Source: a virus
Lineage: Duplodnaviria; Caudoviricetes
IMG/VR virus record: IMGVR_UViG_3300044797_000084
Coordinates: 1-53,201 of that record
Direction: 5' to 3' (one strand)
Length of the DNA stretch: 53,201 nt
Part shown: positions 1 to 53,201 of the stretch, piece after piece
Layout: each line of letters opens with the position of its first letter
How positions within the stretch are numbered: position 1 is the stretch's first letter
Position numbers and translations under genes: made by a program
The notes under the pieces: generated by a model
The model's input: the letters and a program-made list of their open reading frames with translations, nothing else
Told to the model about the DNA's origin: nothing
Database searches by the model: none

Positions 1-77
1 TCCACGTGCTCAGCGCGATGGTTCTGCGCCAACTCGGCGATGCGCCGATCCATCTCGGCGTTGGTGATGACGTTCAT
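1..77 (-). CDS. Hypothetical protein, 5' part only (MNVITNAEMDRRIAELAQ...)
   Basis: ATG at 77 with upstream AGGA; runs off the window. Confidence 0.5.
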   Translation of the reverse strand, partial: MNVITNAEMDRRIAELAQNHRAEHV

Positions 78-179
78 AGCTGGTCCTGTCGCTCACTGCG
101 TCCTGACCATTGGACTAGCCGCTTGCTGAAAAGGTGCTTATTTGCAGGGCTTTTGGGAGCAGTATTCCGATGGCTGTTC

Positions 180-207
180 TAACGCCATAATACCATAAAT
201 GGACCAA
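180..207. other. dif/res-like recombination site 1
   Basis: TAACGCCATAA-TACCAT-AAATGGACCAA; shares the CGCCATAA arm with 24989-25016; AATGGACCA repeated at ~239. Confidence 0.35.
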
Positions 208-270
208 CGAGAGCGCGGGTCGCAGGCCCCGCGAAACTAATGGACCAGCTATAAGAGTTGCGGCCCGACT

Positions 271-1176
271 CTAGTAGCCGAGCCGCTTGAGGATGGCCTC
301 GGGGTAGCTGTGGCCATCGAGAAGTGGGAAGCGATCAGGCTTCGCGCCGCCCGGCTTGTAGCGGAAGATCACGCGGTCCTGGCCCTGACGATAGGAGTTC
401 CACGCCATGATGAAGAAGGCCGAGAGCACGCGCGGCGTGATCGGGCTGATCGTGCGGCGCTCTGCGTCAATCAGGCGATTCCGCAACAGCAGCCTGACGT
501 CACCATCGCCGAGGTCGACGCCCTCTCCCACGCCGAGGAAAAAGGCTTTGGCGTCCTCCGGATCGATGCGCCAACAGAGCAGCCAGAGTAGGGTTGTGGT
601 GGCAGGACTGATCGCGGGCACCTGCGGATACTGCGCTACGGCATCGCGCACGTCGGGGTTGACATGCAGCAGCTTGACGGCCTGGTGGGGCGAGAGGCGC
701 GTCGAAAACTTTGCGGCCGGTTCTCCTGTCTGCTCAAACGCGGCGAGGCGTGTGAGCACGGCGGCGATCCGCGTGTAGTGGGCCTCTCCCCGTGCGCCGA
801 GAATCTCACCAAGTGTGCGAATGGCACCGCGATCACCCGCTGAAACCTCGGGTTCTGGCAGACCTTCCAGGACAACCAGATCCATAGAGACGCCAGACTC
901 CACGATTGCTTCGAGACGATGCTGACCGTTTGGGCCAAGAGTGCCGTCCAGTTCGATCACGATGGCGTCCCAGCCCAGATGGCCCTCGCCGCGTCGAAGG
1001 GCGTCGGCGAGTTCATGCACCTGCCTTGGTTTGATCCCACGCGGATTACGCCTGTCGGCGAGAAGCGCCATTGCTTCCACGGGATGGATGCGCCGCACGG
1101 AGACGCGCAGATCGGGGTAAGCCTCGGCAATCTCAGCCGCGATCACACTGTCAGCCGGGCTCGCTACGGTTGCCAT
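271..1176 (-). CDS. ParB/Srx-like (DGQHR-type) N-terminal domain protein
   Basis: RNPR..ELADALRRG..DG..NGQHRLEAIV motif; AGGAGG RBS. Confidence 0.7.
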   Translation of the reverse strand: MATVASPADSVIAAEIAEAYPDLRVSVRRIHPVEAMALLADRRNPRGIKPRQVHELADALRRGEGHLGWDAIVIELDGTLGPNGQHRLEAIVESGVSMDLVVLEGLPEPEVSAGDRGAIRTLGEILGARGEAHYTRIAAVLTRLAAFEQTGEPAAKFSTRLSPHQAVKLLHVNPDVRDAVAQYPQVPAISPATTTLLWLLCWRIDPEDAKAFFLGVGEGVDLGDGDVRLLLRNRLIDAERRTISPITPRVLSAFFIMAWNSYRQGQDRVIFRYKPGGAKPDRFPLLDGHSYPEAILKRLGY

Positions 1177-1204
1177 CTCGATACCTCCTACATAGGTGTT
1201 GAGC

Positions 1205-1236
1205 GGTGCCCGAGCGTTTTAGGCGCTGCGGGCACC
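1205..1236 (-). terminator. Stem-loop at the end of the early operon
   Basis: GGTGCCCGAGCG...CGCTGCGGGCACC inverted repeat. Confidence 0.45.
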
Positions 1237-1281
1237 TTTACTTCCCCCATCTTCGCCCACGCGGCGGATAGAACCGGCCGC

Positions 1282-1323
1282 TCATTGCGCTGGCTCCAGG
1301 GTGTCGAACAGGGACGGCGTCAC
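1282..1323 (-). CDS. 13-aa micro-ORF MTPSLFDTLEPAQ (copy 1)
   Basis: GTGA overlap with the MTase stop, ATGA overlap with the next ORF; duplicate at 4159-4200. Confidence 0.5.
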   Translation of the reverse strand: MTPSLFDTLEPAQ

Positions 1324-1334
1324 GCGAGGCTCTC
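1288..1334. repeat. 47-bp direct repeat, copy 1
   Basis: cgctggctccagggtgtcgaacagggacRgcgtcaYgcgagSctctc; also at 4165-4211 (3 mismatches). Confidence 0.95.
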
Positions 1335-2282
1335 AATCACCTGCTGCTCGCGTGCGTCGGTCTCCGCGGCCTGCACATTCTTGACCGCCTGCCGGTAGTA
1401 GGACGGCTTGAGCTCCACGCCGATCCCACGCCGGCCCGCACGCACCGCGGCGTAGACCTCCGAGCCGACGCCCATGAAAGGCGTCAGCACGTTCTCGCTT
1501 GGGTTCGACCAGAGGACCAGGCAGCGGTCGATCACGTCGAGCTGGAGCGGGTGGACGTGGCGCTCGTCTTCGTCGTCGCGCGCCTCGCGGAACGGCAGCA
1601 CCCGGTCGATCCGCACGTCATCCCAAAACGCGCTCGCGTACTGGCGCCAGATCCAATGGCTGTAGCGGTTCTCGGTCTGCTTGCCCGTCCAGCCACGGTA
1701 GCGCAGCAGGTCCTCGGGCACCATCCGCTCGCCGGCGTACTCCATCAGGCCCTTGGGGTGCTCGACCGGGACGGGGTTCTCGCCGTGCCTGCGGAAGGCC
1801 AGCAGATAGTCTGCTGAGGCGACCGAGCAGCGCGTGGAGTCCTCCACGATCGTGCGGTGCGCGAGGTCCTTCTTCATCGTGCGGTTGCGGACGGCCAGTG
1901 GCTCCTTCCAAACGTGATACCGAGCCACGTAGTCCCAGCCGCGCTCGCGGTGCAGGCGAATGATGTCGCCGGGGAAGTCCCGCAGTGCGTCGCCACCGCT
2001 GTTGCCGGTCGGCGTGTCCATGCAATGCACGCATGACATTCGACCGGGCATCGTGAGCCGCGCGAGCTCGTCGACCACGAAGCCGTAGTGCTCCATGAAC
2101 TGCTCATAGCTCGCGTTGTTCGACAGGTCCCGTGCGCTGCTCGTGTAGTGGTAGAGCCCGGCGAATGGCGGCGAGTAGACCGACAGGTGGATCGAGCCAT
2201 CGGGCAGCGTGGGCATGACCTCCATGCAATCCCCGAGGTAGAGCGCGTACTGGTCGGTCACGGTCTGCTCGGCTACAGCCAT
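1320..2282 (-). CDS. DNA amino-methyltransferase (N4-C/N6-A, beta class)
   Basis: LGDC...SPPF catalytic motif, H.HP.Q, VLTPFMGVGS SAM motif, GIGVELK..YY. Confidence 0.92.
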   Translation of the reverse strand: MAVAEQTVTDQYALYLGDCMEVMPTLPDGSIHLSVYSPPFAGLYHYTSSARDLSNNASYEQFMEHYGFVVDELARLTMPGRMSCVHCMDTPTGNSGGDALRDFPGDIIRLHRERGWDYVARYHVWKEPLAVRNRTMKKDLAHRTIVEDSTRCSVASADYLLAFRRHGENPVPVEHPKGLMEYAGERMVPEDLLRYRGWTGKQTENRYSHWIWRQYASAFWDDVRIDRVLPFREARDDEDERHVHPLQLDVIDRCLVLWSNPSENVLTPFMGVGSEVYAAVRAGRRGIGVELKPSYYRQAVKNVQAAETDAREQQVIESLA

Positions 2283-3652
2283 GCGGGCACCTCCGCCGCG
2301 GTGTCGTAGCGCTCGGCCGTGTCGATCGCCAGCGCTTCGTTCATGTGCGCCACCAGCGTCTCGAACATCCGGTCGGCCTGCTTGGCCTTGCGTTGCAGGT
2401 TCTTGAGCGCGTTCGCGCCGCCCTCGGTGGTCACGATGTCCACGGTCACGGGCCGCTGCTGCCCGAACCGCCACGACCGGCGCACCGCCTGGTAATACTG
2501 CTCGTAGCTGTGGCTCGGGAAGAACGCCATCCGGTTGCAGTGCTGCCAGTTCAAGCCCCAGGCGCCGATGATCGGCTTCGTGACCAGCACTCGAATCTCG
2601 CCGCGGCCGAAGGCCATCAGCACGTCCTCCTTGCGCTCCACGGAGTCAGAGCCGGATAGCTGCACCGCGCCGTCGATCAGGCTGGTGAGCAGGTCGCCCT
2701 CGTCATTGAGCTGACACCACGCCACGGCCGAGTCGCAGTCGCGCAGCAGCTCGGCGCTCATCTCGCAGCGCTCGGCGATCGTGCGCCGCGACTCCTGGCG
2801 CTCCTCTTGGATGCCCTGCGCCGGCAGGTCAAACAGCGTGTCTTCGCGGGCGGTCCTCGCCGCAATGACGTGCTCGCGGACGTTGAGCACCGGCAGCACG
2901 AAGTCCGCATCGTCGAAGCCGAGGTCCGATGGCCTGCGCATCGCTCGAGCCCATGACGCGACCCACCGCCAGAAGGCGTGCTCGGCGTGGCCCTTGAAGC
3001 GCCACTGGTCGCCACCCTGCGCACGCCAACGACCACCGATGGACTTCGAGGTGCGCTCTTTGTTCGTGAAGAACCGCGAGAGCATGTCCATGTGGCCGAG
3101 GTAGCCCAAGGCCTCCGAGGATGTGCCGAGCTCGATGTAGTCGTTCGGCGCGGCCGTCGCCGTGCATAGCAGCCGGTAGGGCATCTTGCGCATGAAGTCC
3201 GTCACCAGCGCGCGGCGCACCCCATCGAAGGACTTGATCGCGCTGGACTCATCGCAGACCGCGCCGCCAAAGTCCTGCCGCTGGAACAGGTGCAGGCGCT
3301 CGTAGTTCGTGACCGTGATCGGCGCTGCGATCGCCCCGTCGCGGGACACCTGCGCCTCGATGCCGAACTTCGCCGCCTCCGCGCACGTCTGCGCCCCCAC
3401 GGCCAGCGGCGTCACGATCAGCACCGGCCTGTCCGTATGCCGGCGCACGCCATCGGCCCACGCGAGCTGCATCGGCGTCTTGCCGAGCCCACAGTCGGCG
3501 AACAGTGCCGCGCGCCCCTTCCTCGTGGCCCACGCGACCAGCTCTCGCTGGAAGTCGAACAGGAAGTCGGGCAGCGACTCGGGCTCAAACCCATGATCGC
3601 TGCCGTCCTGCGCCTTCTCCCGCAGGAAGCGGTCGTAGACGGCTACGGTCAC
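2273..3652 (-). CDS. SNF2/SF2-type helicase
   Basis: DCGLGKT Walker A, DES, TATAAPND, GLNWQ, QAVRRSWRFGQ; GTG start coupled to the upstream stop. Confidence 0.92.
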   Translation of the reverse strand: MTVAVYDRFLREKAQDGSDHGFEPESLPDFLFDFQRELVAWATRKGRAALFADCGLGKTPMQLAWADGVRRHTDRPVLIVTPLAVGAQTCAEAAKFGIEAQVSRDGAIAAPITVTNYERLHLFQRQDFGGAVCDESSAIKSFDGVRRALVTDFMRKMPYRLLCTATAAPNDYIELGTSSEALGYLGHMDMLSRFFTNKERTSKSIGGRWRAQGGDQWRFKGHAEHAFWRWVASWARAMRRPSDLGFDDADFVLPVLNVREHVIAARTAREDTLFDLPAQGIQEERQESRRTIAERCEMSAELLRDCDSAVAWCQLNDEGDLLTSLIDGAVQLSGSDSVERKEDVLMAFGRGEIRVLVTKPIIGAWGLNWQHCNRMAFFPSHSYEQYYQAVRRSWRFGQQRPVTVDIVTTEGGANALKNLQRKAKQADRMFETLVAHMNEALAIDTAERYDTAAEVPAWL

Positions 3653-3984
3653 GACGGCACCGGCTCGACGGTAGTCGTCCCGCAGATAGCGCACCGCAGG
3701 CTCCGCAGGTCTTCGCGCGAGCCGACGGCAAAGCGGTGGGAGTGAGCGCACGTGAAGATGCGGAAGCTCGACTCGGCTGGGGCACGAACCACACGCAGGA
3801 CGTGGCCGCCGGGGCGCATGTACGGTGAGCACCATCCTTCCGCTTTCCACCGGAGCCATTCCACCGGGTCTCCCTGCTCAACGTTCTCAATGCTCACGAA
3901 CTGGCCAAGCAACGGCTCGAACACGCGGTCACCCTCGCGCACCTCGTCGGCGCGCACGACCTCGACAAGTAGACGCTCAGCCAT
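3649..3984 (-). CDS. Hypothetical protein with C-terminal Zn ribbon
   Basis: CxxxH...CxxC; part of the coupled operon. Confidence 0.65.
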   Translation of the reverse strand: MAERLLVEVVRADEVREGDRVFEPLLGQFVSIENVEQGDPVEWLRWKAEGWCSPYMRPGGHVLRVVRAPAESSFRIFTCAHSHRFAVGSREDLRSLRCAICGTTTVEPVPS

Positions 3985-4162
3985 CGTGGCCTGGGCCTTT
4001 CAGGGCCGGTTGCGTCTCCCCGTCGGCGAGCCGTTCCCGCTCGCCGCACACGCAGACGCAGCGATCCTCGCCGCTCGGGAACCAGTGCATGCTTGCCTTA
4101 CCGATCATCTTGCAGGCAGGCGGCTCGCCTTTGCGGCCAAGCAGGCTCTCCATCGCGCTCAC
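3977..4162 (-). CDS. Small Cys-rich hypothetical protein
   Basis: GTG start overlapping the micro-ORF stop; C...H...CVCVCG. Confidence 0.55.
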   Translation of the reverse strand: MSAMESLLGRKGEPPACKMIGKASMHWFPSGEDRCVCVCGERERLADGETQPALKGPGHDG

Positions 4163-4200
4163 GTCGCTGGCTCCAGGGTGTCGAACAGGGACAGCGTCAT
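4159..4200 (-). CDS. 13-aa micro-ORF MTLSLFDTLEPAT (copy 2)
   Basis: ATGA overlap upstream, GTGA overlap downstream. Confidence 0.5.
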   Translation of the reverse strand: MTLSLFDTLEPAT

Positions 4201-4211
4201 GCGAGCCTCTC
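4165..4211. repeat. 47-bp direct repeat, copy 2
   Basis: Near-identical to 1288-1334. Confidence 0.95.
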
Positions 4212-4760
4212 GTACGCCAGTAGCTCATCAAGTCGCGCCTCGGCCTCAGCGCGGGTGATGTCGCGTCCCTCGTACTTCGCTGCGTAGTGTCCAGCTGCGT
4301 AGACCTTGAACCAGTCGGAGTGCTCGAAGGGATAGAGCTGCTCCATGTTGACCTTCCCTTGAATCTCAAGATGGCATCGCTGGCAAAGGGCCACGAGCTG
4401 ATGCCAGCGGCAGTCGAACTTGCGCGTCGGGCCGCCGAGGTGGTGGACGGTGAGGATGCGCCACTGGGCCTCGCGCGTCCAGAGACCGTGGACGAAGACA
4501 TGCACGTGCCAGTTGGGTTGCCCGTTCGCGATTGACGCGACCAGCGCGCCGTCCTCGTTGCGGACGCGCATCGGTCCTTCGTGCTTGCACCGCTTGTCGC
4601 ACGCTGACCACTCGCCGTCGCCGGACGCGTACGGATGCAGGCAGCGGACGCAGCGGTCACCGGCGAGCACCCGAGCTTCATGCTTGATTCGCTCATGCCA
4701 CTCCGGCGGGTAGCCGTCGGGGCCGACCTCGTCCGGCTCGTACAGGCGAAACACGCTCAC
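4197..4760 (-). CDS. HNH-like nuclease domain protein
   Basis: YPPEW..I..RCVRC...LTVHHL...LVALCQRCHL. Confidence 0.75.
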   Translation of the reverse strand: MSVFRLYEPDEVGPDGYPPEWHERIKHEARVLAGDRCVRCLHPYASGDGEWSACDKRCKHEGPMRVRNEDGALVASIANGQPNWHVHVFVHGLWTREAQWRILTVHHLGGPTRKFDCRWHQLVALCQRCHLEIQGKVNMEQLYPFEHSDWFKVYAAGHYAAKYEGRDITRAEAEARLDELLAYERLA

Positions 4761-4918
4761 GCTGCTTGCTCCCTAGCCAGCGCGTGACGAATGAGCTTGA
4801 CCGCTCCCATGCTGCCTGCCCTAAGTGCGCGAGCGAGACAGTCCGCTAGGCCGTGGCCGTCAGCACGGTTCCAGCCGCAGTAGGCGCATCGCACGAGCCG
4901 AGGGGGATCAGGTTTCAC
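4757..4918 (-). CDS. Small Zn-finger hypothetical protein
   Basis: CAYCG..H...C; coupled overlaps at both ends. Confidence 0.55.
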   Translation of the reverse strand: MKPDPPRLVRCAYCGWNRADGHGLADCLARALRAGSMGAVKLIRHALAREQAA

Positions 4919-5349
4919 GCCGCACGCTCCCCGTAGGTCTTGTCCAACCAATAGACAAGCCCGTTCTCAGCAGCCCACAGCTCTGTCTCTGCCGGGATTG
5001 CCTCACGGGGTATCCGCAACGTCTTGGCCTGGTCGAGCTGGCCATGGTGAGCATGGCAGGCCCAGCGACAGACGGCGTTGCACCACACCACTCGCTCGTC
5101 GCGGCTGACCTCCTTGCGGATGACTTGTGCCCGGATCAGGTGCGCGAGTTCGAGCCGGCCAGCACATGGCGAGTCGCTGAACTGCGCGAGGAAGCAGGTC
5201 GGCGTCTCACCAGGCAGGAACCCGTAGGTGTAGAGCGCAGGACGCTCACGCTCGCGTCGGCCCTTGGGTTGGCGCTCGGGTTTGGGCACCGGAAGGACGC
5301 CGCTCTTGGCCTGATGGGAGAGCGTCCGGCTCAACAGTTCGCCTCGCAT
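4915..5349 (-). CDS. HNH-like/Zn-binding protein
   Basis: C..C.G.LELAHLI...ACHAHHGQLD; start uncertain (5349 or 5334). Confidence 0.6.
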   Translation of the reverse strand: MRGELLSRTLSHQAKSGVLPVPKPERQPKGRRERERPALYTYGFLPGETPTCFLAQFSDSPCAGRLELAHLIRAQVIRKEVSRDERVVWCNAVCRWACHAHHGQLDQAKTLRIPREAIPAETELWAAENGLVYWLDKTYGERAA

Positions 5350-5606
5350 TCGAAGTCGGCTGGACACTCTGCCTTCCCGAAGCCCACCCGCCGGAACGCA
5401 TACTCCGCTTCGTGGGCTTCGATGCCGCATTTGCGACATGTCTCCGCAGCACCAAACCACTCGCCTACACGCAGCCACTTCGAGAGCGGCAGTCGCAGCT
5501 TGCGTCCGATCCACCACGGGATTTCGCTCTCGCGTTCGACATCCCAGCCAAAGCCACGCTTGAGCCATCGCTTGGCCTTGGCGGCTGCGGAGTCAGTCGG
5601 CGTCAT
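5331..5606 (-). CDS. Hypothetical protein (CxxC)
   Basis: ORF in the coupled chain. Confidence 0.55.
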   Translation of the reverse strand: MTPTDSAAAKAKRWLKRGFGWDVERESEIPWWIGRKLRLPLSKWLRVGEWFGAAETCRKCGIEAHEAEYAFRRVGFGKAECPADFECEANC

Positions 5607-5776
5607 CGCGCTCTCGCTATGTCGAGAAGCAGCCGCTGCCCCGCGCCAATCGCCTTACGTGTGGCTGGGCGCTCCGCAACCAACGCCTGGACGACGGTCT
5701 CGGCGCGGTCTGCCTGCACCATGAGCTGGCCCGCGATCCACATTGGCTCGTCAAGCTCCTTGATTTCGACGCTCAT
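5603..5776 (-). CDS. 57-aa hypothetical protein (MSVEIKELDEPMW...)
   Basis: Below the ORF-track cutoff; ATGA overlaps at both ends. Confidence 0.6.
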   Translation of the reverse strand: MSVEIKELDEPMWIAGQLMVQADRAETVVQALVAERPATRKAIGAGQRLLLDIARAR

Positions 5777-6087
5777 GCGAACAGCACCCGCTCACCACAT
5801 TCGATGCAGGTGCGGACCTGCAGGAGCAGCGGCGCGCCCGTCCGCTGCCATGCGTCATATGCCGGCGCACCTTCGGGCGGGATCATCGTGTAGTGGACGT
5901 GAACCTCGGGATCGTCGAGAGCCGCGATGACCTCCGGCGCCTGCTCGATCGTGTCGTCGGAGAGCTTGACGCCGGTCACGTGCCTCGTGCGGGCAGCGTG
6001 CGCGAGGTCGAGCATCGCCTTGCAGTCCTCATGACGGACCGCGACGACGCGCTTCTCGTGCTCCGTGGGTGGACGCCCGGCGCTCAA
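5773..6087 (-). CDS. Hypothetical protein, C-terminal CxxC
   Basis: Coupled ORF. Confidence 0.6.
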   Translation of the reverse strand: MSAGRPPTEHEKRVVAVRHEDCKAMLDLAHAARTRHVTGVKLSDDTIEQAPEVIAALDDPEVHVHYTMIPPEGAPAYDAWQRTGAPLLLQVRTCIECGERVLFA

Positions 6088-6130
6088 CAGCCCAGCTCCC
6101 GGGCCTTGGCTTCGTGAGAGGGGGAGACGG

Positions 6131-6346
6131 TCACGGACAGCATGCCATTAGAAGCTCGCGGGCGTGCTCTATCTCCAAAGCCGTGTTGTACTGGTCCTCA
6201 AGCAATTGGTCGTACTCGCGCTGCTGCCGCGTCTCGGCTGCCCGGCGTTCGTACTCCCGGTCCTCCATGTCACGCTCGTAGTCACGCTCGCGCCTCAGTC
6301 GTTCATCGCGCATCCGATCACCCGTCCACTCGCTCCCCGCGCTCAC
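6131..6346 (-). CDS. Charged coiled-coil hypothetical protein
   Basis: R/E/D-rich; coupled ORF. Confidence 0.6.
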   Translation of the reverse strand: MSAGSEWTGDRMRDERLRRERDYERDMEDREYERRAAETRQQREYDQLLEDQYNTALEIEHARELLMACCP

Positions 6347-6633
6347 GCCCGTGCCTGCCTCTCGGGCTTCGGTGTCCAGCCTGTGATGACCCGGTAGTGG
6401 CTGTTGTGGCCGTCGTCGTCATCGACTGTCGCGCCCCACTCGGCGAGAGCGGCTTGGACGACCTTGCGCGCTTTGAGCCGCCATGCTTTGCCGATGACCG
6501 GGTGGTCTTGAATCGCCTCCCACGGCACCACATCCTCGCCGCGATCGAAGCGCTGCGCGTGCTGCCTATCAACCTCGTACATGGCCCTCGCTGCCGCCTC
6601 AACCACGTTCTCAGGTATGGCGAGCCCGCTCAC
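6343..6633 (-). CDS. Hypothetical phage protein
   Basis: VEAAARAMYE..W motif common in small phage genes. Confidence 0.65.
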   Translation of the reverse strand: MSGLAIPENVVEAAARAMYEVDRQHAQRFDRGEDVVPWEAIQDHPVIGKAWRLKARKVVQAALAEWGATVDDDDGHNSHYRVITGWTPKPERQARA

Positions 6634-7571
6634 GTCCTCACCGCCCGGTTACGCGCCCCGCAAGCGCGGTCAGCCTTGCGTTGGGCGGCCATCGCCGCAT
6701 TGACCCTTTCGCGTGCGTGAAAGACGTGCACGAGTGCGGCGCAGTCCTCGGCTGTCGCGGCGCAGTCCTCGATCTCGACGTTCCCGCCGTCATCTATTGC
6801 GACGATCACGATCCGGCCGGGCGGCTCAATCGAGCACGGCTCGAACGCCTCGGCGTACAGTCTCGTTTGCCAATGGGCCTGCTCGAAGATGCGCCCCTTG
6901 GCTGATGTCTTCCAGTCGATGAGCGTGCGCTGGCCGCGCGACCAGCACAGCAGGTCCGGGCGTCCCGCGTAGCCCAGCGCCGGGTTACAGACCGTGAACT
7001 CCACGAACCGCTCACGGTCGTAGGGGTCGATCGGCTCCGGGCGCAGCTTCAACCACGCCTTTGCACAGCCCTGCACCCACGGCGCCCAGGCCTCTGGGTA
7101 GTCCGAGAACCGCGGCGGCTGGCCCGTCACGGCGAGCGTTTGGAACGCCTGATGGATCGCCTTCCCACGTTCGCTGGCCTCATCGCGCACGGCCGCTGCG
7201 CCAAGGCCAAGCGAGCGGATCCGCTTCACGACCTGGTCGAGCGCAACGCCATCAAGCTCACCAGCCATCATCGCTTGCACCGCGCCGCGCGCCCCGTGGT
7301 CTTCATGCCAGTAGTACAGCGCCTCCTTGGAGAGCAGGCCGACGATCGAGGACACCGAGTCCAGTTCCTCACCGTCCAGTAGGTAACGCCGACGGCGCGT
7401 CTTCGCGGGCTCGCCCCGCAGGGTCAGCCATGCTCCAGCGGGTAGGTCTTCAAAACGCAGCAGCCCGACGCCCGGGATCTCCCGCTCGAGCACGTCGCCA
7501 TCGACTACCAGCGTCTGCTCCATCGCACATGGGACGAGCGACAGGTCCTCGACGGCCAGGTCGGGGGTCAC
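6630..7571 (-). CDS. PD-(D/E)XK exonuclease (RecB/Cas4-like superfamily)
   Basis: SVSSIV, RGKAIH, YAGRPDLL...LIDWKTS...QTRLYA. Confidence 0.85.
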   Translation of the reverse strand: MTPDLAVEDLSLVPCAMEQTLVVDGDVLEREIPGVGLLRFEDLPAGAWLTLRGEPAKTRRRRYLLDGEELDSVSSIVGLLSKEALYYWHEDHGARGAVQAMMAGELDGVALDQVVKRIRSLGLGAAAVRDEASERGKAIHQAFQTLAVTGQPPRFSDYPEAWAPWVQGCAKAWLKLRPEPIDPYDRERFVEFTVCNPALGYAGRPDLLCWSRGQRTLIDWKTSAKGRIFEQAHWQTRLYAEAFEPCSIEPPGRIVIVAIDDGGNVEIEDCAATAEDCAALVHVFHARERVNAAMAAQRKADRACGARNRAVRT

Positions 7572-7774
7572 AGAACTTCGCCTTTCGCACGATGCCAGAT
7601 GTAATGAACGTCGAGCGGTGAGACATCCTCCCGAGGGTCGAGCAGCAGCGCGGCGCCACAAACGCGGCACGTCGTCAACCCAATGCGCGCGCCCTCGACC
7701 GGGACGGCTGTCGGCGCATCATGCGGGAGGGCATGGGAGACGCCGACGGTGACTCGGTGTCCCACATTAGCCAT
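7568..7774 (-). CDS. Small Zn-finger (CxxC..H..WH) protein
   Basis: CRVCGA...HYIWH. Confidence 0.6.
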   Translation of the reverse strand: MANVGHRVTVGVSHALPHDAPTAVPVEGARIGLTTCRVCGAALLLDPREDVSPLDVHYIWHRAKGEVL

Positions 7775-8028
7775 TAGTCCCGCACCGCGTACTCGTAATC
7801 CTCGACCGCCTCGGCCGAGACGCCCCGTTCATCCGACCACTCCACCAGCGGCAGATCGAGCGAGGGGTCATACCCGACGACCACGCCTCGTGCCCAGCGA
7901 CGCTGGCCATCCTTGCCGCACACACTGCGCACGCGGGATTCGACTCGCGTGCCGACCGCTACCCGACGGCGCATCCCCGAGACCGCTGCCAGCTTCTGCG
8001 TCTCGTCGGGTGACTGGATGGCGCTCAC
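7774..8028 (-). CDS. Hypothetical protein (SH3/KOW-like)
   Basis: VGTRV...GVVVG...VEW pattern; coupled. Confidence 0.5.
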   Translation of the reverse strand: MSAIQSPDETQKLAAVSGMRRRVAVGTRVESRVRSVCGKDGQRRWARGVVVGYDPSLDLPLVEWSDERGVSAEAVEDYEYAVRD

Positions 8029-8420
8029 CCTGAGCACCTGCCCGGGCAGCCCGTGTCATCGCACTCGGGGCCGTTGTCCTCGGACTCAAGCGGGCCACCG
8101 CAGACGGTGCAAAGTCGAAGCTGTCGGCGAATCGCGTCGGCAAGTCCACGCCCTTCCGCGCCGCTCGCCGCGTGCGTGGACTGCGTCGAATCGAGGATGA
8201 CCAGCGCGCGCCGCCATTCCTCGCCGTGAAGCGTGACGCTTTGCTCGCCCGCAGTCGCCGGGGAAAGCTCGGCGAGCACCGTCCGCAAGTCCTCGGGGCT
8301 GAGGCGCAGGCCGAAGAGCGCGTTGGAGATCGCGATCTTGCCCTCCGAGTCAAGCCAAGCCTGCAAGCTCACCGGGCCGTCCTTGATCCTGAGCCGTCGC
8401 CCCGTCTCGTGAACGCTCAC
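8025..8420 (-). CDS. Hypothetical protein, C-terminal Zn ribbon
   Basis: CTVCG...C...C. Confidence 0.6.
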   Translation of the reverse strand: MSVHETGRRLRIKDGPVSLQAWLDSEGKIAISNALFGLRLSPEDLRTVLAELSPATAGEQSVTLHGEEWRRALVILDSTQSTHAASGAEGRGLADAIRRQLRLCTVCGGPLESEDNGPECDDTGCPGRCSG

Positions 8421-8911
8421 CGTCCCACCCCCGCCATGTACCCAGCGAGCGCCTCCCGAAACGCGGGCAGGCTGGCCTGGGTCAGTTGGTCGATCGAATC
8501 CACGCCTGCGGCTACGGAGAGCATCGCTACTGCGTTGTCGTCGAGACCAGCGGTTTCGGCGACGAGGTCAGTGAGCTGCCCGTTAGTGAGCGGAGCGAAG
8601 CCCGAGTGCTCATTGGCGCCCCGGATCCCGGCCGCTTTCGCTGGCCGCTTCCGTCTCGCTGGGGCGGCTGACGCCAGCCAGTCCCAGGCTGCCACATGCG
8701 ACCCGACAACCTCGGGGGCCGAGCTTGCTCGCCAGCCTCGTTTGCTCAGTCGGAAGGTCGGGTGGTTGTCGTTGCCGCTGACGGCCCGCTCGAATTCCCG
8801 CCGGTTCACCGTGCCGTAAAGCCAGAGGCCCGACACGAGCACGCCGATCTTCCCGCGTGCCCCGACGCGTTGCCGAGGAGCACGGCCGTTCGCTGAGGCT
8901 GGGGCGCTCAC
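8417..8911 (-). CDS. Hypothetical protein
   Basis: GTG coupled to the upstream stop. Confidence 0.55.
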   Translation of the reverse strand: MSAPASANGRAPRQRVGARGKIGVLVSGLWLYGTVNRREFERAVSGNDNHPTFRLSKRGWRASSAPEVVGSHVAAWDWLASAAPARRKRPAKAAGIRGANEHSGFAPLTNGQLTDLVAETAGLDDNAVAMLSVAAGVDSIDQLTQASLPAFREALAGYMAGVGR

Positions 8912-9408
8912 GAGAACGCCCCGAAGATGCCCGGCAGACGCACGGCCACAAACTCGCCGTCCTGGTCGAGCGTCCAGCGCCCCCCGCAGTCGCACGCGTG
9001 AGGTCCGTGGTGGCCATATGGCAACGCACAGACGCAGCTTGCCTCCCGCTCGTCGCAGACGACAACGGCTTGCCCTTGCCGCGGAGGCCGAGCCCCCGAA
9101 CCTCCAGGGGCATCCCGCGGCTGGCTGGGCGCGACCGTACCCTCAGAGCGGTCTACACCAGCGGGCGCGATTACGGCGCTCCCGGCGGCTCGCGCCTCGG
9201 CTATAGGTAGGGTGTGCGCGGGCGACTCGGCCCGGGTCCGGTAGCTAGGGGAAGCCACCGGGATTGGGGGCTGGGCGTCAGCATCGCCCGCGCAGTCTGG
9301 TGTGCTCGGCTCGCCGTAGACGTCAGCATCGCTCCAACCGTCCCGAAGTGCGTCAGTGAGGCTGACTGGCCCGTCGTGGTCTTGGAGCGGGGGGCACGGG
9401 TCGGGCAT
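8908..9408 (-). CDS. Hypothetical protein with Cys/His motif
   Basis: GGAGG RBS; C.C.LP.GH.GPH.C.CG. Confidence 0.55.
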   Translation of the reverse strand: MPDPCPPLQDHDGPVSLTDALRDGWSDADVYGEPSTPDCAGDADAQPPIPVASPSYRTRAESPAHTLPIAEARAAGSAVIAPAGVDRSEGTVAPSQPRDAPGGSGARPPRQGQAVVVCDEREASCVCALPYGHHGPHACDCGGRWTLDQDGEFVAVRLPGIFGAFS

Positions 9409-9410
9409 GC

Positions 9411-9626
9411 TCACCAGCCCTCCGGTAGGCAACCCTGGCTCAACGCCTCACATGCAGTCACCAGTTCGGTCCCAGTGACACGCTTGAGGCGGCTCGTGGC
9501 GTGGCCATCCGCTTTGCTCGCCAGACGCACCTTCTCGGCTACCGCGCGCTGGCGGAACGACAGGATCTGACGAGGGTAGCTGCGCGAGCCGACCCGGAAT
9601 GCATAGACCTTGACGGGCGCACTCAC
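9411..9626 (-). CDS. Hypothetical protein
   Basis: Coupled ORF with GAGG RBS. Confidence 0.55.
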   Translation of the reverse strand: MSAPVKVYAFRVGSRSYPRQILSFRQRAVAEKVRLASKADGHATSRLKRVTGTELVTACEALSQGCLPEGW

Positions 9627-9718
9627 TCGTCCTCACGTCCCTTCGCGGCACGAGCGAGAGCGAACGCGAACAGCACGGCCAGCAAGAGGACGCAGCCGAT
9701 GACGAGCAACACGATCAC
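9623..9718 (-). CDS. 31-aa single-TM peptide (VIVLLVIGCVLLLAVLFAFALARAAKGREDE)
   Basis: GTGA overlaps at both ends; hydrophobic helix. Confidence 0.6.
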   Translation of the reverse strand: MIVLLVIGCVLLLAVLFAFALARAAKGREDE

Positions 9719-9993
9719 GCTGCCTCGATCGCGCGGTCGAAGGCGGCGAGGACCTCGGCTTGTGAGTGGGTGTCGTTGAACGCCCCAATCGAGCCTTTCC
9801 CGACGGCCTCGTAAAGCAAGTCGTAGGCTTGATCGTAGAGGCCACTACCGGGCTCCTGGGCATGCGCGAGGGCCGTAAGCGCGCACTCCTGCGGGTGGAA
9901 GGGCTGGTGGTTCACCCAGACTGCCGGGTCTGCGCACGTGCGCCGTGCAGCTTCAAGTACCGCCTTGGCGTCTGGTGTGGCTGGCGCGCTCAT
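9715..9993 (-). CDS. DUF6197-like protein
   Basis: W...CAL.AL...I.AFND.....VLAAFDRAI. Confidence 0.65.
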   Translation of the reverse strand: MSAPATPDAKAVLEAARRTCADPAVWVNHQPFHPQECALTALAHAQEPGSGLYDQAYDLLYEAVGKGSIGAFNDTHSQAEVLAAFDRAIEAA

Positions 9994-10103
9994 GCCTCGC
10001 GCTCCAACTCCATCTCGGCCTGAACCACCAGCGAAGCAACGCACGTGAAGTACAGCTCGCGCAGCGTCGCCAGCAGCATCCGGCGTGCCTCGTCTCGGCT
10101 CAT
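9990..10103 (-). CDS. 37-aa hypothetical protein
   Basis: ATGA overlaps at both ends. Confidence 0.5.
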   Translation of the reverse strand: MSRDEARRMLLATLRELYFTCVASLVVQAEMELEREA

Positions 10104-10324
10104 GCCTTCCCCTCCGGCGGCCAGAGGGACTTCATGCTGACCTTGAGCACCCTGGCGATTGTCTTGCGGTAGCGGACCGGCACTTTTCGGCTGCCGCACT
10201 TCCACTGCGAGACCAAGCTCTGACTCACGTTGCACGCGTCGGCGACCCGCCTGCCGTCGCCGGCCTCATACATCGCTTCCGCAAGCGGCGAGCGGCGAGT
10301 CGTCCGGGAGCGGCGGCGCGTCAT
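10100..10324 (-). CDS. Cro-like XRE HTH regulator
   Basis: VADACNVSQSLVSQWKCGSRKVP...IARVL.V. Confidence 0.85.
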   Translation of the reverse strand: MTRRRSRTTRRSPLAEAMYEAGDGRRVADACNVSQSLVSQWKCGSRKVPVRYRKTIARVLKVSMKSLWPPEGKA

Positions 10325-10950
10325 CGTTCGGCCCTCCGCTCGGCGACCTCGACGATCGCTTGAGCGAGTGCGACGTGCCCGGCGTCATGCTCGTAGATGT
10401 CGCGGTGGTCGAGGAATCCGGCGGCCACGCGGACCTGCTCGGCGGTAGGCCACCACGCGCGCCACTGGTCCTTACGGCCGCCAGGATCTTCGCCCGCTCG
10501 TGCTCGCTCCGTGCGTAGCTGGGCCTCGTCCAGGGCTTCGTCGCGGTCGGCGAACAGGTCCTCGACGTAATGGACGCTGCCGCTGCCCACGCCCGTTGAC
10601 CAGCACATGTAGTCCTCCGCGTCCGCGCCGCCTACGCGCTCGGCTCGCGCCGGGTTCATGTTGTCCGCGCGCTCGCCGTTGTCGGCTCCGTGATCGACCA
10701 CGCGCATCTGGATCATGCCGATCTGCAGGGGCGCGGACTCAACGCGCCACTCGGGCCATGTGCCGAGCGTCACGGTAGCGTTGACGCCGCACTCGGGGCA
10801 CTTCACCGAAAGCGCCTCCCCGTTCGCGGCCTGCGTAGCGAGATGTCCGCGCCCACGGCAGAAACGGCACGGCAGGTTGATCGCCTCCCTGGTCGCGGAG
10901 ACCTTCCAGACCCGATCGCCAAGGCTGAACTTGCTCGTGAGCGTGGCCAT
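10321..10950 (-). CDS. First early gene; DnaJ-type CxxCxGxG Zn-finger protein
   Basis: KFSLGDRVW...CRFCRGRG...CPECG. Confidence 0.7.
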   Translation of the reverse strand: MATLTSKFSLGDRVWKVSATREAINLPCRFCRGRGHLATQAANGEALSVKCPECGVNATVTLGTWPEWRVESAPLQIGMIQMRVVDHGADNGERADNMNPARAERVGGADAEDYMCWSTGVGSGSVHYVEDLFADRDEALDEAQLRTERARAGEDPGGRKDQWRAWWPTAEQVRVAAGFLDHRDIYEHDAGHVALAQAIVEVAERRAER

Positions 10951-10956
10951 GGCCTA

Positions 10957-11010
10957 ACCCTACCGGCCACGTCGGCGCCACGTCAAGACTTTTACGTTAA
11001 GACTTTCACG
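10957..11010 (-). promoter_or_regulatory. Leaderless early promoter with tandem operator-like repeats
   Basis: TTGACG-18-TAGGGT-6nt-ATG; ACGTYAAGACTTT x2 at a 14-bp period over the -35. Confidence 0.75.
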
Positions 11011-11165
11011 CTATTTGCGGAGTCCTTCGCCCCGACAGCCTCAAGGAACCATGTGCCCCCCGTCGATACCCAGCACATGAGGTTTGCTGAGACGATGATG
11101 CGCAACGGTCAGGTCACGGCCGAGCTACTGCTGGTGTTGCGGGCTGCGGAGGAACGCGTCGAACG

Positions 11166-11318
11166 CTATTCGACTTTGACGCCCGGCTTCTTGCCCGATG
11201 CCAAGAAACGCCCATCCGGCGGATAGTGCAGCTTGCCCTCACAGTCGGTGCGGTTCGGCCTAGTGACGCCTTCGCGGCGTAGGCATTCGTAGCAGTCGCA
11301 GGGCTTGTCGGTCGGCAT
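11166..11318 (-). CDS. 50-aa Cys-rich protein (MPTDKPCDCYECL...)
   Basis: TAGCTT 7 nt before the ATG (leaderless). Confidence 0.5.
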   Translation of the reverse strand: MPTDKPCDCYECLRREGVTRPNRTDCEGKLHYPPDGRFLASGKKPGVKVE

Positions 11319-11428
11319 CGCCGAGAAGCTACCAGAACCGACGAACGCCCCGCCTCAGCCCCGAACGGGGGGCCAATGCGGACCGAAGAGGGTCAGTCGG
11401 GATCTTACGCCCGCGTGCTCCTGAACGA

Positions 11429-11467
11429 CGAAAGCCCTGCCCAGCGCATGGCCAGACAGGGCTTTCG
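11429..11467 (-). terminator. Intrinsic terminator ending the late/tRNA transcript
   Basis: CGAAAGCCCTG...CAGGGCTTTCG. Confidence 0.65.
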
Positions 11468-11543
11468 AGCGTGAATGGGGCCGGGGTCTTGAAGCGTTTA
11501 GACCGACCACATCATCGGCGTTGGTAACGCGGACGCCGCCCCG

Positions 11544-11771
11544 CTAGATCCGTTCGGACCCCCTTGGCATGTGGGGAAGCCAGTGGGCGACATCGACCGG
11601 CGCGTGGAGCAGCCGACATGCTGGCGCGGGCGCGAGCGGCTGCGCGGGCGGCTCCCACATCCACGGCGGCACGATCCGGCACATGATCTGCTTGACCTCG
11701 CGCTGCGTGCGGATCACCCAATGCAGGGCTTCGTCGAACGCCGGATATGACCACAGAGACAGCGGAGCCAT
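11544..11771 (-). CDS. 75-aa hypothetical protein downstream of the tRNA
   Basis: GGGGAGGTGA RBS directly after the tRNA CCA. Confidence 0.5.
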   Translation of the reverse strand: MAPLSLWSYPAFDEALHWVIRTQREVKQIMCRIVPPWMWEPPAQPLAPAPACRLLHAPVDVAHWLPHMPRGSERI

Positions 11772-11788
11772 GCTCACCTCCCCGATTC

Positions 11789-11892
11789 TGGCATGCGCCC
11801 GACGTGAATCGAACACGCGACCTGCGGCTTGAAAGACCGCTGCTCTTCCCGCACCCCGAAGGTTACGGTTAACCACTGAGCTACGAGCGCAT
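11789..11892 (-). tRNA. Atypical tRNA, anticodon UUC (Glu by anticodon), with a D-loop hairpin insertion
   Basis: GCGCTCG/CGGGCGC acceptor, TA-GCTC/GAGC D stem, GCGGT-CTTTCAA-GCCGC anticodon arm, AGGTC, GCGTG-TTCGATT-CACGT T arm, ...ATGCCA. Confidence 0.85.
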
Positions 11893-11905
11893 CTGCGATC
11901 CTACC

Positions 11906-12664
11906 TCACGCCTCTACATAGACCCCGGCTTCTCCGCCTTCGGAAAGCAACTGAGCGAAGGTGGCGACAGGCATCCAGACAACCGAAGTCTCAGCCGAGG
12001 GATAGGCCAAGCCCCAGGAGTTCTCGAACGGGATCGCTGAGGCAGCGGGGCGCGCGAGTGCGGCCAGCACTTCCTCGACCGTGGTGGCCCACCGGATCGC
12101 TTTGATGCCATCGATGAGCGATGGTGCGGCGTCGCCGACATCTCGGGTGCAGACCTGCTCGCCGGCCTGGAGCCGGTGGCCTTTGGTGAGCAGCACGTCA
12201 GCACCAGCCTTGACGCTCGCGCCTTCGCCCGACGGGTAGGTGCCTTCGAGGATGCGCGCCTGGTCGTAAAGCCAGAACGCGTCGAAGAACTCGTCTTCGC
12301 CGTCGGGCTTCGCGGCCTTGTGGATCGTGATGGCTCGGCTGTTGCCGAACCCGACGCACGCGCCTTCCTGGCCCTGGTTGTAGAAGACCTGCGCTGGGCG
12401 TCTGTCGAGCACAACCGATCCGTTCGGCTCAAAGCAAAAGCAGTGGCCTCCCCGGATCGAGCCGAGCGGTTCGCCCTTCGCTACATCGGGCAGGTGGAAG
12501 CTGCCGTCGATCGCTTTGGGCGTATCGAAGCTGGTGAACCAGTTGAAGCCGACCACCACGGGCACACCCGTCGGTGCCCCACCTGGCGTCGCCGCGAGGG
12601 GCATCGCATCTATGTGCGGTTTGTCCTTGGGGATGATGCAGCCGAGAGAACCGCTCATGCTCAC
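11906..12664 (-). CDS. Papain-like (C1A) cysteine peptidase with rearranged motif order
   Basis: NQGQEGACVGF, GGHC and NSWG motifs; adjacent to the holin. Confidence 0.8.
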   Translation of the reverse strand: MSMSGSLGCIIPKDKPHIDAMPLAATPGGAPTGVPVVVGFNWFTSFDTPKAIDGSFHLPDVAKGEPLGSIRGGHCFCFEPNGSVVLDRRPAQVFYNQGQEGACVGFGNSRAITIHKAAKPDGEDEFFDAFWLYDQARILEGTYPSGEGASVKAGADVLLTKGHRLQAGEQVCTRDVGDAAPSLIDGIKAIRWATTVEEVLAALARPAASAIPFENSWGLAYPSAETSVVWMPVATFAQLLSEGGEAGVYVEA

Positions 12665-12975
12665 ACTCCTGCTTTCGGCGCATTAGAGCCACCGCCGAGT
12701 TTCTCTGCGATACCCGACGGTTTCCACACCAACAGGTGGGCACCGAAGGCAGCGACGATCGCGCTCAACACGAGCTGGAGCGTCGCGTCGTTCAGCCCGA
12801 AGATGCTCGTTTCGATCGCCGTATAGAGCGCCGCTACGACCGCGGCGACGATGGCGAGCACGAGCGCCTTGACGGGTTCCGTAACCCACGGGGCAAAGTG
12901 ATTAATTATGTAAGTCGCTAGCGGCACCAGCGCGCCGAGTAGTACGACCCAAACCTGTGGAGATCCCAATAGCAT
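12661..12975 (-). CDS. Holin-like membrane protein (3 TM)
   Basis: Three hydrophobic helices, basic C-terminus. Confidence 0.75.
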   Translation of the reverse strand: MLLGSPQVWVVLLGALVPLATYIINHFAPWVTEPVKALVLAIVAAVVAALYTAIETSIFGLNDATLQLVLSAIVAAFGAHLLVWKPSGIAEKLGGGSNAPKAGV

Positions 12976-12976
12976 A

Positions 12977-13408
12977 TTATTCTCGTTCCGTTTTTTGTTG
13001 GTGGTTGTCGCGGGCTCTGCGGCGATTGCAGGCCCGACATAGCCGCGTTCCCCGCTTGGTGATATGCGTATTCAGCAGGTCAAACGCGTGCCCGTACTTG
13101 CAATGTGTCTGTCGCGAGTGTTTCGCAGAGGTGCCCTCTCCGCGCAGCACATTCTCGCCGCGCGTCACCGGCTCCATGTGCGCTGGATTCACACAGGCGC
13201 GCACACGACAAAGATGGTCTATCGATAAGTCGCCGATAGGGCCGACTATCCGTTCATAGGCAAACCTATGCGCCTTTGTTGGCTTGAATTGCCCGTAACC
13301 GTCAGCATCAAGGCTTGCCGTCCAGAGCCAGCACGGTCCCAACTCGGGGCGGTGCTCAGGGACGGGACCGTCCTTGTTGACCTTCGCCCAAAAGCGCTCG
13401 GCTGGATC
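12977..13408 (-). pseudogene. HNH homing endonuclease, apparently lacking its native start
   Basis: ERFWAKV..GPCWLW..GYGQF..AHRFAYE..IDHLCRVRACVNPAHME..THCKYGH..CRAC; no in-frame start before ERFW. Confidence 0.7.
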
Positions 13409-13440
13409 GCGGGCCGCAACGCAAGAAAGTGCTCGCCCTG

Positions 13441-13593
13441 ATGGAGCTGGGGATCGTGTTCAAGACTCGTGCCCGTGACGGCAAGACGGCAACGGTTTCG
13501 GCTGTCAAGTGTGACCGCTGCAAAAGGAAGTGTCTGCGGACTCACCCCGACATGTCGAAGGCCGATGACCTCGACAACCTGGATCAGTTCTAA
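13441..13593 (+). pseudogene. DUF3892-like protein, probably 5'-truncated
   Basis: G..FKT...LRTHPD....DDLDNL C-terminal signature. Confidence 0.45.
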
Positions 13594-13865
13594 TCCTTGA
13601 AGTACACGACACGCTGAGGTTCTATGCGCCGGGGTATCGGGTACAAGGGGAGCGGAGTATCCGAGGTCGGATGCGCCTGATGCCCGAGCGCGATGGCAAT
13701 TGCGTGAGCGACGAACGGGACGACGGACTCAGCCCTTCTGGCCGTTAGGGCCATACCGAAGCGGTTGTCGAGCAGCAGCGCCACCTTCTTGTCGTATGTG
13801 TGAGCGCGCATGAACGGCACGGTGTAGCCCGATACGACCACGTCATGCCATGAGACGGAGTCCAT
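13590..13865 (-). CDS. Hypothetical protein
   Basis: 91-aa protein-like ORF. Confidence 0.6.
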   Translation of the reverse strand: MDSVSWHDVVVSGYTVPFMRAHTYDKKVALLLDNRFGMALTARRAESVVPFVAHAIAIALGHQAHPTSDTPLPLYPIPRRIEPQRVVYFKD

Positions 13866-13960
13866 CTACGCCGCCACGGCAGCCATCGCGGGACGATTCA
13901 ACGCTGATGTCAGTTGCGCGAGGAAGATCATGGCGACGCGCCTTATGGCAGTATCCGTGC

Positions 13961-14260
13961 GTGGCACCGGAGCCGGAGGAACCCGAGGCGAAGCTCGACG
14001 GGAAAGGGCTCGGCCAAGAGCGGCCCGAAGTTCACCCGCTCGCCTCCGACCAAGACATCCGTGCCCAGCTCGACCGGGCGGGAGCGAGTTGGAAGTGCCC
14101 CGTCTGTGAACACAGCGCGTGGAGCATCGCGGTGCATCCCTTCGCGCTTGCCCCGATCAGGGGCGGCGTGGTCGTCTCTCACGAGGGGTCGCCGGTTCGC
14201 GCCCTCGTCTGCGACAACTGCCGATTCGTCCGCCTGCACGCGATCGACACCCTGATCTAG
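13961..14260 (+). CDS. Zn-ribbon protein (CPxC...CxxC), paralog A
   Basis: CPVCEHSAW...LVCDNCRFVRLHA; same promoter and start as 25345. Confidence 0.7.
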   Translation: MAPEPEEPEAKLDGKGLGQERPEVHPLASDQDIRAQLDRAGASWKCPVCEHSAWSIAVHPFALAPIRGGVVVSHEGSPVRALVCDNCRFVRLHAIDTLI

Positions 14261-14363
14261 CATGGCTCCCTCCTTGGGGTAGCGTTGGCCTGAAAGTGAG
14301 GTACAGCCGATGCAAGCACCCCGAGATGGATCGTGGAGAACCGGGTCGGGACGAGGCGTTTCC

Positions 14364-14531
14364 TCATTGCTTCGCCTCCTGTGGTTGGTGCCTTCGACAG
14401 TAGCCCGTCGGCGCCATTTCGTGGCGCCAGCATCGGCGGGCGTTGCATGACCAATGTACCCTCAGCCCGAGCAGCCCGAGGACACAGGCCAGCACCTCGA
14501 CGGCTTCGCCCCATGATGAGACGAGTCTCAT
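14364..14531 (-). CDS. 55-aa TM plus Cys/His protein
   Basis: TM followed by C...C...C..H; resembles the C-terminus of 15036-15368; coupled. Confidence 0.5.
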   Translation of the reverse strand: MRLVSSWGEAVEVLACVLGLLGLRVHWSCNARRCWRHEMAPTGYCRRHQPQEAKQ

Positions 14532-14610
14532 GGCCGGTCGATGCCTTGACGCTGCTCTGCTTCGGGCATCGCAAGCTCGGGAAGCAGCAGAAACCGAGCG
14601 CCCGGCCGTC

Positions 14611-15039
14611 TCATGCCAAGGCCAGCGTCACGCCGAGCGCCCCGCACACGCAGACGACGAACCCGCCGTAGGTCTTGGCCACGCTCGCCCAGCCTGTCTC
14701 GGGGCGCAGTCGGGCGATCACACCGCACAGCACGAGCGCCACGGCGACACAGCCGAGGATCGGCACGGTGCCAGCACCGGCAAGTAGGGGAAGCGCGGGC
14801 GCGATCGAGCAGGCCAGGGTGGACAGGCCCATCGCGACCGCCGGACGCAGCTTCGCTCCGCTGTCGCTGAGCCACTCGCCGGTGCTCATGCTCAACGCGG
14901 CGCCGAGTGCTCCAGTCAGCGCGCCCGCGAGCGCTGTCGCGGCGCCGTGCTCGATCGCAAGGTAGAGCACCAGGCCCATCAGGGAGCACAGGCCGTCAAA
15001 ACCGCCGAAAACCGCTTGCTGGCGGTCGTCGGGCGTCAT
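14611..15039 (-). CDS. Minimal VIT1/CCC1-family metal transporter-like protein
   Basis: AVFGGFDG, ALSMSTGEWLS and P.LP motifs; ~5 TM. Confidence 0.85.
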   Translation of the reverse strand: MTPDDRQQAVFGGFDGLCSLMGLVLYLAIEHGAATALAGALTGALGAALSMSTGEWLSDSGAKLRPAVAMGLSTLACSIAPALPLLAGAGTVPILGCVAVALVLCGVIARLRPETGWASVAKTYGGFVVCVCGALGVTLALA

Positions 15040-15368
15040 GTCGACTCGCCGTGCGCGAGCCGGTCCGCGTGCTTACGCCTGTGGCGAAGCTGGAGCTTGC
15101 GGTGGTGCTTGACGGTGTGGTGGAAGTGGCAGACGCTCGCGGTGGTCCCGTCCACCTTGTGGTGTGCCCACATCGGGCACCACCAGCAGCCCTTGCAGTT
15201 GTGCTGCTTGTAGATCGCGAACGCGCCGGCGAGCAGCGTGACCTCGCTGATGTCCGAGGCGATCCCTGACCACCAGTTATAGGACCGGCACCGGGCGACT
15301 TCGTGGGCGGTGCCCGCGCACTGGCCGAGCGGGTGCCAGAACATCGACAGGAAGGCCAGGTGGATCAT
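15036..15368 (-). CDS. Membrane protein with Cys/His-rich C-terminus
   Basis: YNWWSGIASD, TM, HNC..C...C..HH. Confidence 0.7.
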   Translation of the reverse strand: MIHLAFLSMFWHPLGQCAGTAHEVARCRSYNWWSGIASDISEVTLLAGAFAIYKQHNCKGCWWCPMWAHHKVDGTTASVCHFHHTVKHHRKLQLRHRRKHADRLAHGEST

Positions 15369-15718
15369 GGCCGCGTCTGCTCGGCGACCCGTCGCTTGCA
15401 GTTGTAGGTCGGCGCGATGACCTCTGCGAATTCGTCAAGCGCCTGGCGCTGGGCGAGAACGCGCGCGCGCGTCAGCTGTCCCGCGGGGTTCCGGGCGATC
15501 AGGCGCTCGAGTCCGATGACCGCCTGGGCGTGACGTTCGTTGCCTTCGCGGCAGCTGCGCATGCTCGACGACACCCGCGACTGCTGGACTTCTGAAATGC
15601 GGTCGCCGTTCTCGACGAGCACCCAGACGGACAGCGCGATGATGGCTCCGACGAGGCCTCCGAGAACGATGGCGAGCGCGAGCCGCTCCCTGTGGTGCAG
15701 GCGTTTTATTGGCGTCAT
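15365..15718 (-). CDS. Single-TM lysis-region protein
   Basis: N-terminal TM, Cys pair, coiled coil. Confidence 0.7.
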   Translation of the reverse strand: MTPIKRLHHRERLALAIVLGGLVGAIIALSVWVLVENGDRISEVQQSRVSSSMRSCREGNERHAQAVIGLERLIARNPAGQLTRARVLAQRQALDEFAEVIAPTYNCKRRVAEQTRP

Positions 15719-16017
15719 GGGTGCACCCCCGCGAGCACCCCGACGATTGCGCCGACACTTCCCGTCGCGATCCCCGAGATGACCCCGACGATGATCAGCT
15801 TGTTGCGCTCCCTGCGCTCCTGGTGGGGGTGACCGCCGACCGCTTCGAGGTCTCTGTTGACATCGTCGAACTGGGTACGCAGGCCTTTGATCTGCTCAGC
15901 GAGCACGCCCACGTTTCCGAGGGTCTCGTGCAGCCTGCCGACCGATGCCCTCAGCTCACGGACCTCTACTTGGAGATCGTCGAGGCGCCCGTCGTTCCAG
16001 CGCTCAAGTGCGGTCAC
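15715..16017 (-). CDS. Coiled-coil plus C-terminal TM protein (holin accessory-like)
   Basis: Heptad pattern then TM; AGGAAGG RBS. Confidence 0.65.
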   Translation of the reverse strand: MTALERWNDGRLDDLQVEVRELRASVGRLHETLGNVGVLAEQIKGLRTQFDDVNRDLEAVGGHPHQERRERNKLIIVGVISGIATGSVGAIVGVLAGVHP

Positions 16018-16155
16018 GGTGGGCACCTTCCTGTGGGTTGTAGGATCGGGGCTGCGCGGCGAGCGGAGGACCACCGTACTTACCCAGAATGCGGGGCTGC
16101 CTCACGGTGGGAAACGACCAGGCAGGCGCCGCGCCCCCGATTAGACTCTTGGCCG

Positions 16156-17205
16156 ATGAGCGACACCGACCATCAGATCGTCTACTCGATCGAAAACGCG
16201 CCGCTGGTGCGCTTCGCCACGCTCACGCGCGATCTGCCCTACGTCGTGGAAGCGACCTGGGCATCCGACCCACTGGTGCCAGACGAGGCCGTCGCGTGCG
16301 TAGTCGAACACGACGGAGACACTCGGTACATCCTCGCACCTTCAAGCGGTGTGGCGATGGTCCGCTGTGCGGGTGGCAGCGTGTACGTGACCGGATGCGG
16401 CCAGACGGTGTCCGAGGCCGAGGCCCTGATCGCGCTCGTGCGCGAGCTTCAGCCACTCACCGAGCACGAGGACGGGATGGTGCCGGTCACGTTCTGGGCA
16501 TACGGGCCGAACGGCCCGTTCAGCACGCGCCGCAAGGTGGCAGCGCCGACGTGGGGCGAGATCGCCGACAACTACGCCACCGTCACGCTCGGACGGCTGG
16601 CAGCCCTGACTGATGGCTCGTTCGCCCCGAGCGTCGGCGGCCAGCTCCTGCTTTGGTCAGGCGACGCAGGCACCGGCAAGACGACCTTGCTCCGCGCGCT
16701 TGCCCGCGAGTGGGAGGACTGGTGCGAGCTGCACTACATCACCGACCCCGAGAGGTTCTTTGGCACCCAGGCGGACTACATGATCCAGGTGCTACTCGGC
16801 GGCGGGGGGAAGGACGGGCCGGGCAGCGAGCCGCCGCCGTGGCGGCTGCTGGTCCTTGAGGACGCGGGCGAGCTGCTGCGCGCCGACGCGGGCGAAGTCA
16901 CCGGCAAAGCACTGTCACGGATGCTGAACACGGTTGATGGCCTGATCGGCCAGGGCTTGCGCGTGCTGGTGCTCGTCACCACGAACGAGGAAGTCGGCAA
17001 GCTGCACCCGGCGGTCGCGCGCCCCGGCCGCTGCGCCGTCGAGGTCGAGTTCGAGGCGCTAGATCGTGAGGGAGCCGCAGCGTGGCGCGAGCAGCATGGC
17101 ATCGACTCCGCGACGGATGGCGGCGCAACGCTCGCCGAGCTGTACGCCGAGCTTGAAGGGTTCAACGGCGCACGACAGCGCCAGCCAGTCGGCTTCGCCG
17201 CGTAG
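16156..17205 (+). CDS. AAA+ ATPase (DUF5925/BCS1-like)
   Basis: GDAGTGKT, LLVLED, LN..DG, TTN, RPGRC, C-terminal VGF; TAGACT leaderless promoter. Confidence 0.85.
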   Translation: MSDTDHQIVYSIENAPLVRFATLTRDLPYVVEATWASDPLVPDEAVACVVEHDGDTRYILAPSSGVAMVRCAGGSVYVTGCGQTVSEAEALIALVRELQPLTEHEDGMVPVTFWAYGPNGPFSTRRKVAAPTWGEIADNYATVTLGRLAALTDGSFAPSVGGQLLLWSGDAGTGKTTLLRALAREWEDWCELHYITDPERFFGTQADYMIQVLLGGGGKDGPGSEPPPWRLLVLEDAGELLRADAGEVTGKALSRMLNTVDGLIGQGLRVLVLVTTNEEVGKLHPAVARPGRCAVEVEFEALDREGAAAWREQHGIDSATDGGATLAELYAELEGFNGARQRQPVGFAA

Positions 17206-17214
17206 CCCCGCCGC

Positions 17215-17418
17215 CTACAACACCAGCCCGGCCAGCGCCACCTCGTCTGCTGGCGCGAGTCCGTCACGAGGCAGTCGTCGAGCTTTGGCTGGCGAGGGGT
17301 TGCCGCGCTGCTCACGCTCATAAAGCCGGTCGGCTTCCTCGACTGCCTTCGACGCGCGCCAGACAACCATCGATGCTGAGTCCTCGCGCAACGGCCGTCC
17401 ACACTCAGCGCCGGTCAT
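17215..17418 (-). CDS. Hypothetical protein
   Basis: ATGA overlap with the upstream ORF. Confidence 0.45.
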   Translation of the reverse strand: MTGAECGRPLREDSASMVVWRASKAVEEADRLYEREQRGNPSPAKARRLPRDGLAPADEVALAGLVL

Positions 17419-17720
17419 GCCACGTGATTTAGCAAGTCCAGCGCCGCCGCTTCGAGGTCGCCGTCGCCGATCCAGGCGCAGGCGAGGGGCGTGCCGCCAT
17501 AGTGCTGCAACCCATGAACGCCCGGCAGATGTGTCTCCCACAGCTCGATGCGGTCAAGCGGCCAGTACAGCTCGCCGCCGCACCGATCGCCGACTCGGCT
17601 CGGGTCTGCCCTCGCGTGTAGTCGGACCTGTAGCCCGACCCTCTTGGCGTGGTCGCACAGCTCATCGAACGCCGGGAGATGCCGCGCCCGCTGGATTGCT
17701 ACTTCGCGTTCGGGTTCCAT
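17415..17720 (-). CDS. Hypothetical protein
   Basis: Operon position. Confidence 0.55.
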   Translation of the reverse strand: MEPEREVAIQRARHLPAFDELCDHAKRVGLQVRLHARADPSRVGDRCGGELYWPLDRIELWETHLPGVHGLQHYGGTPLACAWIGDGDLEAAALDLLNHVA

Positions 17721-17722
17721 GT

Positions 17723-17917
17723 TCAGGAACAGAATGGCAGGCGACGCAGCAGCGGCAGCACCGCAAGGGCGAACGCGAGCTTGAGCTGGCGCACCGCGTT
17801 CTCGAGCTCGATCTGCTGGTAGGCAAACGTGCGGTCGCCCCCGGGCTCTGCGGCGTAGGGGTTCTCGACTGGCCCCCAGCGCTGGCGTGCCTGCTCGTCG
17901 CTGATGAGTCGCAGCAT
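17723..17917 (-). CDS. Hypothetical protein
   Basis: TGATG overlap with the endolysin stop. Confidence 0.55.
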   Translation of the reverse strand: MLRLISDEQARQRWGPVENPYAAEPGGDRTFAYQQIELENAVRQLKLAFALAVLPLLRRLPFCS

Positions 17918-18975
17918 CAGGCGAGCGGCCGCCTCAGCTCGTGTTCGAGGGCGGCGATGGCCGCATCCACGGTGCGCCCCTGCCCTAGCCACACGTCGCA
18001 CGCGTGACGATACGCCTTCGTGTCGGGCGTGACGTGTTTGCCGCCGCCCGGTCGGCATTCGTGGCCGCTGTCCTTCGCATCGCCCTCAAGCACCCGCAGT
18101 AGCCCGCGTGTCTTGATGTCGCTGCGCAGCTCCTTCCTGAGCTTCCCGGGCGTGGGCGGCTTGGGCTTGGGCTTGGGTTTCGGAGGCTTCTGGTCGAGTT
18201 CGATCAGCCCGCGGTTCTGGTCAAGGTCAATCGTGACGCCAAAGCGCGAGCACGTCCCGCAGTATTGCCAGAGCACGATCGCCGACGCTGGGTAGCCCCC
18301 GAACGGCGACGGACCGCCGACGCCCCACTCGCTCGCCCACAGATAGCCCGCGCAGTGCCCACCGCCACCAGCCGCATACCCGCCGGGGTAGGAGAACACG
18401 CCGAAGATCGGCAGGCCAAGATCCTGCGCCTCGCTGGTGAACTCGCACGAGCGCCAGAACACGCCGGACACCTCGGCGTCGAACCAGTAGCCCAGTGGGG
18501 CGTGAGGCACGAGCTCGTGCGTGTACGCGGCCTCCGAGGCTCCTGAGATCCCGGGCTCGCCGAAGTCATAGACGCCGAACGGGATGCCGTGCTGCTCAGC
18601 GTCACGCTCCTGTTCTCGCAGTGAGGGCTCTTGGTTGAGCCCGTAGGCCGCCTGGATGACGACGCAGTGCAGGCCGACCGTCTGGGGATACCAGCCCTGC
18701 CACTGCGACCAGTCCGCGCACTGCGACTCCGTGGCCGTGAGCGGGGAGACGAGACCGAGCTTGCCTTCGGCCTGCATCGCCTGGTGGACGCATTCACCGG
18801 CAGAGGGAGGCACGCGGGTGACGCACTTCGGGCCACTCGGCTCCGAGAAGGTGAGTGTGCCCGCTGGCTTGGAGGGGTGCTGGCGCGGTGGGGTATGGGG
18901 CGACGCGCCAGAACAGCCAGCGAGCACGAGGGTTGCCGCCAAGGCGGCGAAGACAGCAGTGCGCATTTTCCTCAT
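17917..18975 (-). CDS. GH25-like muramidase/endolysin with lipoprotein signal
   Basis: MRKMR..LAGC lipobox; DWSQWQG, GVYDF, WFDAE, LWASEW, LWQY, IDLD; PK linker. Confidence 0.8.
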   Translation of the reverse strand: MRKMRTAVFAALAATLVLAGCSGASPHTPPRQHPSKPAGTLTFSEPSGPKCVTRVPPSAGECVHQAMQAEGKLGLVSPLTATESQCADWSQWQGWYPQTVGLHCVVIQAAYGLNQEPSLREQERDAEQHGIPFGVYDFGEPGISGASEAAYTHELVPHAPLGYWFDAEVSGVFWRSCEFTSEAQDLGLPIFGVFSYPGGYAAGGGGHCAGYLWASEWGVGGPSPFGGYPASAIVLWQYCGTCSRFGVTIDLDQNRGLIELDQKPPKPKPKPKPPTPGKLRKELRSDIKTRGLLRVLEGDAKDSGHECRPGGGKHVTPDTKAYRHACDVWLGQGRTVDAAIAALEHELRRPLA

Positions 18976-19166
18976 GAGCCGATCTCTCCCGCGTACGGAT
19001 TCGACTCGCCCGACGTGAAGGCGAAGAAGTCCTCGACGCCACGGCGCGTGTAGCCGAGCACGAACTCGCGCTCGGGATCGGTCAGCTCGAAGCTCTCGAT
19101 CGGCTCGCCGCCGAGGATGCGGTCTCCGATGTCGGCCAGCCTCTCCATGTCGGCGCGCAAGCTCAT
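18972..19166 (-). CDS. Hypothetical protein
   Basis: GAGG RBS; ATGA overlaps. Confidence 0.55.
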   Translation of the reverse strand: MSLRADMERLADIGDRILGGEPIESFELTDPEREFVLGYTRRGVEDFFAFTSGESNPYAGEIGS

Positions 19167-19378
19167 CGCTTCCTCCCCGGTAGCGGCTGCCCGCATCCCT
19201 GGCCGGATCGGCATTCCCGCTCGTCGCTTTCTCGCAGACCCCGGCAGACACTGGAGCTGACGCCGCCGCATTCCTCGTGTTCATGGATGACGTGGACGAG
19301 CGCGAAACAGCCGACCACGATGAGGTAGATGGAGACGGCGACGAGCGCCACGAGGGCGATGGCACGGTTGCGGGTCAC
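19163..19378 (-). CDS. Small TM protein with Cys-rich tail
   Basis: Hydrophobic N-terminus; coupled. Confidence 0.5.
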   Translation of the reverse strand: MTRNRAIALVALVAVSIYLIVVGCFALVHVIHEHEECGGVSSSVCRGLRESDERECRSGQGCGQPLPGRKR

Positions 19379-19446
19379 GACATCCCAGCGTAGACCAGCG
19401 GGTCGCCCGCGCCCACCCAGAGGCACGGGCGACCGCCAGACGGTTG

Positions 19447-20010
19447 CTACTCGGCTGCGATGGCGAGAACGACGGTCGCGCTCGTTTCCGGCGTGGCACC
19501 GACGATGAGCAGCTCCGTGGTGTCCGGCTCGATCGTGGACGCTTCGAGCGTTGCCGTCCCGGTCGTCGGCCCCGTGGTGATCGAAAGCCGCGAGGCCGCG
19601 AACTGGACCGCGACCGAGCCTTCGCCGTTCGCGCCGATCGGCACCGTGACGGTTTCGCTGGTCGGGGCGACCGGGCCGGGGTCGTCGCCTTTGACGGTCG
19701 CGTCGGCCGCGTCGACGCTCGTGCTGAGCGATGTCAGGCTGTCCTTGATCGGGCCGAGTTCGGCCGCGGTGATCGTGCCGCCGTTGGCCTCTTTGGCCTC
19801 GATGTCGGCGATCGTCTGGTTCACGTCCGTGGCGAACGTGTTGAAAGCTGAGGTGAGGGTGGTGACGGCCTCGGTGAGTTCCGCCACGGTTGCTTCGGTC
19901 ATGCGCTGTTTCCTTTCGAGGTTTTTGACGCGTTGCTCAAGCTCGCGGAAGTCGATCGGCGGTCGGCCAATCAGAATCGGCTCTGGCGTGTCATGGTGGT
20001 CATCGTCCAT
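19447..20010 (-). CDS. Thr/Ala-rich coiled-coil protein with beta-rich C-terminus
   Basis: 187-aa ORF; alternative start at 19902 with GAAAGGA RBS. Confidence 0.65.
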   Translation of the reverse strand: MDDDHHDTPEPILIGRPPIDFRELEQRVKNLERKQRMTEATVAELTEAVTTLTSAFNTFATDVNQTIADIEAKEANGGTITAAELGPIKDSLTSLSTSVDAADATVKGDDPGPVAPTSETVTVPIGANGEGSVAVQFAASRLSITTGPTTGTATLEASTIEPDTTELLIVGATPETSATVVLAIAAE

Positions 20011-20071
20011 GTCTGCTGCTCAAGCTACCAGGACTGCGCCGCTCCCGCGCTCGAACGCGTAGTTGACCGCG

Positions 20072-20100
20072 TTGACATGTTGTCAGAGTCGGAGTAGTCT
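20072..20100 (+). promoter_or_regulatory. Sigma-A-type promoter with overlapping palindrome
   Basis: TTGACA-17-TAGTCT; TGACA-tgt-TGTCA. Confidence 0.7.
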
Positions 20101-20168
20101 GGCAGCAGACGTAAAAAGGCCGCCAGTTCTCAGGCTGACGGCCGGCCACCACAAACTGATCGGAGTTC

Positions 20169-20498
20169 GTGATGACAGCAGCCAGCCTAGCCGAAGCACG
20201 CGATGACATCGTCGCCAGTGTCGCGCGGGAGACGGGCATCCCGGCGAGCGAGATCAGCGATCTGCGTGCGCGCGGGCGGCGAGCCGTCGATGCCCGACAC
20301 GTAGCGATGTGGGTCGTGCGCGAAGTCGGCGAACAGGGCTACGAGGATGACGAGACTGAGGTCTACGAGCTGTTCGGCACGAGACTAAAGACGATCGACG
20401 ACGCATGCTTGCGGGTGTACGAGGCACCGGCTCTGCGTGAACTGGCGCAGCGGCTTCTCAGCGAGCACCGGCCAGCCAAAAGCCTCGGGGTCGGGTAG
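20169..20498 (+). CDS. Stand-alone DnaA domain IV-like HTH protein
   Basis: IVASVA..GI...R..V.ARHVAMW..RE...FG...TI..AC.RV. Confidence 0.7.
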   Translation: MMTAASLAEARDDIVASVARETGIPASEISDLRARGRRAVDARHVAMWVVREVGEQGYEDDETEVYELFGTRLKTIDDACLRVYEAPALRELAQRLLSEHRPAKSLGVG

Positions 20499-20696
20499 CG
20501 AATCGTGGTACTTCCATGGCGCGCCAAACCGGAGTTTGCGAGGGCCTTGGCCGGAAGATGCGGAAACGGCTCGAAGATCCACACACTATGAGTACAAGCC
20601 ATACACAGAGAGAAGAGGTGGAGCAGTGAGACAAGCGAAGACGCAGAGCGGAGGAGGGACCCTGACGAGGGTTCATCACGGGGTTGAGAGACGCTG

Positions 20697-20906
20697 ATGA
20701 GGGCGAGGCTGACAAGTCCCTATCGGGAGACACACTGGAAGGTCCAGCGCATCGTCGGTCAGCGCGACATTCGGAATGGCAACGCCTATGTCGAGATCCT
20801 GGAGTGTGGCCACGAGGGCCGCTCGTGGTGGGTTAGGGCCGACACTCCCCACGATGGCGCGCGGTCCCGCCGGTGCTTCGAGTGCACCCGTGAGGCATGT
20901 CGATGA
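20697..20906 (+). CDS. Small Zn-binding protein
   Basis: LECGH...RRCFEC. Confidence 0.55.
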   Translation: MRARLTSPYRETHWKVQRIVGQRDIRNGNAYVEILECGHEGRSWWVRADTPHDGARSRRCFECTREACR

Positions 20907-21075
20907 CGCTGTGGGACTCCGGTGTTTGCGCGATTGGACCGGACGCGCGGCATGGCCTAGGAGGGTTTGGCGAAACTCGAACCCCCGCTCCTAGAGCGGG
21001 ATCGAGGTCGGCGGATCACGGTCGATACCTCACGTCTGAGCCGAGCGTACCCCACGGGGATGCCCGATGAGTGGG

Positions 21076-21948
21076 CTACGGCGGCGGTTCCCAGGCGTAG
21101 ATGGCGTCGAGGGCGTCGAGGTCGATCCCGATGCTCCCGATATTCGGGGGCATCTCAGAGAACTCGGTCAGAAGTTTCTGCCCCCAGAATATGCTGGTGC
21201 GAAGCCACTCCCGGACCAGCAGATGCACTTGGACCGCTGGCTCCGCGAAGAGGTGCGGTATCACCTCAATGTGGGGATTCGGCCCCTTTTTCCGGGCGCG
21301 AATAAACACAAGCTCTGTATCCACCTTCAAGGGACCCCGCTTGGACGGGACGTTTCGATCCGGCACAACGCAATCCCGACTATCGCTGATCTCGATGGCG
21401 GCGTGAATGGGGAGCGCCCAGACTGGCTCCATCGTCCGGTGCTTGTCGCTGGTGTTGACTTTTGCCAAGACCGACGTCCAGTACCACGCGCGTATCCCCC
21501 GAGCGTGTTTGTATGGCTGACATCGACGGACTCGTGCGATGTCTGCGCGCGTCGCACCGGGGAGCTTCGTGGGCAGCGATCCGTTGAAGCCCGCTCGGCT
21601 ATCCGAGATCGGGAAATAGATTTTCCGCTGCGCCTTCTTCGAGAGGGCGTCGGGGGGCGTTCGACCGCGCGTCACGATCGCCCAGGCGGTCTGGTCAAGC
21701 GCGCTGCGCAGGTTGTTCGCTATGTCGCCGATGAGCAGACCCCAGGTGGGCGGCATGGGATCGATGTCGGTGACGATCACGGAGAAGCCGTGGCGTTTTG
21801 GCTGGTATTCCGCCTCTACGGTGAAGGTGGGCTGACAGTCGGGGTCAGATGTAACGGCGTCGAGGTCAACTTTGAGCGTCTGAGCGTGGACTACAGCGCG
21901 CCCCCACTTGAGCCACGCGCTCTCGAACAGCGGATCGGGGTCGTCCAC
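21076..21948 (-). CDS. Accessory protein, possible HEPN-like fold
   Basis: IGD...NLRSALD, FPI and N..KHR motifs; leaderless TAGGCT-7-GTG. Confidence 0.65.
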   Translation of the reverse strand: MDDPDPLFESAWLKWGRAVVHAQTLKVDLDAVTSDPDCQPTFTVEAEYQPKRHGFSVIVTDIDPMPPTWGLLIGDIANNLRSALDQTAWAIVTRGRTPPDALSKKAQRKIYFPISDSRAGFNGSLPTKLPGATRADIARVRRCQPYKHARGIRAWYWTSVLAKVNTSDKHRTMEPVWALPIHAAIEISDSRDCVVPDRNVPSKRGPLKVDTELVFIRARKKGPNPHIEVIPHLFAEPAVQVHLLVREWLRTSIFWGQKLLTEFSEMPPNIGSIGIDLDALDAIYAWEPPP

Positions 21949-21967
21949 GCAGACGAGCCTATGCCCG

Positions 21968-22378
21968 TCACGCAGCGAGCGCCAAGGATCGTCCCTGATT
22001 CAACGCCGAAGTCAACTGAGAAAGAATCGTGAGGTCGGCGTGAAGCCGCACTCGCTCGATCCGGCGCACGCGCAGCGGAGTCAAGCTCCATTCGTTCTTG
22101 AGCCTTCCGAAGCCACGCTCGACGGACGCGCGGCCACGGTACAGACCCTTCCATCGCAACGTCTCGCGCGGTATCAGCGTGTGGAGACGGTCGGCCTTTA
22201 CCCACTTCGATTTTGTGTCACATTCACCTGTCGGACAGCGCCACTTGGTTGCTTTGCGCTTGTGGTCCGCCCCGGCGAACCTCCACTCGCCATGCTCACA
22301 CGTCGGCGGCTTGTGCTCGCCGCGCTTGACGGCAGGTGTTTCGCGCAGCGGGATCACCGGGGAGATGACCGAGGTCAT
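21968..22378 (-). pseudogene. DDE transposase C-terminal fragment (IS5/IS1182-like)
   Basis: LY..R.SVER.FGRLK (YREK) motif; N-terminal catalytic part absent. Confidence 0.8.
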
Positions 22379-22569
22379 GGAGGCGCAATCTCCTTGATCC
22401 AGACCCCCGGAGGTTCCAGCCTCGCGGGGGTCAGTTTTGGCTTTATTACAGGGAAAACTACAGGTCGGGTCGGACGGAAAAACCGTCCTTTGCGGGCTTC
22501 CGCGAAGATGCCCAAATGCGCACCTTTCGGAACGCGCTGGCGCAGCGCATCGCCTTTTGGGGGCGCGCG

Positions 22570-23118
22570 ATGAGCGCTGGCGCGCGCTGGATGTGGGACG
22601 TGCTCGACAAGAGCGCCCGCATCGGCGCGGTACTCGCGTTTCTCGCCGTGTCGATTGGCGGTGTGCTCCTACACCAGCCCGCAGCGGTGATCGGCGCGGT
22701 CGTCGGCCTACTTGTGCTCTTTGCGTTCGCGGAGGGCACCTATCGGGTGGCCCGCGATGCCGAACAGCAGCGGGTAGCTGCCGAGCAGCAGCAGGTGGAC
22801 ACCCAGCCCGATGCCAATGCGCTCTGGCTCAGCGGACAGCTATCCGTAGGGAACGATCTGCTGGCACGCTGGCGCCTTGATACACCGAGCTATAACGCGC
22901 GCGACGAGATTGACGAAGCGGCCGTTTGGGAGAACAAGACGCGGGGTGGCCTCGCAGCAAAGCTGCCCGTCTACAGCGGACACTTCGGGTTGGACGTAGG
23001 GCTTGGGCAAGAGTTCATCTTCTCGCCCATCGAGGCAGGGGAGCGAACGAGGCTACGGCGTCGGCTTCATCGACTCGGAGAGATTGCCGACCGCTACAGC
23101 ATGGAGCAGTCGAAATGA
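22570..23118 (+). CDS. 2-TM membrane protein with soluble C-terminal domain
   Basis: Two hydrophobic helices. Confidence 0.65.
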   Translation: MSAGARWMWDVLDKSARIGAVLAFLAVSIGGVLLHQPAAVIGAVVGLLVLFAFAEGTYRVARDAEQQRVAAEQQQVDTQPDANALWLSGQLSVGNDLLARWRLDTPSYNARDEIDEAAVWENKTRGGLAAKLPVYSGHFGLDVGLGQEFIFSPIEAGERTRLRRRLHRLGEIADRYSMEQSK

Positions 23119-23159
23119 GCGCCACGCCCAGCACTGCGACGTGGCGCTCAGCGGGTGCG

Positions 23160-23420
23160 TCAGGAAACGCGGCCGACCAGTCCGACCATCCGGTGGGCGG
23201 AAGGCGTGGCGAACACGAACCCGTCCGTAGTCTTGTGGATCAGACCCGCGTTGCGCAGCGGGCGAAGGACGGCCATCGGGTCCTCGGTTTCCATCTGGCG
23301 TCCGATGTCAGCGACAGACCAGATCGGCGGGTGCTCGTCCGGGTCGGTCAGCAGATAGACGATCTCGCGTTCCATCGTCTCGTACTTTTGCAGCGGGTCC
23401 TGGATAGGCTCATCGGGCAT
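23160..23420 (-). CDS. Small winged-helix-like protein
   Basis: WSVADIGR...L..AGLIH...VFATPSA; similar to 52013-52258. Confidence 0.6.
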   Translation of the reverse strand: MPDEPIQDPLQKYETMEREIVYLLTDPDEHPPIWSVADIGRQMETEDPMAVLRPLRNAGLIHKTTDGFVFATPSAHRMVGLVGRVS

Positions 23421-23581
23421 CGGAAGGTCCACCCTTTCGGTGTCACGGCCGGGGGGCCGCTACAACGGTCGCCCCGGCCAATCTGTATGGAGCCGCCGAC
23501 GCTAGGCTTCCCCGATCATGCCGTCAAGGGCTTTCGCCAATCGTTTCGCCAAGCCCTCCTAGCGCTACCGTCGACTGTCCG

Positions 23582-23842
23582 ATGCCTGAGCGCAGGACGT
23601 ACCGCGAGCTCGGCCCCGAGCAGAAAGCCAAGGCGATCGCGCGCGGCAAGCTCAACCTCGCGGTCCACCACGGCCGGGTCAAGCGCCAGCCGTGCGAAGT
23701 CTGCGGCGCGCCGAAGGCCGAAGCACACCACGAGGACTATTCGAAGCCGCTTGATGTCGAGTGGCTTTGCCCTACCCACCACAGAGAGCGCGAGCGCGCC
23801 AAGAAGGAGAGAGCCCAATGTGCCCCACAGGCCATGAACTGA
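23582..23842 (+). CDS. HNH-like protein
   Basis: PCEVCG...EAHHEDYSKPLDVEWLC..HH. Confidence 0.8.
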   Translation: MPERRTYRELGPEQKAKAIARGKLNLAVHHGRVKRQPCEVCGAPKAEAHHEDYSKPLDVEWLCPTHHRERERAKKERAQCAPQAMN

Positions 23843-24327
23843 TCAGTCCCGACGTGGTCCAGCGCTACCGAGAGCAGGACCAGCGACCGACTAGCGCGGC
23901 TCTCAACCACTACTCGAACATGCTCGACGCAGCGATCGGCGAAAACGAGGCCGCGCTTGAGCGCCGGCTCGAACTCCTGCGGGACGCTGAGGCCGACGTC
24001 GCCCTTGAGCAACGGCAGGACGCCGAAGAACGGGCCCACGGTCAGCCACGACGCACTGGGGGCGTTGGCCTCCGCTCTCGCAGTGGAGAGTCCAGCATGA
24101 TCGTTGTCCGCTTCTACTGCGGCAACTGCGACTACGGCCCGCTCGACGTGGATGACAACCGTGAGGCGCCGATCCCGTTCGCCGCGGCGCCCGTCAGCGT
24201 CTTTGATCCCGAGAACGACGGGCAGACCGTCAGCGAATGCCCCGCTTGCGGCGACTGCCTTCCCGACTTCGTCCAGCCTGGGCGCGGGCTCCATCATCGC
24301 GGCATGCCGGCTGAGGACCCGCGATGA
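23818..24327 (+). CDS. Hypothetical protein, C-terminal Zn ribbon
   Basis: AAGGAG RBS; CGNC...CPACG. Confidence 0.55.
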   Translation: MCPTGHELISPDVVQRYREQDQRPTSAALNHYSNMLDAAIGENEAALERRLELLRDAEADVALEQRQDAEERAHGQPRRTGGVGLRSRSGESSMIVVRFYCGNCDYGPLDVDDNREAPIPFAAAPVSVFDPENDGQTVSECPACGDCLPDFVQPGRGLHHRGMPAEDPR

Positions 24328-24503
24328 CCGCAGACGACGCACACGCCAAGTTGGTGGCGGCGCTTGAGCAATACGCCGACGCCGACGAAAAGAAGCTGGT
24401 CTACACCGCCGCGTATCTCGTCGCGCCGCTCGCGTTGGCCGCAATCGCTCTGGAGATGCGGGAGCTTCGAGAGGCGCTCAAGCCCGTCACGGTGCCGAGA
24501 TGA
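24324..24503 (+). CDS. 59-aa hypothetical protein (MTADDAHAKL...)
   Basis: ATGA overlaps at both ends. Confidence 0.55.
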   Translation: MTADDAHAKLVAALEQYADADEKKLVYTAAYLVAPLALAAIALEMRELREALKPVTVPR

Positions 24504-24682
24504 CGCGTTTGGCCGTCGTCAGCTACGCCGTTGCAGCCAGCCCCGAGGGCAAACGCAGGGCATGTCTTGAGGGCCTCGAGGAATGCGCCGCGCGAGCGCT
24601 CGAACATGGCGCGACGGTCCCGGAGGTCGTGGCCCGGCTCGAACAAGTGGGCAACGATGCTGAGCAAGGCGAGTTGTCGTGA
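24500..24682 (+). CDS. Hypothetical protein
   Basis: Coupled ORF. Confidence 0.55.
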   Translation: MTRLAVVSYAVAASPEGKRRACLEGLEECAARALEHGATVPEVVARLEQVGNDAEQGELS

Positions 24683-24906
24683 CCCGCGACGCAGCCATCC
24701 TCGAAGCCGTCAAGCGCGCCATGGCAGCCGCCCCAGGCAACGACCGCGTCAGCGCCAGGCACATCGCCAAGGAGCTCCCGGACCTGAGCCTGCGCACCGT
24801 CGAGCGTGAGCTCGCCCGGCTCGCCCGCGAAGGACAGCTCACCAGGATCCAGCATCGAGGCGAACCAATCCGGTATCGCATCCCAGCGGCGAGGAAAGAG
24901 GACTGA
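24679..24906 (+). CDS. Winged-HTH protein (DeoR-like)
   Basis: SARHIAKEL..LSLRTVERELARL..EG. Confidence 0.75.
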   Translation: MTRDAAILEAVKRAMAAAPGNDRVSARHIAKELPDLSLRTVERELARLAREGQLTRIQHRGEPIRYRIPAARKED

Positions 24907-24988
24907 GGTGAGTCTCGCGAAGCAGCCGCCTGGCGACAGGCACAAGGCCATTTCCTGGGTCGTCGGGCGGCTGCTTGACGGGACTCAT

Positions 24989-25016
24989 CGGCGCCATAAC
25001 ATGCATTATCGCGCGT
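24989..25016. other. dif-like (Xer-type) site 2
   Basis: Reverse complement: ACGCGCGATAA-TGCATG-TTATGGCGCCG; 11-6-11 layout with ATAA/TTAT core. Confidence 0.5.
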
Positions 25017-25344
25017 TGCGAAAAGCGCGTGTTTGCAGGGGATTCTCGCGGTCGGTTTACATAGTCCTGGCGAACGGTCGTCCGCCCTGGACGCCGAAGC
25101 TCGCGGGCTCGCTCGCGTCCGAGTGCCGTTCCACATGTAAGGACGAGTTTCCGGCTTCGTCTTGTAGGATGCTCCGCCACACAGCGCCCCCGGCAGCGCC
25201 ACAGACGTCACCGGGGGCTCACACCAGGAGGTCAGTCCTGATGCGCAGTCGAGTCTACGCCCTCGTTCCAGCTACCGCAGCGCGCATGCGCGCCCCGGCG
25301 AGAAGGCGCCGACATGTTCTCGGCTGCTATGGCAGTATCCGCGC

Positions 25345-25599
25345 GTGGCACCGGAGCCGGAAGGGACCGACCCGCAGCTCGACGCGAAGCGGCTCAGGCG
25401 GCGGCAGATCGACCACGAGGCCACCCGCGTATGTGTGGGATGCAGCGGTCGTCGACGCCGCGTCATCGACGATCCGATCACCATCCCCCTCACGGGCCAT
25501 CCCCTCTTGCCGAAAGCGATCAGCATCCTGGCGGTCGTCTGCGACGACTGCGGTCTCGTCTGCTTCTACTCGACGCAAGAGAGTTCTCCTTCCGGCTAG
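25345..25599 (+). CDS. Zn-ribbon protein, paralog B
   Basis: CVGC...VVCDDCG; shares a 34-bp promoter/start block with 13961. Confidence 0.65.
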   Translation: MAPEPEGTDPQLDAKRLRRRQIDHEATRVCVGCSGRRRRVIDDPITIPLTGHPLLPKAISILAVVCDDCGLVCFYSTQESSPSG

Positions 25600-25630
25600 T
25601 AGTGTAGTTGCGCGGGCAACCGCGCAGGGT

Positions 25631-26107
25631 CTAGGCGTCGCCGAGCACCAGCCGGAGCTGGCCTACGAGCGCCTGCAACTCGCGTGGGTGCGTGAAGCAA
25701 TCGACGGGCAGCAGGATGCCAATCATGGGGTCCTCGGGGGCGATCTTCTTCGCCTGCTCGAGCAGCGTGTTGTACACCTCCGCGAGAGCCCCTATCTGCG
25801 GCACGCTGCTCTCTGCGAGCCTCCCGAGGTCCTCGTAGAGCTGGACTGCCTGGGCGCGCGGATCGGTCAGCGACGCCGTCGAACCTCCTGTATCGGCAGC
25901 GGCGCCTGCGCGCACCAGAAACCAGCCGAGTTCTCGAGCATTCGCGGCGACGTCACTCGGGTTCATGCCGTACCGGTTGATAACGAGCCCGGATCCGGCG
26001 TAGGTCGTCTTTGCGCGAGCGGGCTCGGGCTCGTCGGCCACAAGACCGGCGGGAACCGCCGCGCGTTGCTCCCAACTCATGTGGCGGCTGTCGTCGTCGG
26101 CTGACAT
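25631..26107 (-). CDS. 158-aa protein carrying a copy of the tape-measure C-terminal motif
   Basis: AGGAGG RBS; YAGSGLVINRYGMNPSDVAANARELGWFL vs TMP YAGSGLVVNQYGMNPEDAAANASELGWVL. Confidence 0.75.
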   Translation of the reverse strand: MSADDDSRHMSWEQRAAVPAGLVADEPEPARAKTTYAGSGLVINRYGMNPSDVAANARELGWFLVRAGAAADTGGSTASLTDPRAQAVQLYEDLGRLAESSVPQIGALAEVYNTLLEQAKKIAPEDPMIGILLPVDCFTHPRELQALVGQLRLVLGDA

Positions 26108-26145
26108 CGATGCCTCCTGTTGATCGAAAAGGAAAGGACTCTCAG

Positions 26146-26373
26146 ATGAACAAGCCTGGTCAAGCAAAACCGAAGCGTGCGCGCCGTCAATACGCCGCTT
26201 TCGTGCTCAAGGCGTGGACCAAAGAGACGCTAGCAATACGCATTTGCACGACACTCGACCCATACCCGGCTGACGCGATCGTCAGCATCACGAGCAACGT
26301 TGACTTTCAGTTCGGCTGGCCGTTTCGTCGCAACTGGGCTCTAATCATCGTGAGGCGCCCCGATGCGGAATAG
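26146..26373 (+). CDS. 75-aa hypothetical protein
   Basis: AGGAAAGGA RBS. Confidence 0.6.
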   Translation: MNKPGQAKPKRARRQYAAFVLKAWTKETLAIRICTTLDPYPADAIVSITSNVDFQFGWPFRRNWALIIVRRPDAE

Positions 26374-26403
26374 CGCTTCGCTCCACCAAAGAAAGGCCTC
26401 ACC

Positions 26404-26607
26404 ATGATGTTGTTCGCGCTGCTATTTCTGCTCGTGCTTACTTCAACCATCTGGGTCGGCTTCGATGCTGCTGGCCGTGACTGGACCGAGCACCGACATG
26501 GCCACAATGTTGTCGAGTGGGTGGTCGGATGCTTGCTGGTGTGGATCATCGTGTTCCCGATGTATGTTGCCACGCGCTCTCATGCACCACTCAAGAACCA
26601 GCGTTAG
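26404..26607 (+). CDS. Small 2-TM membrane protein
   Basis: IWV..DA...W....LLVWII.FP.Y pattern. Confidence 0.7.
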   Translation: MMLFALLFLLVLTSTIWVGFDAAGRDWTEHRHGHNVVEWVVGCLLVWIIVFPMYVATRSHAPLKNQR

Positions 26608-26674
26608 GACCCTGGCGAATAGCGACAACATCGCGGTCGTGGCTCAATAGGACTCCGCGAGGACCACTGAGCGG

Positions 26675-27796
26675 CTAGAGCTCGTAGTAGCAGACTCCCA
26701 CATTTGTCAGCGAGCCTTCCGTTACATTCAGTTTCCACGCCACGCCCGGTGGAATGATTGGTACGGATAGCGAGAATATCTGTTCGTTGGTACTAGGTTC
26801 CACTCTCAGAGATGCAACGCCTCCACTGCCGATTTTGATCGTTACCTCCACCCGTTCTGATCTGGCCGTCGTGAGGTTGAACACTGCGGCGACCGGACGG
26901 ATAGCGTTAGGCGTCTTGCCCGCGACGCCTTCGGCCTGCGTGTAGTTGTTTTGCAGGCCCCATGGTTCTGGACGCTGAGGTTCACCTGCCACGATAAGCC
27001 AGTTAAGCCCGTCGGAGATGAATTCAACGTGCTGGCGTACCGCGAGCGAGCAGCTAGTAACCCCTTGCAGGAAGTCGCCGAAAATCTCTTCGCCGTTGAC
27101 GCATTCCACCGTGACGGCCCCCCCGCCAGCAGCAGCCCCGACGCGCTGGGAGACGGCTCCTGCTGCGGCCGGGAGTTTCACCGTGATCGGCCCGGAGGAC
27201 TCGATTAGCTGGCCATATTGGGCGGTTACATTGCTAGCGGCGATTACGACAGCGAGTTGCACCAGGCTACCGAGCACACGGCTGGCCACGTTCCTGATGT
27301 CGGTGTTGGTGATGGTCGTGGCAGCAGCGGGCACGAGCACGTAGGCCAAGGTGATGCTGTTTTTCGGTGCGGCGGCGACCCCTTCAAGGTTGGTCAGGGT
27401 GGCGCCGGCTTTCGCGGTGCCTTCCTTGACTTCGATCTTGGCTTCGTTTTTTGAGCCTTCATAGCTTTCGTCGAAGACCGTGGCGACGATCCGTTCGATG
27501 CGCGGGTTAGACCCGTTGGCTGCGGCGAGCGTGAACGTGGCGGCAGCGGTGTTGCGGAAGTAGTAGCCCGATTGTGTGGCTGACACGTTGCCGGGGATGA
27601 TCGCCTCGCCTTGGGCGACTTCGATTTTCAGCCCGGACCCTTGGTAGGTGACCTGGAGGTCGGTCGCGGCGACCAGGCCGCCGAGCACCGAGCCGATCGT
27701 GGCTCCTCGGGCGAGCATGAAGTTGATCGCCCTTCTCGTTCGCTCGGCGGATTCGCCCGCCGAGTTATCTTGCAAGCCGAACGCTTCTTGCGTCAT
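26675..27796 (-). CDS. Minor tail/fibre-associated protein
   Basis: L.V..G.A.I.G...AA.GSNPRIERIVA.V.D...LAYVLVPA actinophage minor-tail motif; GAAGGGAG RBS. Confidence 0.8.
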   Translation of the reverse strand: MTQEAFGLQDNSAGESAERTRRAINFMLARGATIGSVLGGLVAATDLQVTYQGSGLKIEVAQGEAIIPGNVSATQSGYYFRNTAAATFTLAAANGSNPRIERIVATVFDESYEGSKNEAKIEVKEGTAKAGATLTNLEGVAAAPKNSITLAYVLVPAAATTITNTDIRNVASRVLGSLVQLAVVIAASNVTAQYGQLIESSGPITVKLPAAAGAVSQRVGAAAGGGAVTVECVNGEEIFGDFLQGVTSCSLAVRQHVEFISDGLNWLIVAGEPQRPEPWGLQNNYTQAEGVAGKTPNAIRPVAAVFNLTTARSERVEVTIKIGSGGVASLRVEPSTNEQIFSLSVPIIPPGVAWKLNVTEGSLTNVGVCYYEL

Positions 27797-27850
27797 GGCT
27801 GACTCCCTTCTCGGCTAAAGCGTTGGTGCGCGTGGGTCGATGCGCTCGCG

Positions 27851-28084
27851 ATGGAAACCCTGCGCGACGAAATCAAAGAGCTGCTAGACGCGCCCGTCAG
27901 GCTGACCGAGTTCGGACGCACCAACTGGCTCGAAGGCGCAGACGCGATCGATCGCGTCGCAGAGGATCTGGACTTCGAGACGTTTCATCTTGAGTTTCGC
28001 CTGCTTGTCTTTGCGCTTGATGAAGGCAAGCGGGCCGCGATTCTTAGGCTTGCCCGTGAGATTGAGCATCTGCGAGATAACTGA
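27851..28084 (+). CDS. 77-aa acidic helical protein
   Basis: Protein-like ORF; overlaps the antisense ORF 27884-28225. Confidence 0.5.
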   Translation: METLRDEIKELLDAPVRLTEFGRTNWLEGADAIDRVAEDLDFETFHLEFRLLVFALDEGKRAAILRLAREIEHLRDN

Positions 28085-28225
28085 GTGCGCACATGCCCAG
28101 TCGCAGAAGTGCAGCGACCGCCCCGACCGCCCCGTGATCGTGACGAACCGGCCGACCTTATCCTGGTGATTGCATCCCGCGGCGTCGCAGCGGAAGAGCG
28201 GTTCGGCGCCATCCTCTTGCGTGAT
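27884..28225 (-). CDS. TRASH/MYM-like Zn-finger protein with probable ATC start
   Basis: GGAGGTGA-tgacct-ATC; FRCDAAGCN...LHFCDWACA, paralog of 28485-28688. Confidence 0.5.
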   Translation of the reverse strand: MTQEDGAEPLFRCDAAGCNHQDKVGRFVTITGRSGRSLHFCDWACAHSVISQMLNLTGKPKNRGPLAFIKRKDKQAKLKMKRLEVQILCDAIDRVCAFEPVGASELGQPDGRV

Positions 28226-28330
28226 AGGTCATCACCTCCGTTCCGTTGTAGACGCGGCTAGCCAGAGCGCAGCGCCGTGTTCGAGACTGCTCTGCGCAAT
28301 GTCGACCCCTTCAATGCGAGGTGACAGCCG

Positions 28331-28507
28331 ATGTATTTCCTGATCGTGAAAACCGAGCATGGCTACCACGCTCGCCTCTATGACGAGAACAACAAGCTGC
28401 TGTTCTGGAGCAAGGACTACCCGTCGGAACGAGCAGCGGTCGCTATCTGCTCGACCACTCGGCAAACGATGACGCCCGAGACGCCTATCCGCACGGAATC
28501 ACGGTAG
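28331..28507 (+). CDS. DUF1508/YegP-like protein (58 aa)
   Basis: MYFLI...Y.ARL...N...L..SKDY.S..AA; GAGGTG RBS. Confidence 0.65.
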   Translation: MYFLIVKTEHGYHARLYDENNKLLFWSKDYPSERAAVAICSTTRQTMTPETPIRTESR

Positions 28508-28688
28508 GCGGGGGAAACTTCGCTGCGTACTTGAGGGCGCAGTTCCAGGTGCAGAAGTGCAGGACGTGGGGCTTGTGCCCCGTTTCGGTTACGAGTAGCC
28601 AGCCGGGGCACTCTGGCTCCGTGTAGAGCGAGCTGACGTTCGTGTTGCATCCCTCGGCATCGCAGTAGAAGACGCGCTCGATGCTCAC
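28485..28688 (-). CDS. TRASH/MYM-like Zn-finger protein
   Basis: FYCDAEGCN...LHFCTWNCA. Confidence 0.65.
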   Translation of the reverse strand: MSIERVFYCDAEGCNTNVSSLYTEPECPGWLLVTETGHKPHVLHFCTWNCALKYAAKFPPPTVIPCG

Positions 28689-28772
28689 TGTGCCGACCCC
28701 CCGGTGGGGGAGGGAGGCAGGTCTCCAGAACATGCATTATCGAGCGTTGACAGTTGCGCCACGAGCGGTCTC

Positions 28773-29321
28773 CTATTCCGTGAGGCTGAATGTGATGCCG
28801 TCAAACCCGTAGTAGTCGCCGGTCGAGAGGTTGCTGTTGGGCTGGCATTCGCCGGAACTGAGAACGATGAGCGATGGTGCGCTAGCGGTCGAGATCGGAG
28901 CGATCGGCATGAACCGGTTGAACGACGGCCGGTAGCCCACAGGGAGCGTGAAGATGGTGGTGTTGGCCGGGACTTCAGCAGTCGTTTTGATTGCGCCGGT
29001 GAACCGCACGTTGGCGCCCATCTCGCGTCGGACCGCCACTCCGCCTTCGATTTTCGCCGAGACGTTTTCCACACCGACCCACGGTCCGACCCCCGGCAGC
29101 TCAACCCACAAGCTGTCTACCAGCACCGCGATCCCGAAGCCCGTCAGGCCCGTGCTTTCGCCTTTGGGGGTCGATGCGAGGTTCCCGATGATCGCTCGGC
29201 AGACGCCTTCGCTATCGACGATGTATTCGGTCTGGCCTGCCTTGAGTGCTTGGACGTCGCCGGAGAGCTGGGCGAGCTTTTGACCGAGCCACTGGCCTGC
29301 GGGTTCTGCGTAGCCGGGCAT
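28773..29321 (-). CDS. Minor tail protein
   Basis: V.F.G.I.....IFTLPVGYRP...FDGITF C-terminal domain. Confidence 0.8.
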   Translation of the reverse strand: MPGYAEPAGQWLGQKLAQLSGDVQALKAGQTEYIVDSEGVCRAIIGNLASTPKGESTGLTGFGIAVLVDSLWVELPGVGPWVGVENVSAKIEGGVAVRREMGANVRFTGAIKTTAEVPANTTIFTLPVGYRPSFNRFMPIAPISTASAPSLIVLSSGECQPNSNLSTGDYYGFDGITFSLTE

Positions 29322-30796
29322 TAGATCGTCGGGTTCAGGGCTTGGAGAAGCGGGGGGCGACCGAGCGTTAGCTTGACCACGGCGTCGCCCTGGTCGGCTA
29401 CTTCGCAGCTCCAGGCGATGATGCGGAACTCCCGTTCAAGGCCCTGCGGGAATCTCGGGTCGTACACTTCGCCTGTGGGCGCCGTTTCGGGGATGAACAA
29501 CTTGATGTCGTCGCCGACGGTGAACGAGCCGAGCGGAAGGTTTGGGTCGTTTACACCGATCGTGATGGTGGGCGTGACCGGCGCGTAGCTGTAGATCGCT
29601 AGGTCTGAGAAGCCGATCTGTTCGAGCAGCCCCTCGATGTTCTGGGACTGGATGCTCGCCCGGGAGATGACGCGCTCCCACAGCGGGTAGCCCTGTTCCT
29701 GCGTGGCAGGGTTGAATTCGCTGACGCTGATTGCGCCGGAGCCTCCAAGCTCGTAGATTCGGTTGGCGGTCTGTGTGCCGTCCTCGGGGAATTCGTAGCC
29801 CCGTGCTGTGGTGACATCCACCATCAGCCCGTTTTGGGCGAACGTCCGGCCGCGTCTGGGGTAGCTGATGTTGATCGTGCCGACCGGCGGCGAGCCTGGG
29901 CCTTCGCTGTAGGCGACGTCGACCCCGAAGTCAAAGCCGACGCCCAACCCGAGCTGGGCGAGCTGGGAGACGATCGTGTCAACGGTCTGCATCGACGTGA
30001 ACGGGTAGCTGACCGCGATGTAGTCGCCCACCCCCGCGGCTGGTTCGGAGCCGGATGGCACTTGGCCGTTAAGCTTCAGTTCCAGGCCGCCAAGGAGATC
30101 TCCGTAGGGCTGCAGCGACCCGTCTGAGTAGCCGATCGCGTCCGCGATGATCTGGCAGGCGATCAGCGAGGCATCCCATGGGGTCTGTGTCCAGTAGGAC
30201 ATGGGGGAGCTGTCGCCGGTGATCCCTGAGTAGGGCGGGCTTGAGTAGTCGGTCGCCTGCACCCTGTTTTGAAAGTAGAACCAAGCCTCCGAGCAGGACA
30301 CTTCCAGCAGGCCCGTCGTGGACTGCAATGAGGCTTCGACCTTCCATTTGCGGGGCAGCACGATGCCTCCCCACTGCACCGACTGCAGATAGTCCACCAC
30401 GATCAACGTCCGGTTGGGCACCGTGCAGTTGAGCGGTTCAGTCGTCTGCACCCGCGGGTCACGCAAGTCGAGCGTGCTCTGAAACGTGCCGGGCGTGTTG
30501 AGCTGCTGGCCGAACGTCACACCCCGCAGCGGGAGCTGGCCCAGAAACCGGCCGGTCAACAGGTCATAGGCCAAGTAGCTGAACGGGTTGCCGTGGACAG
30601 CGACGCCGGTGGCGGCGACTTCCGAGACGGGTTCCGGGCTAGGTTCAGGTTCGGGCGCCAAGCCGGGCTGGCCGCCGCCGTAGTAGTAGCCGCCGTAGAG
30701 GGCCGCTCCGAATGGCGCCTGGTTGTATTCGCCGGCTCCGTCGACGGTGAAGTCGCCAACGATCAGGCCGTCGCCGACGACCGGCCCCGAGGGCAC
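29321..30796 (-). CDS. Baseplate hub/Tal-like minor tail protein
   Basis: YLAYDLLTG...LPL..V.F...LNTPG...WGGIV...TANR; position in the tail module. Confidence 0.8.
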   Translation of the reverse strand: MPSGPVVGDGLIVGDFTVDGAGEYNQAPFGAALYGGYYYGGGQPGLAPEPEPSPEPVSEVAATGVAVHGNPFSYLAYDLLTGRFLGQLPLRGVTFGQQLNTPGTFQSTLDLRDPRVQTTEPLNCTVPNRTLIVVDYLQSVQWGGIVLPRKWKVEASLQSTTGLLEVSCSEAWFYFQNRVQATDYSSPPYSGITGDSSPMSYWTQTPWDASLIACQIIADAIGYSDGSLQPYGDLLGGLELKLNGQVPSGSEPAAGVGDYIAVSYPFTSMQTVDTIVSQLAQLGLGVGFDFGVDVAYSEGPGSPPVGTINISYPRRGRTFAQNGLMVDVTTARGYEFPEDGTQTANRIYELGGSGAISVSEFNPATQEQGYPLWERVISRASIQSQNIEGLLEQIGFSDLAIYSYAPVTPTITIGVNDPNLPLGSFTVGDDIKLFIPETAPTGEVYDPRFPQGLEREFRIIAWSCEVADQGDAVVKLTLGRPPLLQALNPTI

Positions 30797-30799
30797 GGG

Positions 30800-31129
30800 C
30801 TAGCCTTTCTTGGGTTTGGCGCGTCTCTGAGCCCGGTTGGGCTGAGCGGCGTCCAGCTCGCCCTGCCATTTGCGCATCTCCTCCGGGAACGTCTTAGACA
30901 CGTAGGTCTCCCAGTTGTCGACGGCGATCCGCACCGCCGGATGCTCCACCTTCTCCAGTGTCTCGCCGTCGTCGTAGACGATCTCGGGCTGGATGAGGTA
31001 GTGGCTGGGCTGCCCCAGAGGCTGCTTGTGGTAGGTCTTCCAGTCCTTGGGGGCGACCGCGACCGGCTCGAACTGGGGTTGGACGTGCATCGTGACCAAA
31101 CGCACGGTCTTTTTGCGTGGTGTGGTCAT
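30800..31129 (-). CDS. Hypothetical protein
   Basis: Coupled; ends with an NRAQRR motif. Confidence 0.65.
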   Translation of the reverse strand: MTTPRKKTVRLVTMHVQPQFEPVAVAPKDWKTYHKQPLGQPSHYLIQPEIVYDDGETLEKVEHPAVRIAVDNWETYVSKTFPEEMRKWQGELDAAQPNRAQRRAKPKKG

Positions 31130-31455
31130 GACGCACCTGCGTCTGACGCCATGCGTTCGAGCCAGCCTTCTGTGCTGAGATCAATGAACTTGCGGAGCGC
31201 CGCATACATGTCCTCAGCTAGCGTCTTGTCTTCTAGCCGCACTCCCGCGATCTCAACGATGCCATGGCCGTCGATGACCCCCTCTAGGGCGCGCTCGCCG
31301 ATGCCGATGCAATACGACGCCGTAGACCCCGGACCGATATCTGGTCCCGCGTCCACGCCGATCAGGATGTTGTGGTGAGCCGCGCCATCGGACTCCACGT
31401 GCTGACCCGCTCGCAGCCCGATGAAGATGTTGTGCCCCCTGGCTTCTGTGCTCAT
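31126..31455 (-). CDS. Small protein with fibre-type N.x.IG repeats
   Basis: HNIFIG..AG, HNILIG..AG, CIGIG..AL; ATGA overlap with the fibre stop. Confidence 0.7.
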   Translation of the reverse strand: MSTEARGHNIFIGLRAGQHVESDGAAHHNILIGVDAGPDIGPGSTASYCIGIGERALEGVIDGHGIVEIAGVRLEDKTLAEDMYAALRKFIDLSTEGWLERMASDAGAS

Positions 31456-33455
31456 GCCGTCAGCCCGCTTTCGTGTGCCCATTTGGAGAACTTTTCGCAG
31501 AACTTCACGACCGCCAACGCCTGCGCTTCCGTTTCAAAACCATAAGGCGTGACTTTGGTGGCTTTCAGCGCCCCGGTTTCCAGGCTTTCGGCGACGAGCG
31601 TCGCGGGCGCTTTGCCATTGAACCCGAGCTTGGCGGCGTTGAGCGCAAGTTCCGCGTTGGGGAATTTACCGGTGATGAGCCCCGCCGCTTCTGAGTTGTG
31701 CGCCCCCATCGAGATGATCAGCCGGTTTTCGTAGGACGCTTCCGCCGTGCCGGTGCCGGCGAACGTGCCGATAAACACGTTTTTGGATTTCGTGTTGGCC
31801 TGCCCGGCGTTGCAGCCGATGAAGATGTTCTGGCTGTTAGCGCTGCCACCCGCTTCGTTGCCGAGGATCACATTCAACGCGCCTTCGCCCGTCGGCGTCT
31901 GCAGGGTGCTGACCCCGACCGCCACGTTGTCTGACCCCTGGGCGCCTTTGCCGGCGTAGGTCCCGACGAACACGTTGCGGCTCGTCGCGGTGCCCGCAAA
32001 CCCGGACTGCCAGCCAATCGCGACATTAGCGAACCCGGCTCTCAGTTCCGCGCAGGATTCATGGCCGATCGCCACGCAGTTGCTTGTTTCCGTACCGCCG
32101 CGCAACGCTTCGGTGCCGAGCGCGATGTTTTCTTCCCCGCGAGTGATGCCGAACCCGACCCGCTCGCCGATCAGGATGTTCCCACCCCCGGTGGTGAGGC
32201 TGTTCGCGGCGGTGCGGCCGATGATGATGTTGTCTTCGGTGGATTCCGAGACCTGCATTCTCGTGGTCGCGGGTTTCATGGTGCCCGCCAAGGTCACGAG
32301 TTTGGGCATTTCTGATTTAGCGAGGCCGGCTTCTTCCAGGGCTTTTTCTTCGGCGCTTGAGAACGTGCCGTTCGCTACCGCGATCACGTTGGTGTAGGAG
32401 ATCGGGTAGCCGCGTCCCTTGACGAGCTTGAATTTTGTGCCCGTGAACCCAGTCCAGCTCTGGCGAACTTCATGCGTGACGCCGACACACCAGTACAGCA
32501 CTTCGGTTTCCAGGCCGCACCCTGGCGTGACTTCGGTGAAGGTCACGTTCGGCACGTTGTCGAGGTGCCAGTTTTCTTCGTTCTGGCCGGAGGGCGTCGT
32601 GAATTCGGTTTTGCCGCTCGCGAGTTCCGCCCCAGGCGCAATAGGGCCAGCGATGATGCCGCTCAGGTGCTGCCCGGCGTTTTCGCCGATCAGGATGTGG
32701 CTGTTGTGTTTTTCCTGTTCGATGCGCGACAGGCCGAGCAGCGTTTCGCCTGCGCCCGGGCCGATCGCCATGCTTCCGCCCTGGAAGCTGTAGCGCAGAT
32801 GCACTTTGCTTTCGATTTCGCTTGAGCCGACCGTGCCGCCCGCGCTGTTGGTGTTCCATACCTGGGCGGTCGTCCCGACGATCACCCGCGTTTTGTTCTC
32901 GAAGTCCCAGATCGAGCCCTTGTATTCTTTGCCTTCCGCGACAGCGACCGTCACGCCCAACGGCAGTTCTTTCCCCGTTTCAAAGCCTGCCGGTCGCACC
33001 CACGCCCCGGACTTCACTTCCCATAGACCACGTTCTTTTTCGTTGGTCTGAAACGGCACAAGGACGATGTTCCCTTCGATGATCGCCACTTCGTCGGTCT
33101 GGCTTTTCGCGGGGATGCCGGAGAGCGTGGAGTTGACGGTCACCACGGCGACCGCGCCGGGTAGTTCGGCCTTTTTGACTGCTTCCTGCGCGAGCGTTTC
33201 CGCTTCAGCTTTGCTGAGCCCCGCGCCCGTGCTCCATTCCGCTGTCCCGTTTTCTTTCCACTTCAGATACTGCCCCGTGGAGCCGCCCGTCGGGACGAGC
33301 CGTTTAGAGACGGCCGTTGCTAGCTGGCTTTCGGTGATTGCCCCCGTGCCAAGCATCGTGTTGGCGATCGTTTCGAGGTCGTCGCCGTATTCGTTGAAGA
33401 GTTCGGCATTGGCTTTCGTGACGCCGTTGACGACGACAGGCTTGAGAAGCGTCAT
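31452..33455 (-). CDS. Tail fibre/adhesin with YadA-head-like beta-roll repeats
   Basis: ~12 N-x-x-I/V-G repeats at a 13-14 aa period; VLV..QT...ERGLW N-terminal domain; AGGAGG RBS. Confidence 0.8.
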   Translation of the reverse strand: MTLLKPVVVNGVTKANAELFNEYGDDLETIANTMLGTGAITESQLATAVSKRLVPTGGSTGQYLKWKENGTAEWSTGAGLSKAEAETLAQEAVKKAELPGAVAVVTVNSTLSGIPAKSQTDEVAIIEGNIVLVPFQTNEKERGLWEVKSGAWVRPAGFETGKELPLGVTVAVAEGKEYKGSIWDFENKTRVIVGTTAQVWNTNSAGGTVGSSEIESKVHLRYSFQGGSMAIGPGAGETLLGLSRIEQEKHNSHILIGENAGQHLSGIIAGPIAPGAELASGKTEFTTPSGQNEENWHLDNVPNVTFTEVTPGCGLETEVLYWCVGVTHEVRQSWTGFTGTKFKLVKGRGYPISYTNVIAVANGTFSSAEEKALEEAGLAKSEMPKLVTLAGTMKPATTRMQVSESTEDNIIIGRTAANSLTTGGGNILIGERVGFGITRGEENIALGTEALRGGTETSNCVAIGHESCAELRAGFANVAIGWQSGFAGTATSRNVFVGTYAGKGAQGSDNVAVGVSTLQTPTGEGALNVILGNEAGGSANSQNIFIGCNAGQANTKSKNVFIGTFAGTGTAEASYENRLIISMGAHNSEAAGLITGKFPNAELALNAAKLGFNGKAPATLVAESLETGALKATKVTPYGFETEAQALAVVKFCEKFSKWAHESGLTA

Positions 33456-33465
33456 GACCAACCTC

Positions 33466-34356
33466 CTAAATGATCCACGCGCTCGCGTATTCGCAAAACA
33501 AGGTGCCTTGGCTGGCGAGAAACTGGATCGTCGAGACGCCAGGGTTGAGCGTCCACCACTTCGAGCCGGAGACCAGCAGTCCGGTCCTGGTCGACCCGGC
33601 GGTGCTTCCCGACGAGTACAGGATCGCGGTGTGCATGTCGGTGTCGACCACGAGTTTTTCGCCGGCATTCAGCGTCAAGTTGAAGGCGAGCGTCGGCCCA
33701 CCAGTCGCGGTGGCGTTCTGGATCGCCGGGTTCACGCACGGCCCTTCGACCGTCAGAATCGGCCGCGTCTCAATGTTTCCGGCGTTGTTGACCGCCAGCG
33801 CACCCGTGTAGCCGCCGCCGCCCCATTTCAGATTCCATTTCAGCGGCCACGTAAAGCCGCCCACACTCGTCGGCGGTTTGACCGACAGCTGCTGCGTCGG
33901 CGCATACCAGCGGGGGTCAGTGCCGGCGAACAAGAACATCACCTTCGCCAGGTTCCCCAGCGTAAACGTGATGTCCACCGGCATCTGGCGCTTACGGACA
34001 CGCACTAGCGTCGCCAGCGTTCCCCACGTGGTGGTGTTCAGAAACAGCGGGTACTGGATCGTGCCGCCCGGCACTGTGGCGTCTGAGCATTCCTGCCACG
34101 CCGCGGTGAACGTCCCGGTCGCGTTGTGCAGGTCGGCTTTGACGATGATTTCGCGCTCGCCCAACACGTCCAGGCCAGCGAACGCCCCATGGTCTCGTGC
34201 CCTGCCTGCGTCTCCGCTGCGCACGGCGGGCATGTCGATGCCTTCGAGCCCCGTGAGCTCCAGGTTCGTGCCGGGTCCGAGGCTCAACGCGTTGTTGAAG
34301 TTCATCTGCCACGCCGAGAGCGTCGGGATCGTGGACCCGTAGGGCAAGAATGCCAT
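33466..34356 (-). CDS. Distal tail protein (Dit)
   Basis: Follows the TMP; G..MP.VR..D..R..HG, DPRWY, N.G.IETRP..T..GP..NP, W..L.PG. Confidence 0.9.
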   Translation of the reverse strand: MAFLPYGSTIPTLSAWQMNFNNALSLGPGTNLELTGLEGIDMPAVRSGDAGRARDHGAFAGLDVLGEREIIVKADLHNATGTFTAAWQECSDATVPGGTIQYPLFLNTTTWGTLATLVRVRKRQMPVDITFTLGNLAKVMFLFAGTDPRWYAPTQQLSVKPPTSVGGFTWPLKWNLKWGGGGYTGALAVNNAGNIETRPILTVEGPCVNPAIQNATATGGPTLAFNLTLNAGEKLVVDTDMHTAILYSSGSTAGSTRTGLLVSGSKWWTLNPGVSTIQFLASQGTLFCEYASAWII

Positions 34357-34371
34357 GTGACCTCCCGGCCT

Positions 34372-37300
34372 TTAGGGCAGCGGCATGAGCTGGCGCAGCA
34401 CCCACCCAAGCTCAGACGCGTTCGCTGCGGCGTCTTCCGGGTTCATCCCGTACTGGTTGACCACAAGCCCCGAGCCGGCGTACTGCACCTGCGAGCGCTC
34501 CTTGGTGACGTCGACTTCTTTTTCGAGCTTGGCCTCTTCCTGGGCGGCCGTGTCTTCCAGTTTCTGGAGTGCCAGGGCGGCCCCTTTGAGCGTCAGTTCC
34601 GATTCGCCCTTTGCCTTCGCCAACGTCTGTTCGGCATTCTTGATCGCTTCATTCCAGTGGTTGGTGACGTTTTCCATCGCCTTCGCGGCTTCCTCGCTCA
34701 TCGTGGCCGCGCCCTGTTCCACCTTCTTGAGATTGGCGGTGGCCGCCGCCTCCTGGTGTTCGGCTTCGTGTTCCGCGAAGCTCAGGCCAGAGGCGGCAAG
34801 GTTCTGTTGTTCCTTGCTCTTGTTCGCGGCGGCGAGCACCTTGAGCTCGGCGTTGCCGATCTTCTGGTCCTGGGCGAGCTGGACGTTGTCCACTTGTTCC
34901 TGCGCCGCAGCGATTTCGCCCGCAGCCTTGATTGCCACCGCGTCGGCGTGCGCCTGCGCCATAGCCTCTTGCGCGTCGGCCTGGGTTTTGTCGTCGTCGA
35001 CGAGTTGCTGATCCTGTGCGAGGACGCCCTGTTCCGTCGCAGCCAGTTCGTCCTCGGCGATCTTCGCCTGCTGGATCTGCTGGTCATAGCTCGCCTTCAT
35101 CTGGCCGAGCTGCACTTCCTCCTTCTGTGCGATCAGGTTCAGCCCATACAAGCCCCGCTCGCCGAGGATCGCGACTTCGATGTTGGTCTGGTCCTTGATT
35201 CCCGTGACGACTGCGTTCGACGAGTCGGCCATCACCTTGCTCTGCGCTTCGATCGACTGCGCCAACGCAGCGAAGCTGTCGGACATCGACTGGGTGGCAT
35301 CCCCGATCGCTGTGGCAGCTGCCTTCATCGCGTCAGTCTGCTGTGCCTGTTCGGCCTTGACGATGTTCAACTGGTCTGTCGCGGTGTGTTCGGCCTGGGT
35401 GGTGCGGTCCTTTTCCTCGGTCGCCTGGATCTTCAACGATTCGCCGAGCTTCGTCGTCTCGGTTGCGACCATCTCCTCGGCGAGCGTGGCGAGCGCCTGC
35501 TTGTGAGCGGCCTCTAGTTTGGAGGCAAGCTCCTCGAGCTTCTTCTGGTGCGTCGCGTTCAGTTCGCTGACGAGCTTCGACTCCTGCTTGCCGGCGACAG
35601 ACCCTTGCGCGCTCTTACCGAGCGCTGCGATCAGGCTGCTCATCGACCCGCCGCCCGCCGTCACGGCTTCGACCATCCCGCCGATAGCCGACGGGCGTGT
35701 CGTTTTCTGAGCGATCGAGCCGGGAATGCCCTCATGCACTGTCGCCGGCCCTAGCGCCCTGGTCGAGACCCCTAGGGCTTTCTCCATTGCGGCCGGCGTT
35801 GAGTTCTGGATCTCGGCTTCATATTTTTTGAGTAGTGATTCGCCGCCGGTGGTGATTTTTTCGATATGCCGTTTGAGTTCTTCGCCTGCTTTTTTCGCCG
35901 CCTCTTCAAGCTTCTCTTTCGCTTTTTCTGCGGCTTTTTCGAGCTTCTCCCCTGCTTTTTCTGCGGCCTTTTCCTGCTTCTCTTTCGCTTTTTCCTGCGC
36001 CGCAGTAGGGGGTTCCGCAGTGCCCTTGCCGTTCTGCTGGGTCTTTGCAAGCGCTTCCGCTGCGGCCTGTTCGCGGCGTGATTGCTGATCGGTTGTAGCG
36101 GTTTCCCCCGGCTGCGATCCTGCCGGCTGCTCGTAGTCTTTCATGATGAGGTTGGCCGCTTCGGTGGGCGACTTGGTCTTCTTCAGCGCAGCGACGAGGC
36201 TTGGTGACAGGTGTTCCAACACCTGCTGCGACTGCTGCGTGACGCCGCCCGTGCCAAGCCCGGGGTAGCCGGACTGCTGATACAGGCCGCCACCGGGCGT
36301 GCCCGGAACGAGGCTCGACTCTGCTGCGGCGTTGCCGACAAACCCGGCCGCCGCAGTAGCGGAGAAGCCCTTGCTCTCGAAGAACCGCATGATCTGCGCT
36401 TCGACGCTGCCGCCCTTGCTCGTGGCGCCTTCGGAGAAGTTTTCGGCTGCTTCGCGTTTGCTGATGTTCTGGTTGACGCCGGGTTCGGTCTTCGAGTAGC
36501 GGGGTGCCTTTGCTTCTTCTGCGACCGTCCTAAGTTTTTCGATCTCAGGAATACTGCCCGTGAGTTCGCCGATCGTTTCGTCGTACGCCCGGATGATCTT
36601 GTTTAGGTCATTGATAATGGCGTTGCCGACGGTCTTTGTGACCGATTCCATCGCTGTCATCACGGTCGACCAGTGCTGCTCAAGCTCTAGCGCCGCGAGA
36701 CCGAGAATCCCGAGGACTGCACCGATGCCGGTGGCTCCCATCGCAGCATCTACCCCGACGGCTGTCTCGTCTGCGCTCTCGACGATCGCCGCGTTGGCGG
36801 TCTCGACCTCGCCTGCTGCGGCTGTGGCTGCGTCGGACATGCTGCCGTAGGCGCCGGCCATCGCCTCGGTCTCGGTCGTCGTCGTCGCTGCGGCTGTCGC
36901 GACGGCGTCGTCCTCGATGGCGAACTTGCCGACGATCGTCGAGACGGCGCTCGTGACCCCGGACGCGAGGGTCTGCATCCCGCTCCACATTTTCTGTAGG
37001 CCGCCGTAGAACGCGACGGCCTTCTGCGCCGCGAACGCTCCGACCGCCGCACTGAGCACCCCGGCGACGGTCAAGCCGAGCGCCTCAGCCGCGACCTTGT
37101 TCTTTTCAAACCACTGGATCACTTCGCCCGTGGCCTTCCCGGCTGCCTGGAGCTTGGGGATCAGGAAGAACCCGAGCCGGTCCGCGTCCGCGGAGATGCT
37201 CGCCTTAAGTTGGTCCATCTGGAAGGACAGGTTTTCGGTACGTTTCTGCCAGTCCGAGCCGAAGTTCGAGCCGCCCTGCGAGACATCTTTGACCTTGTCC

Positions 37301-38715
37301 TTGAGCCGGTCGAGCTGGGCGAGCAGGATCTGCACGCCCATTGCCTGGCGGCCACCGAACGCGTTTGACAGCACTCGCATCTGCTGTGTGGCGGTGTCGC
37401 CCGAATCCTGAAGATGCTTCTTGAGGTCTTCTAGGGCGTCGACGAGCCCATGGCTGCGAATGTCGTCGCCAAGCTCGGTCGCGGAGATCCCGACTTCCCC
37501 TAGATAGCCCGCGGCCGTCTTGGACGGCGCCGCCATGATCCTGATCGCCGAGGTGAGTTTCGTTGCTGCCGCCGCGCCGCGCAGGTTGTTGTCGCCGAAC
37601 ACTGCGAGCGCGCCGCCGATGTCCTGCAGGGAGACGCCGAAGTTCTTCATCGGCGCGAGCAGCCCGGTGCCGAGCGCGTCGGCGAGCTGCTGCATCGTCA
37701 TATCCCCGGCGCCGACGATGGTGTTCAGGTCGCCCATCGCATGGCTGTAGGAGCCCAAGCCCGGCAGACCCGAGATCACCGCTGCATCGAGAGCGTTGGT
37801 GACATCGACGATGTTCGCGCCGCCGATCTGCGCGCCCTCGGCCGCCGCCTTCATCACGCCGTACTCCGTGGACACCCGTTGCGCCGGCGCGGTCGTGGCG
37901 TTCAGCGCGGAGACGACGTGATACATGCCTTCGGCGAGCTCCTGGGGCTTGGTGCCGACTTCGCCGGCCATCCCGAGGATGCTGCTCGTCAGGGTCTTGA
38001 CCTGCTTACTGGACGCCCCGGCCTGGGTTTCCAGCATCGTCATCTGCTTCTGCAGGGCCGAGGCGCCTTTGACGCCCTCGACAGCAGCGACCCCGAACCC
38101 GGCGAGCCCGGCAGTGACGGCGAGCTTCCCGCCCGACGCGAGAGCGGACCCGAACTTCCCGGCCTTGCTGTCCGCTTCGTCGAACTCCTTGCCCATCTTC
38201 GTAAGTGATCCTGAGAGCGGTATCCCCCACGATGCGCCCGTCTGTCCGAGTTTGGTCAGGGCGCTCCCGGCCTTGTCGCTTCCCTTCTCAAACGCACTAC
38301 CGATCCGTGCACCCGATGCGGCGGCAGCCACGGCGGTCTCCTCCGAGGCGCCCTGTAGGAGCTTCTGCGCCTCGACCGCCCGCGCGGCCGCCGCGACCTG
38401 CTCGTCTGCGGATGCGCCGGCCGCCTCGGCCACCGCCGCAGCCGAAGCCGCAGCGGCCTTCTGGGACTGCGTCATCTTCTCCGCGCCGTCCACATAGGCG
38501 GCTGCTGCGCGGCCGGCGGCGGCGGCCTGCTCGTCGGCTGAGGCGCCCATAGCCTCGGCCTGCTTGGCGGCTGCATCACCTGCGGCCGCTGCACCATCCG
38601 CAATCGTCTTCGATGTTTGCTCGTAGATGACGCCAGTGCGAACTAGTTCGGCCTGAAGCTGGCGAAAGTCTCCGAGGCCCGCAATCGTGACCGTACGCGC
38701 TGCGCCGGGAGGCAT
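34372..38715 (-). CDS. Tape measure protein with phage-tail-lysozyme-like domain
   Basis: 1447 aa, Ala-rich; TP901-type core; AAAGFVGNAAAESSL.P...GLYQ...YEQPA; EKAA repeats. Confidence 0.95.
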   Translation of the reverse strand: MPPGAARTVTIAGLGDFRQLQAELVRTGVIYEQTSKTIADGAAAAGDAAAKQAEAMGASADEQAAAAGRAAAAYVDGAEKMTQSQKAAAASAAAVAEAAGASADEQVAAAARAVEAQKLLQGASEETAVAAAASGARIGSAFEKGSDKAGSALTKLGQTGASWGIPLSGSLTKMGKEFDEADSKAGKFGSALASGGKLAVTAGLAGFGVAAVEGVKGASALQKQMTMLETQAGASSKQVKTLTSSILGMAGEVGTKPQELAEGMYHVVSALNATTAPAQRVSTEYGVMKAAAEGAQIGGANIVDVTNALDAAVISGLPGLGSYSHAMGDLNTIVGAGDMTMQQLADALGTGLLAPMKNFGVSLQDIGGALAVFGDNNLRGAAAATKLTSAIRIMAAPSKTAAGYLGEVGISATELGDDIRSHGLVDALEDLKKHLQDSGDTATQQMRVLSNAFGGRQAMGVQILLAQLDRLKDKVKDVSQGGSNFGSDWQKRTENLSFQMDQLKASISADADRLGFFLIPKLQAAGKATGEVIQWFEKNKVAAEALGLTVAGVLSAAVGAFAAQKAVAFYGGLQKMWSGMQTLASGVTSAVSTIVGKFAIEDDAVATAAATTTTETEAMAGAYGSMSDAATAAAGEVETANAAIVESADETAVGVDAAMGATGIGAVLGILGLAALELEQHWSTVMTAMESVTKTVGNAIINDLNKIIRAYDETIGELTGSIPEIEKLRTVAEEAKAPRYSKTEPGVNQNISKREAAENFSEGATSKGGSVEAQIMRFFESKGFSATAAAGFVGNAAAESSLVPGTPGGGLYQQSGYPGLGTGGVTQQSQQVLEHLSPSLVAALKKTKSPTEAANLIMKDYEQPAGSQPGETATTDQQSRREQAAAEALAKTQQNGKGTAEPPTAAQEKAKEKQEKAAEKAGEKLEKAAEKAKEKLEEAAKKAGEELKRHIEKITTGGESLLKKYEAEIQNSTPAAMEKALGVSTRALGPATVHEGIPGSIAQKTTRPSAIGGMVEAVTAGGGSMSSLIAALGKSAQGSVAGKQESKLVSELNATHQKKLEELASKLEAAHKQALATLAEEMVATETTKLGESLKIQATEEKDRTTQAEHTATDQLNIVKAEQAQQTDAMKAAATAIGDATQSMSDSFAALAQSIEAQSKVMADSSNAVVTGIKDQTNIEVAILGERGLYGLNLIAQKEEVQLGQMKASYDQQIQQAKIAEDELAATEQGVLAQDQQLVDDDKTQADAQEAMAQAHADAVAIKAAGEIAAAQEQVDNVQLAQDQKIGNAELKVLAAANKSKEQQNLAASGLSFAEHEAEHQEAAATANLKKVEQGAATMSEEAAKAMENVTNHWNEAIKNAEQTLAKAKGESELTLKGAALALQKLEDTAAQEEAKLEKEVDVTKERSQVQYAGSGLVVNQYGMNPEDAAANASELGWVLRQLMPLP

Positions 38716-39180
38716 TTAGAGTCGCGCCCCGAGCGCCTCGTGGATGGCCGTCGCCAAGCGGTCTGCGATCAGCTCGAGGATCGCCTCCGTCTCATCCTCA
38801 AGCGCAGGCGAGAGGAACGCCGGATGGCTGTTCTTGTCCGTCCAGCCGACCCTTTCGGGCACGCCCGGCCGCGGCGAGTAGGTGGGGTGGCGCACAAAGC
38901 CCTTCCCTTTGTTCTCGATCGGTGCGGCGTTCGGTGCCGCGTCGCCGCCGGCGCTCACCTTGAAGTTCACCGCGGTCGCACGCGCTTTCAGCGAGCCCGC
39001 GACACGCGACGAATAGCCCACCCGGCCTGCGGCGTTGACCTTGACCAACTCGGCGCTGTCACGCAGGGCACCGCGCACCGCCAGCGCACCCGCCGCCCCG
39101 GTCGCCCGGATACCACGCGTGAGAGCGGAGAACTGCTTGGTGTCGATGACGATCGGTACCCCGGTCTTGCCGGCCATCAC
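38716..39180 (-). CDS. HK97 gp10-like tail completion protein
   Basis: A.P.A..IE..G...RHP...PAFLSPALE. Confidence 0.65.
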   Translation of the reverse strand: MMAGKTGVPIVIDTKQFSALTRGIRATGAAGALAVRGALRDSAELVKVNAAGRVGYSSRVAGSLKARATAVNFKVSAGGDAAPNAAPIENKGKGFVRHPTYSPRPGVPERVGWTDKNSHPAFLSPALEDETEAILELIADRLATAIHEALGARL

Positions 39181-39382
39181 AGCCCTCCGCTCTTAGCCTT
39201 CATCTCCATCACCCCCTCGGCGAACGTCAGCAGCCCGAGGAAGTCCAGCCACGTCAGTCCGTCGATATCTCCGGGTCGGTAGGAGAGGACGTATCCGAGG
39301 GGGGCGAGGGCTCCTGCTCGGAGCTCGGCGGGGTCTCCGTCGAGTCGGGGGTCGGGGCTGGTGTAGCCCCCGAGGTAGGGTC
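39177..39382 (-). CDS. Tail assembly chaperone frameshift extension (gpT-like)
   Basis: The -1 frame ...YVLSYRPGDIDGLTWLDFLGL...KSGGL* has no start of its own; its stop overlaps the next gene's start. Confidence 0.65.
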
Positions 39383-39682
39383 CGCCTCCGGTGTGGCAGT
39401 GTCGAAGCCCTTCTCGAACAGCTCACCGACGCGGAAGTCGTCCATCTGGTCGGGCCTTTCCGGCACAGCCTCGCCGACTGCCTTGCGCGCCAGCCAGAGC
39501 GCACACAGCGCTGCCTGCGGGTCCTGCTGGAGCAGCGCGCCTTGGAAGGTCATGTAGCGCCCGATTTCTATCCCGTACCACTCCTTGATTTGGGTGAGCG
39601 CAGAGACGGTCAGCATCTTCTTTGGGTCGAAGATGTACTCCTTGTCTCCGTACGTCAGCTTCCACTGCAGCCTGTCGGCCAT
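39254..39682 (-). CDS. Tail assembly chaperone (gpG-like)
   Basis: GAAGGAG RBS; between tube and TMP; DPT followed by an S/T/P-rich tail. Confidence 0.8.
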   Translation of the reverse strand: MADRLQWKLTYGDKEYIFDPKKMLTVSALTQIKEWYGIEIGRYMTFQGALLQQDPQAALCALWLARKAVGEAVPERPDQMDDFRVGELFEKGFDTATPEADPTSGATPAPTPDSTETPPSSEQEPSPPSDTSSPTDPEISTD

Positions 39683-39788
39683 GTGCGTGCTCCTTCCGCC
39701 CCTATGCCGGGCGGCTTTTTCCAGTTGACGCGGCGTCAGGGCATAGCTGCCGCCGCGCTCAGCGCCCGAAGGCGCCAAGTCCTAGCTC

Positions 39789-40499
39789 TTAGACCGTCTG
39801 AAACGGCCAGGTCGCCGACTTGCGACGATTGCATGGCACGCACGCGGGGCGAAGGTTCGCCAGACAGTGCGCGCCGCCCTTGCTCAACGGCTTGACGTGA
39901 TCCCACTCGACCGCCTCGCCGCTGCACATCCAGCAGCGGCCAGCCCAGTAGTCCCACTTCGCGGCGAGCAGCTCCATGGTCGGCTCGACCAACGTCAGTT
40001 CACGCACGCGCGCTCGTCGCCGCCTCGCGTACTCGCTCGTCAGCTCAGCGTTTGCCTTTCGCCACCGATACCCATACGCCGCCTGATATGCGCGCACTTC
40101 CTCTCGCCGGCGCGGGTTCGCCGCATAGAACGCCTTGCGCTGGGCGCCCAGCCGCTCCCGGTTCCCGCGGTTGTAGGCACGGCGCTCCGCCAGTCGCTTC
40201 TCGCGGTGTCGCTCATAGCTGGCTTTCGCCTGCGCCTTGTGCTTCTCGGGATGCGTGCGACGCGCTGCTGCTTTTTGGGCGAGTAGCCGCTCGCGGTTGG
40301 CAACTCGATAGGCAACTTGATGCGCGCGCTGGTACTCGGCGTCCGCCTCACGCTGGCGACCTCGGCACTCCTTACAGCGTCCGCCGAAGCCGCCCTTTCG
40401 CGCTGGTTCGTGAAACCAGGCGTCTTGCGGTAGAAGCCGCCTGCAGCCCGGACACGGCCGATGCGGCACTCCGGCAATCTCGATGATGGTGCTCCGCAC
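39789..40499 (-). CDS. HNH endonuclease
   Basis: CPGC..CKEC, RRRAR, CWMC...DHVKPLSKGG.H..ANL..AC..CN..K. Confidence 0.9.
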   Translation of the reverse strand: MRSTIIEIAGVPHRPCPGCRRLLPQDAWFHEPARKGGFGGRCKECRGRQREADAEYQRAHQVAYRVANRERLLAQKAAARRTHPEKHKAQAKASYERHREKRLAERRAYNRGNRERLGAQRKAFYAANPRRREEVRAYQAAYGYRWRKANAELTSEYARRRRARVRELTLVEPTMELLAAKWDYWAGRCWMCSGEAVEWDHVKPLSKGGAHCLANLRPACVPCNRRKSATWPFQTV

Positions 40500-40581
40500 T
40501 ACGCGCTACCGTCCTGCACGTCAACCTCCGCATTAGGTTGGCCTGCCCCCGGTCGTTAGCGCGACGTGGGGGCACTTACGA

Positions 40582-41847
40582 TTAAAAGGTCGTGTCAGAA
40601 GTTATCAACTTCGCGGACACGACAGCGTCATTGGTGGCGTCGATGGTCGCCCGGGCGCTCAGCGTATTCTTCACGAGGTCCGGCCCGTCGATGGGGGGTT
40701 CGGCGCCTGAGTTGATGAATACGTTCGGCATCGTGAAGCTGAACAGGTTTCTCTTGCCGGACGACCCGATTTCCGCGCCGGTCGCGATAGCTTCGATCTT
40801 GAGTGCTTCGTTTTTCAGGAACGCTGCGAACACGCTTTTCGCGGATTCGGTGAAGTCGGCTTCCATCGAGACGGTGATGTCGACCAGTCCGTTTGAGACG
40901 GGCAGCGCCTTTTTTTCTTCGCCGAGGTAGATACGGTCGGTGGCGAACTTGTGCTCCAGGGTGACCGTCATCTTGCGCACTCCCTGTAGCGCCGTGATGC
41001 CGCCCGAGGCGAGGCCGATCTTGAATTCCGATGAGCCTTCGTTCATCGCGAACGGCACGCCGTTGGTCGTGAACACTGGTGTGATGAGGGCCGTGTTGTT
41101 CTCGATTTCGCGGAAGTCGATGTCGTAGCTGTAGCTGCACAGCCCGATGCGGTCGAAAACGAACTCGGCCTTTGTGACGACCCCGGAGTGGTAGTTGTAC
41201 GGGACGACTTCGGCGTTGGTGTAGGGGATGCCGACCTGGAGGTCGAGGAACGGCGATTCGCTGATCGTGATCGTCTCGGACGCGACCGCTTCTTCGGCGT
41301 TGGCGCTGATTTCGAGTTCGTTGGATGCCTGCCCCGCGACCGATGTGACGGTCGTGCCCGCTTTGATCTTCGGGCCAGTGACGAGTGCACCGACCTTGAT
41401 CGACCCCGCTGTGTACGTGATGTTTTTGACTTTTTTGCCGACTTCGAGTTTCACGCCTGCGTATTCCGTGCCGTTGTGCTTCTCGGAGGCTTCGAGGTTG
41501 ATCCCCGACGCGCCCCCGAGTTCGTAGGCGGTTGTGGTGCCCGCCTGTTCCAGGATGCCGTTGGAGCCGAACGCGGCAGCCAGTAGCAGCGCCTGCCCGG
41601 AGGTCATCACGTCACCAGTGAGGGTCGCCATGGCGTCGGTGTACATCTTGATGTGCGCCGAGCTGATGTCCGCGATACGGCCACCTGCCAGGTAGGGGCC
41701 ACCCTGGACGATGTGAGGGTTGTGCGTCGGCTTGAACGTCTTGAAGTAGAGGGTGCGCGTCGGTGTTTCAAACGTTTCGCCGTACTTCTTGCAGCGGGCC
41801 ACGGCCGCAAATGCGCCAAGACCCGAGCCAGCCGTGATGGTGGTCAT
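40582..41847 (-). CDS. Major tail tube protein with inserted beta domain
   Basis: Position; GSGLGA..A...YG start; insert VG..VTG..I..GTTVTSV. Confidence 0.8.
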   Translation of the reverse strand: MTTITAGSGLGAFAAVARCKKYGETFETPTRTLYFKTFKPTHNPHIVQGGPYLAGGRIADISSAHIKMYTDAMATLTGDVMTSGQALLLAAAFGSNGILEQAGTTTAYELGGASGINLEASEKHNGTEYAGVKLEVGKKVKNITYTAGSIKVGALVTGPKIKAGTTVTSVAGQASNELEISANAEEAVASETITISESPFLDLQVGIPYTNAEVVPYNYHSGVVTKAEFVFDRIGLCSYSYDIDFREIENNTALITPVFTTNGVPFAMNEGSSEFKIGLASGGITALQGVRKMTVTLEHKFATDRIYLGEEKKALPVSNGLVDITVSMEADFTESAKSVFAAFLKNEALKIEAIATGAEIGSSGKRNLFSFTMPNVFINSGAEPPIDGPDLVKNTLSARATIDATNDAVVSAKLITSDTTF

Positions 41848-42077
41848 GCTTGCTGCTCCTTGTCCTCCGGCTCAGCCGGGTCGGTTGTCTGCTCGTCGTG
41901 CGCCTGCTCGAACGCGGGCTGCTGTCTGGCCCCTCCACGGGGGTCGTTCTCCGACCAGAGACCGGCTATGCCTACGGCTACCTGCTCGTCGGTGAAGTCA
42001 TACGCGTCGCCCGGTGCCACGGCGGGGCCGTTTTCCACACTGGCGGGACTGTGATCGATGTTGTAGAAACGCGGCAC
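41844..42077 (-). CDS. Small acidic head-tail region protein
   Basis: AAGGAG RBS; coupled to the tube gene. Confidence 0.65.
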   Translation of the reverse strand: MPRFYNIDHSPASVENGPAVAPGDAYDFTDEQVAVGIAGLWSENDPRGGARQQPAFEQAHDEQTTDPAEPEDKEQQA

Positions 42078-42090
42078 GGTTCTCTCTCCT

Positions 42091-42609
42091 TTAGCCGAGC
42101 TGTGGGCTCGGGGTGATGATCGCCTTGAACGTCAAGGCCCAGTCGATGACGCCGCCCCAGCCGCTGGGCTGGCCGGCCATGATGTCCAGCCCGGCCTCGT
42201 AATTGGCTTCGATCGGGAACATGACTTGGGCGTTGGGGCCGCTCGTGCCGAACGTTGGAGCGTCGCGGTTGGCGATCGCCGGGCCGGCCACGCATTCCCC
42301 GAACAGCGCAAAGGTCTGCGCCATCACTTCGGCCGCCAGCGACTGATTTGTGGCCGCGCTGTCGCCGCTGAACACGGTCACTTTCCCCTGGATCTCATAT
42401 TCCTCTGCGAGCTGAAGTGGGATCGCGTGCCAGTCATACCGTGGCCCCTTGATCGGGCCGACGATGATGTAGCGGGCGGGCTCGAACTGGGCCAGCGCCG
42501 CCGGGAACACGCTCACTGGCTGTGACTGTTCGGCTGCGGCTTCGCGGATGAGCTTGAGCAGTCCTTCATAGATGCCAGGGACACTGCTGACGAACGTGCC
42601 TTCGCTCAT
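42091..42609 (-). CDS. Tail terminator-like protein
   Basis: Position; SSVP...EEY.I pattern. Confidence 0.6.
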   Translation of the reverse strand: MSEGTFVSSVPGIYEGLLKLIREAAAEQSQPVSVFPAALAQFEPARYIIVGPIKGPRYDWHAIPLQLAEEYEIQGKVTVFSGDSAATNQSLAAEVMAQTFALFGECVAGPAIANRDAPTFGTSGPNAQVMFPIEANYEAGLDIMAGQPSGWGGVIDWALTFKAIITPSPQLG

Positions 42610-42642
42610 CGCGCGGCGCGATCTAGTGGTAGGATGTTAGGC

Positions 42643-43263
42643 GTGTCCATCTGCTCAGTCGACGGGTGTGGGTCGAAGGCGAGGGGCCGCGGCCTTTGCA
42701 GCAAGCACTACCAGCGCTGGTTCAAGCATGGAGATCCCCTCGTCGTGCTCTCGCCCCCGGCGGTCGTCGTCGCGGGCGAGCGCTATGGGCGCCTTGTCGT
42801 GATCGGCGACGCGGGCAGTACGGCACGCGGGCAACGGCGATACAAGGTGCGGTGTGACTGCGGCAAGGAGACGACGGTGGTCGGCGCCTCGCTTCGCGGG
42901 GGTGCCACGCAGTCCTGCGGCTGCCTGCACCGTGAGCGCTTCCGCCACGAAGCACATGGGCGCAGCGGCACGCCGGAGTACCGCACCTGGCAGGCGATCA
43001 TCCAGCGCTGCACGAATCCGAAGGATCGTGCCTATCGGTATTACGGCGCGCGCGGGGTGAAGATCTGCGAGCCCTGGCGGAACTCGTTCGCGACGTTCCT
43101 CGCCGACATGGGAACGAAGCCTGGGCGCAGCTACAGCATCGACCGCATCGACGAGGATGGCGACTACGAGCCGGGCAACTGCCGATGGACGACGATCAGC
43201 GCGAACTCACGCCGCGCCCACCTCGGCAAGCCGCACATCGATGGCCACTCCCACCGCCGCTAG
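42643..43263 (+). CDS. HNH-type endonuclease, antisense insertion
   Basis: RYGRLVV, CDCG, SCGC, EYRTW..IQRC.NP, YG.RG, SIDRID..G.YEPGNCRW; TAGGAT leaderless start. Confidence 0.88.
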   Translation: MSICSVDGCGSKARGRGLCSKHYQRWFKHGDPLVVLSPPAVVVAGERYGRLVVIGDAGSTARGQRRYKVRCDCGKETTVVGASLRGGATQSCGCLHRERFRHEAHGRSGTPEYRTWQAIIQRCTNPKDRAYRYYGARGVKICEPWRNSFATFLADMGTKPGRSYSIDRIDEDGDYEPGNCRWTTISANSRRAHLGKPHIDGHSHRR

Positions 43264-44240
43264 CCCAAGCCTACCTGCGAAAAACTGGACAACCGCGCTT
43301 TGACCTCGGGCAGCATAAACGGAAGCAGCCCAGGCTCGACCTCGCCGTGCTCGCCCGCCATCTGCGGATCGCCGCTGCGTGATGCCTGCTGCTCTTTGCG
43401 CCACTCGAACGCGATCTGTTTCAAGGCGGCGTTGCGGACCGGCGGCGGCAGAGGATCAAAGCCAGCGGTCCAGACCACCTCGATGTTTTTCACACCGGGA
43501 AACCAGGGGCGCCCGACAAGGCCCTGAAAGGAGCGCACGAGATAGCCACGCAGCGGGTCCACCGTGTACATTTCGTTTGACCCCTGGTGCTCGGGTGTCT
43601 GTTCTTCGAGCACGTGTTCGCCGTTGACTCCCCACCACTCCGCGACGCGTATCGGCGACCCAACGACCGGGTAGTAGGGCAACATCAGCGTGTTGCTGTT
43701 GAAGACCGAGAACCGTTTGGCGAACGTCGTCGGGCCGAGCGGGCGCCCCAACTCGTCTTGCAGCCACCAGCACACGTCGTCTACGACTTCCTTCAGCTTC
43801 GTGTCTTCGCCCGCGACAGGCACGTCGTCCATCTGCAACCAAGGGCGAACGTCGGCGTCCACATCAAGGAACGTGGACCACTGCGGGGTCGTGTCGTAGG
43901 TGTAGGCGTTCCCGGGGTCTGATAGGGGCAGCAGCGAGTACAGGTCTGTCGTGCCGGGGCCGGTCGGGACGGTGATCCAGAATGTCTGCGGGTCTTGGCC
44001 GACGACGCGCAGGTCGAGCCGGTATTGCGTGTTGCCGGGCGTCGTTTCGCTATCGCGATTGGAGGGCAGTTCGACCGACATTTCGCCGGCGCTGTTGAAG
44101 GCGGCCGTGACGGGTTCGGGCAAGATGCTTTGGCCAGGCTGGCTCATCCTTTCGCTGAGCGTGAACTCAGCGGCGCCCGCGAGCGCGGCACCCGACGGGC
44201 TGGCGAACTTGTGCGTGATCGTGCGGCGTGAGAACGCGAT
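43260..44240 (-). CDS. Head-tail connector/adaptor with N-terminal extra domain; probable ATC start
   Basis: NIEVVWTAG..P.P..V..A motif; AGGAGGTG-catc-ATC GCG TTC. Confidence 0.75.
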   Translation of the reverse strand: MAFSRRTITHKFASPSGAALAGAAEFTLSERMSQPGQSILPEPVTAAFNSAGEMSVELPSNRDSETTPGNTQYRLDLRVVGQDPQTFWITVPTGPGTTDLYSLLPLSDPGNAYTYDTTPQWSTFLDVDADVRPWLQMDDVPVAGEDTKLKEVVDDVCWWLQDELGRPLGPTTFAKRFSVFNSNTLMLPYYPVVGSPIRVAEWWGVNGEHVLEEQTPEHQGSNEMYTVDPLRGYLVRSFQGLVGRPWFPGVKNIEVVWTAGFDPLPPPVRNAALKQIAFEWRKEQQASRSGDPQMAGEHGEVEPGLLPFMLPEVKARLSSFSQVGLG

Positions 44241-44270
44241 GATGCACCTCCTGCGAGTAAGCTGCTGGCG

Positions 44271-44603
44271 ATGAGGAAACGGCTGGAGCCAAAGGACACA
44301 GCCCTCCTGTGGGCGCAGTCCGAGGTTGCCTACTCGCTGAACCTGTTCTTGTTCGGCGTGGATGGCAAGGATGACCCCGGCAAGCTAGACGCAGGCGCGC
44401 GAGAGCTAGCAGCGTTTCTGCTCATGCGCTCAACGAACCAAGCATGGTTCGCCGCGTTGGCTCAGCACGGATGCTCGGGGCGAGAGCCCGATGGCAGCTT
44501 CCCATGCAAGTCCTGCAACGAGATCAGCACGCTTGGGACGGAGCGTCTGTGGCCCGTCCTTTATCCCGAGCTTCCATTCAGCGGGCTCACCCCCAGGACG
44601 TAG
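44271..44603 (+). CDS. Hypothetical protein
   Basis: TAAGCT-7-ATG leaderless start. Confidence 0.55.
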   Translation: MRKRLEPKDTALLWAQSEVAYSLNLFLFGVDGKDDPGKLDAGARELAAFLLMRSTNQAWFAALAQHGCSGREPDGSFPCKSCNEISTLGTERLWPVLYPELPFSGLTPRT

Positions 44604-45207
44604 TGCCCTCTGATCCTCGAAGGGCATGGTCGAGATAGAAGCGGGTCTCTGCGTCGGGCTCGCGCTGATACCAGCCCATGTGCCTGGCTTGGAATGGGGC
44701 GCCCGTGCGGATCGCTTGGTAGCCGAACCCCGTCCCGGCGCGGTAGAGCGCGAACGTGGTGTCGATCAAGCTCCCGTAGACGCCGGGCTCAAGCTGGCGT
44801 GCCTCACAGACCAGCTCCTGCTCGTGGGCGAGTGACGGGATGTCTCCCACGTCGTCCAGGTAGAGGCCGACGCCGGCCTTTGAGAACTGCGGGTAGCGGT
44901 CGAGAAGCTCGTGCAGGTGCTCGACTAGGTCCAGCGGGCAGTCATCGGTTGGGACGACATCAGGGTCTGTGTAGACGTAAGGAGCGTCTGGCACGAGCCC
45001 GGCGTGCCACAGCGCGCGCGAGCCGAGATTGCGCCCCAGCTTGACCACCTTGTGGGGCGACTGCGACAGGTAGTCCAGTAGCGGCGGCCACGAGCTGGCG
45101 TTATCGAGAAGGGTCAGATTGTCGTAGCCCGCGCGCTCTAGCCACTCCACAAGGGCGCGCAGGTCAGTTAGACGATCACGAACATTGATTAGGACCGGGC
45201 AGTCCAT
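44587..45207 (-). CDS. Glycosyltransferase (GT2/GT-A)
   Basis: LLDNASSWPPLL, YVYTDPDV, IDTTFALY. Confidence 0.85.
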   Translation of the reverse strand: MDCPVLINVRDRLTDLRALVEWLERAGYDNLTLLDNASSWPPLLDYLSQSPHKVVKLGRNLGSRALWHAGLVPDAPYVYTDPDVVPTDDCPLDLVEHLHELLDRYPQFSKAGVGLYLDDVGDIPSLAHEQELVCEARQLEPGVYGSLIDTTFALYRAGTGFGYQAIRTGAPFQARHMGWYQREPDAETRFYLDHALRGSEGTTSWG

Positions 45208-45806
45208 AGGTGGTGGCGCCGGTTGAACAGTTCGGTGTCCTCGTCCCAGGCCGCGCGCCCAATCTGATACACCCAGTCGTCCTCGCCCTTCCCGGCCGCA
45301 GGGTGCAGGTGCTCGACGATCGACTCGGGACACTCGACGAGCCGGCCACGGTGGCGGGCGGTCCCGAAAAACTCACCATCGGTGTAGTTATGTCGGTATC
45401 CCTCGTGCAGAATGCCGGGGCCGTCGATCGTGCCGAGGTCCGCGTAGGCGCGTGCGACGAGGGCCATCGTGCCATGCGGGTTGTGCAGGTCGTTGACGAC
45501 GACGACGCCCTCATCCATCACCGCGAGTGCTGCGGAAAGCCAGCCCGAGTGGAACAGCACATCCTCGGCACCGAGGAACAGGCAGGGCTCGCTCGTCTCT
45601 CGGTAGCCGAGGTTGATGCGCTTCGCCCATGAGCCGCCCTCGTCACGGATCACCTGCGCGCCCGTGAGCTGCGCGAAGTCGGCGACCTCTCCGGTTGCGA
45701 TCAGGTAGACGGTATGCGGCTCGGGGGTCGCCTGCTCGATGTTCTCCACCAGCGGGGCGAGCTTCGCCGGGCGCATCGCCGGGATCAGGATGGCGGTGCT
45801 ATCCAC
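45189..45806 (-). CDS. Glycosyltransferase (GT2-like)
   Basis: ILIP..RP, INLGY, LFLGAEDV, HEGYRHNYTD.E, VEHLHP. Confidence 0.85.
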   Translation of the reverse strand: MDSTAILIPAMRPAKLAPLVENIEQATPEPHTVYLIATGEVADFAQLTGAQVIRDEGGSWAKRINLGYRETSEPCLFLGAEDVLFHSGWLSAALAVMDEGVVVVNDLHNPHGTMALVARAYADLGTIDGPGILHEGYRHNYTDGEFFGTARHRGRLVECPESIVEHLHPAAGKGEDDWVYQIGRAAWDEDTELFNRRHHLWTARS

Positions 45807-46404
45807 AGATCTGCCCTGGGGTCTTGCCGTAGGTCCAGGTGGCGACGGGCACACAGCGGAACATCGGGTAGCCAGACACAAGGCGCTGCCAGAGTGCCCA
45901 ATCCTCCCACCTTGCGTTGGTCCCTGCGTAGTGGCCGCCCTCCCATGGTCCCGGCCCCTCCCAGTCGGTCGGGAAGCCGCCAGCCTGCTCAAGCAGCGAG
46001 AGACGGATCAGGCAGTTGCCATCGATGAAGTTCGTCTCGGCGAACGTCTCGGCGAGCTTCTCATGCGACCAATCGTTGCAATCGACTCGGGGCTTTGAGC
46101 CGCTCGCGTCGTAGGTGTAAACGACATCGGCGTCGTGGAGGTGGGGGAGCACCGTCTCGACGTGGTGCGGCAACCAGGAGTCGTCGTCGTTGAGGACCGC
46201 AACCCAGGGCGTCCTGACGGCAGGCAGCAGCGAGTTCTTGGCCCGTGCGTACTGCACCATTGGCTCGTCGTCGCCGACCGGATGCGAGCAGACGAGCTGG
46301 GCCGTGACAGGGATGGTCTGGGCGTTGACTGAGGCGATGTTCTCGGCCAGCAGTGCCTCGCGGCCCTTGATGGTGGCCGTCAGGACTGTGATCGGGGCCT
46401 GCAT
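45799..46404 (-). CDS. Glycosyltransferase (GT2)
   Basis: SV.AQT, VRTPWVAVLNDDD, EDWALW. Confidence 0.88.
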   Translation of the reverse strand: MQAPITVLTATIKGREALLAENIASVNAQTIPVTAQLVCSHPVGDDEPMVQYARAKNSLLPAVRTPWVAVLNDDDSWLPHHVETVLPHLHDADVVYTYDASGSKPRVDCNDWSHEKLAETFAETNFIDGNCLIRLSLLEQAGGFPTDWEGPGPWEGGHYAGTNARWEDWALWQRLVSGYPMFRCVPVATWTYGKTPGQICG

Positions 46405-47117
46405 GTGCTCCTGCTCGGGATCGGGTCATACACGGTCGGCACGGCCAGCCATGCCTCGTACTCTGCGCGGAGCTCGTCAGGGGCCATCCCTTCCAAGCGG
46501 GTGTGGTGGCTGGCGTCGCCGCGCGCGCGAGCGGCCGGGTCCAGCGTGGCGTTGCGTTCGCTGACCTTACGCAGGAAGTGCTCGAAGCCTCGGTAGTGCA
46601 GCTCGCGGATCTCGAGGACGTTGACCAGCGTCGTGAGGCCAAGGTCGCTGACGGCGTGGTTGCCGTTGGTCAGCACCCGGCCGGGGCGCGGACGGAAGGC
46701 GATCTTGCCCAGGCGCTCGGGCTCGACACGCCGATGATTCCAGTCATGGTGGAGGTAGCGTTTGACGTGAAGCGTGTCGTAGGGGCAGCCGGTGAGCAAC
46801 GCCGCGATGGACTCGCCGTTCGTCGTGGCCCAGAACTCATCGATGTCGGAGGCGAGCACCCAGTCTGCACCGGCCTGGCGCGCGCGCTCCGCGAGCTCGT
46901 TCATCAGCTCGGGCTGGCGATGGATCGGGCCGGGTGCGTCCTGCCAGTAGACGCAGCCCCTCTCGCGGGCCAAACGGATCAGCCTCCCGCGGGTGCCCTC
47001 GCCAGGGTCCGAGCTGTCGGCGACGAGGATTAGGTCGACGCCCTCGGCGAGCATGTGTCGCAGCGAGCACTCGACGATATCCGACTCATTCTTCGACGTA
47101 TAGATGGCGGCGATCAC
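46380..47117 (-). CDS. Glycosyltransferase (Glyco_tranf_2_4-like)
   Basis: KNESDIV..HML..GVD, DWVL.SDIDEFW, GNH, HY.R. Confidence 0.85.
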   Translation of the reverse strand: MIAAIYTSKNESDIVECSLRHMLAEGVDLILVADSSDPGEGTRGRLIRLARERGCVYWQDAPGPIHRQPELMNELAERARQAGADWVLASDIDEFWATTNGESIAALLTGCPYDTLHVKRYLHHDWNHRRVEPERLGKIAFRPRPGRVLTNGNHAVSDLGLTTLVNVLEIRELHYRGFEHFLRKVSERNATLDPAARARGDASHHTRLEGMAPDELRAEYEAWLAVPTVYDPIPSRSTCRPRSQS

Positions 47118-47800
47118 GGCACCGCAACCACGTGCTCCCAACCCCCGAGCCGGCCCTCCAGCTCCGAGAAGCCAGCGAACCACGCCGGGTCAACAGGGTT
47201 AGGCCAGAACGGCTCGTGTGTGGAGAGATGCAGCGGGACGCCCTTGGCGGCGAGGAACGGGGCGACGCTCTCCAAGACGAGCGCCTCCGATCCCTCGATG
47301 TCCATCTTGACCAGGCAGCAGTCCTCGATCTGGTAGTCGGCGAAGATCCGCTGCAACGTGAAGCACGGCACCGTCTCGCTTTTCTCGCTGTCGGCGTAGC
47401 GGAGCACCGAGGACATCGAGGATGCCCAGCCTTGGGGGTGGCTGGAGATCGTGCAGGTGCCGTCGTAGTCGGCGACCGCGGCGCGCACGCAGCGGACCTT
47501 GCCGGGCACGTTGCGCTCGCAGTGACGGACGAGATACTCGTAGGCGACGGGGTCGGGCTCGACAGCGACCACGTTCGCGCCGTGGCGCGCGGCCCACATC
47601 GACAGAGCACCGATGCACGCGCCGAGATCCACGAACGTCTGGCCGGGCTTGACGAACCGGGCCATCACGTCCAGCGTGTCGCGCTCCCAGTTATCGGCGC
47701 CCCATTCGTTCCAAAAGCCGGGGGTCGGGCCTTCGGTGTAAGGCGGGTCGAAGGGCGGTTCGTCTACGTCCCAGGTGACGCCGCGTCTGGTGATCTTCAT
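47114..47800 (-). CDS. FkbM-family SAM methyltransferase
   Basis: FVDLGACIG, VAVEPDP, LVKMDIEGSE. Confidence 0.92.
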   Translation of the reverse strand: MKITRRGVTWDVDEPPFDPPYTEGPTPGFWNEWGADNWERDTLDVMARFVKPGQTFVDLGACIGALSMWAARHGANVVAVEPDPVAYEYLVRHCERNVPGKVRCVRAAVADYDGTCTISSHPQGWASSMSSVLRYADSEKSETVPCFTLQRIFADYQIEDCCLVKMDIEGSEALVLESVAPFLAAKGVPLHLSTHEPFWPNPVDPAWFAGFSELEGRLGGWEHVVAVP

Positions 47801-48345
47801 GTCGCCGGGACCCCTCTCACTGTCTCGCCCGCGGGCACGTCATGGATCACCACGGCGCCGGCGGCGATCGTTGCCCCGTCGCCGATCTTCAGCAGGTTGC
47901 AGATCGTGGCGCCCGCGCCGATGAACACGGCCTCGCCGATCTCCACGTCGCCGCAAATCGTCACGCCCGGGGCGATCGTCGTGAACGCCCCGACGGAGCA
48001 GCGGGTGAGCGTGGACGCATAGTTGATGTGGACGTGCTGGCCGAGGGTCGCCTCCCTGAGCAGGATGGCGTTCGGGGCGATGACGCAGCCGATGTCGATC
48101 TCGCTGTCGGGGTTGACGATGGCCGCCGGGTCGATCAGCGAATCTGCGGCATGCGGCCAGCGTTGTGCGACCTGCTGTCTGGTCTGGGGGTCGTTGACCG
48201 CGATCAGTACGGCTGGGCCCGCACCACCCCAAGGGAATGATCTCAGGACCGTCTCATCGAGCACCGATAGCTTGCGTCCACATCGCTCGGCGACGGCTTG
48301 GATGTCCCGGCTGTGCGAGCCGGTCCCGATCAGCACGTCTACCAT
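47797..48345 (-). CDS. Sugar acetyltransferase (NeuD/PglD-like, left-handed beta-helix)
   Basis: G.G.H N-terminus, hexapeptide repeats, AGAVVIHDVP...VRGVPA. Confidence 0.9.
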   Translation of the reverse strand: MVDVLIGTGSHSRDIQAVAERCGRKLSVLDETVLRSFPWGGAGPAVLIAVNDPQTRQQVAQRWPHAADSLIDPAAIVNPDSEIDIGCVIAPNAILLREATLGQHVHINYASTLTRCSVGAFTTIAPGVTICGDVEIGEAVFIGAGATICNLLKIGDGATIAAGAVVIHDVPAGETVRGVPAT

Positions 48346-49013
48346 CGATAGCCCTCCGATCGACGGACGCCGATGTGCTCGCACCGCGGGGCGTCCTTGC
48401 GCGCGCCGAGGTAGGCGAATGAATAGCCGTGCGCGAGCAGCGTGTCGGTGATGCCGCGCTCAAGGCCGTCGCCGGGCTCGGCCAACGCCAGCTCGATCGC
48501 CTCGCGCCGGATCAAGCTGGGATTCAGGCTGAACAGCCGCCGGTGTTCGACAAAGCCCTGACGGTCGGTGTACTCGTTCGGGGCGACCTCGATCTGGCCG
48601 CCGGCGGCGATCTCCTGCTCGCCCCATGGCTGGCGCTTGAGCACCACCTGGGCTAGATGCGGGTTCTCGTCGAGCAGTCGGGCCATGCCCGCCAGGTCCA
48701 CGGGCTCGCGGTAGATGAAGTCGTCCTCGGCGTGGAAGACGTAGCGAGCGGGGGTTGCGAGTGCCAGCGTCCAGGCCAAGCGGACGGCGGCAGCGAGCCC
48801 GCGACGCGACGAGTGCGGACAGATCGTGAAGTCCGGTTCGTAGCGCCGATGCAGCATGATGCTGTAGGCCGAGTCGCCCGAGTCATCGACCACGACGCGC
48901 CACTCGGGCCACGGGTTCAGCGAGACGCGCAGACTGTCGATGGCCTGGAGCAGATAGTCGCCGCGGCCGTCCGTGGTGACGGTCAGAGCGAATGCCAAGG
49001 CGGCATCCCGCAC
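48339..49013 (-). CDS. Glycosyltransferase (GT2)
   Basis: VVVDDSGD, YVFHAEDDF, FSLNPSL, EHIG. Confidence 0.88.
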   Translation of the reverse strand: MRDAALAFALTVTTDGRGDYLLQAIDSLRVSLNPWPEWRVVVDDSGDSAYSIMLHRRYEPDFTICPHSSRRGLAAAVRLAWTLALATPARYVFHAEDDFIYREPVDLAGMARLLDENPHLAQVVLKRQPWGEQEIAAGGQIEVAPNEYTDRQGFVEHRRLFSLNPSLIRREAIELALAEPGDGLERGITDTLLAHGYSFAYLGARKDAPRCEHIGVRRSEGYRW

Positions 49014-49017
49014 CGGA

Positions 49018-49513
49018 TCATCCAGGCAAGCTCTCAGACGAGAGCTCCTTCATGGCCTGCACGATGAAGTCCAGGCAGCGTTGCTGTCGTTCGCGCTCTC
49101 GCTGTCGCCGCCCGCAGCGCCAGCGGATCAATGCTGCCACCCGTCTCATCAGATCGAGCCTTCCGACACGCGCCGCAGCGCGAGCCGTGCCGTGCGCAGG
49201 TTCGCCTCCGCCCGCTCCTTCGTAGCCTGGGCACGGTCGAAGACCTCCGCTGCTTGCGCGTGCTGGCGTACGGCGTCCTGGAACTGGCGCAGCGCTTCCT
49301 GCTGGTGCTTCTCCTGTGCCGTGGGCCTGCCGAGCTTCACGCTGGCCTCCAACGGCCAAGGCCCTCGCACCAGTTCCGCACGCCAGCGAAGATGCGCTCG
49401 ATGGCCGTCTCCAGTTCGACGACTGTCATCTCGTCTCTGATGAAGCACTCGCGTGCCTGCGCCAGCGCCCAGTCTTGCGCGCGCTCGCGCTCAATGAGCG
49501 GGTGCGCCCTCAC
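49018..49513 (-). CDS. Three small coupled ORFs (49337-49513, 49149-49340, 49018-49149)
   Basis: GTGA/TGATG overlaps filling the gap in the GT operon. Confidence 0.45.
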
Positions 49514-50037
49514 CGCCAGCATCCGTGCGCCGGCGCGATCGCCCAGGGTGCCGATGGCGAGAACTCGTCCCTGATGTGCCTCAGCGGTGGCCCATGCACA
49601 TGCATCGTCTCGCCTCCAGGATTCAACACATGGGACTGTAGCCAGGTATCCAGTCGGCACCAATGCTTAGGTTCGTGCCCCTCGTCGGATAGCTCGGCGA
49701 TCGTGTCGAGCGCGTCCGGGTATCGGGCGAGCAGCGCGGCCGAGAACTTCGCGCACGAGAGCCCCGCATACAGCCGGCCGACGTAGGGCACCTGGAACGA
49801 GCACCATGGGTGGTGACACTGCTCAAGCTCGTCGAGAGAGTCGGGGCGGACAACTACGTCCTGCTCGACGTTGATGAAGCTGGCGCCCTTCGCCCAAAGT
49901 CCCGCCAGTAGCTCCCAGTACGCCTCGTCGCTCCCGGACACATCGACGAACGCCACATCCCAGCCTGCGAGTGCCTGGACTACCTCGGGGCGTAGCCGGG
50001 TGTAGGGCTGAACGACGGGAGTCTCGTGGCCCCGCAT
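49510..50037 (-). CDS. Glycosyltransferase-like (minimal GT-A) protein
   Basis: FINVEQDVV, GLSCAKFS, W..LD; AGGAGG RBS. Confidence 0.65.
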   Translation of the reverse strand: MRGHETPVVQPYTRLRPEVVQALAGWDVAFVDVSGSDEAYWELLAGLWAKGASFINVEQDVVVRPDSLDELEQCHHPWCSFQVPYVGRLYAGLSCAKFSAALLARYPDALDTIAELSDEGHEPKHWCRLDTWLQSHVLNPGGETMHVHGPPLRHIRDEFSPSAPWAIAPAHGCWR

Positions 50038-50055
50038 CGCACCTCCTACGCCAGC

Positions 50056-50679
50056 TCATACGAACAGCTCCGCCGCCGGCCATCCTTTGTTCAGGTCCTT
50101 CACGGTCGGCTGGCCCAGCCCAATCCACCGCTCAGCATCGAACCGTGATCGTGTCGAAGGCTCAGGCAACGTGCGCAGGTAGTCGCAGCGGGCCATCCAG
50201 AAGTTGCCGCCGAAGAACGGGGTGCCGTCGGAGAACTCCTGCTCGAAGCCTTTGGGACCGTAGACCTCGCGGGTGAGCCAGTGGCAGCCCACAGCGTCGA
50301 AGCGCTCAAGGTGCTTGAGGTTGATCCGCCAATCGCGCACGACCAGCTTCGTCATGCTCCGGCGCCATTTGGCCCGGAAGTCCGTCACGTCCTGGGCACC
50401 CTTGGTGTGGGCGTAACAAACCGCGCCATCATGCTCCAAGGCGTACTCGCGGACTGCTTTCAGCGTGACCTGCTCGAAGCCTTCATCGGCCTCGACTGCT
50501 ACGCGCACGTCCAGCGGGTCGAAGGCGTCGCGCGCCGCGTCGCGCCAGAGCTTCGCCCCCACCAAGCCGAGATAGACCGGGGCGCTCCAGTCAGCGGCGA
50601 GCAGTGCGTCTACATGCTCTAGGACGGGCTCGGTCCAGGAGCCGCCTGTAAAGCAGTGGTAGAAGTGCGCGACGTTCAA
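50056..50679 (-). CDS. Glycosyltransferase-like protein (YxHTKG...GNFW family)
   Basis: FEQVTL, YAHTKG, WRRSM, FFGGNFWMAR, R..AE.WI. Confidence 0.7.
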   Translation of the reverse strand: MNVAHFYHCFTGGSWTEPVLEHVDALLAADWSAPVYLGLVGAKLWRDAARDAFDPLDVRVAVEADEGFEQVTLKAVREYALEHDGAVCYAHTKGAQDVTDFRAKWRRSMTKLVVRDWRINLKHLERFDAVGCHWLTREVYGPKGFEQEFSDGTPFFGGNFWMARCDYLRTLPEPSTRSRFDAERWIGLGQPTVKDLNKGWPAAELFV

Positions 50680-50718
50680 GCGGGCGGTCGTTGGGCTGAC
50701 TCCATGGTGCCGGTTCTC

Positions 50719-51480
50719 CTATCGGTGGAAGTGCTCGACACCGACGAGGTTACCGTCAGCATCGGGTTTCCAATGCACGTGCACTCGCTCATCGACTGCT
50801 TGGAACACCGCGATGTCCACGAACTGCCAGGTCTGCTCAGGCAACGGCCGCACGCGCGCGCTCGGCTCGATCTTGCAGAACCCGATCCCGCCGAAGTCCG
50901 CCCACTCGTCTCCCGTCTCGATCCACACTCCGCCGCACGGGGGCTGTTTCCCGGTGCGGTGAGCCCAATGCGGGCCGCCCGACGGAATCCCCAGCCAGTA
51001 GGCCCAGGTCCCGAGTGCACAGTCGCAGTCGAGAAGCTGCTGGATCAGGTCGTCTGAGACCTCATGGTCGTGCTCCACGTTGATGATTGTTCGGTCGGAG
51101 TCCCACCAGCGCGCGACCCCGGCGTGGTAGTCGAGCGGGTCCTCGCAGCAGATCGGCACGACCTCGAAGCGCTGCGACTCGAAGATCGGCTCATCGGGCA
51201 AGTGGCTGGCGAGAACAACCGGCTCGGACATTCGCCCGAACCTTGCCACACCGCACCACACCCGACCACACCCGACCGTGCCATGCCCCGCCTTGCCCGA
51301 CCTGAGCACGCCGTATGAAGGATCCAGACGGGTGACGCGAACCAATGGGAGTGGCTCAGCTCGTCTGGCCTGCGGGTCATCGGCAACGTCTGACCCGTTC
51401 GGCACGTACCGCCCGCTTGGGGGATTGTGGCACCGGAGATATGCCAGCCCAATACGCGCCTTCTCGTCAGCAGTCAACAT
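50719..51480 (-). CDS. Glycosyltransferase-like protein, paralog of 49510; alternative start at 51231
   Basis: IINVEHD, GIGFCKI, W..VD; GGGAGGG RBS before 51480. Confidence 0.6.
   Translation of the reverse strand: MLTADEKARIGLAYLRCHNPPSGRYVPNGSDVADDPQARRAEPLPLVRVTRLDPSYGVLRSGKAGHGTVGCGRVWCGVARFGRMSEPVVLASHLPDEPIFESQRFEVVPICCEDPLDYHAGVARWWDSDRTIINVEHDHEVSDDLIQQLLDCDCALGTWAYWLGIPSGGPHWAHRTGKQPPCGGVWIETGDEWADFGGIGFCKIEPSARVRPLPEQTWQFVDIAVFQAVDERVHVHWKPDADGNLVGVEHFHR
51236..51305. repeat. Degenerate pentamer array (CCNNN)x14, i.e. GGNNN on the coding strand
   Basis: CC dinucleotide at exact 5-nt spacing from 51236 to 51301. Confidence 0.9.
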
Positions 51481-51502
51481 ACGGCCCTCCCGTGGTTGTC
51501 GG

Positions 51503-51733
51503 TTACAGGCCGGCGCGCTGCCAGAGTTGCCAGGCTGGTACGCCGAGCGCTTTGGAGACGGTCATGATCGTCTCGATGGTCATGTTGTATTCGCCGCGCT
51601 CTAGGGCGCCGTAGTAGGAGCGGTCGATGTTGGCCTTGAGGGCGAAGGATTCTTGTGTGTAGCCCTTCTCGGCTCGTGTCGCGCGGAATGCTTTGCCGAG
51701 GGCGCGGCTGGATTTGGTCTTCTTGCGCGACAC
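51503..51733 (-). CDS. XRE HTH regulator A
   Basis: TQESFA..A.IDRSYYGALERGE.N. Confidence 0.92.
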   Translation of the reverse strand: MSRKKTKSSRALGKAFRATRAEKGYTQESFALKANIDRSYYGALERGEYNMTIETIMTVSKALGVPAWQLWQRAGL

Positions 51734-51805
51734 CGCGAGAAGCCTGTCCGAACGACGCGCCTTATTCCACTGTGTTTAGCTACACCTGGCATAGCTCCCA
51801 CGCGG

Positions 51806-52009
51806 CTACCCTTGGACGAGTTGCAGTCGCTGGCGGCGCTCCCAGGCGCGTTGATCCTCGCGGCATTGGTCAGCTTCGCGTTTGCAGAGCAGGTAGAACC
51901 GTTGGGCGGCTTCATCGCGTCGAAGGTGGGCGTCGCGCAGCTCGTCTTCGGCGTGTTGTAGCTCAGCCATCGCCCGCAGCTCGGCGCTGCTCATCGGGCG
52001 AGCAGGCAT
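51806..52009 (-). CDS. Small coiled-coil protein
   Basis: Follows 52013-52258. Confidence 0.5.
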   Translation of the reverse strand: MPARPMSSAELRAMAELQHAEDELRDAHLRRDEAAQRFYLLCKREADQCREDQRAWERRQRLQLVQG

Positions 52010-52012
52010 CCG

Positions 52013-52258
52013 CTAGACGGCGATCAGGTCGAGTTGTTCGAGGCAGGCCAGTGCGGGGGTCGCCACGACGCGCTCGCCACTCGTGGTCAACACGCCAGCC
52101 TCGACTAGGCCGTCGATCGCGGCATCGACTACGGCGGGTTCGTAGTGGCCGAGGTGCCGATACAGCGCGGGGCGGGTCCGTCCTCGTGCCCGCGTCAACA
52201 TGCCGATGACGACCAGGCGTTCGGCGTTGTCGCGCGTCTGCTTGGATTCTCGGAACAT
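52013..52258 (-). CDS. Small winged-helix-like protein
   Basis: V..AI..L.EAGV...VVATPA; similar to 23160-23420. Confidence 0.6.
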   Translation of the reverse strand: MFRESKQTRDNAERLVVIGMLTRARGRTRPALYRHLGHYEPAVVDAAIDGLVEAGVLTTSGERVVATPALACLEQLDLIAV

Positions 52259-52330
52259 GAGCGCAGGGAACTAGACCCCGTGGAACCCTACATGGTGGAA
52301 CAAGAGGCGTCAATCGGAAAAGATCGCTAG

Positions 52331-52561
52331 ATGCCGCCGAAGAAGTCCAAGGCCAACCGCGCGCTAGGCGAAGCGATCCGCGCCATCCGCAGCGACCAGG
52401 GCGAGACGCAGGAATCCTTCGCCATCAAAGCGGGGATCGACCGCAGCTATTACGGAGCGTTGGAGCGAGGCGAGTTCAACATGACCGTAGACACGCTGAT
52501 GAGCGTGGCCGATGGCCTGGGCGTCTCGGCCTGGGAGATTTGGAAGCGCGCAAGGCTCTAG
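52331..52561 (+). CDS. XRE HTH regulator B
   Basis: 49/76 identical to A by hand alignment. Confidence 0.92.
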   Translation: MPPKKSKANRALGEAIRAIRSDQGETQESFAIKAGIDRSYYGALERGEFNMTVDTLMSVADGLGVSAWEIWKRARL

Positions 52562-52707
52562 CGCGCAGGCTTCGGCGTCTGCTTGCGCGTCGAGTCCTCA
52601 GACTCCGGCTCGACCTTCAAGAGCGCCCGCAGCGCGACCTCGGGATCAAGGTCGATCTTGACCGGCTCGTCCATGTCGCGCGCCTTTGGCTTCTTGTCCT
52701 CGGGCAT
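52558..52707 (-). CDS. 49-aa protein (DPEVALRALLKV motif)
   Basis: TATCGT shortly before the ATG. Confidence 0.5.
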   Translation of the reverse strand: MPEDKKPKARDMDEPVKIDLDPEVALRALLKVEPESEDSTRKQTPKPAR

Positions 52708-52743
52708 CGCTCCAGACGATAGCGGCGGTATAGGCTCGCGCTG

Positions 52744-53201
52744 ATGGCACCATGGAGCGAGGCCGACCAGGAAAAGCACCACCGGGAGACGAACGACGCC
52801 TACCGCGCCATCGGCCGATACGTCGTGGCGTTCGCGGAGATGGTGCGCGAGATGCGCATCCTTGTAGGCCTCTACATAGCCGGTGGCACCCGCTGGATCC
52901 TGGTAGACATGGCCTTTGGCGAGGCGACCGCCCAGCCGGTGTCCGTCGCCTTCTTCTCGCTCTGCCGAGACGCCGGAGAGTTCACCAAAGCGGAGGAGGA
53001 AGTGGCCGATGCGCTCAGCAAAGCCGTGGCGAAGACGATCCGCGAACGGAACGACATCGCGCACGGTGACTGGACCGTAGGCGCGACCACGTTTGATGAG
53101 CACCGAAACCCGGAGACCATGACGCCGCGCCTGTTGCGCGCCACCCCGCGCGGCAAGACGCCTTACAAGGTCGAAGCCCTCAAACCGTCGGAGATCGACG
53201 A
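52744..53201 (+). CDS. HEPN-domain protein, 3' end outside the window
   Basis: AIGRYVVAF..M...ERNDIAHGDW (RxxxxH); TAGGCT-7-ATG. Confidence 0.7.
   Translation, partial: MAPWSEADQEKHHRETNDAYRAIGRYVVAFAEMVREMRILVGLYIAGGTRWILVDMAFGEATAQPVSVAFFSLCRDAGEFTKAEEEVADALSKAVAKTIRERNDIAHGDWTVGATTFDEHRNPETMTPRLLRATPRGKTPYKVEALKPSEID

Follow-up and report, generated by a model that had tools for sequence, protein, structure and literature searches.

The 53,201-nt stretch of viral DNA analysed here (the window; IMG/VR record IMGVR_UViG_3300044797_000084) carries a tRNA gene with anticodon UUC whose D-loop is interrupted by an additional hairpin, raising the question of what such a molecule is and why a phage would carry it. 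The reading that we favour, at a probability of about 0.72, is that the gene encodes a functional phage-borne tRNA, a diverged copy of the peculiar UUC tRNA of the host clade, which reads GAA, and probably GAG, as glutamate.

The gene is 97 nt long and lies on the minus strand at 11794..11890, with an acceptor stem of 7 bp and the discriminator A73 at 11794. This interval matches Rfam model RF00005 end to end (model positions 1–71 of 71) with a score of 59.2 bits, against a gathering threshold of 29, and scores 98.1 bits with our own covariance model R1. The layout of the minus strand in the first-pass annotation is read identically on re-check, and a tRNA(UUC) with all cloverleaf arms is thereby upheld. 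Specifically, in the RF00005 alignment the D arm (11842..11881, minus strand) is formed by GCUC (11881–11878) pairing with GAGC (11845–11842) around AGUGGUUAA, the hairpin, and GAA. The anticodon arm (11824..11840, minus strand) reads GCGGU-CUUUCAA-GCCGC, with UUC at 11833–11831, and the T arm (11802..11818, minus strand) reads GCGUG-UUCGAUU-CACGU, while the variable loop is 5 nt long (AGGUC). The canonical marks of a tRNA can be read off the sequence, including the 7-nt anticodon loop CUUUCAA with U33 and a purine at 37, G18–G19 (in AGUGG), and the T loop UUCGAUU. The length of the D-loop is abnormal: 32 nt separate the D-stem strands, 20 of them in the hairpin, against about 7–11 nt in an ordinary D-loop, and the RF00005 alignment places 26 inserted bases, against 1 in the model, directly 3′ of the D-loop GGU. 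ARAGORN, a program that the first-pass annotation had proposed running, calls no tRNA in the window despite the strong RF00005 match, and names homologues wrongly, as tRNA-??? or tRNA-Ala(ggc). In searches with ARAGORN and Rfam, this gene is the sole tRNA of the phage.

The extra hairpin (11849..11868, minus strand) comprises 20 nt, has the form CCGUAACC-UUCG-GGGUGCGG, and is located between D-loop positions 20 and 21. In the window, seven of its eight pairs are standard and one is A·G. Single-sequence folding gives weak signals (z = −1.60 for the whole tRNA and −1.37 for the hairpin alone), with a minimum-free-energy fold that is not a cloverleaf; the hairpin is real, as shown by covariation in homologues and not by single-sequence folding. 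In 42 distinct sequences of the family, two-sided changes occur at all seven hairpin pairs, the paired fraction of cells is 95.9%, and none of 500 shuffles reaches the observed values. The viral members alone (n = 12) have two-sided changes at six of the seven pairs, with a paired fraction of 90.5%. The hairpin of the family is a 7–8-bp helix with a loop of 4–10 nt, and the adenosines flanking it are invariant in all 42 sequences. Changes on both sides are also found across the family in the acceptor stem (4 of 7 pairs), the anticodon stem (5 of 5) and the T stem (4 of 5). The D stem does not vary among the 42 sequences, and therefore covariation neither supports nor contradicts it. The UUCG-capped interruption of the D-loop described in the first-pass annotation is thus confirmed, and homologues with a covarying D-loop hairpin, on whose existence that annotation had made its reading depend, are found both in phages and in cells.

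The bases just outside the cloverleaf had been read as a 9-bp acceptor stem, an encoded CCA and a −10 promoter element. A 9-bp stem requires two further pairs, −1:73 and −2:74. Of 44 distinct family members, 10 could form −1:73 and only 4 could form both. The CCA located 2 nt past the discriminator (11789..11791, minus strand) is judged to be there by chance; among the same 44 members, CCA occurs at the canonical positions 74–76 in two and at positions 76–78, the offset of the window, in three. As the extra pairs and the CCA are rare in the family, the AT...AT/G/CCA arrangement of the window looks like chance, and the acceptor stem, as judged by comparison of homologous genes, appears to be a normal 7-bp stem with A73, giving a 7/5 acceptor/T stack. 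TANNNT is a loose −10 pattern, and the sequence TAGGAT at 11903–11898 fits only that pattern; a consensus promoter scan of positions 11400–12800 finds 0 sites, and a promoter at the 5′ end of the tRNA is neither supported nor contradicted.

The window derives from a tailed phage: phage genes flank the tRNA on either side, among them those for a helicase, an exonuclease, an endolysin, a tape measure protein and tail proteins. About 30 of the 77 phage ORFs picked were scanned, and none is an integrase. Upstream of the tRNA, a 252-aa ORF (11906..12664, minus strand) ends in a stop codon 15 nt before the gene; it is peptidase-like by a weak match to phrog_16701 (‘peptidase’, E = 5.6e-08) and has no match in Pfam. 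Relatives of this ORF are present at six loci; the tRNA adjoins only the one in a contig already found, and is missing beside relatives with 45–80% identity. Downstream, a 75-aa ORF (11544..11771, minus strand) begins with an ATG 22 nt after the tRNA, preceded by GGGGAGGUGA; it has no family match in Pfam or PHROGs, and its region is kept at 85% DNA identity in a second phage. The tRNA (97 of 97 positions) together with both short gaps is identical in the two phages (134 of 134), and the flanks are 91% and 85% identical.

Homologues of the gene are found in other viruses and in bacteria. A pattern scan of viral sequences returns 29 loci, among which a covariance-model search of the kind proposed in the first-pass annotation yields 12 distinct viral tRNAs that match R1 at 91–108 bits. 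Over 151 genomes of the host class, R1, with 27 candidates scored per genome, gives a full-length match only in one (G001); as R1 scored only that number of candidates, exact patterns were then used. The genome pattern scan returns at least 120 loci, and among the matches listed 89 belong to the hairpin-tRNA family, 87 of these with anticodon UUC; the rest of the 120 listed are 14 loci of an archaeal class, 13 tandem-tRNA false positives and 4 others. Almost all family loci among the matches listed are on Solirubrobacterales MAG chromosomes, and the MAG names on their titles, again among the matches listed, are Solirubrobacterales, Solirubrobacteraceae, Thermoleophilia or ‘Actinomycetes’. The hairpin tRNA is present in 13 of 201 sampled Solirubrobacterales genomes. 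With 12 viral members and at least 89 genome loci, the gene represents a non-canonical tRNA class, as had been suggested, rather than an isolated pseudo-tRNA. Phages did not originate the design, and its distribution marks it as what appears to be the chromosomal UUC tRNA of a subclade of Solirubrobacterales, which are soil Actinomycetota.

The same scaffold also carries other anticodons: viral contigs have versions with CCU, UGC and UUU, and MAG contigs have versions with ACC and UGU. The UGC version is without G3:U70. The hairpin is thus not strictly tied to glutamate. Among 50,697 cultured-phage records, a distant search finds nine with any match, none of which covers at least 80% of the query; these partial matches (34–42% of the query) are ordinary tRNA-Trp and tRNA-Thr genes, and a near search finds no match. 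Three tRNA-rich phages carry 14, 29 and 28 tRNAs, each with a tmRNA. The UUC slot in all three is filled by hairpin tRNAs only, and a normal tRNA-Glu(CUC) is present at two of the three loci (L026 and L030). A further UUC tRNA of L026 differs in its D stem and likewise bears a D-loop hairpin.

Among the bacterial genomes examined, the hairpin tRNA and canonical tRNA-Glu(UUC) have a complementary distribution. In five complete chromosomes (G001–G005), the only tRNA-like match that combines a UUC loop with a standard T arm is the hairpin tRNA. In G001, which has 46 tRNAs, the sole canonical-type Glu tRNA has the anticodon CUC. An odd extra tRNA(ttc) is also present in G001 and is missing from five of five other genomes. 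Canonical tRNA-Glu(UUC) is kept in four of five non-hairpin genomes of a first comparison set; in a second set, 16 of 16 have canonical pattern matches, and ARAGORN calls tRNA-Glu(ttc) in 9 of the 10 fetched. A strict canonical-Glu pattern with a GGAC D stem matches 0 of 13 hairpin genomes and 19 of all 201, which is too narrow for presence or absence, and a looser pattern combined with fetching was used. This complementary distribution, which covers 5 + 5 + 16 genomes, suggests that the hairpin tRNA stands in for canonical tRNA-Glu(UUC) in a Solirubrobacterales subclade. Furthermore, the host gene sits among housekeeping genes (transketolase, transaldolase and FGGY kinase), and each of three hairpin genomes examined has one GluRS gene. 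A comparison of GluRS sequences between hairpin and non-hairpin genomes, with two against one usable, is confounded by phylogeny and carries no conclusion. Host evidence independent of the tRNA is thin: of 201 sampled Solirubrobacterales genomes, one has a prophage-like relative of the putative capsid protein of the phage, and that genome is without the hairpin tRNA.

The phage tRNA is about 86% identical to the hairpin tRNA of the host clade, and the anticodon loop CUUUCAA is the same in both. The body of the window tRNA is 79–82% identical to tRNA-Arg versus 61–72% to 11 tRNA-Glu, and hairpin tRNAs overall are 79–85% identical to tRNA-Arg(UCU) versus 61–75% to tRNA-Glu, in a comparison set chosen partly by the best matches of R1 itself and with similarity as the sole guide to the donor family. 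The remark in the first-pass annotation that the body is unlike a bacterial tRNA-Glu therefore holds, the closer relative of this kind of body being tRNA-Arg(UCU), at 82–85% identity against 66–75% to tRNA-Glu.

In conserved blocks of rpoB and rpoC, GAA codons of hairpin genomes align with glutamate in 7 of 8 cases, and GAG codons in 117 of 127. Between hairpin genomes, 49 of 64 comparisons place GAA opposite GAG or GAA, and none of the 64 places it opposite an Arg codon. These 8 and 64 observations, a small sample from two genes, suggest that GAA is still read as glutamate. GAA accounts for 37–38% of Glu codons in the phage, counted over our own GC3-based ORF picks, against 7–12% in rpoB and rpoC of three hairpin genomes. 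Late genes of the phage reach ratios of 59:2, 24:5, 20:6 and 19:6, and its helicase has a ratio of 3:30. Among related phages, the presence of the tRNA does not track codon bias: a complete related phage with 0 R1 matches and no tRNA (G332) uses 40% GAA, while one that has the tRNA (G337) uses 32%. As the tRNA-less phage is equally biased, codon supply fails to account for the distribution of the gene among phages.

Whether the hairpin remains in the RNA can be addressed with public sequencing runs. Of 23 runs listed, 20 contain 50% or more of the sampled words; 14 of these 20 are recorded as RNA, all from soil or rhizosphere metatranscriptomes. RNA-library contigs from four of four soil runs span the complete tRNA, hairpin included, with 0 differences, and none of the four has a spliced joint, although such contigs drop rare forms, may include DNA or precursors, and are uninformative on mature ends and rare splice products. 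In three of the four runs the contigs stop near position 118; since divergence between strains interrupts assembly graphs, no 3′ end is assigned there.

These contigs bear on another proposal of the first-pass annotation, an intron-bearing tRNA, in which the hairpin would be excised as an intervening sequence, leaving a normal D-loop in the mature tRNA. The sections of PMC4090602 on which we draw describe archaeal and nucleomorph tRNA introns at non-canonical positions including 20/21, those of nucleomorphs being 3–24 nt long, and by this account the interruption is at the same place as a known archaeal intron and of similar size. Removal of about 25 nt would leave a standard D arm, GCUC-AGUGGU-A-GAGC, as read from the sequence, and a spliced minority form is compatible with the contig data. 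However, the bulge-helix-bulge motif of such introns, two 3-nt bulges on opposite strands 4 bp apart, is absent; instead, the hairpin is one continuous, covarying 7-bp helix whose single strands are at the same end. The splicing endonuclease that would perform the excision (PF01974) is matched in 0 of 5 hairpin-clade chromosomes, with four archaea matched in the control, and the junction adenosines are invariant. Together with the retention of the hairpin, without a joint, in contigs from all four RNA libraries, these observations make an intron quite unlikely.

The other explanations concern the use to which a phage puts the molecule. Phages are known to carry tRNAs that make up for cleaved host tRNAs, and the hairpin tRNA might be a counter-defence spare part, replacing host tRNA-Glu(UUC) destroyed by a host anticodon nuclease and having nothing to do with codon supply. 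It is the only tRNA of this phage; the tRNA-less relative with equal GAA bias implies that codon supply alone is not enough to explain its possession; and U-rich anticodons are common nuclease targets, the excerpt of a review available to us mentioning the action of zymocin on yeast tRNA-Glu(UUC). However, the anticodon loops of phage and host are identical and there is thus no sign of nuclease escape, the usual cleavage site bearing no escape change; no defence or nuclease gene is linked to the tRNA in this analysis; and the tRNA-rich phages carry the hairpin tRNA within near-complete tRNA sets. We regard this explanation as unlikely, and the earlier suggestions of a nuclease-resistant tRNA or a decoy gain no support here. 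That the gene is a decaying or non-functional passenger, a pseudo-tRNA acquired from the host, is consistent with the existence of close phage relatives without a tRNA at the same position and with the rejection of the window tRNA by ARAGORN, but appears very improbable given that two phages share 134 identical bases despite a 9–15% difference in their flanks, that all helices are intact, that viral copies differ by compensatory changes, and that the Rfam score exceeds the cut-off by 30 bits. We give just as little credence to a role outside translation, as an aminoacyl donor, primer, decoy or regulatory RNA. The unusual shape of the molecule and the occurrence of its scaffold with ill-fitting anticodons (UGC without G3:U70, and ACC) could point that way, but the anticodon loop, the T loop, G18 and G19 are canonical, and the hairpin tRNA is the only GAA decoder found in a host clade that uses GAA at Glu positions, which also speaks against the non-ribosomal aminoacyl donor of the first-pass annotation.

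The reading that we favour, a functional copy of the UUC tRNA of the host clade, implies the following course of events. The molecule would consist of an Arg(UCU)-like body with a fifth helix between D-loop positions 20 and 21, flanked by the invariant adenosines. With G18, G19 and an intact T loop, the molecule can still fold into an L, from whose outer corner the hairpin would project, and the mature tRNA presumably retains the hairpin. The tRNA would be released from a polycistronic phage transcript by RNase P and 3′ processing, CCA would be added after transcription, and the single GluRS of the host would charge the product. The phage would gain additional GAA decoding for virion genes in a host in which GAA is rare and is probably served by one tRNA gene. 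The retention of the hairpin by phages may reflect a requirement of the host machinery, most likely of aminoacylation. A more tentative proposal, which we consider possible but doubtful, is that the D-loop hairpin is a new tRNA identity element, which fills the position-20 pocket read by ArgRS and adds a surface near the GluRS-bound D stem, and which may have let an Arg-type body become the only GAA decoder of the clade after the loss of canonical tRNA-Glu(UUC).

Comparison with known tRNAs places the novelty in the D-loop. The hairpin tRNA shares with canonical bacterial tRNA-Glu(UUC) the anticodon and apparently the decoding job, and the loop CUUUCAA is also present in some tRNA-Glu of related genomes. 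In contrast to canonical tRNA-Glu of related genomes, which has the acceptor GCCCCCA or GGCCCCG, a GUCU/GGAC-type D arm and a short variable loop, it has the acceptor GCGCYCG, the D stem GCUC/GAGC, the variable loop AGGUC and a D-loop hairpin of about 20 nt. tRNA remoulding is a shift of alloacceptor or of anticodon, and an Arg-like body with a Glu anticodon resembles its products. The tRNA is also like the codon-matching tRNAs of other phages, in that its cognate codon is commoner in the phage (37% GAA) than in the host (7–12%) and in that host-type features are copied, and unlike them in that a tRNA-less relative is equally biased and in that the structural type is missed by ARAGORN. Class II tRNAs (Leu, Ser and bacterial Tyr) are likewise elongators with a fifth helix kept in the mature molecule, and nev-tRNAs are, in the sections of PMC3333845 consulted, elongators that keep a long variable arm in the mature molecule. 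In both, however, the extra arm is in the variable region at 44–48, whereas here it is at D-loop 20/21, on the other side of the core. The non-canonical classes named in the consulted part of PMC7609411 are tRNA-Sec, allo-tRNA and tRNA-Pyl, and, unlike the 8/5, 9/4 or 8/4 arrangements of tRNA-Sec and allo-tRNA, the hairpin tRNA has a normal 7/5. In the literature available to us, in part as excerpts, we found no described natural tRNA with a mature extra helix at D-loop 20/21.

The family therefore presents a conserved, covarying fifth helix in the D-loop of what is apparently the normal GAA decoder of a bacterial subclade, copied faithfully by phages. Elongator tRNAs are among the most shape-constrained molecules, and to our knowledge textbooks describe extra arms in mature tRNA for the variable region alone. 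Retention of the hairpin would mean that RNase P, the CCA-adding enzyme, GluRS, EF-Tu and the ribosome either accommodate or exploit a bulky protrusion close to the elbow. A tRNA of one acceptor family has apparently taken over the codon of another, with the genetic code unchanged. As ARAGORN misses or misnames these genes, genomes of the clade and of its phages may be annotated as lacking tRNA-Glu(UUC), and the hairpin tRNA could serve to mark the hosts of uncultured phages. If the hairpin does act as an identity element, phages must copy it for their UUC tRNA to be charged, and the family would provide a natural five-armed ribosomal elongator, a case of one insertion switching tRNA identity, and a scaffold for orthogonal tRNA engineering.

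The Rfam tRNA model matches the minus strand of the window over its full length at 11794–11890, with a score of 59.2 bits (gathering score, 29 bits). The alignment places 26 inserted bases, against one in the model, immediately 3′ of the D-loop GGU, and the anticodon UUC is located at 11833–11831 in the anticodon loop CUUUCAA. Specifically, the insertion includes a D-loop hairpin at 11868–11849 (minus strand), CCGUAACC-UUCG-GGGUGCGG. Re-reading of 11788–11905 confirms the minus-strand sequence of the tRNA as written in the first-pass annotation. ARAGORN, run on the entire window, reports no tRNA. Single-sequence folding is unpersuasive (z = −1.60, whole tRNA; z = −1.37, hairpin on its own), so it is the comparison of homologues that has to carry the case for the hairpin.

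The tRNA is bordered by phage genes on both sides and thus does not lie at a prophage-host junction. On the minus strand, a 252-aa peptidase-like ORF (phrog_16701) stops 15 nt before the tRNA start, and the ATG of a 75-aa ORF lies 22 nt past the tRNA end. The window is a 53,201-base viral contig from IMG/VR, about 75% complete, with genes for a helicase, exonuclease, endolysin, tape-measure protein, minor tail proteins and head-tail adaptor. It also contains a match to the CyVA-1 RNA motif (RF02965) at 14532–14607 (minus strand; 49 bits, cut-off 41.4 bits), about 2.6 kb from the tRNA, and a 498-aa ORF at 15709–17205 on the plus strand, opposite to nearly all other genes, with an AAA ATPase domain, DUF5925 and weak NACHT/STAND-like matches.

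An exact-pattern search finds the identical tRNA in one further viral contig. Between the window and this second phage, the tRNA and both short gaps are identical at 134/134 positions, and the adjoining coding DNA at 50/55 and 194/228. The sister phage L003 also carries a tRNA-Ser(GCU) (4622–4705, minus strand), which lies some 600 nt downstream of its hairpin tRNA, on the other strand, and has no counterpart in the window. Five other relatives of the upstream gene (45–80% protein identity) have no tRNA at the corresponding place, and one of the five, the complete phage genome G332 with terminal repeats, has no match anywhere to R1, our model of the hairpin-tRNA family with the insertion allowed. 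A broader pattern (standard D-arm start; 16–45 additional nucleotides; GAGC; anticodon loop and T arm correctly spaced) matches 29 viral loci, of which nine are tandem tRNAs (false positives) and the others single tRNAs with a D-loop insertion. Twelve distinct viral sequences form one family, with a GCGCNNG acceptor stem, a D arm of the form GCUC-AGUGGUNAA-hairpin-RAA-GAGC, R1 scores of 91–108 bits, and anticodons UUC (nine), CCU, UGC and UUU (one each). Just upstream of two hairpin tRNAs are tRNA-like genes (L016 1003–1125 and L020 9631–9719, both plus strand) with long anticodon-loop insertions, in L016 also a D-loop insertion, and non-standard T loops.

The same pattern, scanned over one cellular genome per species, gives at least 120 loci: at least 89 in the hairpin-tRNA family (87 UUC, one ACC and one UGU among the matches listed), at least 14 of a different archaeal tRNA(CGU), at least 13 tandem tRNAs (false positives), and at least four others. 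Among the titled matches listed, the family loci are in MAGs labelled Solirubrobacterales, Solirubrobacteraceae, Thermoleophilia or 'Actinomycetes', and several are in complete chromosomes. In one chromosome the neighbours are housekeeping genes, namely FGGY kinase, polysaccharide deacetylase, transketolase and transaldolase. The hairpin tRNA marks a subclade, since it occurs in just 13 of 201 genomes sampled evenly from the order. No other distinct family member exceeds 85.6% identity to the window copy. Viral contigs also carry the scaffold with CCU, UGC (lacking G3:U70) or UUU as anticodon, and MAG contigs carry it with ACC or with UGU (insertion of 37 nt) (L011 2151–2248, L024 2235–2329, L028 11813–11922, L061 6298–6391, L125 7073–7185), and these copies do not fit a strict rule equating the hairpin with Glu. 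The archaeal tRNA(CGU), from Thermoplasmatota, Methanomassiliicoccales or 'Methanobacteriota' MAGs (L037, L049, L053, L064, L065, L071, L099, L105, L106, L110, L133, L138, L151 and L153), has an acceptor stem GCCACUG and a variable D-loop insertion of 20–35 nt, possibly an archaeal intron in a non-canonical site. Unrelated tRNAs that combine an ACU anticodon with a hairpin in the D-loop come from an Acidobacteriaceae MAG (L101 1134–1229, plus strand) and from a viral contig (L010 10169–10277, minus strand); such hairpins may have more than one origin.

The homologues, viral and cellular, establish that the D-loop hairpin is a conserved structure, and the covariation sought by the first-pass annotation is present in them. 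Across 42 distinct sequences aligned to a five-helix structure, 98.7% of cells are paired overall; in the hairpin helix, 95.9% are paired and all seven pairs show changes on both sides. None of 500 shuffles attains any of these measures, and pairing falls to 36–50% when the partners are slid. For the 12 viral members alone, both-side changes occur in six of seven hairpin pairs, with 90.5% paired. The adenosines flanking the hairpin are invariant (42/42). The D stem never varies, so covariation is neutral on it. Other proposals made from the single sequence gained no support: both extra pairs of a 9-bp acceptor stem are possible in only 4/44 members, an encoded CCA directly follows position 73 in 2/44 and stands at the window's offset in 3/44, and a scan of 11400–12800 for consensus promoters gave no site.

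In five complete chromosomes, the hairpin tRNA is the sole tRNA-like match combining a UUC anticodon loop with a standard T arm. In one of them (G001, 46 tRNA matches), ARAGORN gives a canonical-type tRNA-Glu for CUC only and misreads the hairpin tRNA as 'tRNA-???'. ARAGORN also reports there an odd 71-nt tRNA(ttc) (L197, G001:C1:419040–419110, minus strand) with D-loop AAUGCA, lacking GG, and a non-standard T loop CUCGUAC; it has no counterpart in five other hairpin chromosomes. Canonical tRNA-Glu(UUC) is present in four of five genomes without the hairpin in a first set, and pattern matches for it occur in 16/16 further ones; nine of ten fetched matches are tRNA-Glu(ttc) by ARAGORN, with typical Glu bodies. 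In conserved blocks of rpoB/rpoC, comparison of hairpin genomes with non-hairpin orthologues places GAA at Glu in 7/8 cases and GAG in 117/127, and between hairpin genomes GAA stands opposite GAG or GAA in 49/64 comparisons and opposite an Arg codon in none. Judged from these alignments, GAA is still a Glu codon in hairpin genomes. Three hairpin genomes carry a single GluRS gene apiece. As the first-pass annotation had noticed, the body is unlike bacterial tRNA-Glu: the family is 66–75% identical to tRNA-Glu versus 82–85% to tRNA-Arg(UCU), in a comparison set partly picked by R1's own matches, so that we can only infer an Arg origin. Within the class, the top R1 matches that lack a hairpin are tRNA-Arg(UCU) genes, whose acceptor stem is likewise GCGCCCG.

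The hairpin could instead be an intron spliced out of the mature tRNA, as had been suggested from the sequence. The insertion site, between positions 20 and 21, coincides with a position at which archaeal tRNA introns occur, according to a review of tRNA introns (PMC4090602). However, the hairpin element has no bulge-helix-bulge motif, and the splicing endonuclease domain is found in none of five host chromosomes by a search that matches four archaea as controls. Furthermore, RNA libraries contain the hairpin. Searching for words of the host gene gives 20 runs with at least half of them, of which 14 are recorded as RNA, all soil or rhizosphere metatranscriptomes. Contigs of 4/4 runs examined span the whole tRNA including the hairpin and match it without any difference or joint, although, being contigs, they may derive from DNA or precursor and cannot reveal mature ends or rare forms. 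Taken together, this evidence argues against splicing.

By our GC3-based ORF picks, GAA accounts for 37–38% of phage Glu codons, compared with 7–12% in host rpoB/rpoC. The bias peaks in late virion genes (26675–41847, minus strand), with GAA:GAG of 59:2 at 31452–33668, 24:5 in the putative capsid gene (40582–41847), 20:6 at 26675–27796 and 19:6 in a minor tail gene, and is reversed in early genes (helicase, 3:30). Supplying more of the one GAA decoder would therefore be a sensible role for the phage copy. Against a simple codon-supply idea, the tRNA-less G332 has 40% GAA. In three tRNA-rich phage contigs (L023, L026 and L030; 14, 29 and 28 tRNAs, plus a tmRNA in each), the hairpin accompanies the UUC slot: a hairpin tRNA fills that slot in 3/3, and an ordinary Glu(CUC) is present in two (L026, L030). 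The tmRNAs (L023 9130–9491, L026 4069–4451, L030 6701–7089) have a long tag peptide. L026 has a second UUC tRNA at 801–892 (minus strand), missed by ARAGORN, whose D stem differs (GCUG/CAGC) and whose D-loop again bears a hairpin. The UUC-slot pattern, this second hairpin tRNA and the compensatory viral changes suggest that some host component needs the hairpin, most plausibly the charging step. Host evidence independent of the tRNA itself is weak: the putative capsid protein has a prophage-like relative in 1/201 genomes of the order, one that showed no hairpin tRNA.

A full-text literature search, covering the main text of openly accessible papers, returned no D-loop hairpin described for a bacterial or phage tRNA. 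The literature covered includes PMC7609411, which reviews non-canonical tRNAs, and a preprint of 2026 (10.64898/2026.05.03.722492) about a reassigned codon in Acidimicrobiales that, in the text covered, mentions only a 10-nt D-loop. The phage gene itself is best viewed as a host tRNA of extraordinary type that was acquired in an ordinary way, and the D-loop-hairpin tRNA is of real interest for tRNA biologists.

Follow-up and report, generated by a model that had tools for sequence, protein, structure and literature searches.

The gene P0001 of a tailed phage (Duplodnaviria; Caudoviricetes) was found to encode a small protein which, judged from its sequence, is a fusion of a copy of the C-terminal end of the phage's own tape-measure protein (TMP) with an orphan helical domain. 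The whole 53,201-nt stretch of viral DNA analyzed is referred to here as the window, and the positions of its features are given in Table 1. The data suggest, without proving, that P0001 imitates the TMP end in tail building or in defence evasion. That it is a mimic of the TMP C terminus, competing for whatever binds that peptide, is a reading we consider quite possible, if still short of probable.

Table 1. Positions of P0001, its segments, its neighbours and the tail genes in the window.
Feature	Position	Strand	Description
Zinc-ribbon-like 84-aa ORF	25345-25599	+	Convergent with P0001
Hairpin	25609-25626	.	GC-rich; stem 7 bp, loop 4 nt; flanked by the stops of two converging genes, P0001 and the zinc-ribbon-like ORF
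P0001 gene	25631-26107	-	158 aa + stop
P0001 aa 83-158	25634-25861	-	Orphan four-helix domain; homologous to stand-alone ~82-aa genes
P0001 aa 65-82	25862-25915	-	Linker; former 5' untranslated region of a stand-alone 82-aa gene (DNA alignment)
P0001 aa 36-64	25916-26002	-	Copy of the TMP C-terminal motif (BLASTP, codon comparison, TMP alignment)
P0001 aa 1-35	26003-26107	-	N-terminal extension; acidic, Pro/Ala-rich; pLDDT <50
Divergent spacer	26108-26145	.	38 bp; holds both ribosome-binding sites
AGGAGG ribosome-binding site of P0001	26113-26118	-	5 nt from ATG
75-aa ORF	26146-26373	+	Head-to-head with P0001
67-aa ORF	26404-26607	+	Two hydrophobic segments; maximal Kyte-Doolittle value over 19 residues 2.33
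Minor tail protein (phrog_1885)	29321-30796	-	Candidate baseplate hub / Tal; conserved core from about 30598
Distal tail protein (Dit)	33466-34356	-	Tail gene
TMP	34372-38715	-	1447 aa; PhageMin_Tail and Phage_lysozyme2 domains; motif at 34396-34482

The P0001 motif, YAGSGLVINRYGMNPSDVAANARELGWFL, was compared with the corresponding TMP segment, YAGSGLVVNQYGMNPEDAAANASELGWVL, which is followed by seven residues, RQLMPLP, and then by the TMP stop. The initial annotation had described an ORF carrying a copy of a TMP segment that ends 7 aa before the stop, and both its position and its counts were reproduced: 23/29 residues were identical, 11 of the 23 by different codons. The dN/dS calculation that it had proposed gave about 0.14 (Nei-Gojobori; dS 1.16, dN 0.16). 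BLASTP of P0001 against the TMP returned 24/34 identities (E 5e-15); residues 31-64 were the sole part of P0001 that matched, and this part was homologous also to 11 other TMPs. When the N-terminal 82 aa were used in tblastn against the whole window, just P0001 itself and the TMP end were found (E 1e-13; next 0.07). The match is far above chance and old. A silent cassette for TMP recombination was considered and rejected, the motif being in frame behind a strong ribosome-binding site and sharing just 65/87 nt with the TMP.

Across 12 aligned TMPs, 13 of the 29 motif columns were invariant, and P0001 kept all 13. The TMP C-terminal motif Y-A-G-S-G-L-..-N-..-G-.-N-..-D-....-A-...-G-W-.-L was present in P0001, and its six differences from the TMP consensus all fell in TMP-variable columns (6/6; p 0.017). 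Two residues, R23 and F28, occurred in the motif of 3/3 small proteins (P0001 and its metagenomic homologues P0003 and P0004) and in 0/12 TMPs, which argues against repeated gene conversion from the TMP and for a specialised copy. The terminal tail L-R/T-x-x-x-P-x, carried by 10/12 of the aligned TMPs and by those of phages G003 and G004, was absent from all three small proteins, which run on past the motif with V-R-A... and about 90 further residues; with this conserved tail missing, hub binding may have been lost in P0001. Pfam and PHROGs searches of P0001 matched 0 families, and no PhageMin_Tail domain, long coiled coil or lysozyme domain was found. A search for shorter proteins with the TMP end returned one 100-aa TMP fragment (P0017), and, since it missed P0001 and P0004 themselves, did not cover all such proteins.

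The C-terminal part, which had been called helical and unrelated to the TMP, proved to be so. Its 76 residues were 47-61% identical to 10 other members with the same four-helix prediction, and the AF2 model of the domain had a mean pLDDT of 84. This 82-aa helical family is defined here, and no published name was found for it. The 11 sequences, including P0001, shared 22 invariant and 15 nearly invariant columns, and the family block ..QLY.DLG.LAE....G..LA.VYNTLLEQAK..P.D....L.P......HPR..QAL.GQL.LVLG was present in P0001. The domain gave tblastn E values of 3e-19 to 4e-27 in the metagenome scan and of 6e-25 and 5e-23 in the genome scan. It usually forms a stand-alone gene of about 82 aa in mobile elements of Solirubrobacterales (7 loci), each with its own AGGAGG and a TTG/ATG start, and in bacterial chromosomes its neighbours were integrase, XRE regulator and transposase genes. 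Typical members have no N-terminal extension, unlike P0001: the 7 stand-alone forms and P0005 lacked both extension and motif, while P0006, from phage G001, carried a different N-terminal extension unrelated to the TMP motif. The possibility that P0006 uses its extension to imitate some protein of its phage was rejected (best tblastn E 0.18). The TMP candidate of G001 lacked the motif, and G001 had no match to the TMP of the window or to PF10145.

The origin of the fusion could be read from the linker, which derives from the 5' untranslated region of a stand-alone gene, with its ribosome-binding site. A relic AGGAGG was kept in register at 25884-25889, and the old TTG and ATG starts of the stand-alone gene are now GCG and CTG in P0001, so with these internal start codons lost the long form is obligatory. 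In the proposed course of events, a fragment for about the last 35 TMP residues, minus the final L-R-x-x-x-P-x tail, would have been joined upstream of an 82-aa orphan gene for a helical bundle, so that translation ran on through the ribosome-binding site and the rest of the 5' untranslated region of that gene.

The annotation had called for homologues to be searched for the motif, and the outcome was divided: P0003 and P0004, which have the N-terminal extension, kept the motif without decay, while the stand-alone forms, P0005 and P0006 had none. The contigs of P0003 and P0004 were not among the matches of the metagenome scan; their DNA is represented here just by a 237-nt P0003-like piece in run X3. 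P0001 and P0004 were the most diverged pair, and the motif was their best-kept segment (motif 26/29 identical, N-terminal extension 14/35, linker 5/18, domain 37/76; binomial P 4e-6 for at least 26/29 at the domain rate). P0001 and P0003 shared 34/35 residues of the extension and 23/29 of the motif; the motif differed by 6/29 residues, with about 4 synonymous changes listed, and by a 21-nt duplication inside it, and constraint within this close pair is not tight. A single TMP-invariant residue was lost in P0003, a Y changed to D within the second of the two duplicated stretches. When the tyrosine-holding frame was used, every TMP-invariant position was kept in P0003 and P0004, and changes were confined to TMP-variable columns. 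The TMP-derived peptide has been kept under the same residue constraints as real TMPs, which makes molecular mimicry the most likely explanation. A simple relic of a TMP fragment, which the annotation had named as the alternative, is unlikely, because P0003 and P0004 keep the motif and changes lie only in TMP-variable columns. Mimic and cognate TMP are known together from one genome only, that of the present phage.

These comparisons also bear on whether the peptide has any mimic function. The activity might lie in the 82-aa domain, with the TMP peptide a tolerated or structural appendage of the fusion, and the conservation might reflect just three related sequences or a segment that folds against the domain. 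The 7 stand-alone loci and P0005 do without an extension, the P0006 extension matches nothing in its own phage, six replacements and the duplication separate the P0001 and P0003 motifs, and the family is rare (domain in 1/401 genomes of the order searched, fusion in 0/401). However, the motif is kept better than the domain between P0001 and P0004, the TMP-invariant positions are all retained in these two proteins with one loss in P0003, and the internal starts are gone. In the AF2 model of P0001, moreover, the motif region (pLDDT <50) was neither docked anywhere nor packed against the domain. We consider an absence of mimic function unlikely. If the peptide binds nothing, P0001 would still be a clear case of de novo domain fusion in which a relic ribosome-binding site survives, a case of modest interest.

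The distribution of the gene was examined among related phages. The closest relative, G002, lacked exactly the P0001 gene, so the gene is dispensable. A second motif copy was found in 0/5 of the other phages or prophages with the TMP motif, which indicates that P0001 is not a regular partner of such TMPs. The mimic reading put forward in the annotation thus gained from the constraint on the motif and lost from these absences. Such a patchy, dispensable spread is typical of accessory conflict genes, and G002 offers a near-isogenic natural control. G002 also carried a tyrosine integrase, so the phage group is probably temperate; the window, 75% complete, held neither an integrase nor a resolvase family match. 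The phage is a siphophage of temperate type, and its host is probably a member of Solirubrobacterales.

The hub-like minor tail protein was conserved in 5/6 phages with the TMP motif; its identity was 64-86% in four viral records with the motif (86% in G002), and it was present in prophage G092. In the actinophage (mycobacteriophage) Douge the TMP C terminus contacts the baseplate hub, and three TMP ends fill the trimeric hub, according to the available text of PMC13033339. By analogy with Douge, the minor tail protein would be the docking partner of the TMP end in the present phage. P0001 residues 31-64 are homologous to the equivalent segment of its own TMP, but P0001 is a far shorter protein and lacks the last 7 TMP residues. 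P0001 might dock transiently on its own hub, for example to keep an initiator complex ready, or ride on the tail tip and deliver the 82-aa domain to the next cell. The gene is the last of the late structural strand and the motif derives from a TMP segment located in the tip in the Douge account (PMC13033339), which fits this role. However, G002 has the same hub and no P0001 gene, the filled Douge hub offers no obvious free site, and the 82-aa domain also occurs in non-phage settings (transposases, XRE regulator). A role as helper or passenger is therefore very improbable.

The time of expression was judged from gene orientation and predicted folds. On the late strand P0001 came last, behind the tail fibre gene, with a two-gene island on the opposite strand intervening. 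The stretch after the fibre gene gave no terminator-like fold (z 0.03), and a promoter-like site was not detected ahead of P0001 on its strand. Co-orientation with the late genes and the lack of an upstream terminator favour late expression, and P0001 would then be made with its own TMP. Late expression is slightly more in keeping with a sponge or decoy than with a blocker expressed in the lysogen, a weak preference.

In the mechanism that we propose, P0001 would act in the cytoplasm, since the predicted protein is soluble and acidic (pI 4.7); no signal peptide or transmembrane segment was found in it (maximal Kyte-Doolittle value over 19 residues 0.77, compared with 2.33 for the 67-aa ORF). 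A small helical scaffold would present the peptide from the TMP C terminus, and the displayed peptide would compete with the TMP for its ligand. We infer that this ligand may be an inhibitor or sensor directed against the TMP C terminus, P0001 being a late-made decoy with a logic like that of anti-Tab; to our knowledge, no TMP-directed defence has been described in this host group. The ligand might instead be the baseplate hub, with P0001 capping tail tips. We lean slightly towards the decoy against a TMP-directed inhibitor rather than the hub cap.

In its fuller form, hub capping would mean that P0001, made by a prophage or early, occupies the TMP docking site on the hubs of rival phages; the tails of superinfecting or co-infecting phages would fail to initiate and tailless particles would be released, a Tab-like outcome reached by mimicry. 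TMP binding to the hub in Douge (PMC13033339), the conserved hub family, the probably temperate group and the known prophage-encoded blockers of tail assembly (PMC10884400, PMC11364771) are all consistent with it. With the derived R23 and F28 the peptide could bind non-productively, and the P0001 motif is slightly nearer to the foreign TMP P0015 (25/29 by hand count) than to its own (23/29). Against this, P0001 is co-oriented with the late genes, with neither a promoter-like site nor a fold that separates it from the fibre gene. If made alongside its own TMP it would risk poisoning its own tails, and no antidote was evident. The copy also lacks the conserved terminal tail, and docking on the hub is putative. 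A small chance is all that we give to hub capping by this route. A broader form of the mimic reading is that P0001 is the first known copy of the hub-docking end of a phage's own TMP used as bait, either as decoy or as dominant-negative hub cap. The 82-aa domain would then be a general scaffold for grafted N-terminal baits (none, P0006 type or TMP type) in a modular peptide-display conflict protein. We hold this broader form to be rather doubtful. In practical terms, the stand-alone copy of the TMP end would be a simple handle, a 29-residue bait with known invariant and lineage-specific positions. If binding is true, it would represent a new route past defences that block assembly or a new means of blocking tails, and would show gene birth by read-through fusion of a structural-gene fragment with a mobile orphan domain.

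Conflicts over tail assembly have only recently been described. The Tab/anti-Tab pair of Pseudomonas phage JBD26 is a precedent for conflict at the TMP C-terminal region, and anti-Tab, a late-operon product, acts on Tab by binding it (available text of PMC10884400). Tab (gp31), an 83-aa orphan, resembles our stand-alone domain of about 82 aa in size, and the likeness extends to dispensable moron-type genes of temperate siphophages and may extend to a late-operon counter-protein that works through binding (PMC10884400). However, neither Tab (hhalign probability 0.2%, E 0.35) nor anti-Tab (gp30; probability 0.1%, E 0.73) was homologous to the 82-aa family profile. Tab lies between terminase genes (PMC10884400), whereas P0001 lies on the late strand behind the tail fibre gene; anti-Tab does not resemble its TMP in sequence (best E 2.9), whereas P0001 holds a literal copy of a TMP peptide; and the host phyla differ. 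Tai and Ati likewise belong to prophages or mobile elements and interfere with tail assembly, the partner that confers self-immunity being expressed late (PMC11364771). The target of Tai described there is the central tail fibre (J protein) and not the TMP, which sets this pair apart from P0001. The available texts describe no sequence mimicry for Tab/anti-Tab (PMC10884400) or for Tai/Ati (PMC11364771). A description of a stand-alone TMP-end mimic was not found in the portion of the literature that was searchable, article supplements lying outside the search.

Superinfection exclusion at the step of TMP-mediated DNA entry is carried out by membrane proteins such as HK97 gp15. P0001 resembles them as a moron-type accessory gene whose target process would involve the TMP; unlike them, it has no predicted membrane segment.

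P0001 and its domain belong to no known family in the collections searched. No PADLOC (2023) family was matched by the protein or the domain, NCBIfam gave noise only (E 0.04 or worse), and sequence profiles gave 0 matches in PDB. Foldseek of the domain against PDB and BFVD returned nothing at E <=0.001, generic helical bundles being the best matches. A relation to the proteasome activator Bpa was not accepted (TM 0.62, probability 0.60, E 2.8); the docking motif of Bpa is C-terminal, and a corresponding motif was absent in P0001. In the ESM Atlas, the homologue P0006 gave feature scores <=0.78 and a best structural match to a cluster named 'hypothetical protein'. P0001 and the 75-aa ORF had no tblastn match in 50,697 phage records, and PADLOC models gave nothing above noise for the neighbouring ORFs.

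The neighbourhood of P0001 was also analyzed. The strong AGGAGG site reported in the annotation was confirmed, and it was kept together with the start in G001 and G002; the GC content of P0001 by codon position (0.71/0.47/0.77) was typical for coding sequence of the window. The 38-bp spacer to the 75-aa gene was also as reported, but the genes, which had been called back-to-back, are head-to-head (divergent), and the spacer was kept in G001, G002 and one contig of run X3. The hairpin beyond the P0001 stop (-19.7 kcal/mol, z -1.9; 4/200 shuffles folded equally well) may terminate transcription in both directions; it lacks a U tract. The body of the 75-aa ORF had 96% DNA identity to a 72-aa ORF of G002. 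The proposal that the 75-aa product is an inhibitor with P0001 as its antidote was weakened, G002 having this ORF without P0001. The 67-aa neighbour, which had been taken for a two-transmembrane gene, contains stretches of strong hydrophobicity; it was not found in G002. The first codons of the 75-aa ORF (MNK) match a signal-peptide-like gene of G002 that is absent from the window, and the GC content dips to 55-57% over about 26050-27000, compared with 65% across the window.

P0001, a 158-aa protein, carries a copy of the C-terminal motif of the resident tape-measure protein (TMP). The two 29-residue stretches (P0001 residues 36-64) were 23/29 identical, with different codons at 11 of the 23 identical residues, as the initial annotation had stated, and the strong AGGAGG ribosome-binding site (RBS) that it had noticed was found 5 nt upstream of the P0001 ATG. 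The motif DNA was identical at 65 of 87 nt, and the dN/dS check on the motif that had been proposed gave, by the Nei-Gojobori method against the resident TMP, dS 1.16 and dN 0.16. BLASTP aligned the two proteins with 24/34 identities (E 5e-15), and a search of the N-terminal part of P0001 against the whole window found no resemblance beyond the TMP end. The feature is real, non-chance and unusual.

Positions of the features discussed in the text
Feature	Position	Strand	Remarks
498-aa ORF	15709-17205	+	minority strand
482-aa ORF	17917-19365	-	
P0001 gene	25631-26107	-	
Motif in P0001	25916-26002		
75-aa ORF	26146-26373	+	
Fibre-like protein	26675-27796		last gene of tail module
Minor tail protein (candidate hub)	29321-30796		phrog_1885
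Fibre-like protein	31452-33455		
Dit	33466-34356		
TMP	34372-38715		1447 aa; PhageMin_Tail and Phage_lysozyme2 domains
Motif in TMP	34396-34482		

The homologue set consisted of four proteins, nine metagenome loci and two genome loci; among the metagenome loci, L010 and L011 were the sequence of phage G001 again, and L006 was a repeat of L005. The C-terminal ~80 residues alone were encoded by seven loci (L004, L005/L006, L007, L008, L009, L012 and L017) and by the homologue P0005. In L004, L005, L007, L008 and L017, AGGAGG or GGAGG was followed after about 10 nt by TTG-xxx-ATG, opening a frame of 82 aa. Alignment of 11 domain sequences showed 22 invariant columns, and the AF2 model of the domain had four helices (mean pLDDT 84). 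In P0001, the domain occupies residues 83-158, and the preceding 82 residues are missing from the stand-alone genes. In the DNA alignment, the AGGAGG of the P0001 linker (25884-25889) was in register with the RBSs of the stand-alone genes, and GCG and CTG replaced their TTG and ATG starts. The linker is thus a former 5' untranslated region that has come to be translated, and the long form has become obligatory. P0001 is thus a read-through fusion preserving a structural-protein peptide within an accessory gene. Three fusion members are known, the metagenomic proteins P0003 (166 aa) and P0004 (168 aa) having the same architecture and the motif. In P0006, from the complete phage G001, the RBS and first codons were nearly those of P0001; its extension was shorter, lacked the motif and had no match elsewhere in G001, and the motif was also absent from the TMP candidate of that phage. 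A 108-aa ORF of genome G006 (L031 1477-1803 (+), contig 36) was distantly related to the 82-aa domain (E 5.6e-5), having ..ALIEQAK..AP.DP.. in common with it, so the 82-aa family is wider than the close members found. We suggest, purely by inference, that the domain is a scaffold or oligomerising handle given different N-terminal pieces.

The motif was found at the C-terminal end of 11 further TMPs or TMP fragments, and 13 of its 29 columns were invariant in these and the window's own TMP; two viral records (G003, G004) and two prophages (G092, G200) had more distant versions. P0001 differed from the TMP consensus at six positions, all at variable columns (p 0.017), and P0004 at three, also all variable. 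P0003 differed at seven, one of them invariant (Y to D); its motif contains an internal 7-residue (21-nt) duplication, and the change sits in the second copy, Y being kept in the first. The initial annotation had named loss of the motif from homologues, or its neutral decay, as signs of a relic fragment of another phage's TMP. The motif was absent from the seven stand-alone loci, P0005 and P0006, and kept in P0003 and P0004. Between P0001 and P0004, the most diverged pair, it was not decaying: identity was 26/29 in the motif versus 37/76 in the domain, 14/35 in the N-extension and 5/18 in the linker, and the probability of at least 26/29 motif identities at the domain's rate was 4e-6. All three small proteins had R at position 23 of the motif and F at position 28, residues that occurred there in 0/12 TMPs. 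This, and the fact that synonymous divergence from the resident TMP is saturated, argues against conservation by repeated gene conversion. P0001 and P0003 were identical at 34/35 residues of the N-extension (DNA ~97%) and differed at 6/29 motif residues, with about four synonymous changes listed. This pattern counts against tight constraint on the motif and resembles a recombination breakpoint combined with rather rapid change at positions that vary among TMPs. A contig of sequencing run X3, from an independent peat sample, aligned over window 25908-26144 and carried a P0003-like gene with the same 21-nt tandem duplication. Its DNA identity to the window was ~97% in the N-extension and ~85% in the motif, after which it was unalignable, and this sharp drop suggests recombination inside the gene.

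The closest relative phage, G002 (94% complete), was colinear with the window around the P0001 gene, its hub-like protein being 86% and its Dit 66-67% identical. There, the stop codon of a zinc-ribbon-like ORF abuts the kept RBS and ATG of P0001, and the body of the gene is missing. In G002, G003 and G004, the family/motif profile matched the TMP copy only. The P0001 gene is therefore unnecessary for building this kind of tail, and it is very unlikely that P0001 is a helper or passenger of its own tail. Among 401 genomes from the order to which G005 belongs, three gave any match: G005 itself, with the 82-aa gene, and G092 and G200, each with a TMP end. Taken together, these results show that a second motif copy was absent from all five other motif-bearing phages or prophages (G002, G003, G004, G092 and G200), and the putative mimic and its TMP occurred together in one genome only. 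A motif-pattern scan of IMG/VR, which may omit the window's own record, returned three loci, all TMPs.

In bacterial chromosomes, the stand-alone gene lay in mobile-element settings: between an XRE regulator and a DDE transposase, preceded by an integrase and an 85-aa ORF (L017), immediately behind an IS110 transposase (L005), or adjoining IS1595-like and IS-like genes (L007 and L008). In the window, G001 and the X3 contig, a conserved 37-38-bp spacer parts the P0001-family gene from a divergent, variable plus-strand island. The 38-bp spacing to the 75-aa ORF given in the initial annotation was correct, while the orientation proved to be head-to-head, not back-to-back. A signal-peptide-like ORF opens the island in G001, G002 and X3; the window has lost it by deletion, and only its initial three codons (MNK) remain, fronting a 72-aa-type ORF. 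Comparison of the 75-aa ORF with L025 4555-5216 (G002) showed that its MNK start is that of a 148-aa signal-peptide-like gene and its body the next ORF (72 aa, DNA 96% identical), ~400 bp being missing, so that it is a deletion product. The G001 island (L001 8681-9795 (-) = G001 1152-2266 (+)) has genes for two proteins of 208 and 162 aa that look secreted and are unrelated to the window island. GC was 55-57% in the island and the fibre-gene end. The P0001 gene lies on the late strand. Downstream of the fibre gene, 95 nt folded no better than shuffled sequence (z 0.03); behind the stop codon of P0001 there is a GC hairpin of 7 bp (z -1.9), and no sigma-70-like site, a consensus that may not fit this host, was found upstream on its strand. 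These data weakly suggest that P0001 may be the final gene of the late transcript.

A soluble protein displaying a TMP peptide with the same invariant residues would compete for whatever recognises that peptide. We rate it as possible, somewhat short of even, that P0001 is a functional mimic, through putative binding, of either of two kinds. Excerpts on actinophage Douge describe a trimeric TMP extensively contacting the baseplate hub, with a figure panel detailing the C-terminus contacts (PMC13033339). The phrog_1885 protein was present in the window, G002, G003, G004 and G092 and absent from G200 and the motif-less G001; this conserved companion of the motif is probably what the TMP end docks onto. 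If the hub were the ligand, P0001 would act as a dominant-negative cap with an outcome like that of the JBD26 protein Tab. This reading is rather unlikely, since P0001 is co-oriented with the late genes, so that capping would risk self-poisoning, and the small proteins lack the terminal tail L-R/T-x-x-x-P-x, conserved in 10/12 TMPs and in those of G003 and G004. If P0001 instead bound a factor, from the host or a prophage, that targets the end of the TMP, it would be a decoy, with a logic like that of anti-Tab. Taken singly, the decoy is also a doubtful reading; we slightly prefer it to the cap because of these same points and the patchy accessory distribution. That P0001 has no mimic function is improbable. 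The remaining probability goes to a function not yet thought of.

No family match for P0001 was found in Pfam, PHROG, NCBIfam or PADLOC, and no fold match among solved structures and predicted viral folds. Anti-Tab, the antidote of Tab, is described as encoded in the late operon and as binding Tab (PMC10884400); it has no resemblance to its own TMP, whereas P0001 has a TMP peptide copy. With hhalign, the 82-aa family was rejected as a relative of Tab (probability 0.2%) and of anti-Tab (0.1%). Partial accounts give the central fibre as the target of Tai systems and a central TMP segment as what Avs18 senses. Unlike exclusion proteins acting at DNA entry, P0001 has no membrane segment. It is nearest in logic to tail-assembly conflict systems and a member of none.

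The window is an entire IMG/VR virus record, linear (53.2 kb, GC 65%, estimated completeness 75%), with the majority of genes on the minus strand. In the genome scan, the only cellular genomes with relatives of the P0001 gene were Solirubrobacterales MAGs, so this is the likely host group. A tyrosine integrase was present in G002; none was found in the sequence present of the ~75% complete record. The TMP-to-hub gene order varied among relatives (L018, L019 and L020 versus window 29321-34356), as did the position of Dit: TMP, Dit, fibre, p118, p109, hub in the window; TMP, fibre, p109, Dit, hub in G002; and TMP, Dit, one ORF, hub in G003 and G004.

A 20-nt element, ACATGCATTATCG[C/A]GCGTTG, occurred twice in the window (24999-25018 and 28730-28749 (+)), two matches being found in 0/100 shuffles, and twice in G001 at syntenic places (~428 and ~3413). 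G002 (L025 ~3062-3216) had 79% DNA identity to window 24909-25063, spanning the first copy. In the second copies (window 28733, G001 3414), the ATG of a minus-strand ORF begins within a palindromic ATGCAT, as judged by eye also for the first copies; the first window copy is preceded on the plus strand by a promoter-like TTGACG-16-TAACAT (24975-25002). The element may serve the phage as a promoter or operator, perhaps of leaderless genes.

The 482-aa ORF had a weak GH25 lysozyme match, was 77% identical to a G001 protein and is likely an endolysin distant from the tail genes; a tail-lysozyme domain also lies in the TMP (residues 772-890). The 498-aa ORF had an AAA+ ATPase domain, DUF5925, weak NACHT/nSTAND matches and, in PADLOC, a weak TRIP13 match only, and could be a phage-borne defence-type NTPase. 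At 21968-22378 (-) and 21076-21948 (-), a 136-aa ORF resembled a DDE transposase end (PF01609), which suggests an insertion-sequence remnant in the early region; this region was colinear yet shorter in G001 and G002.
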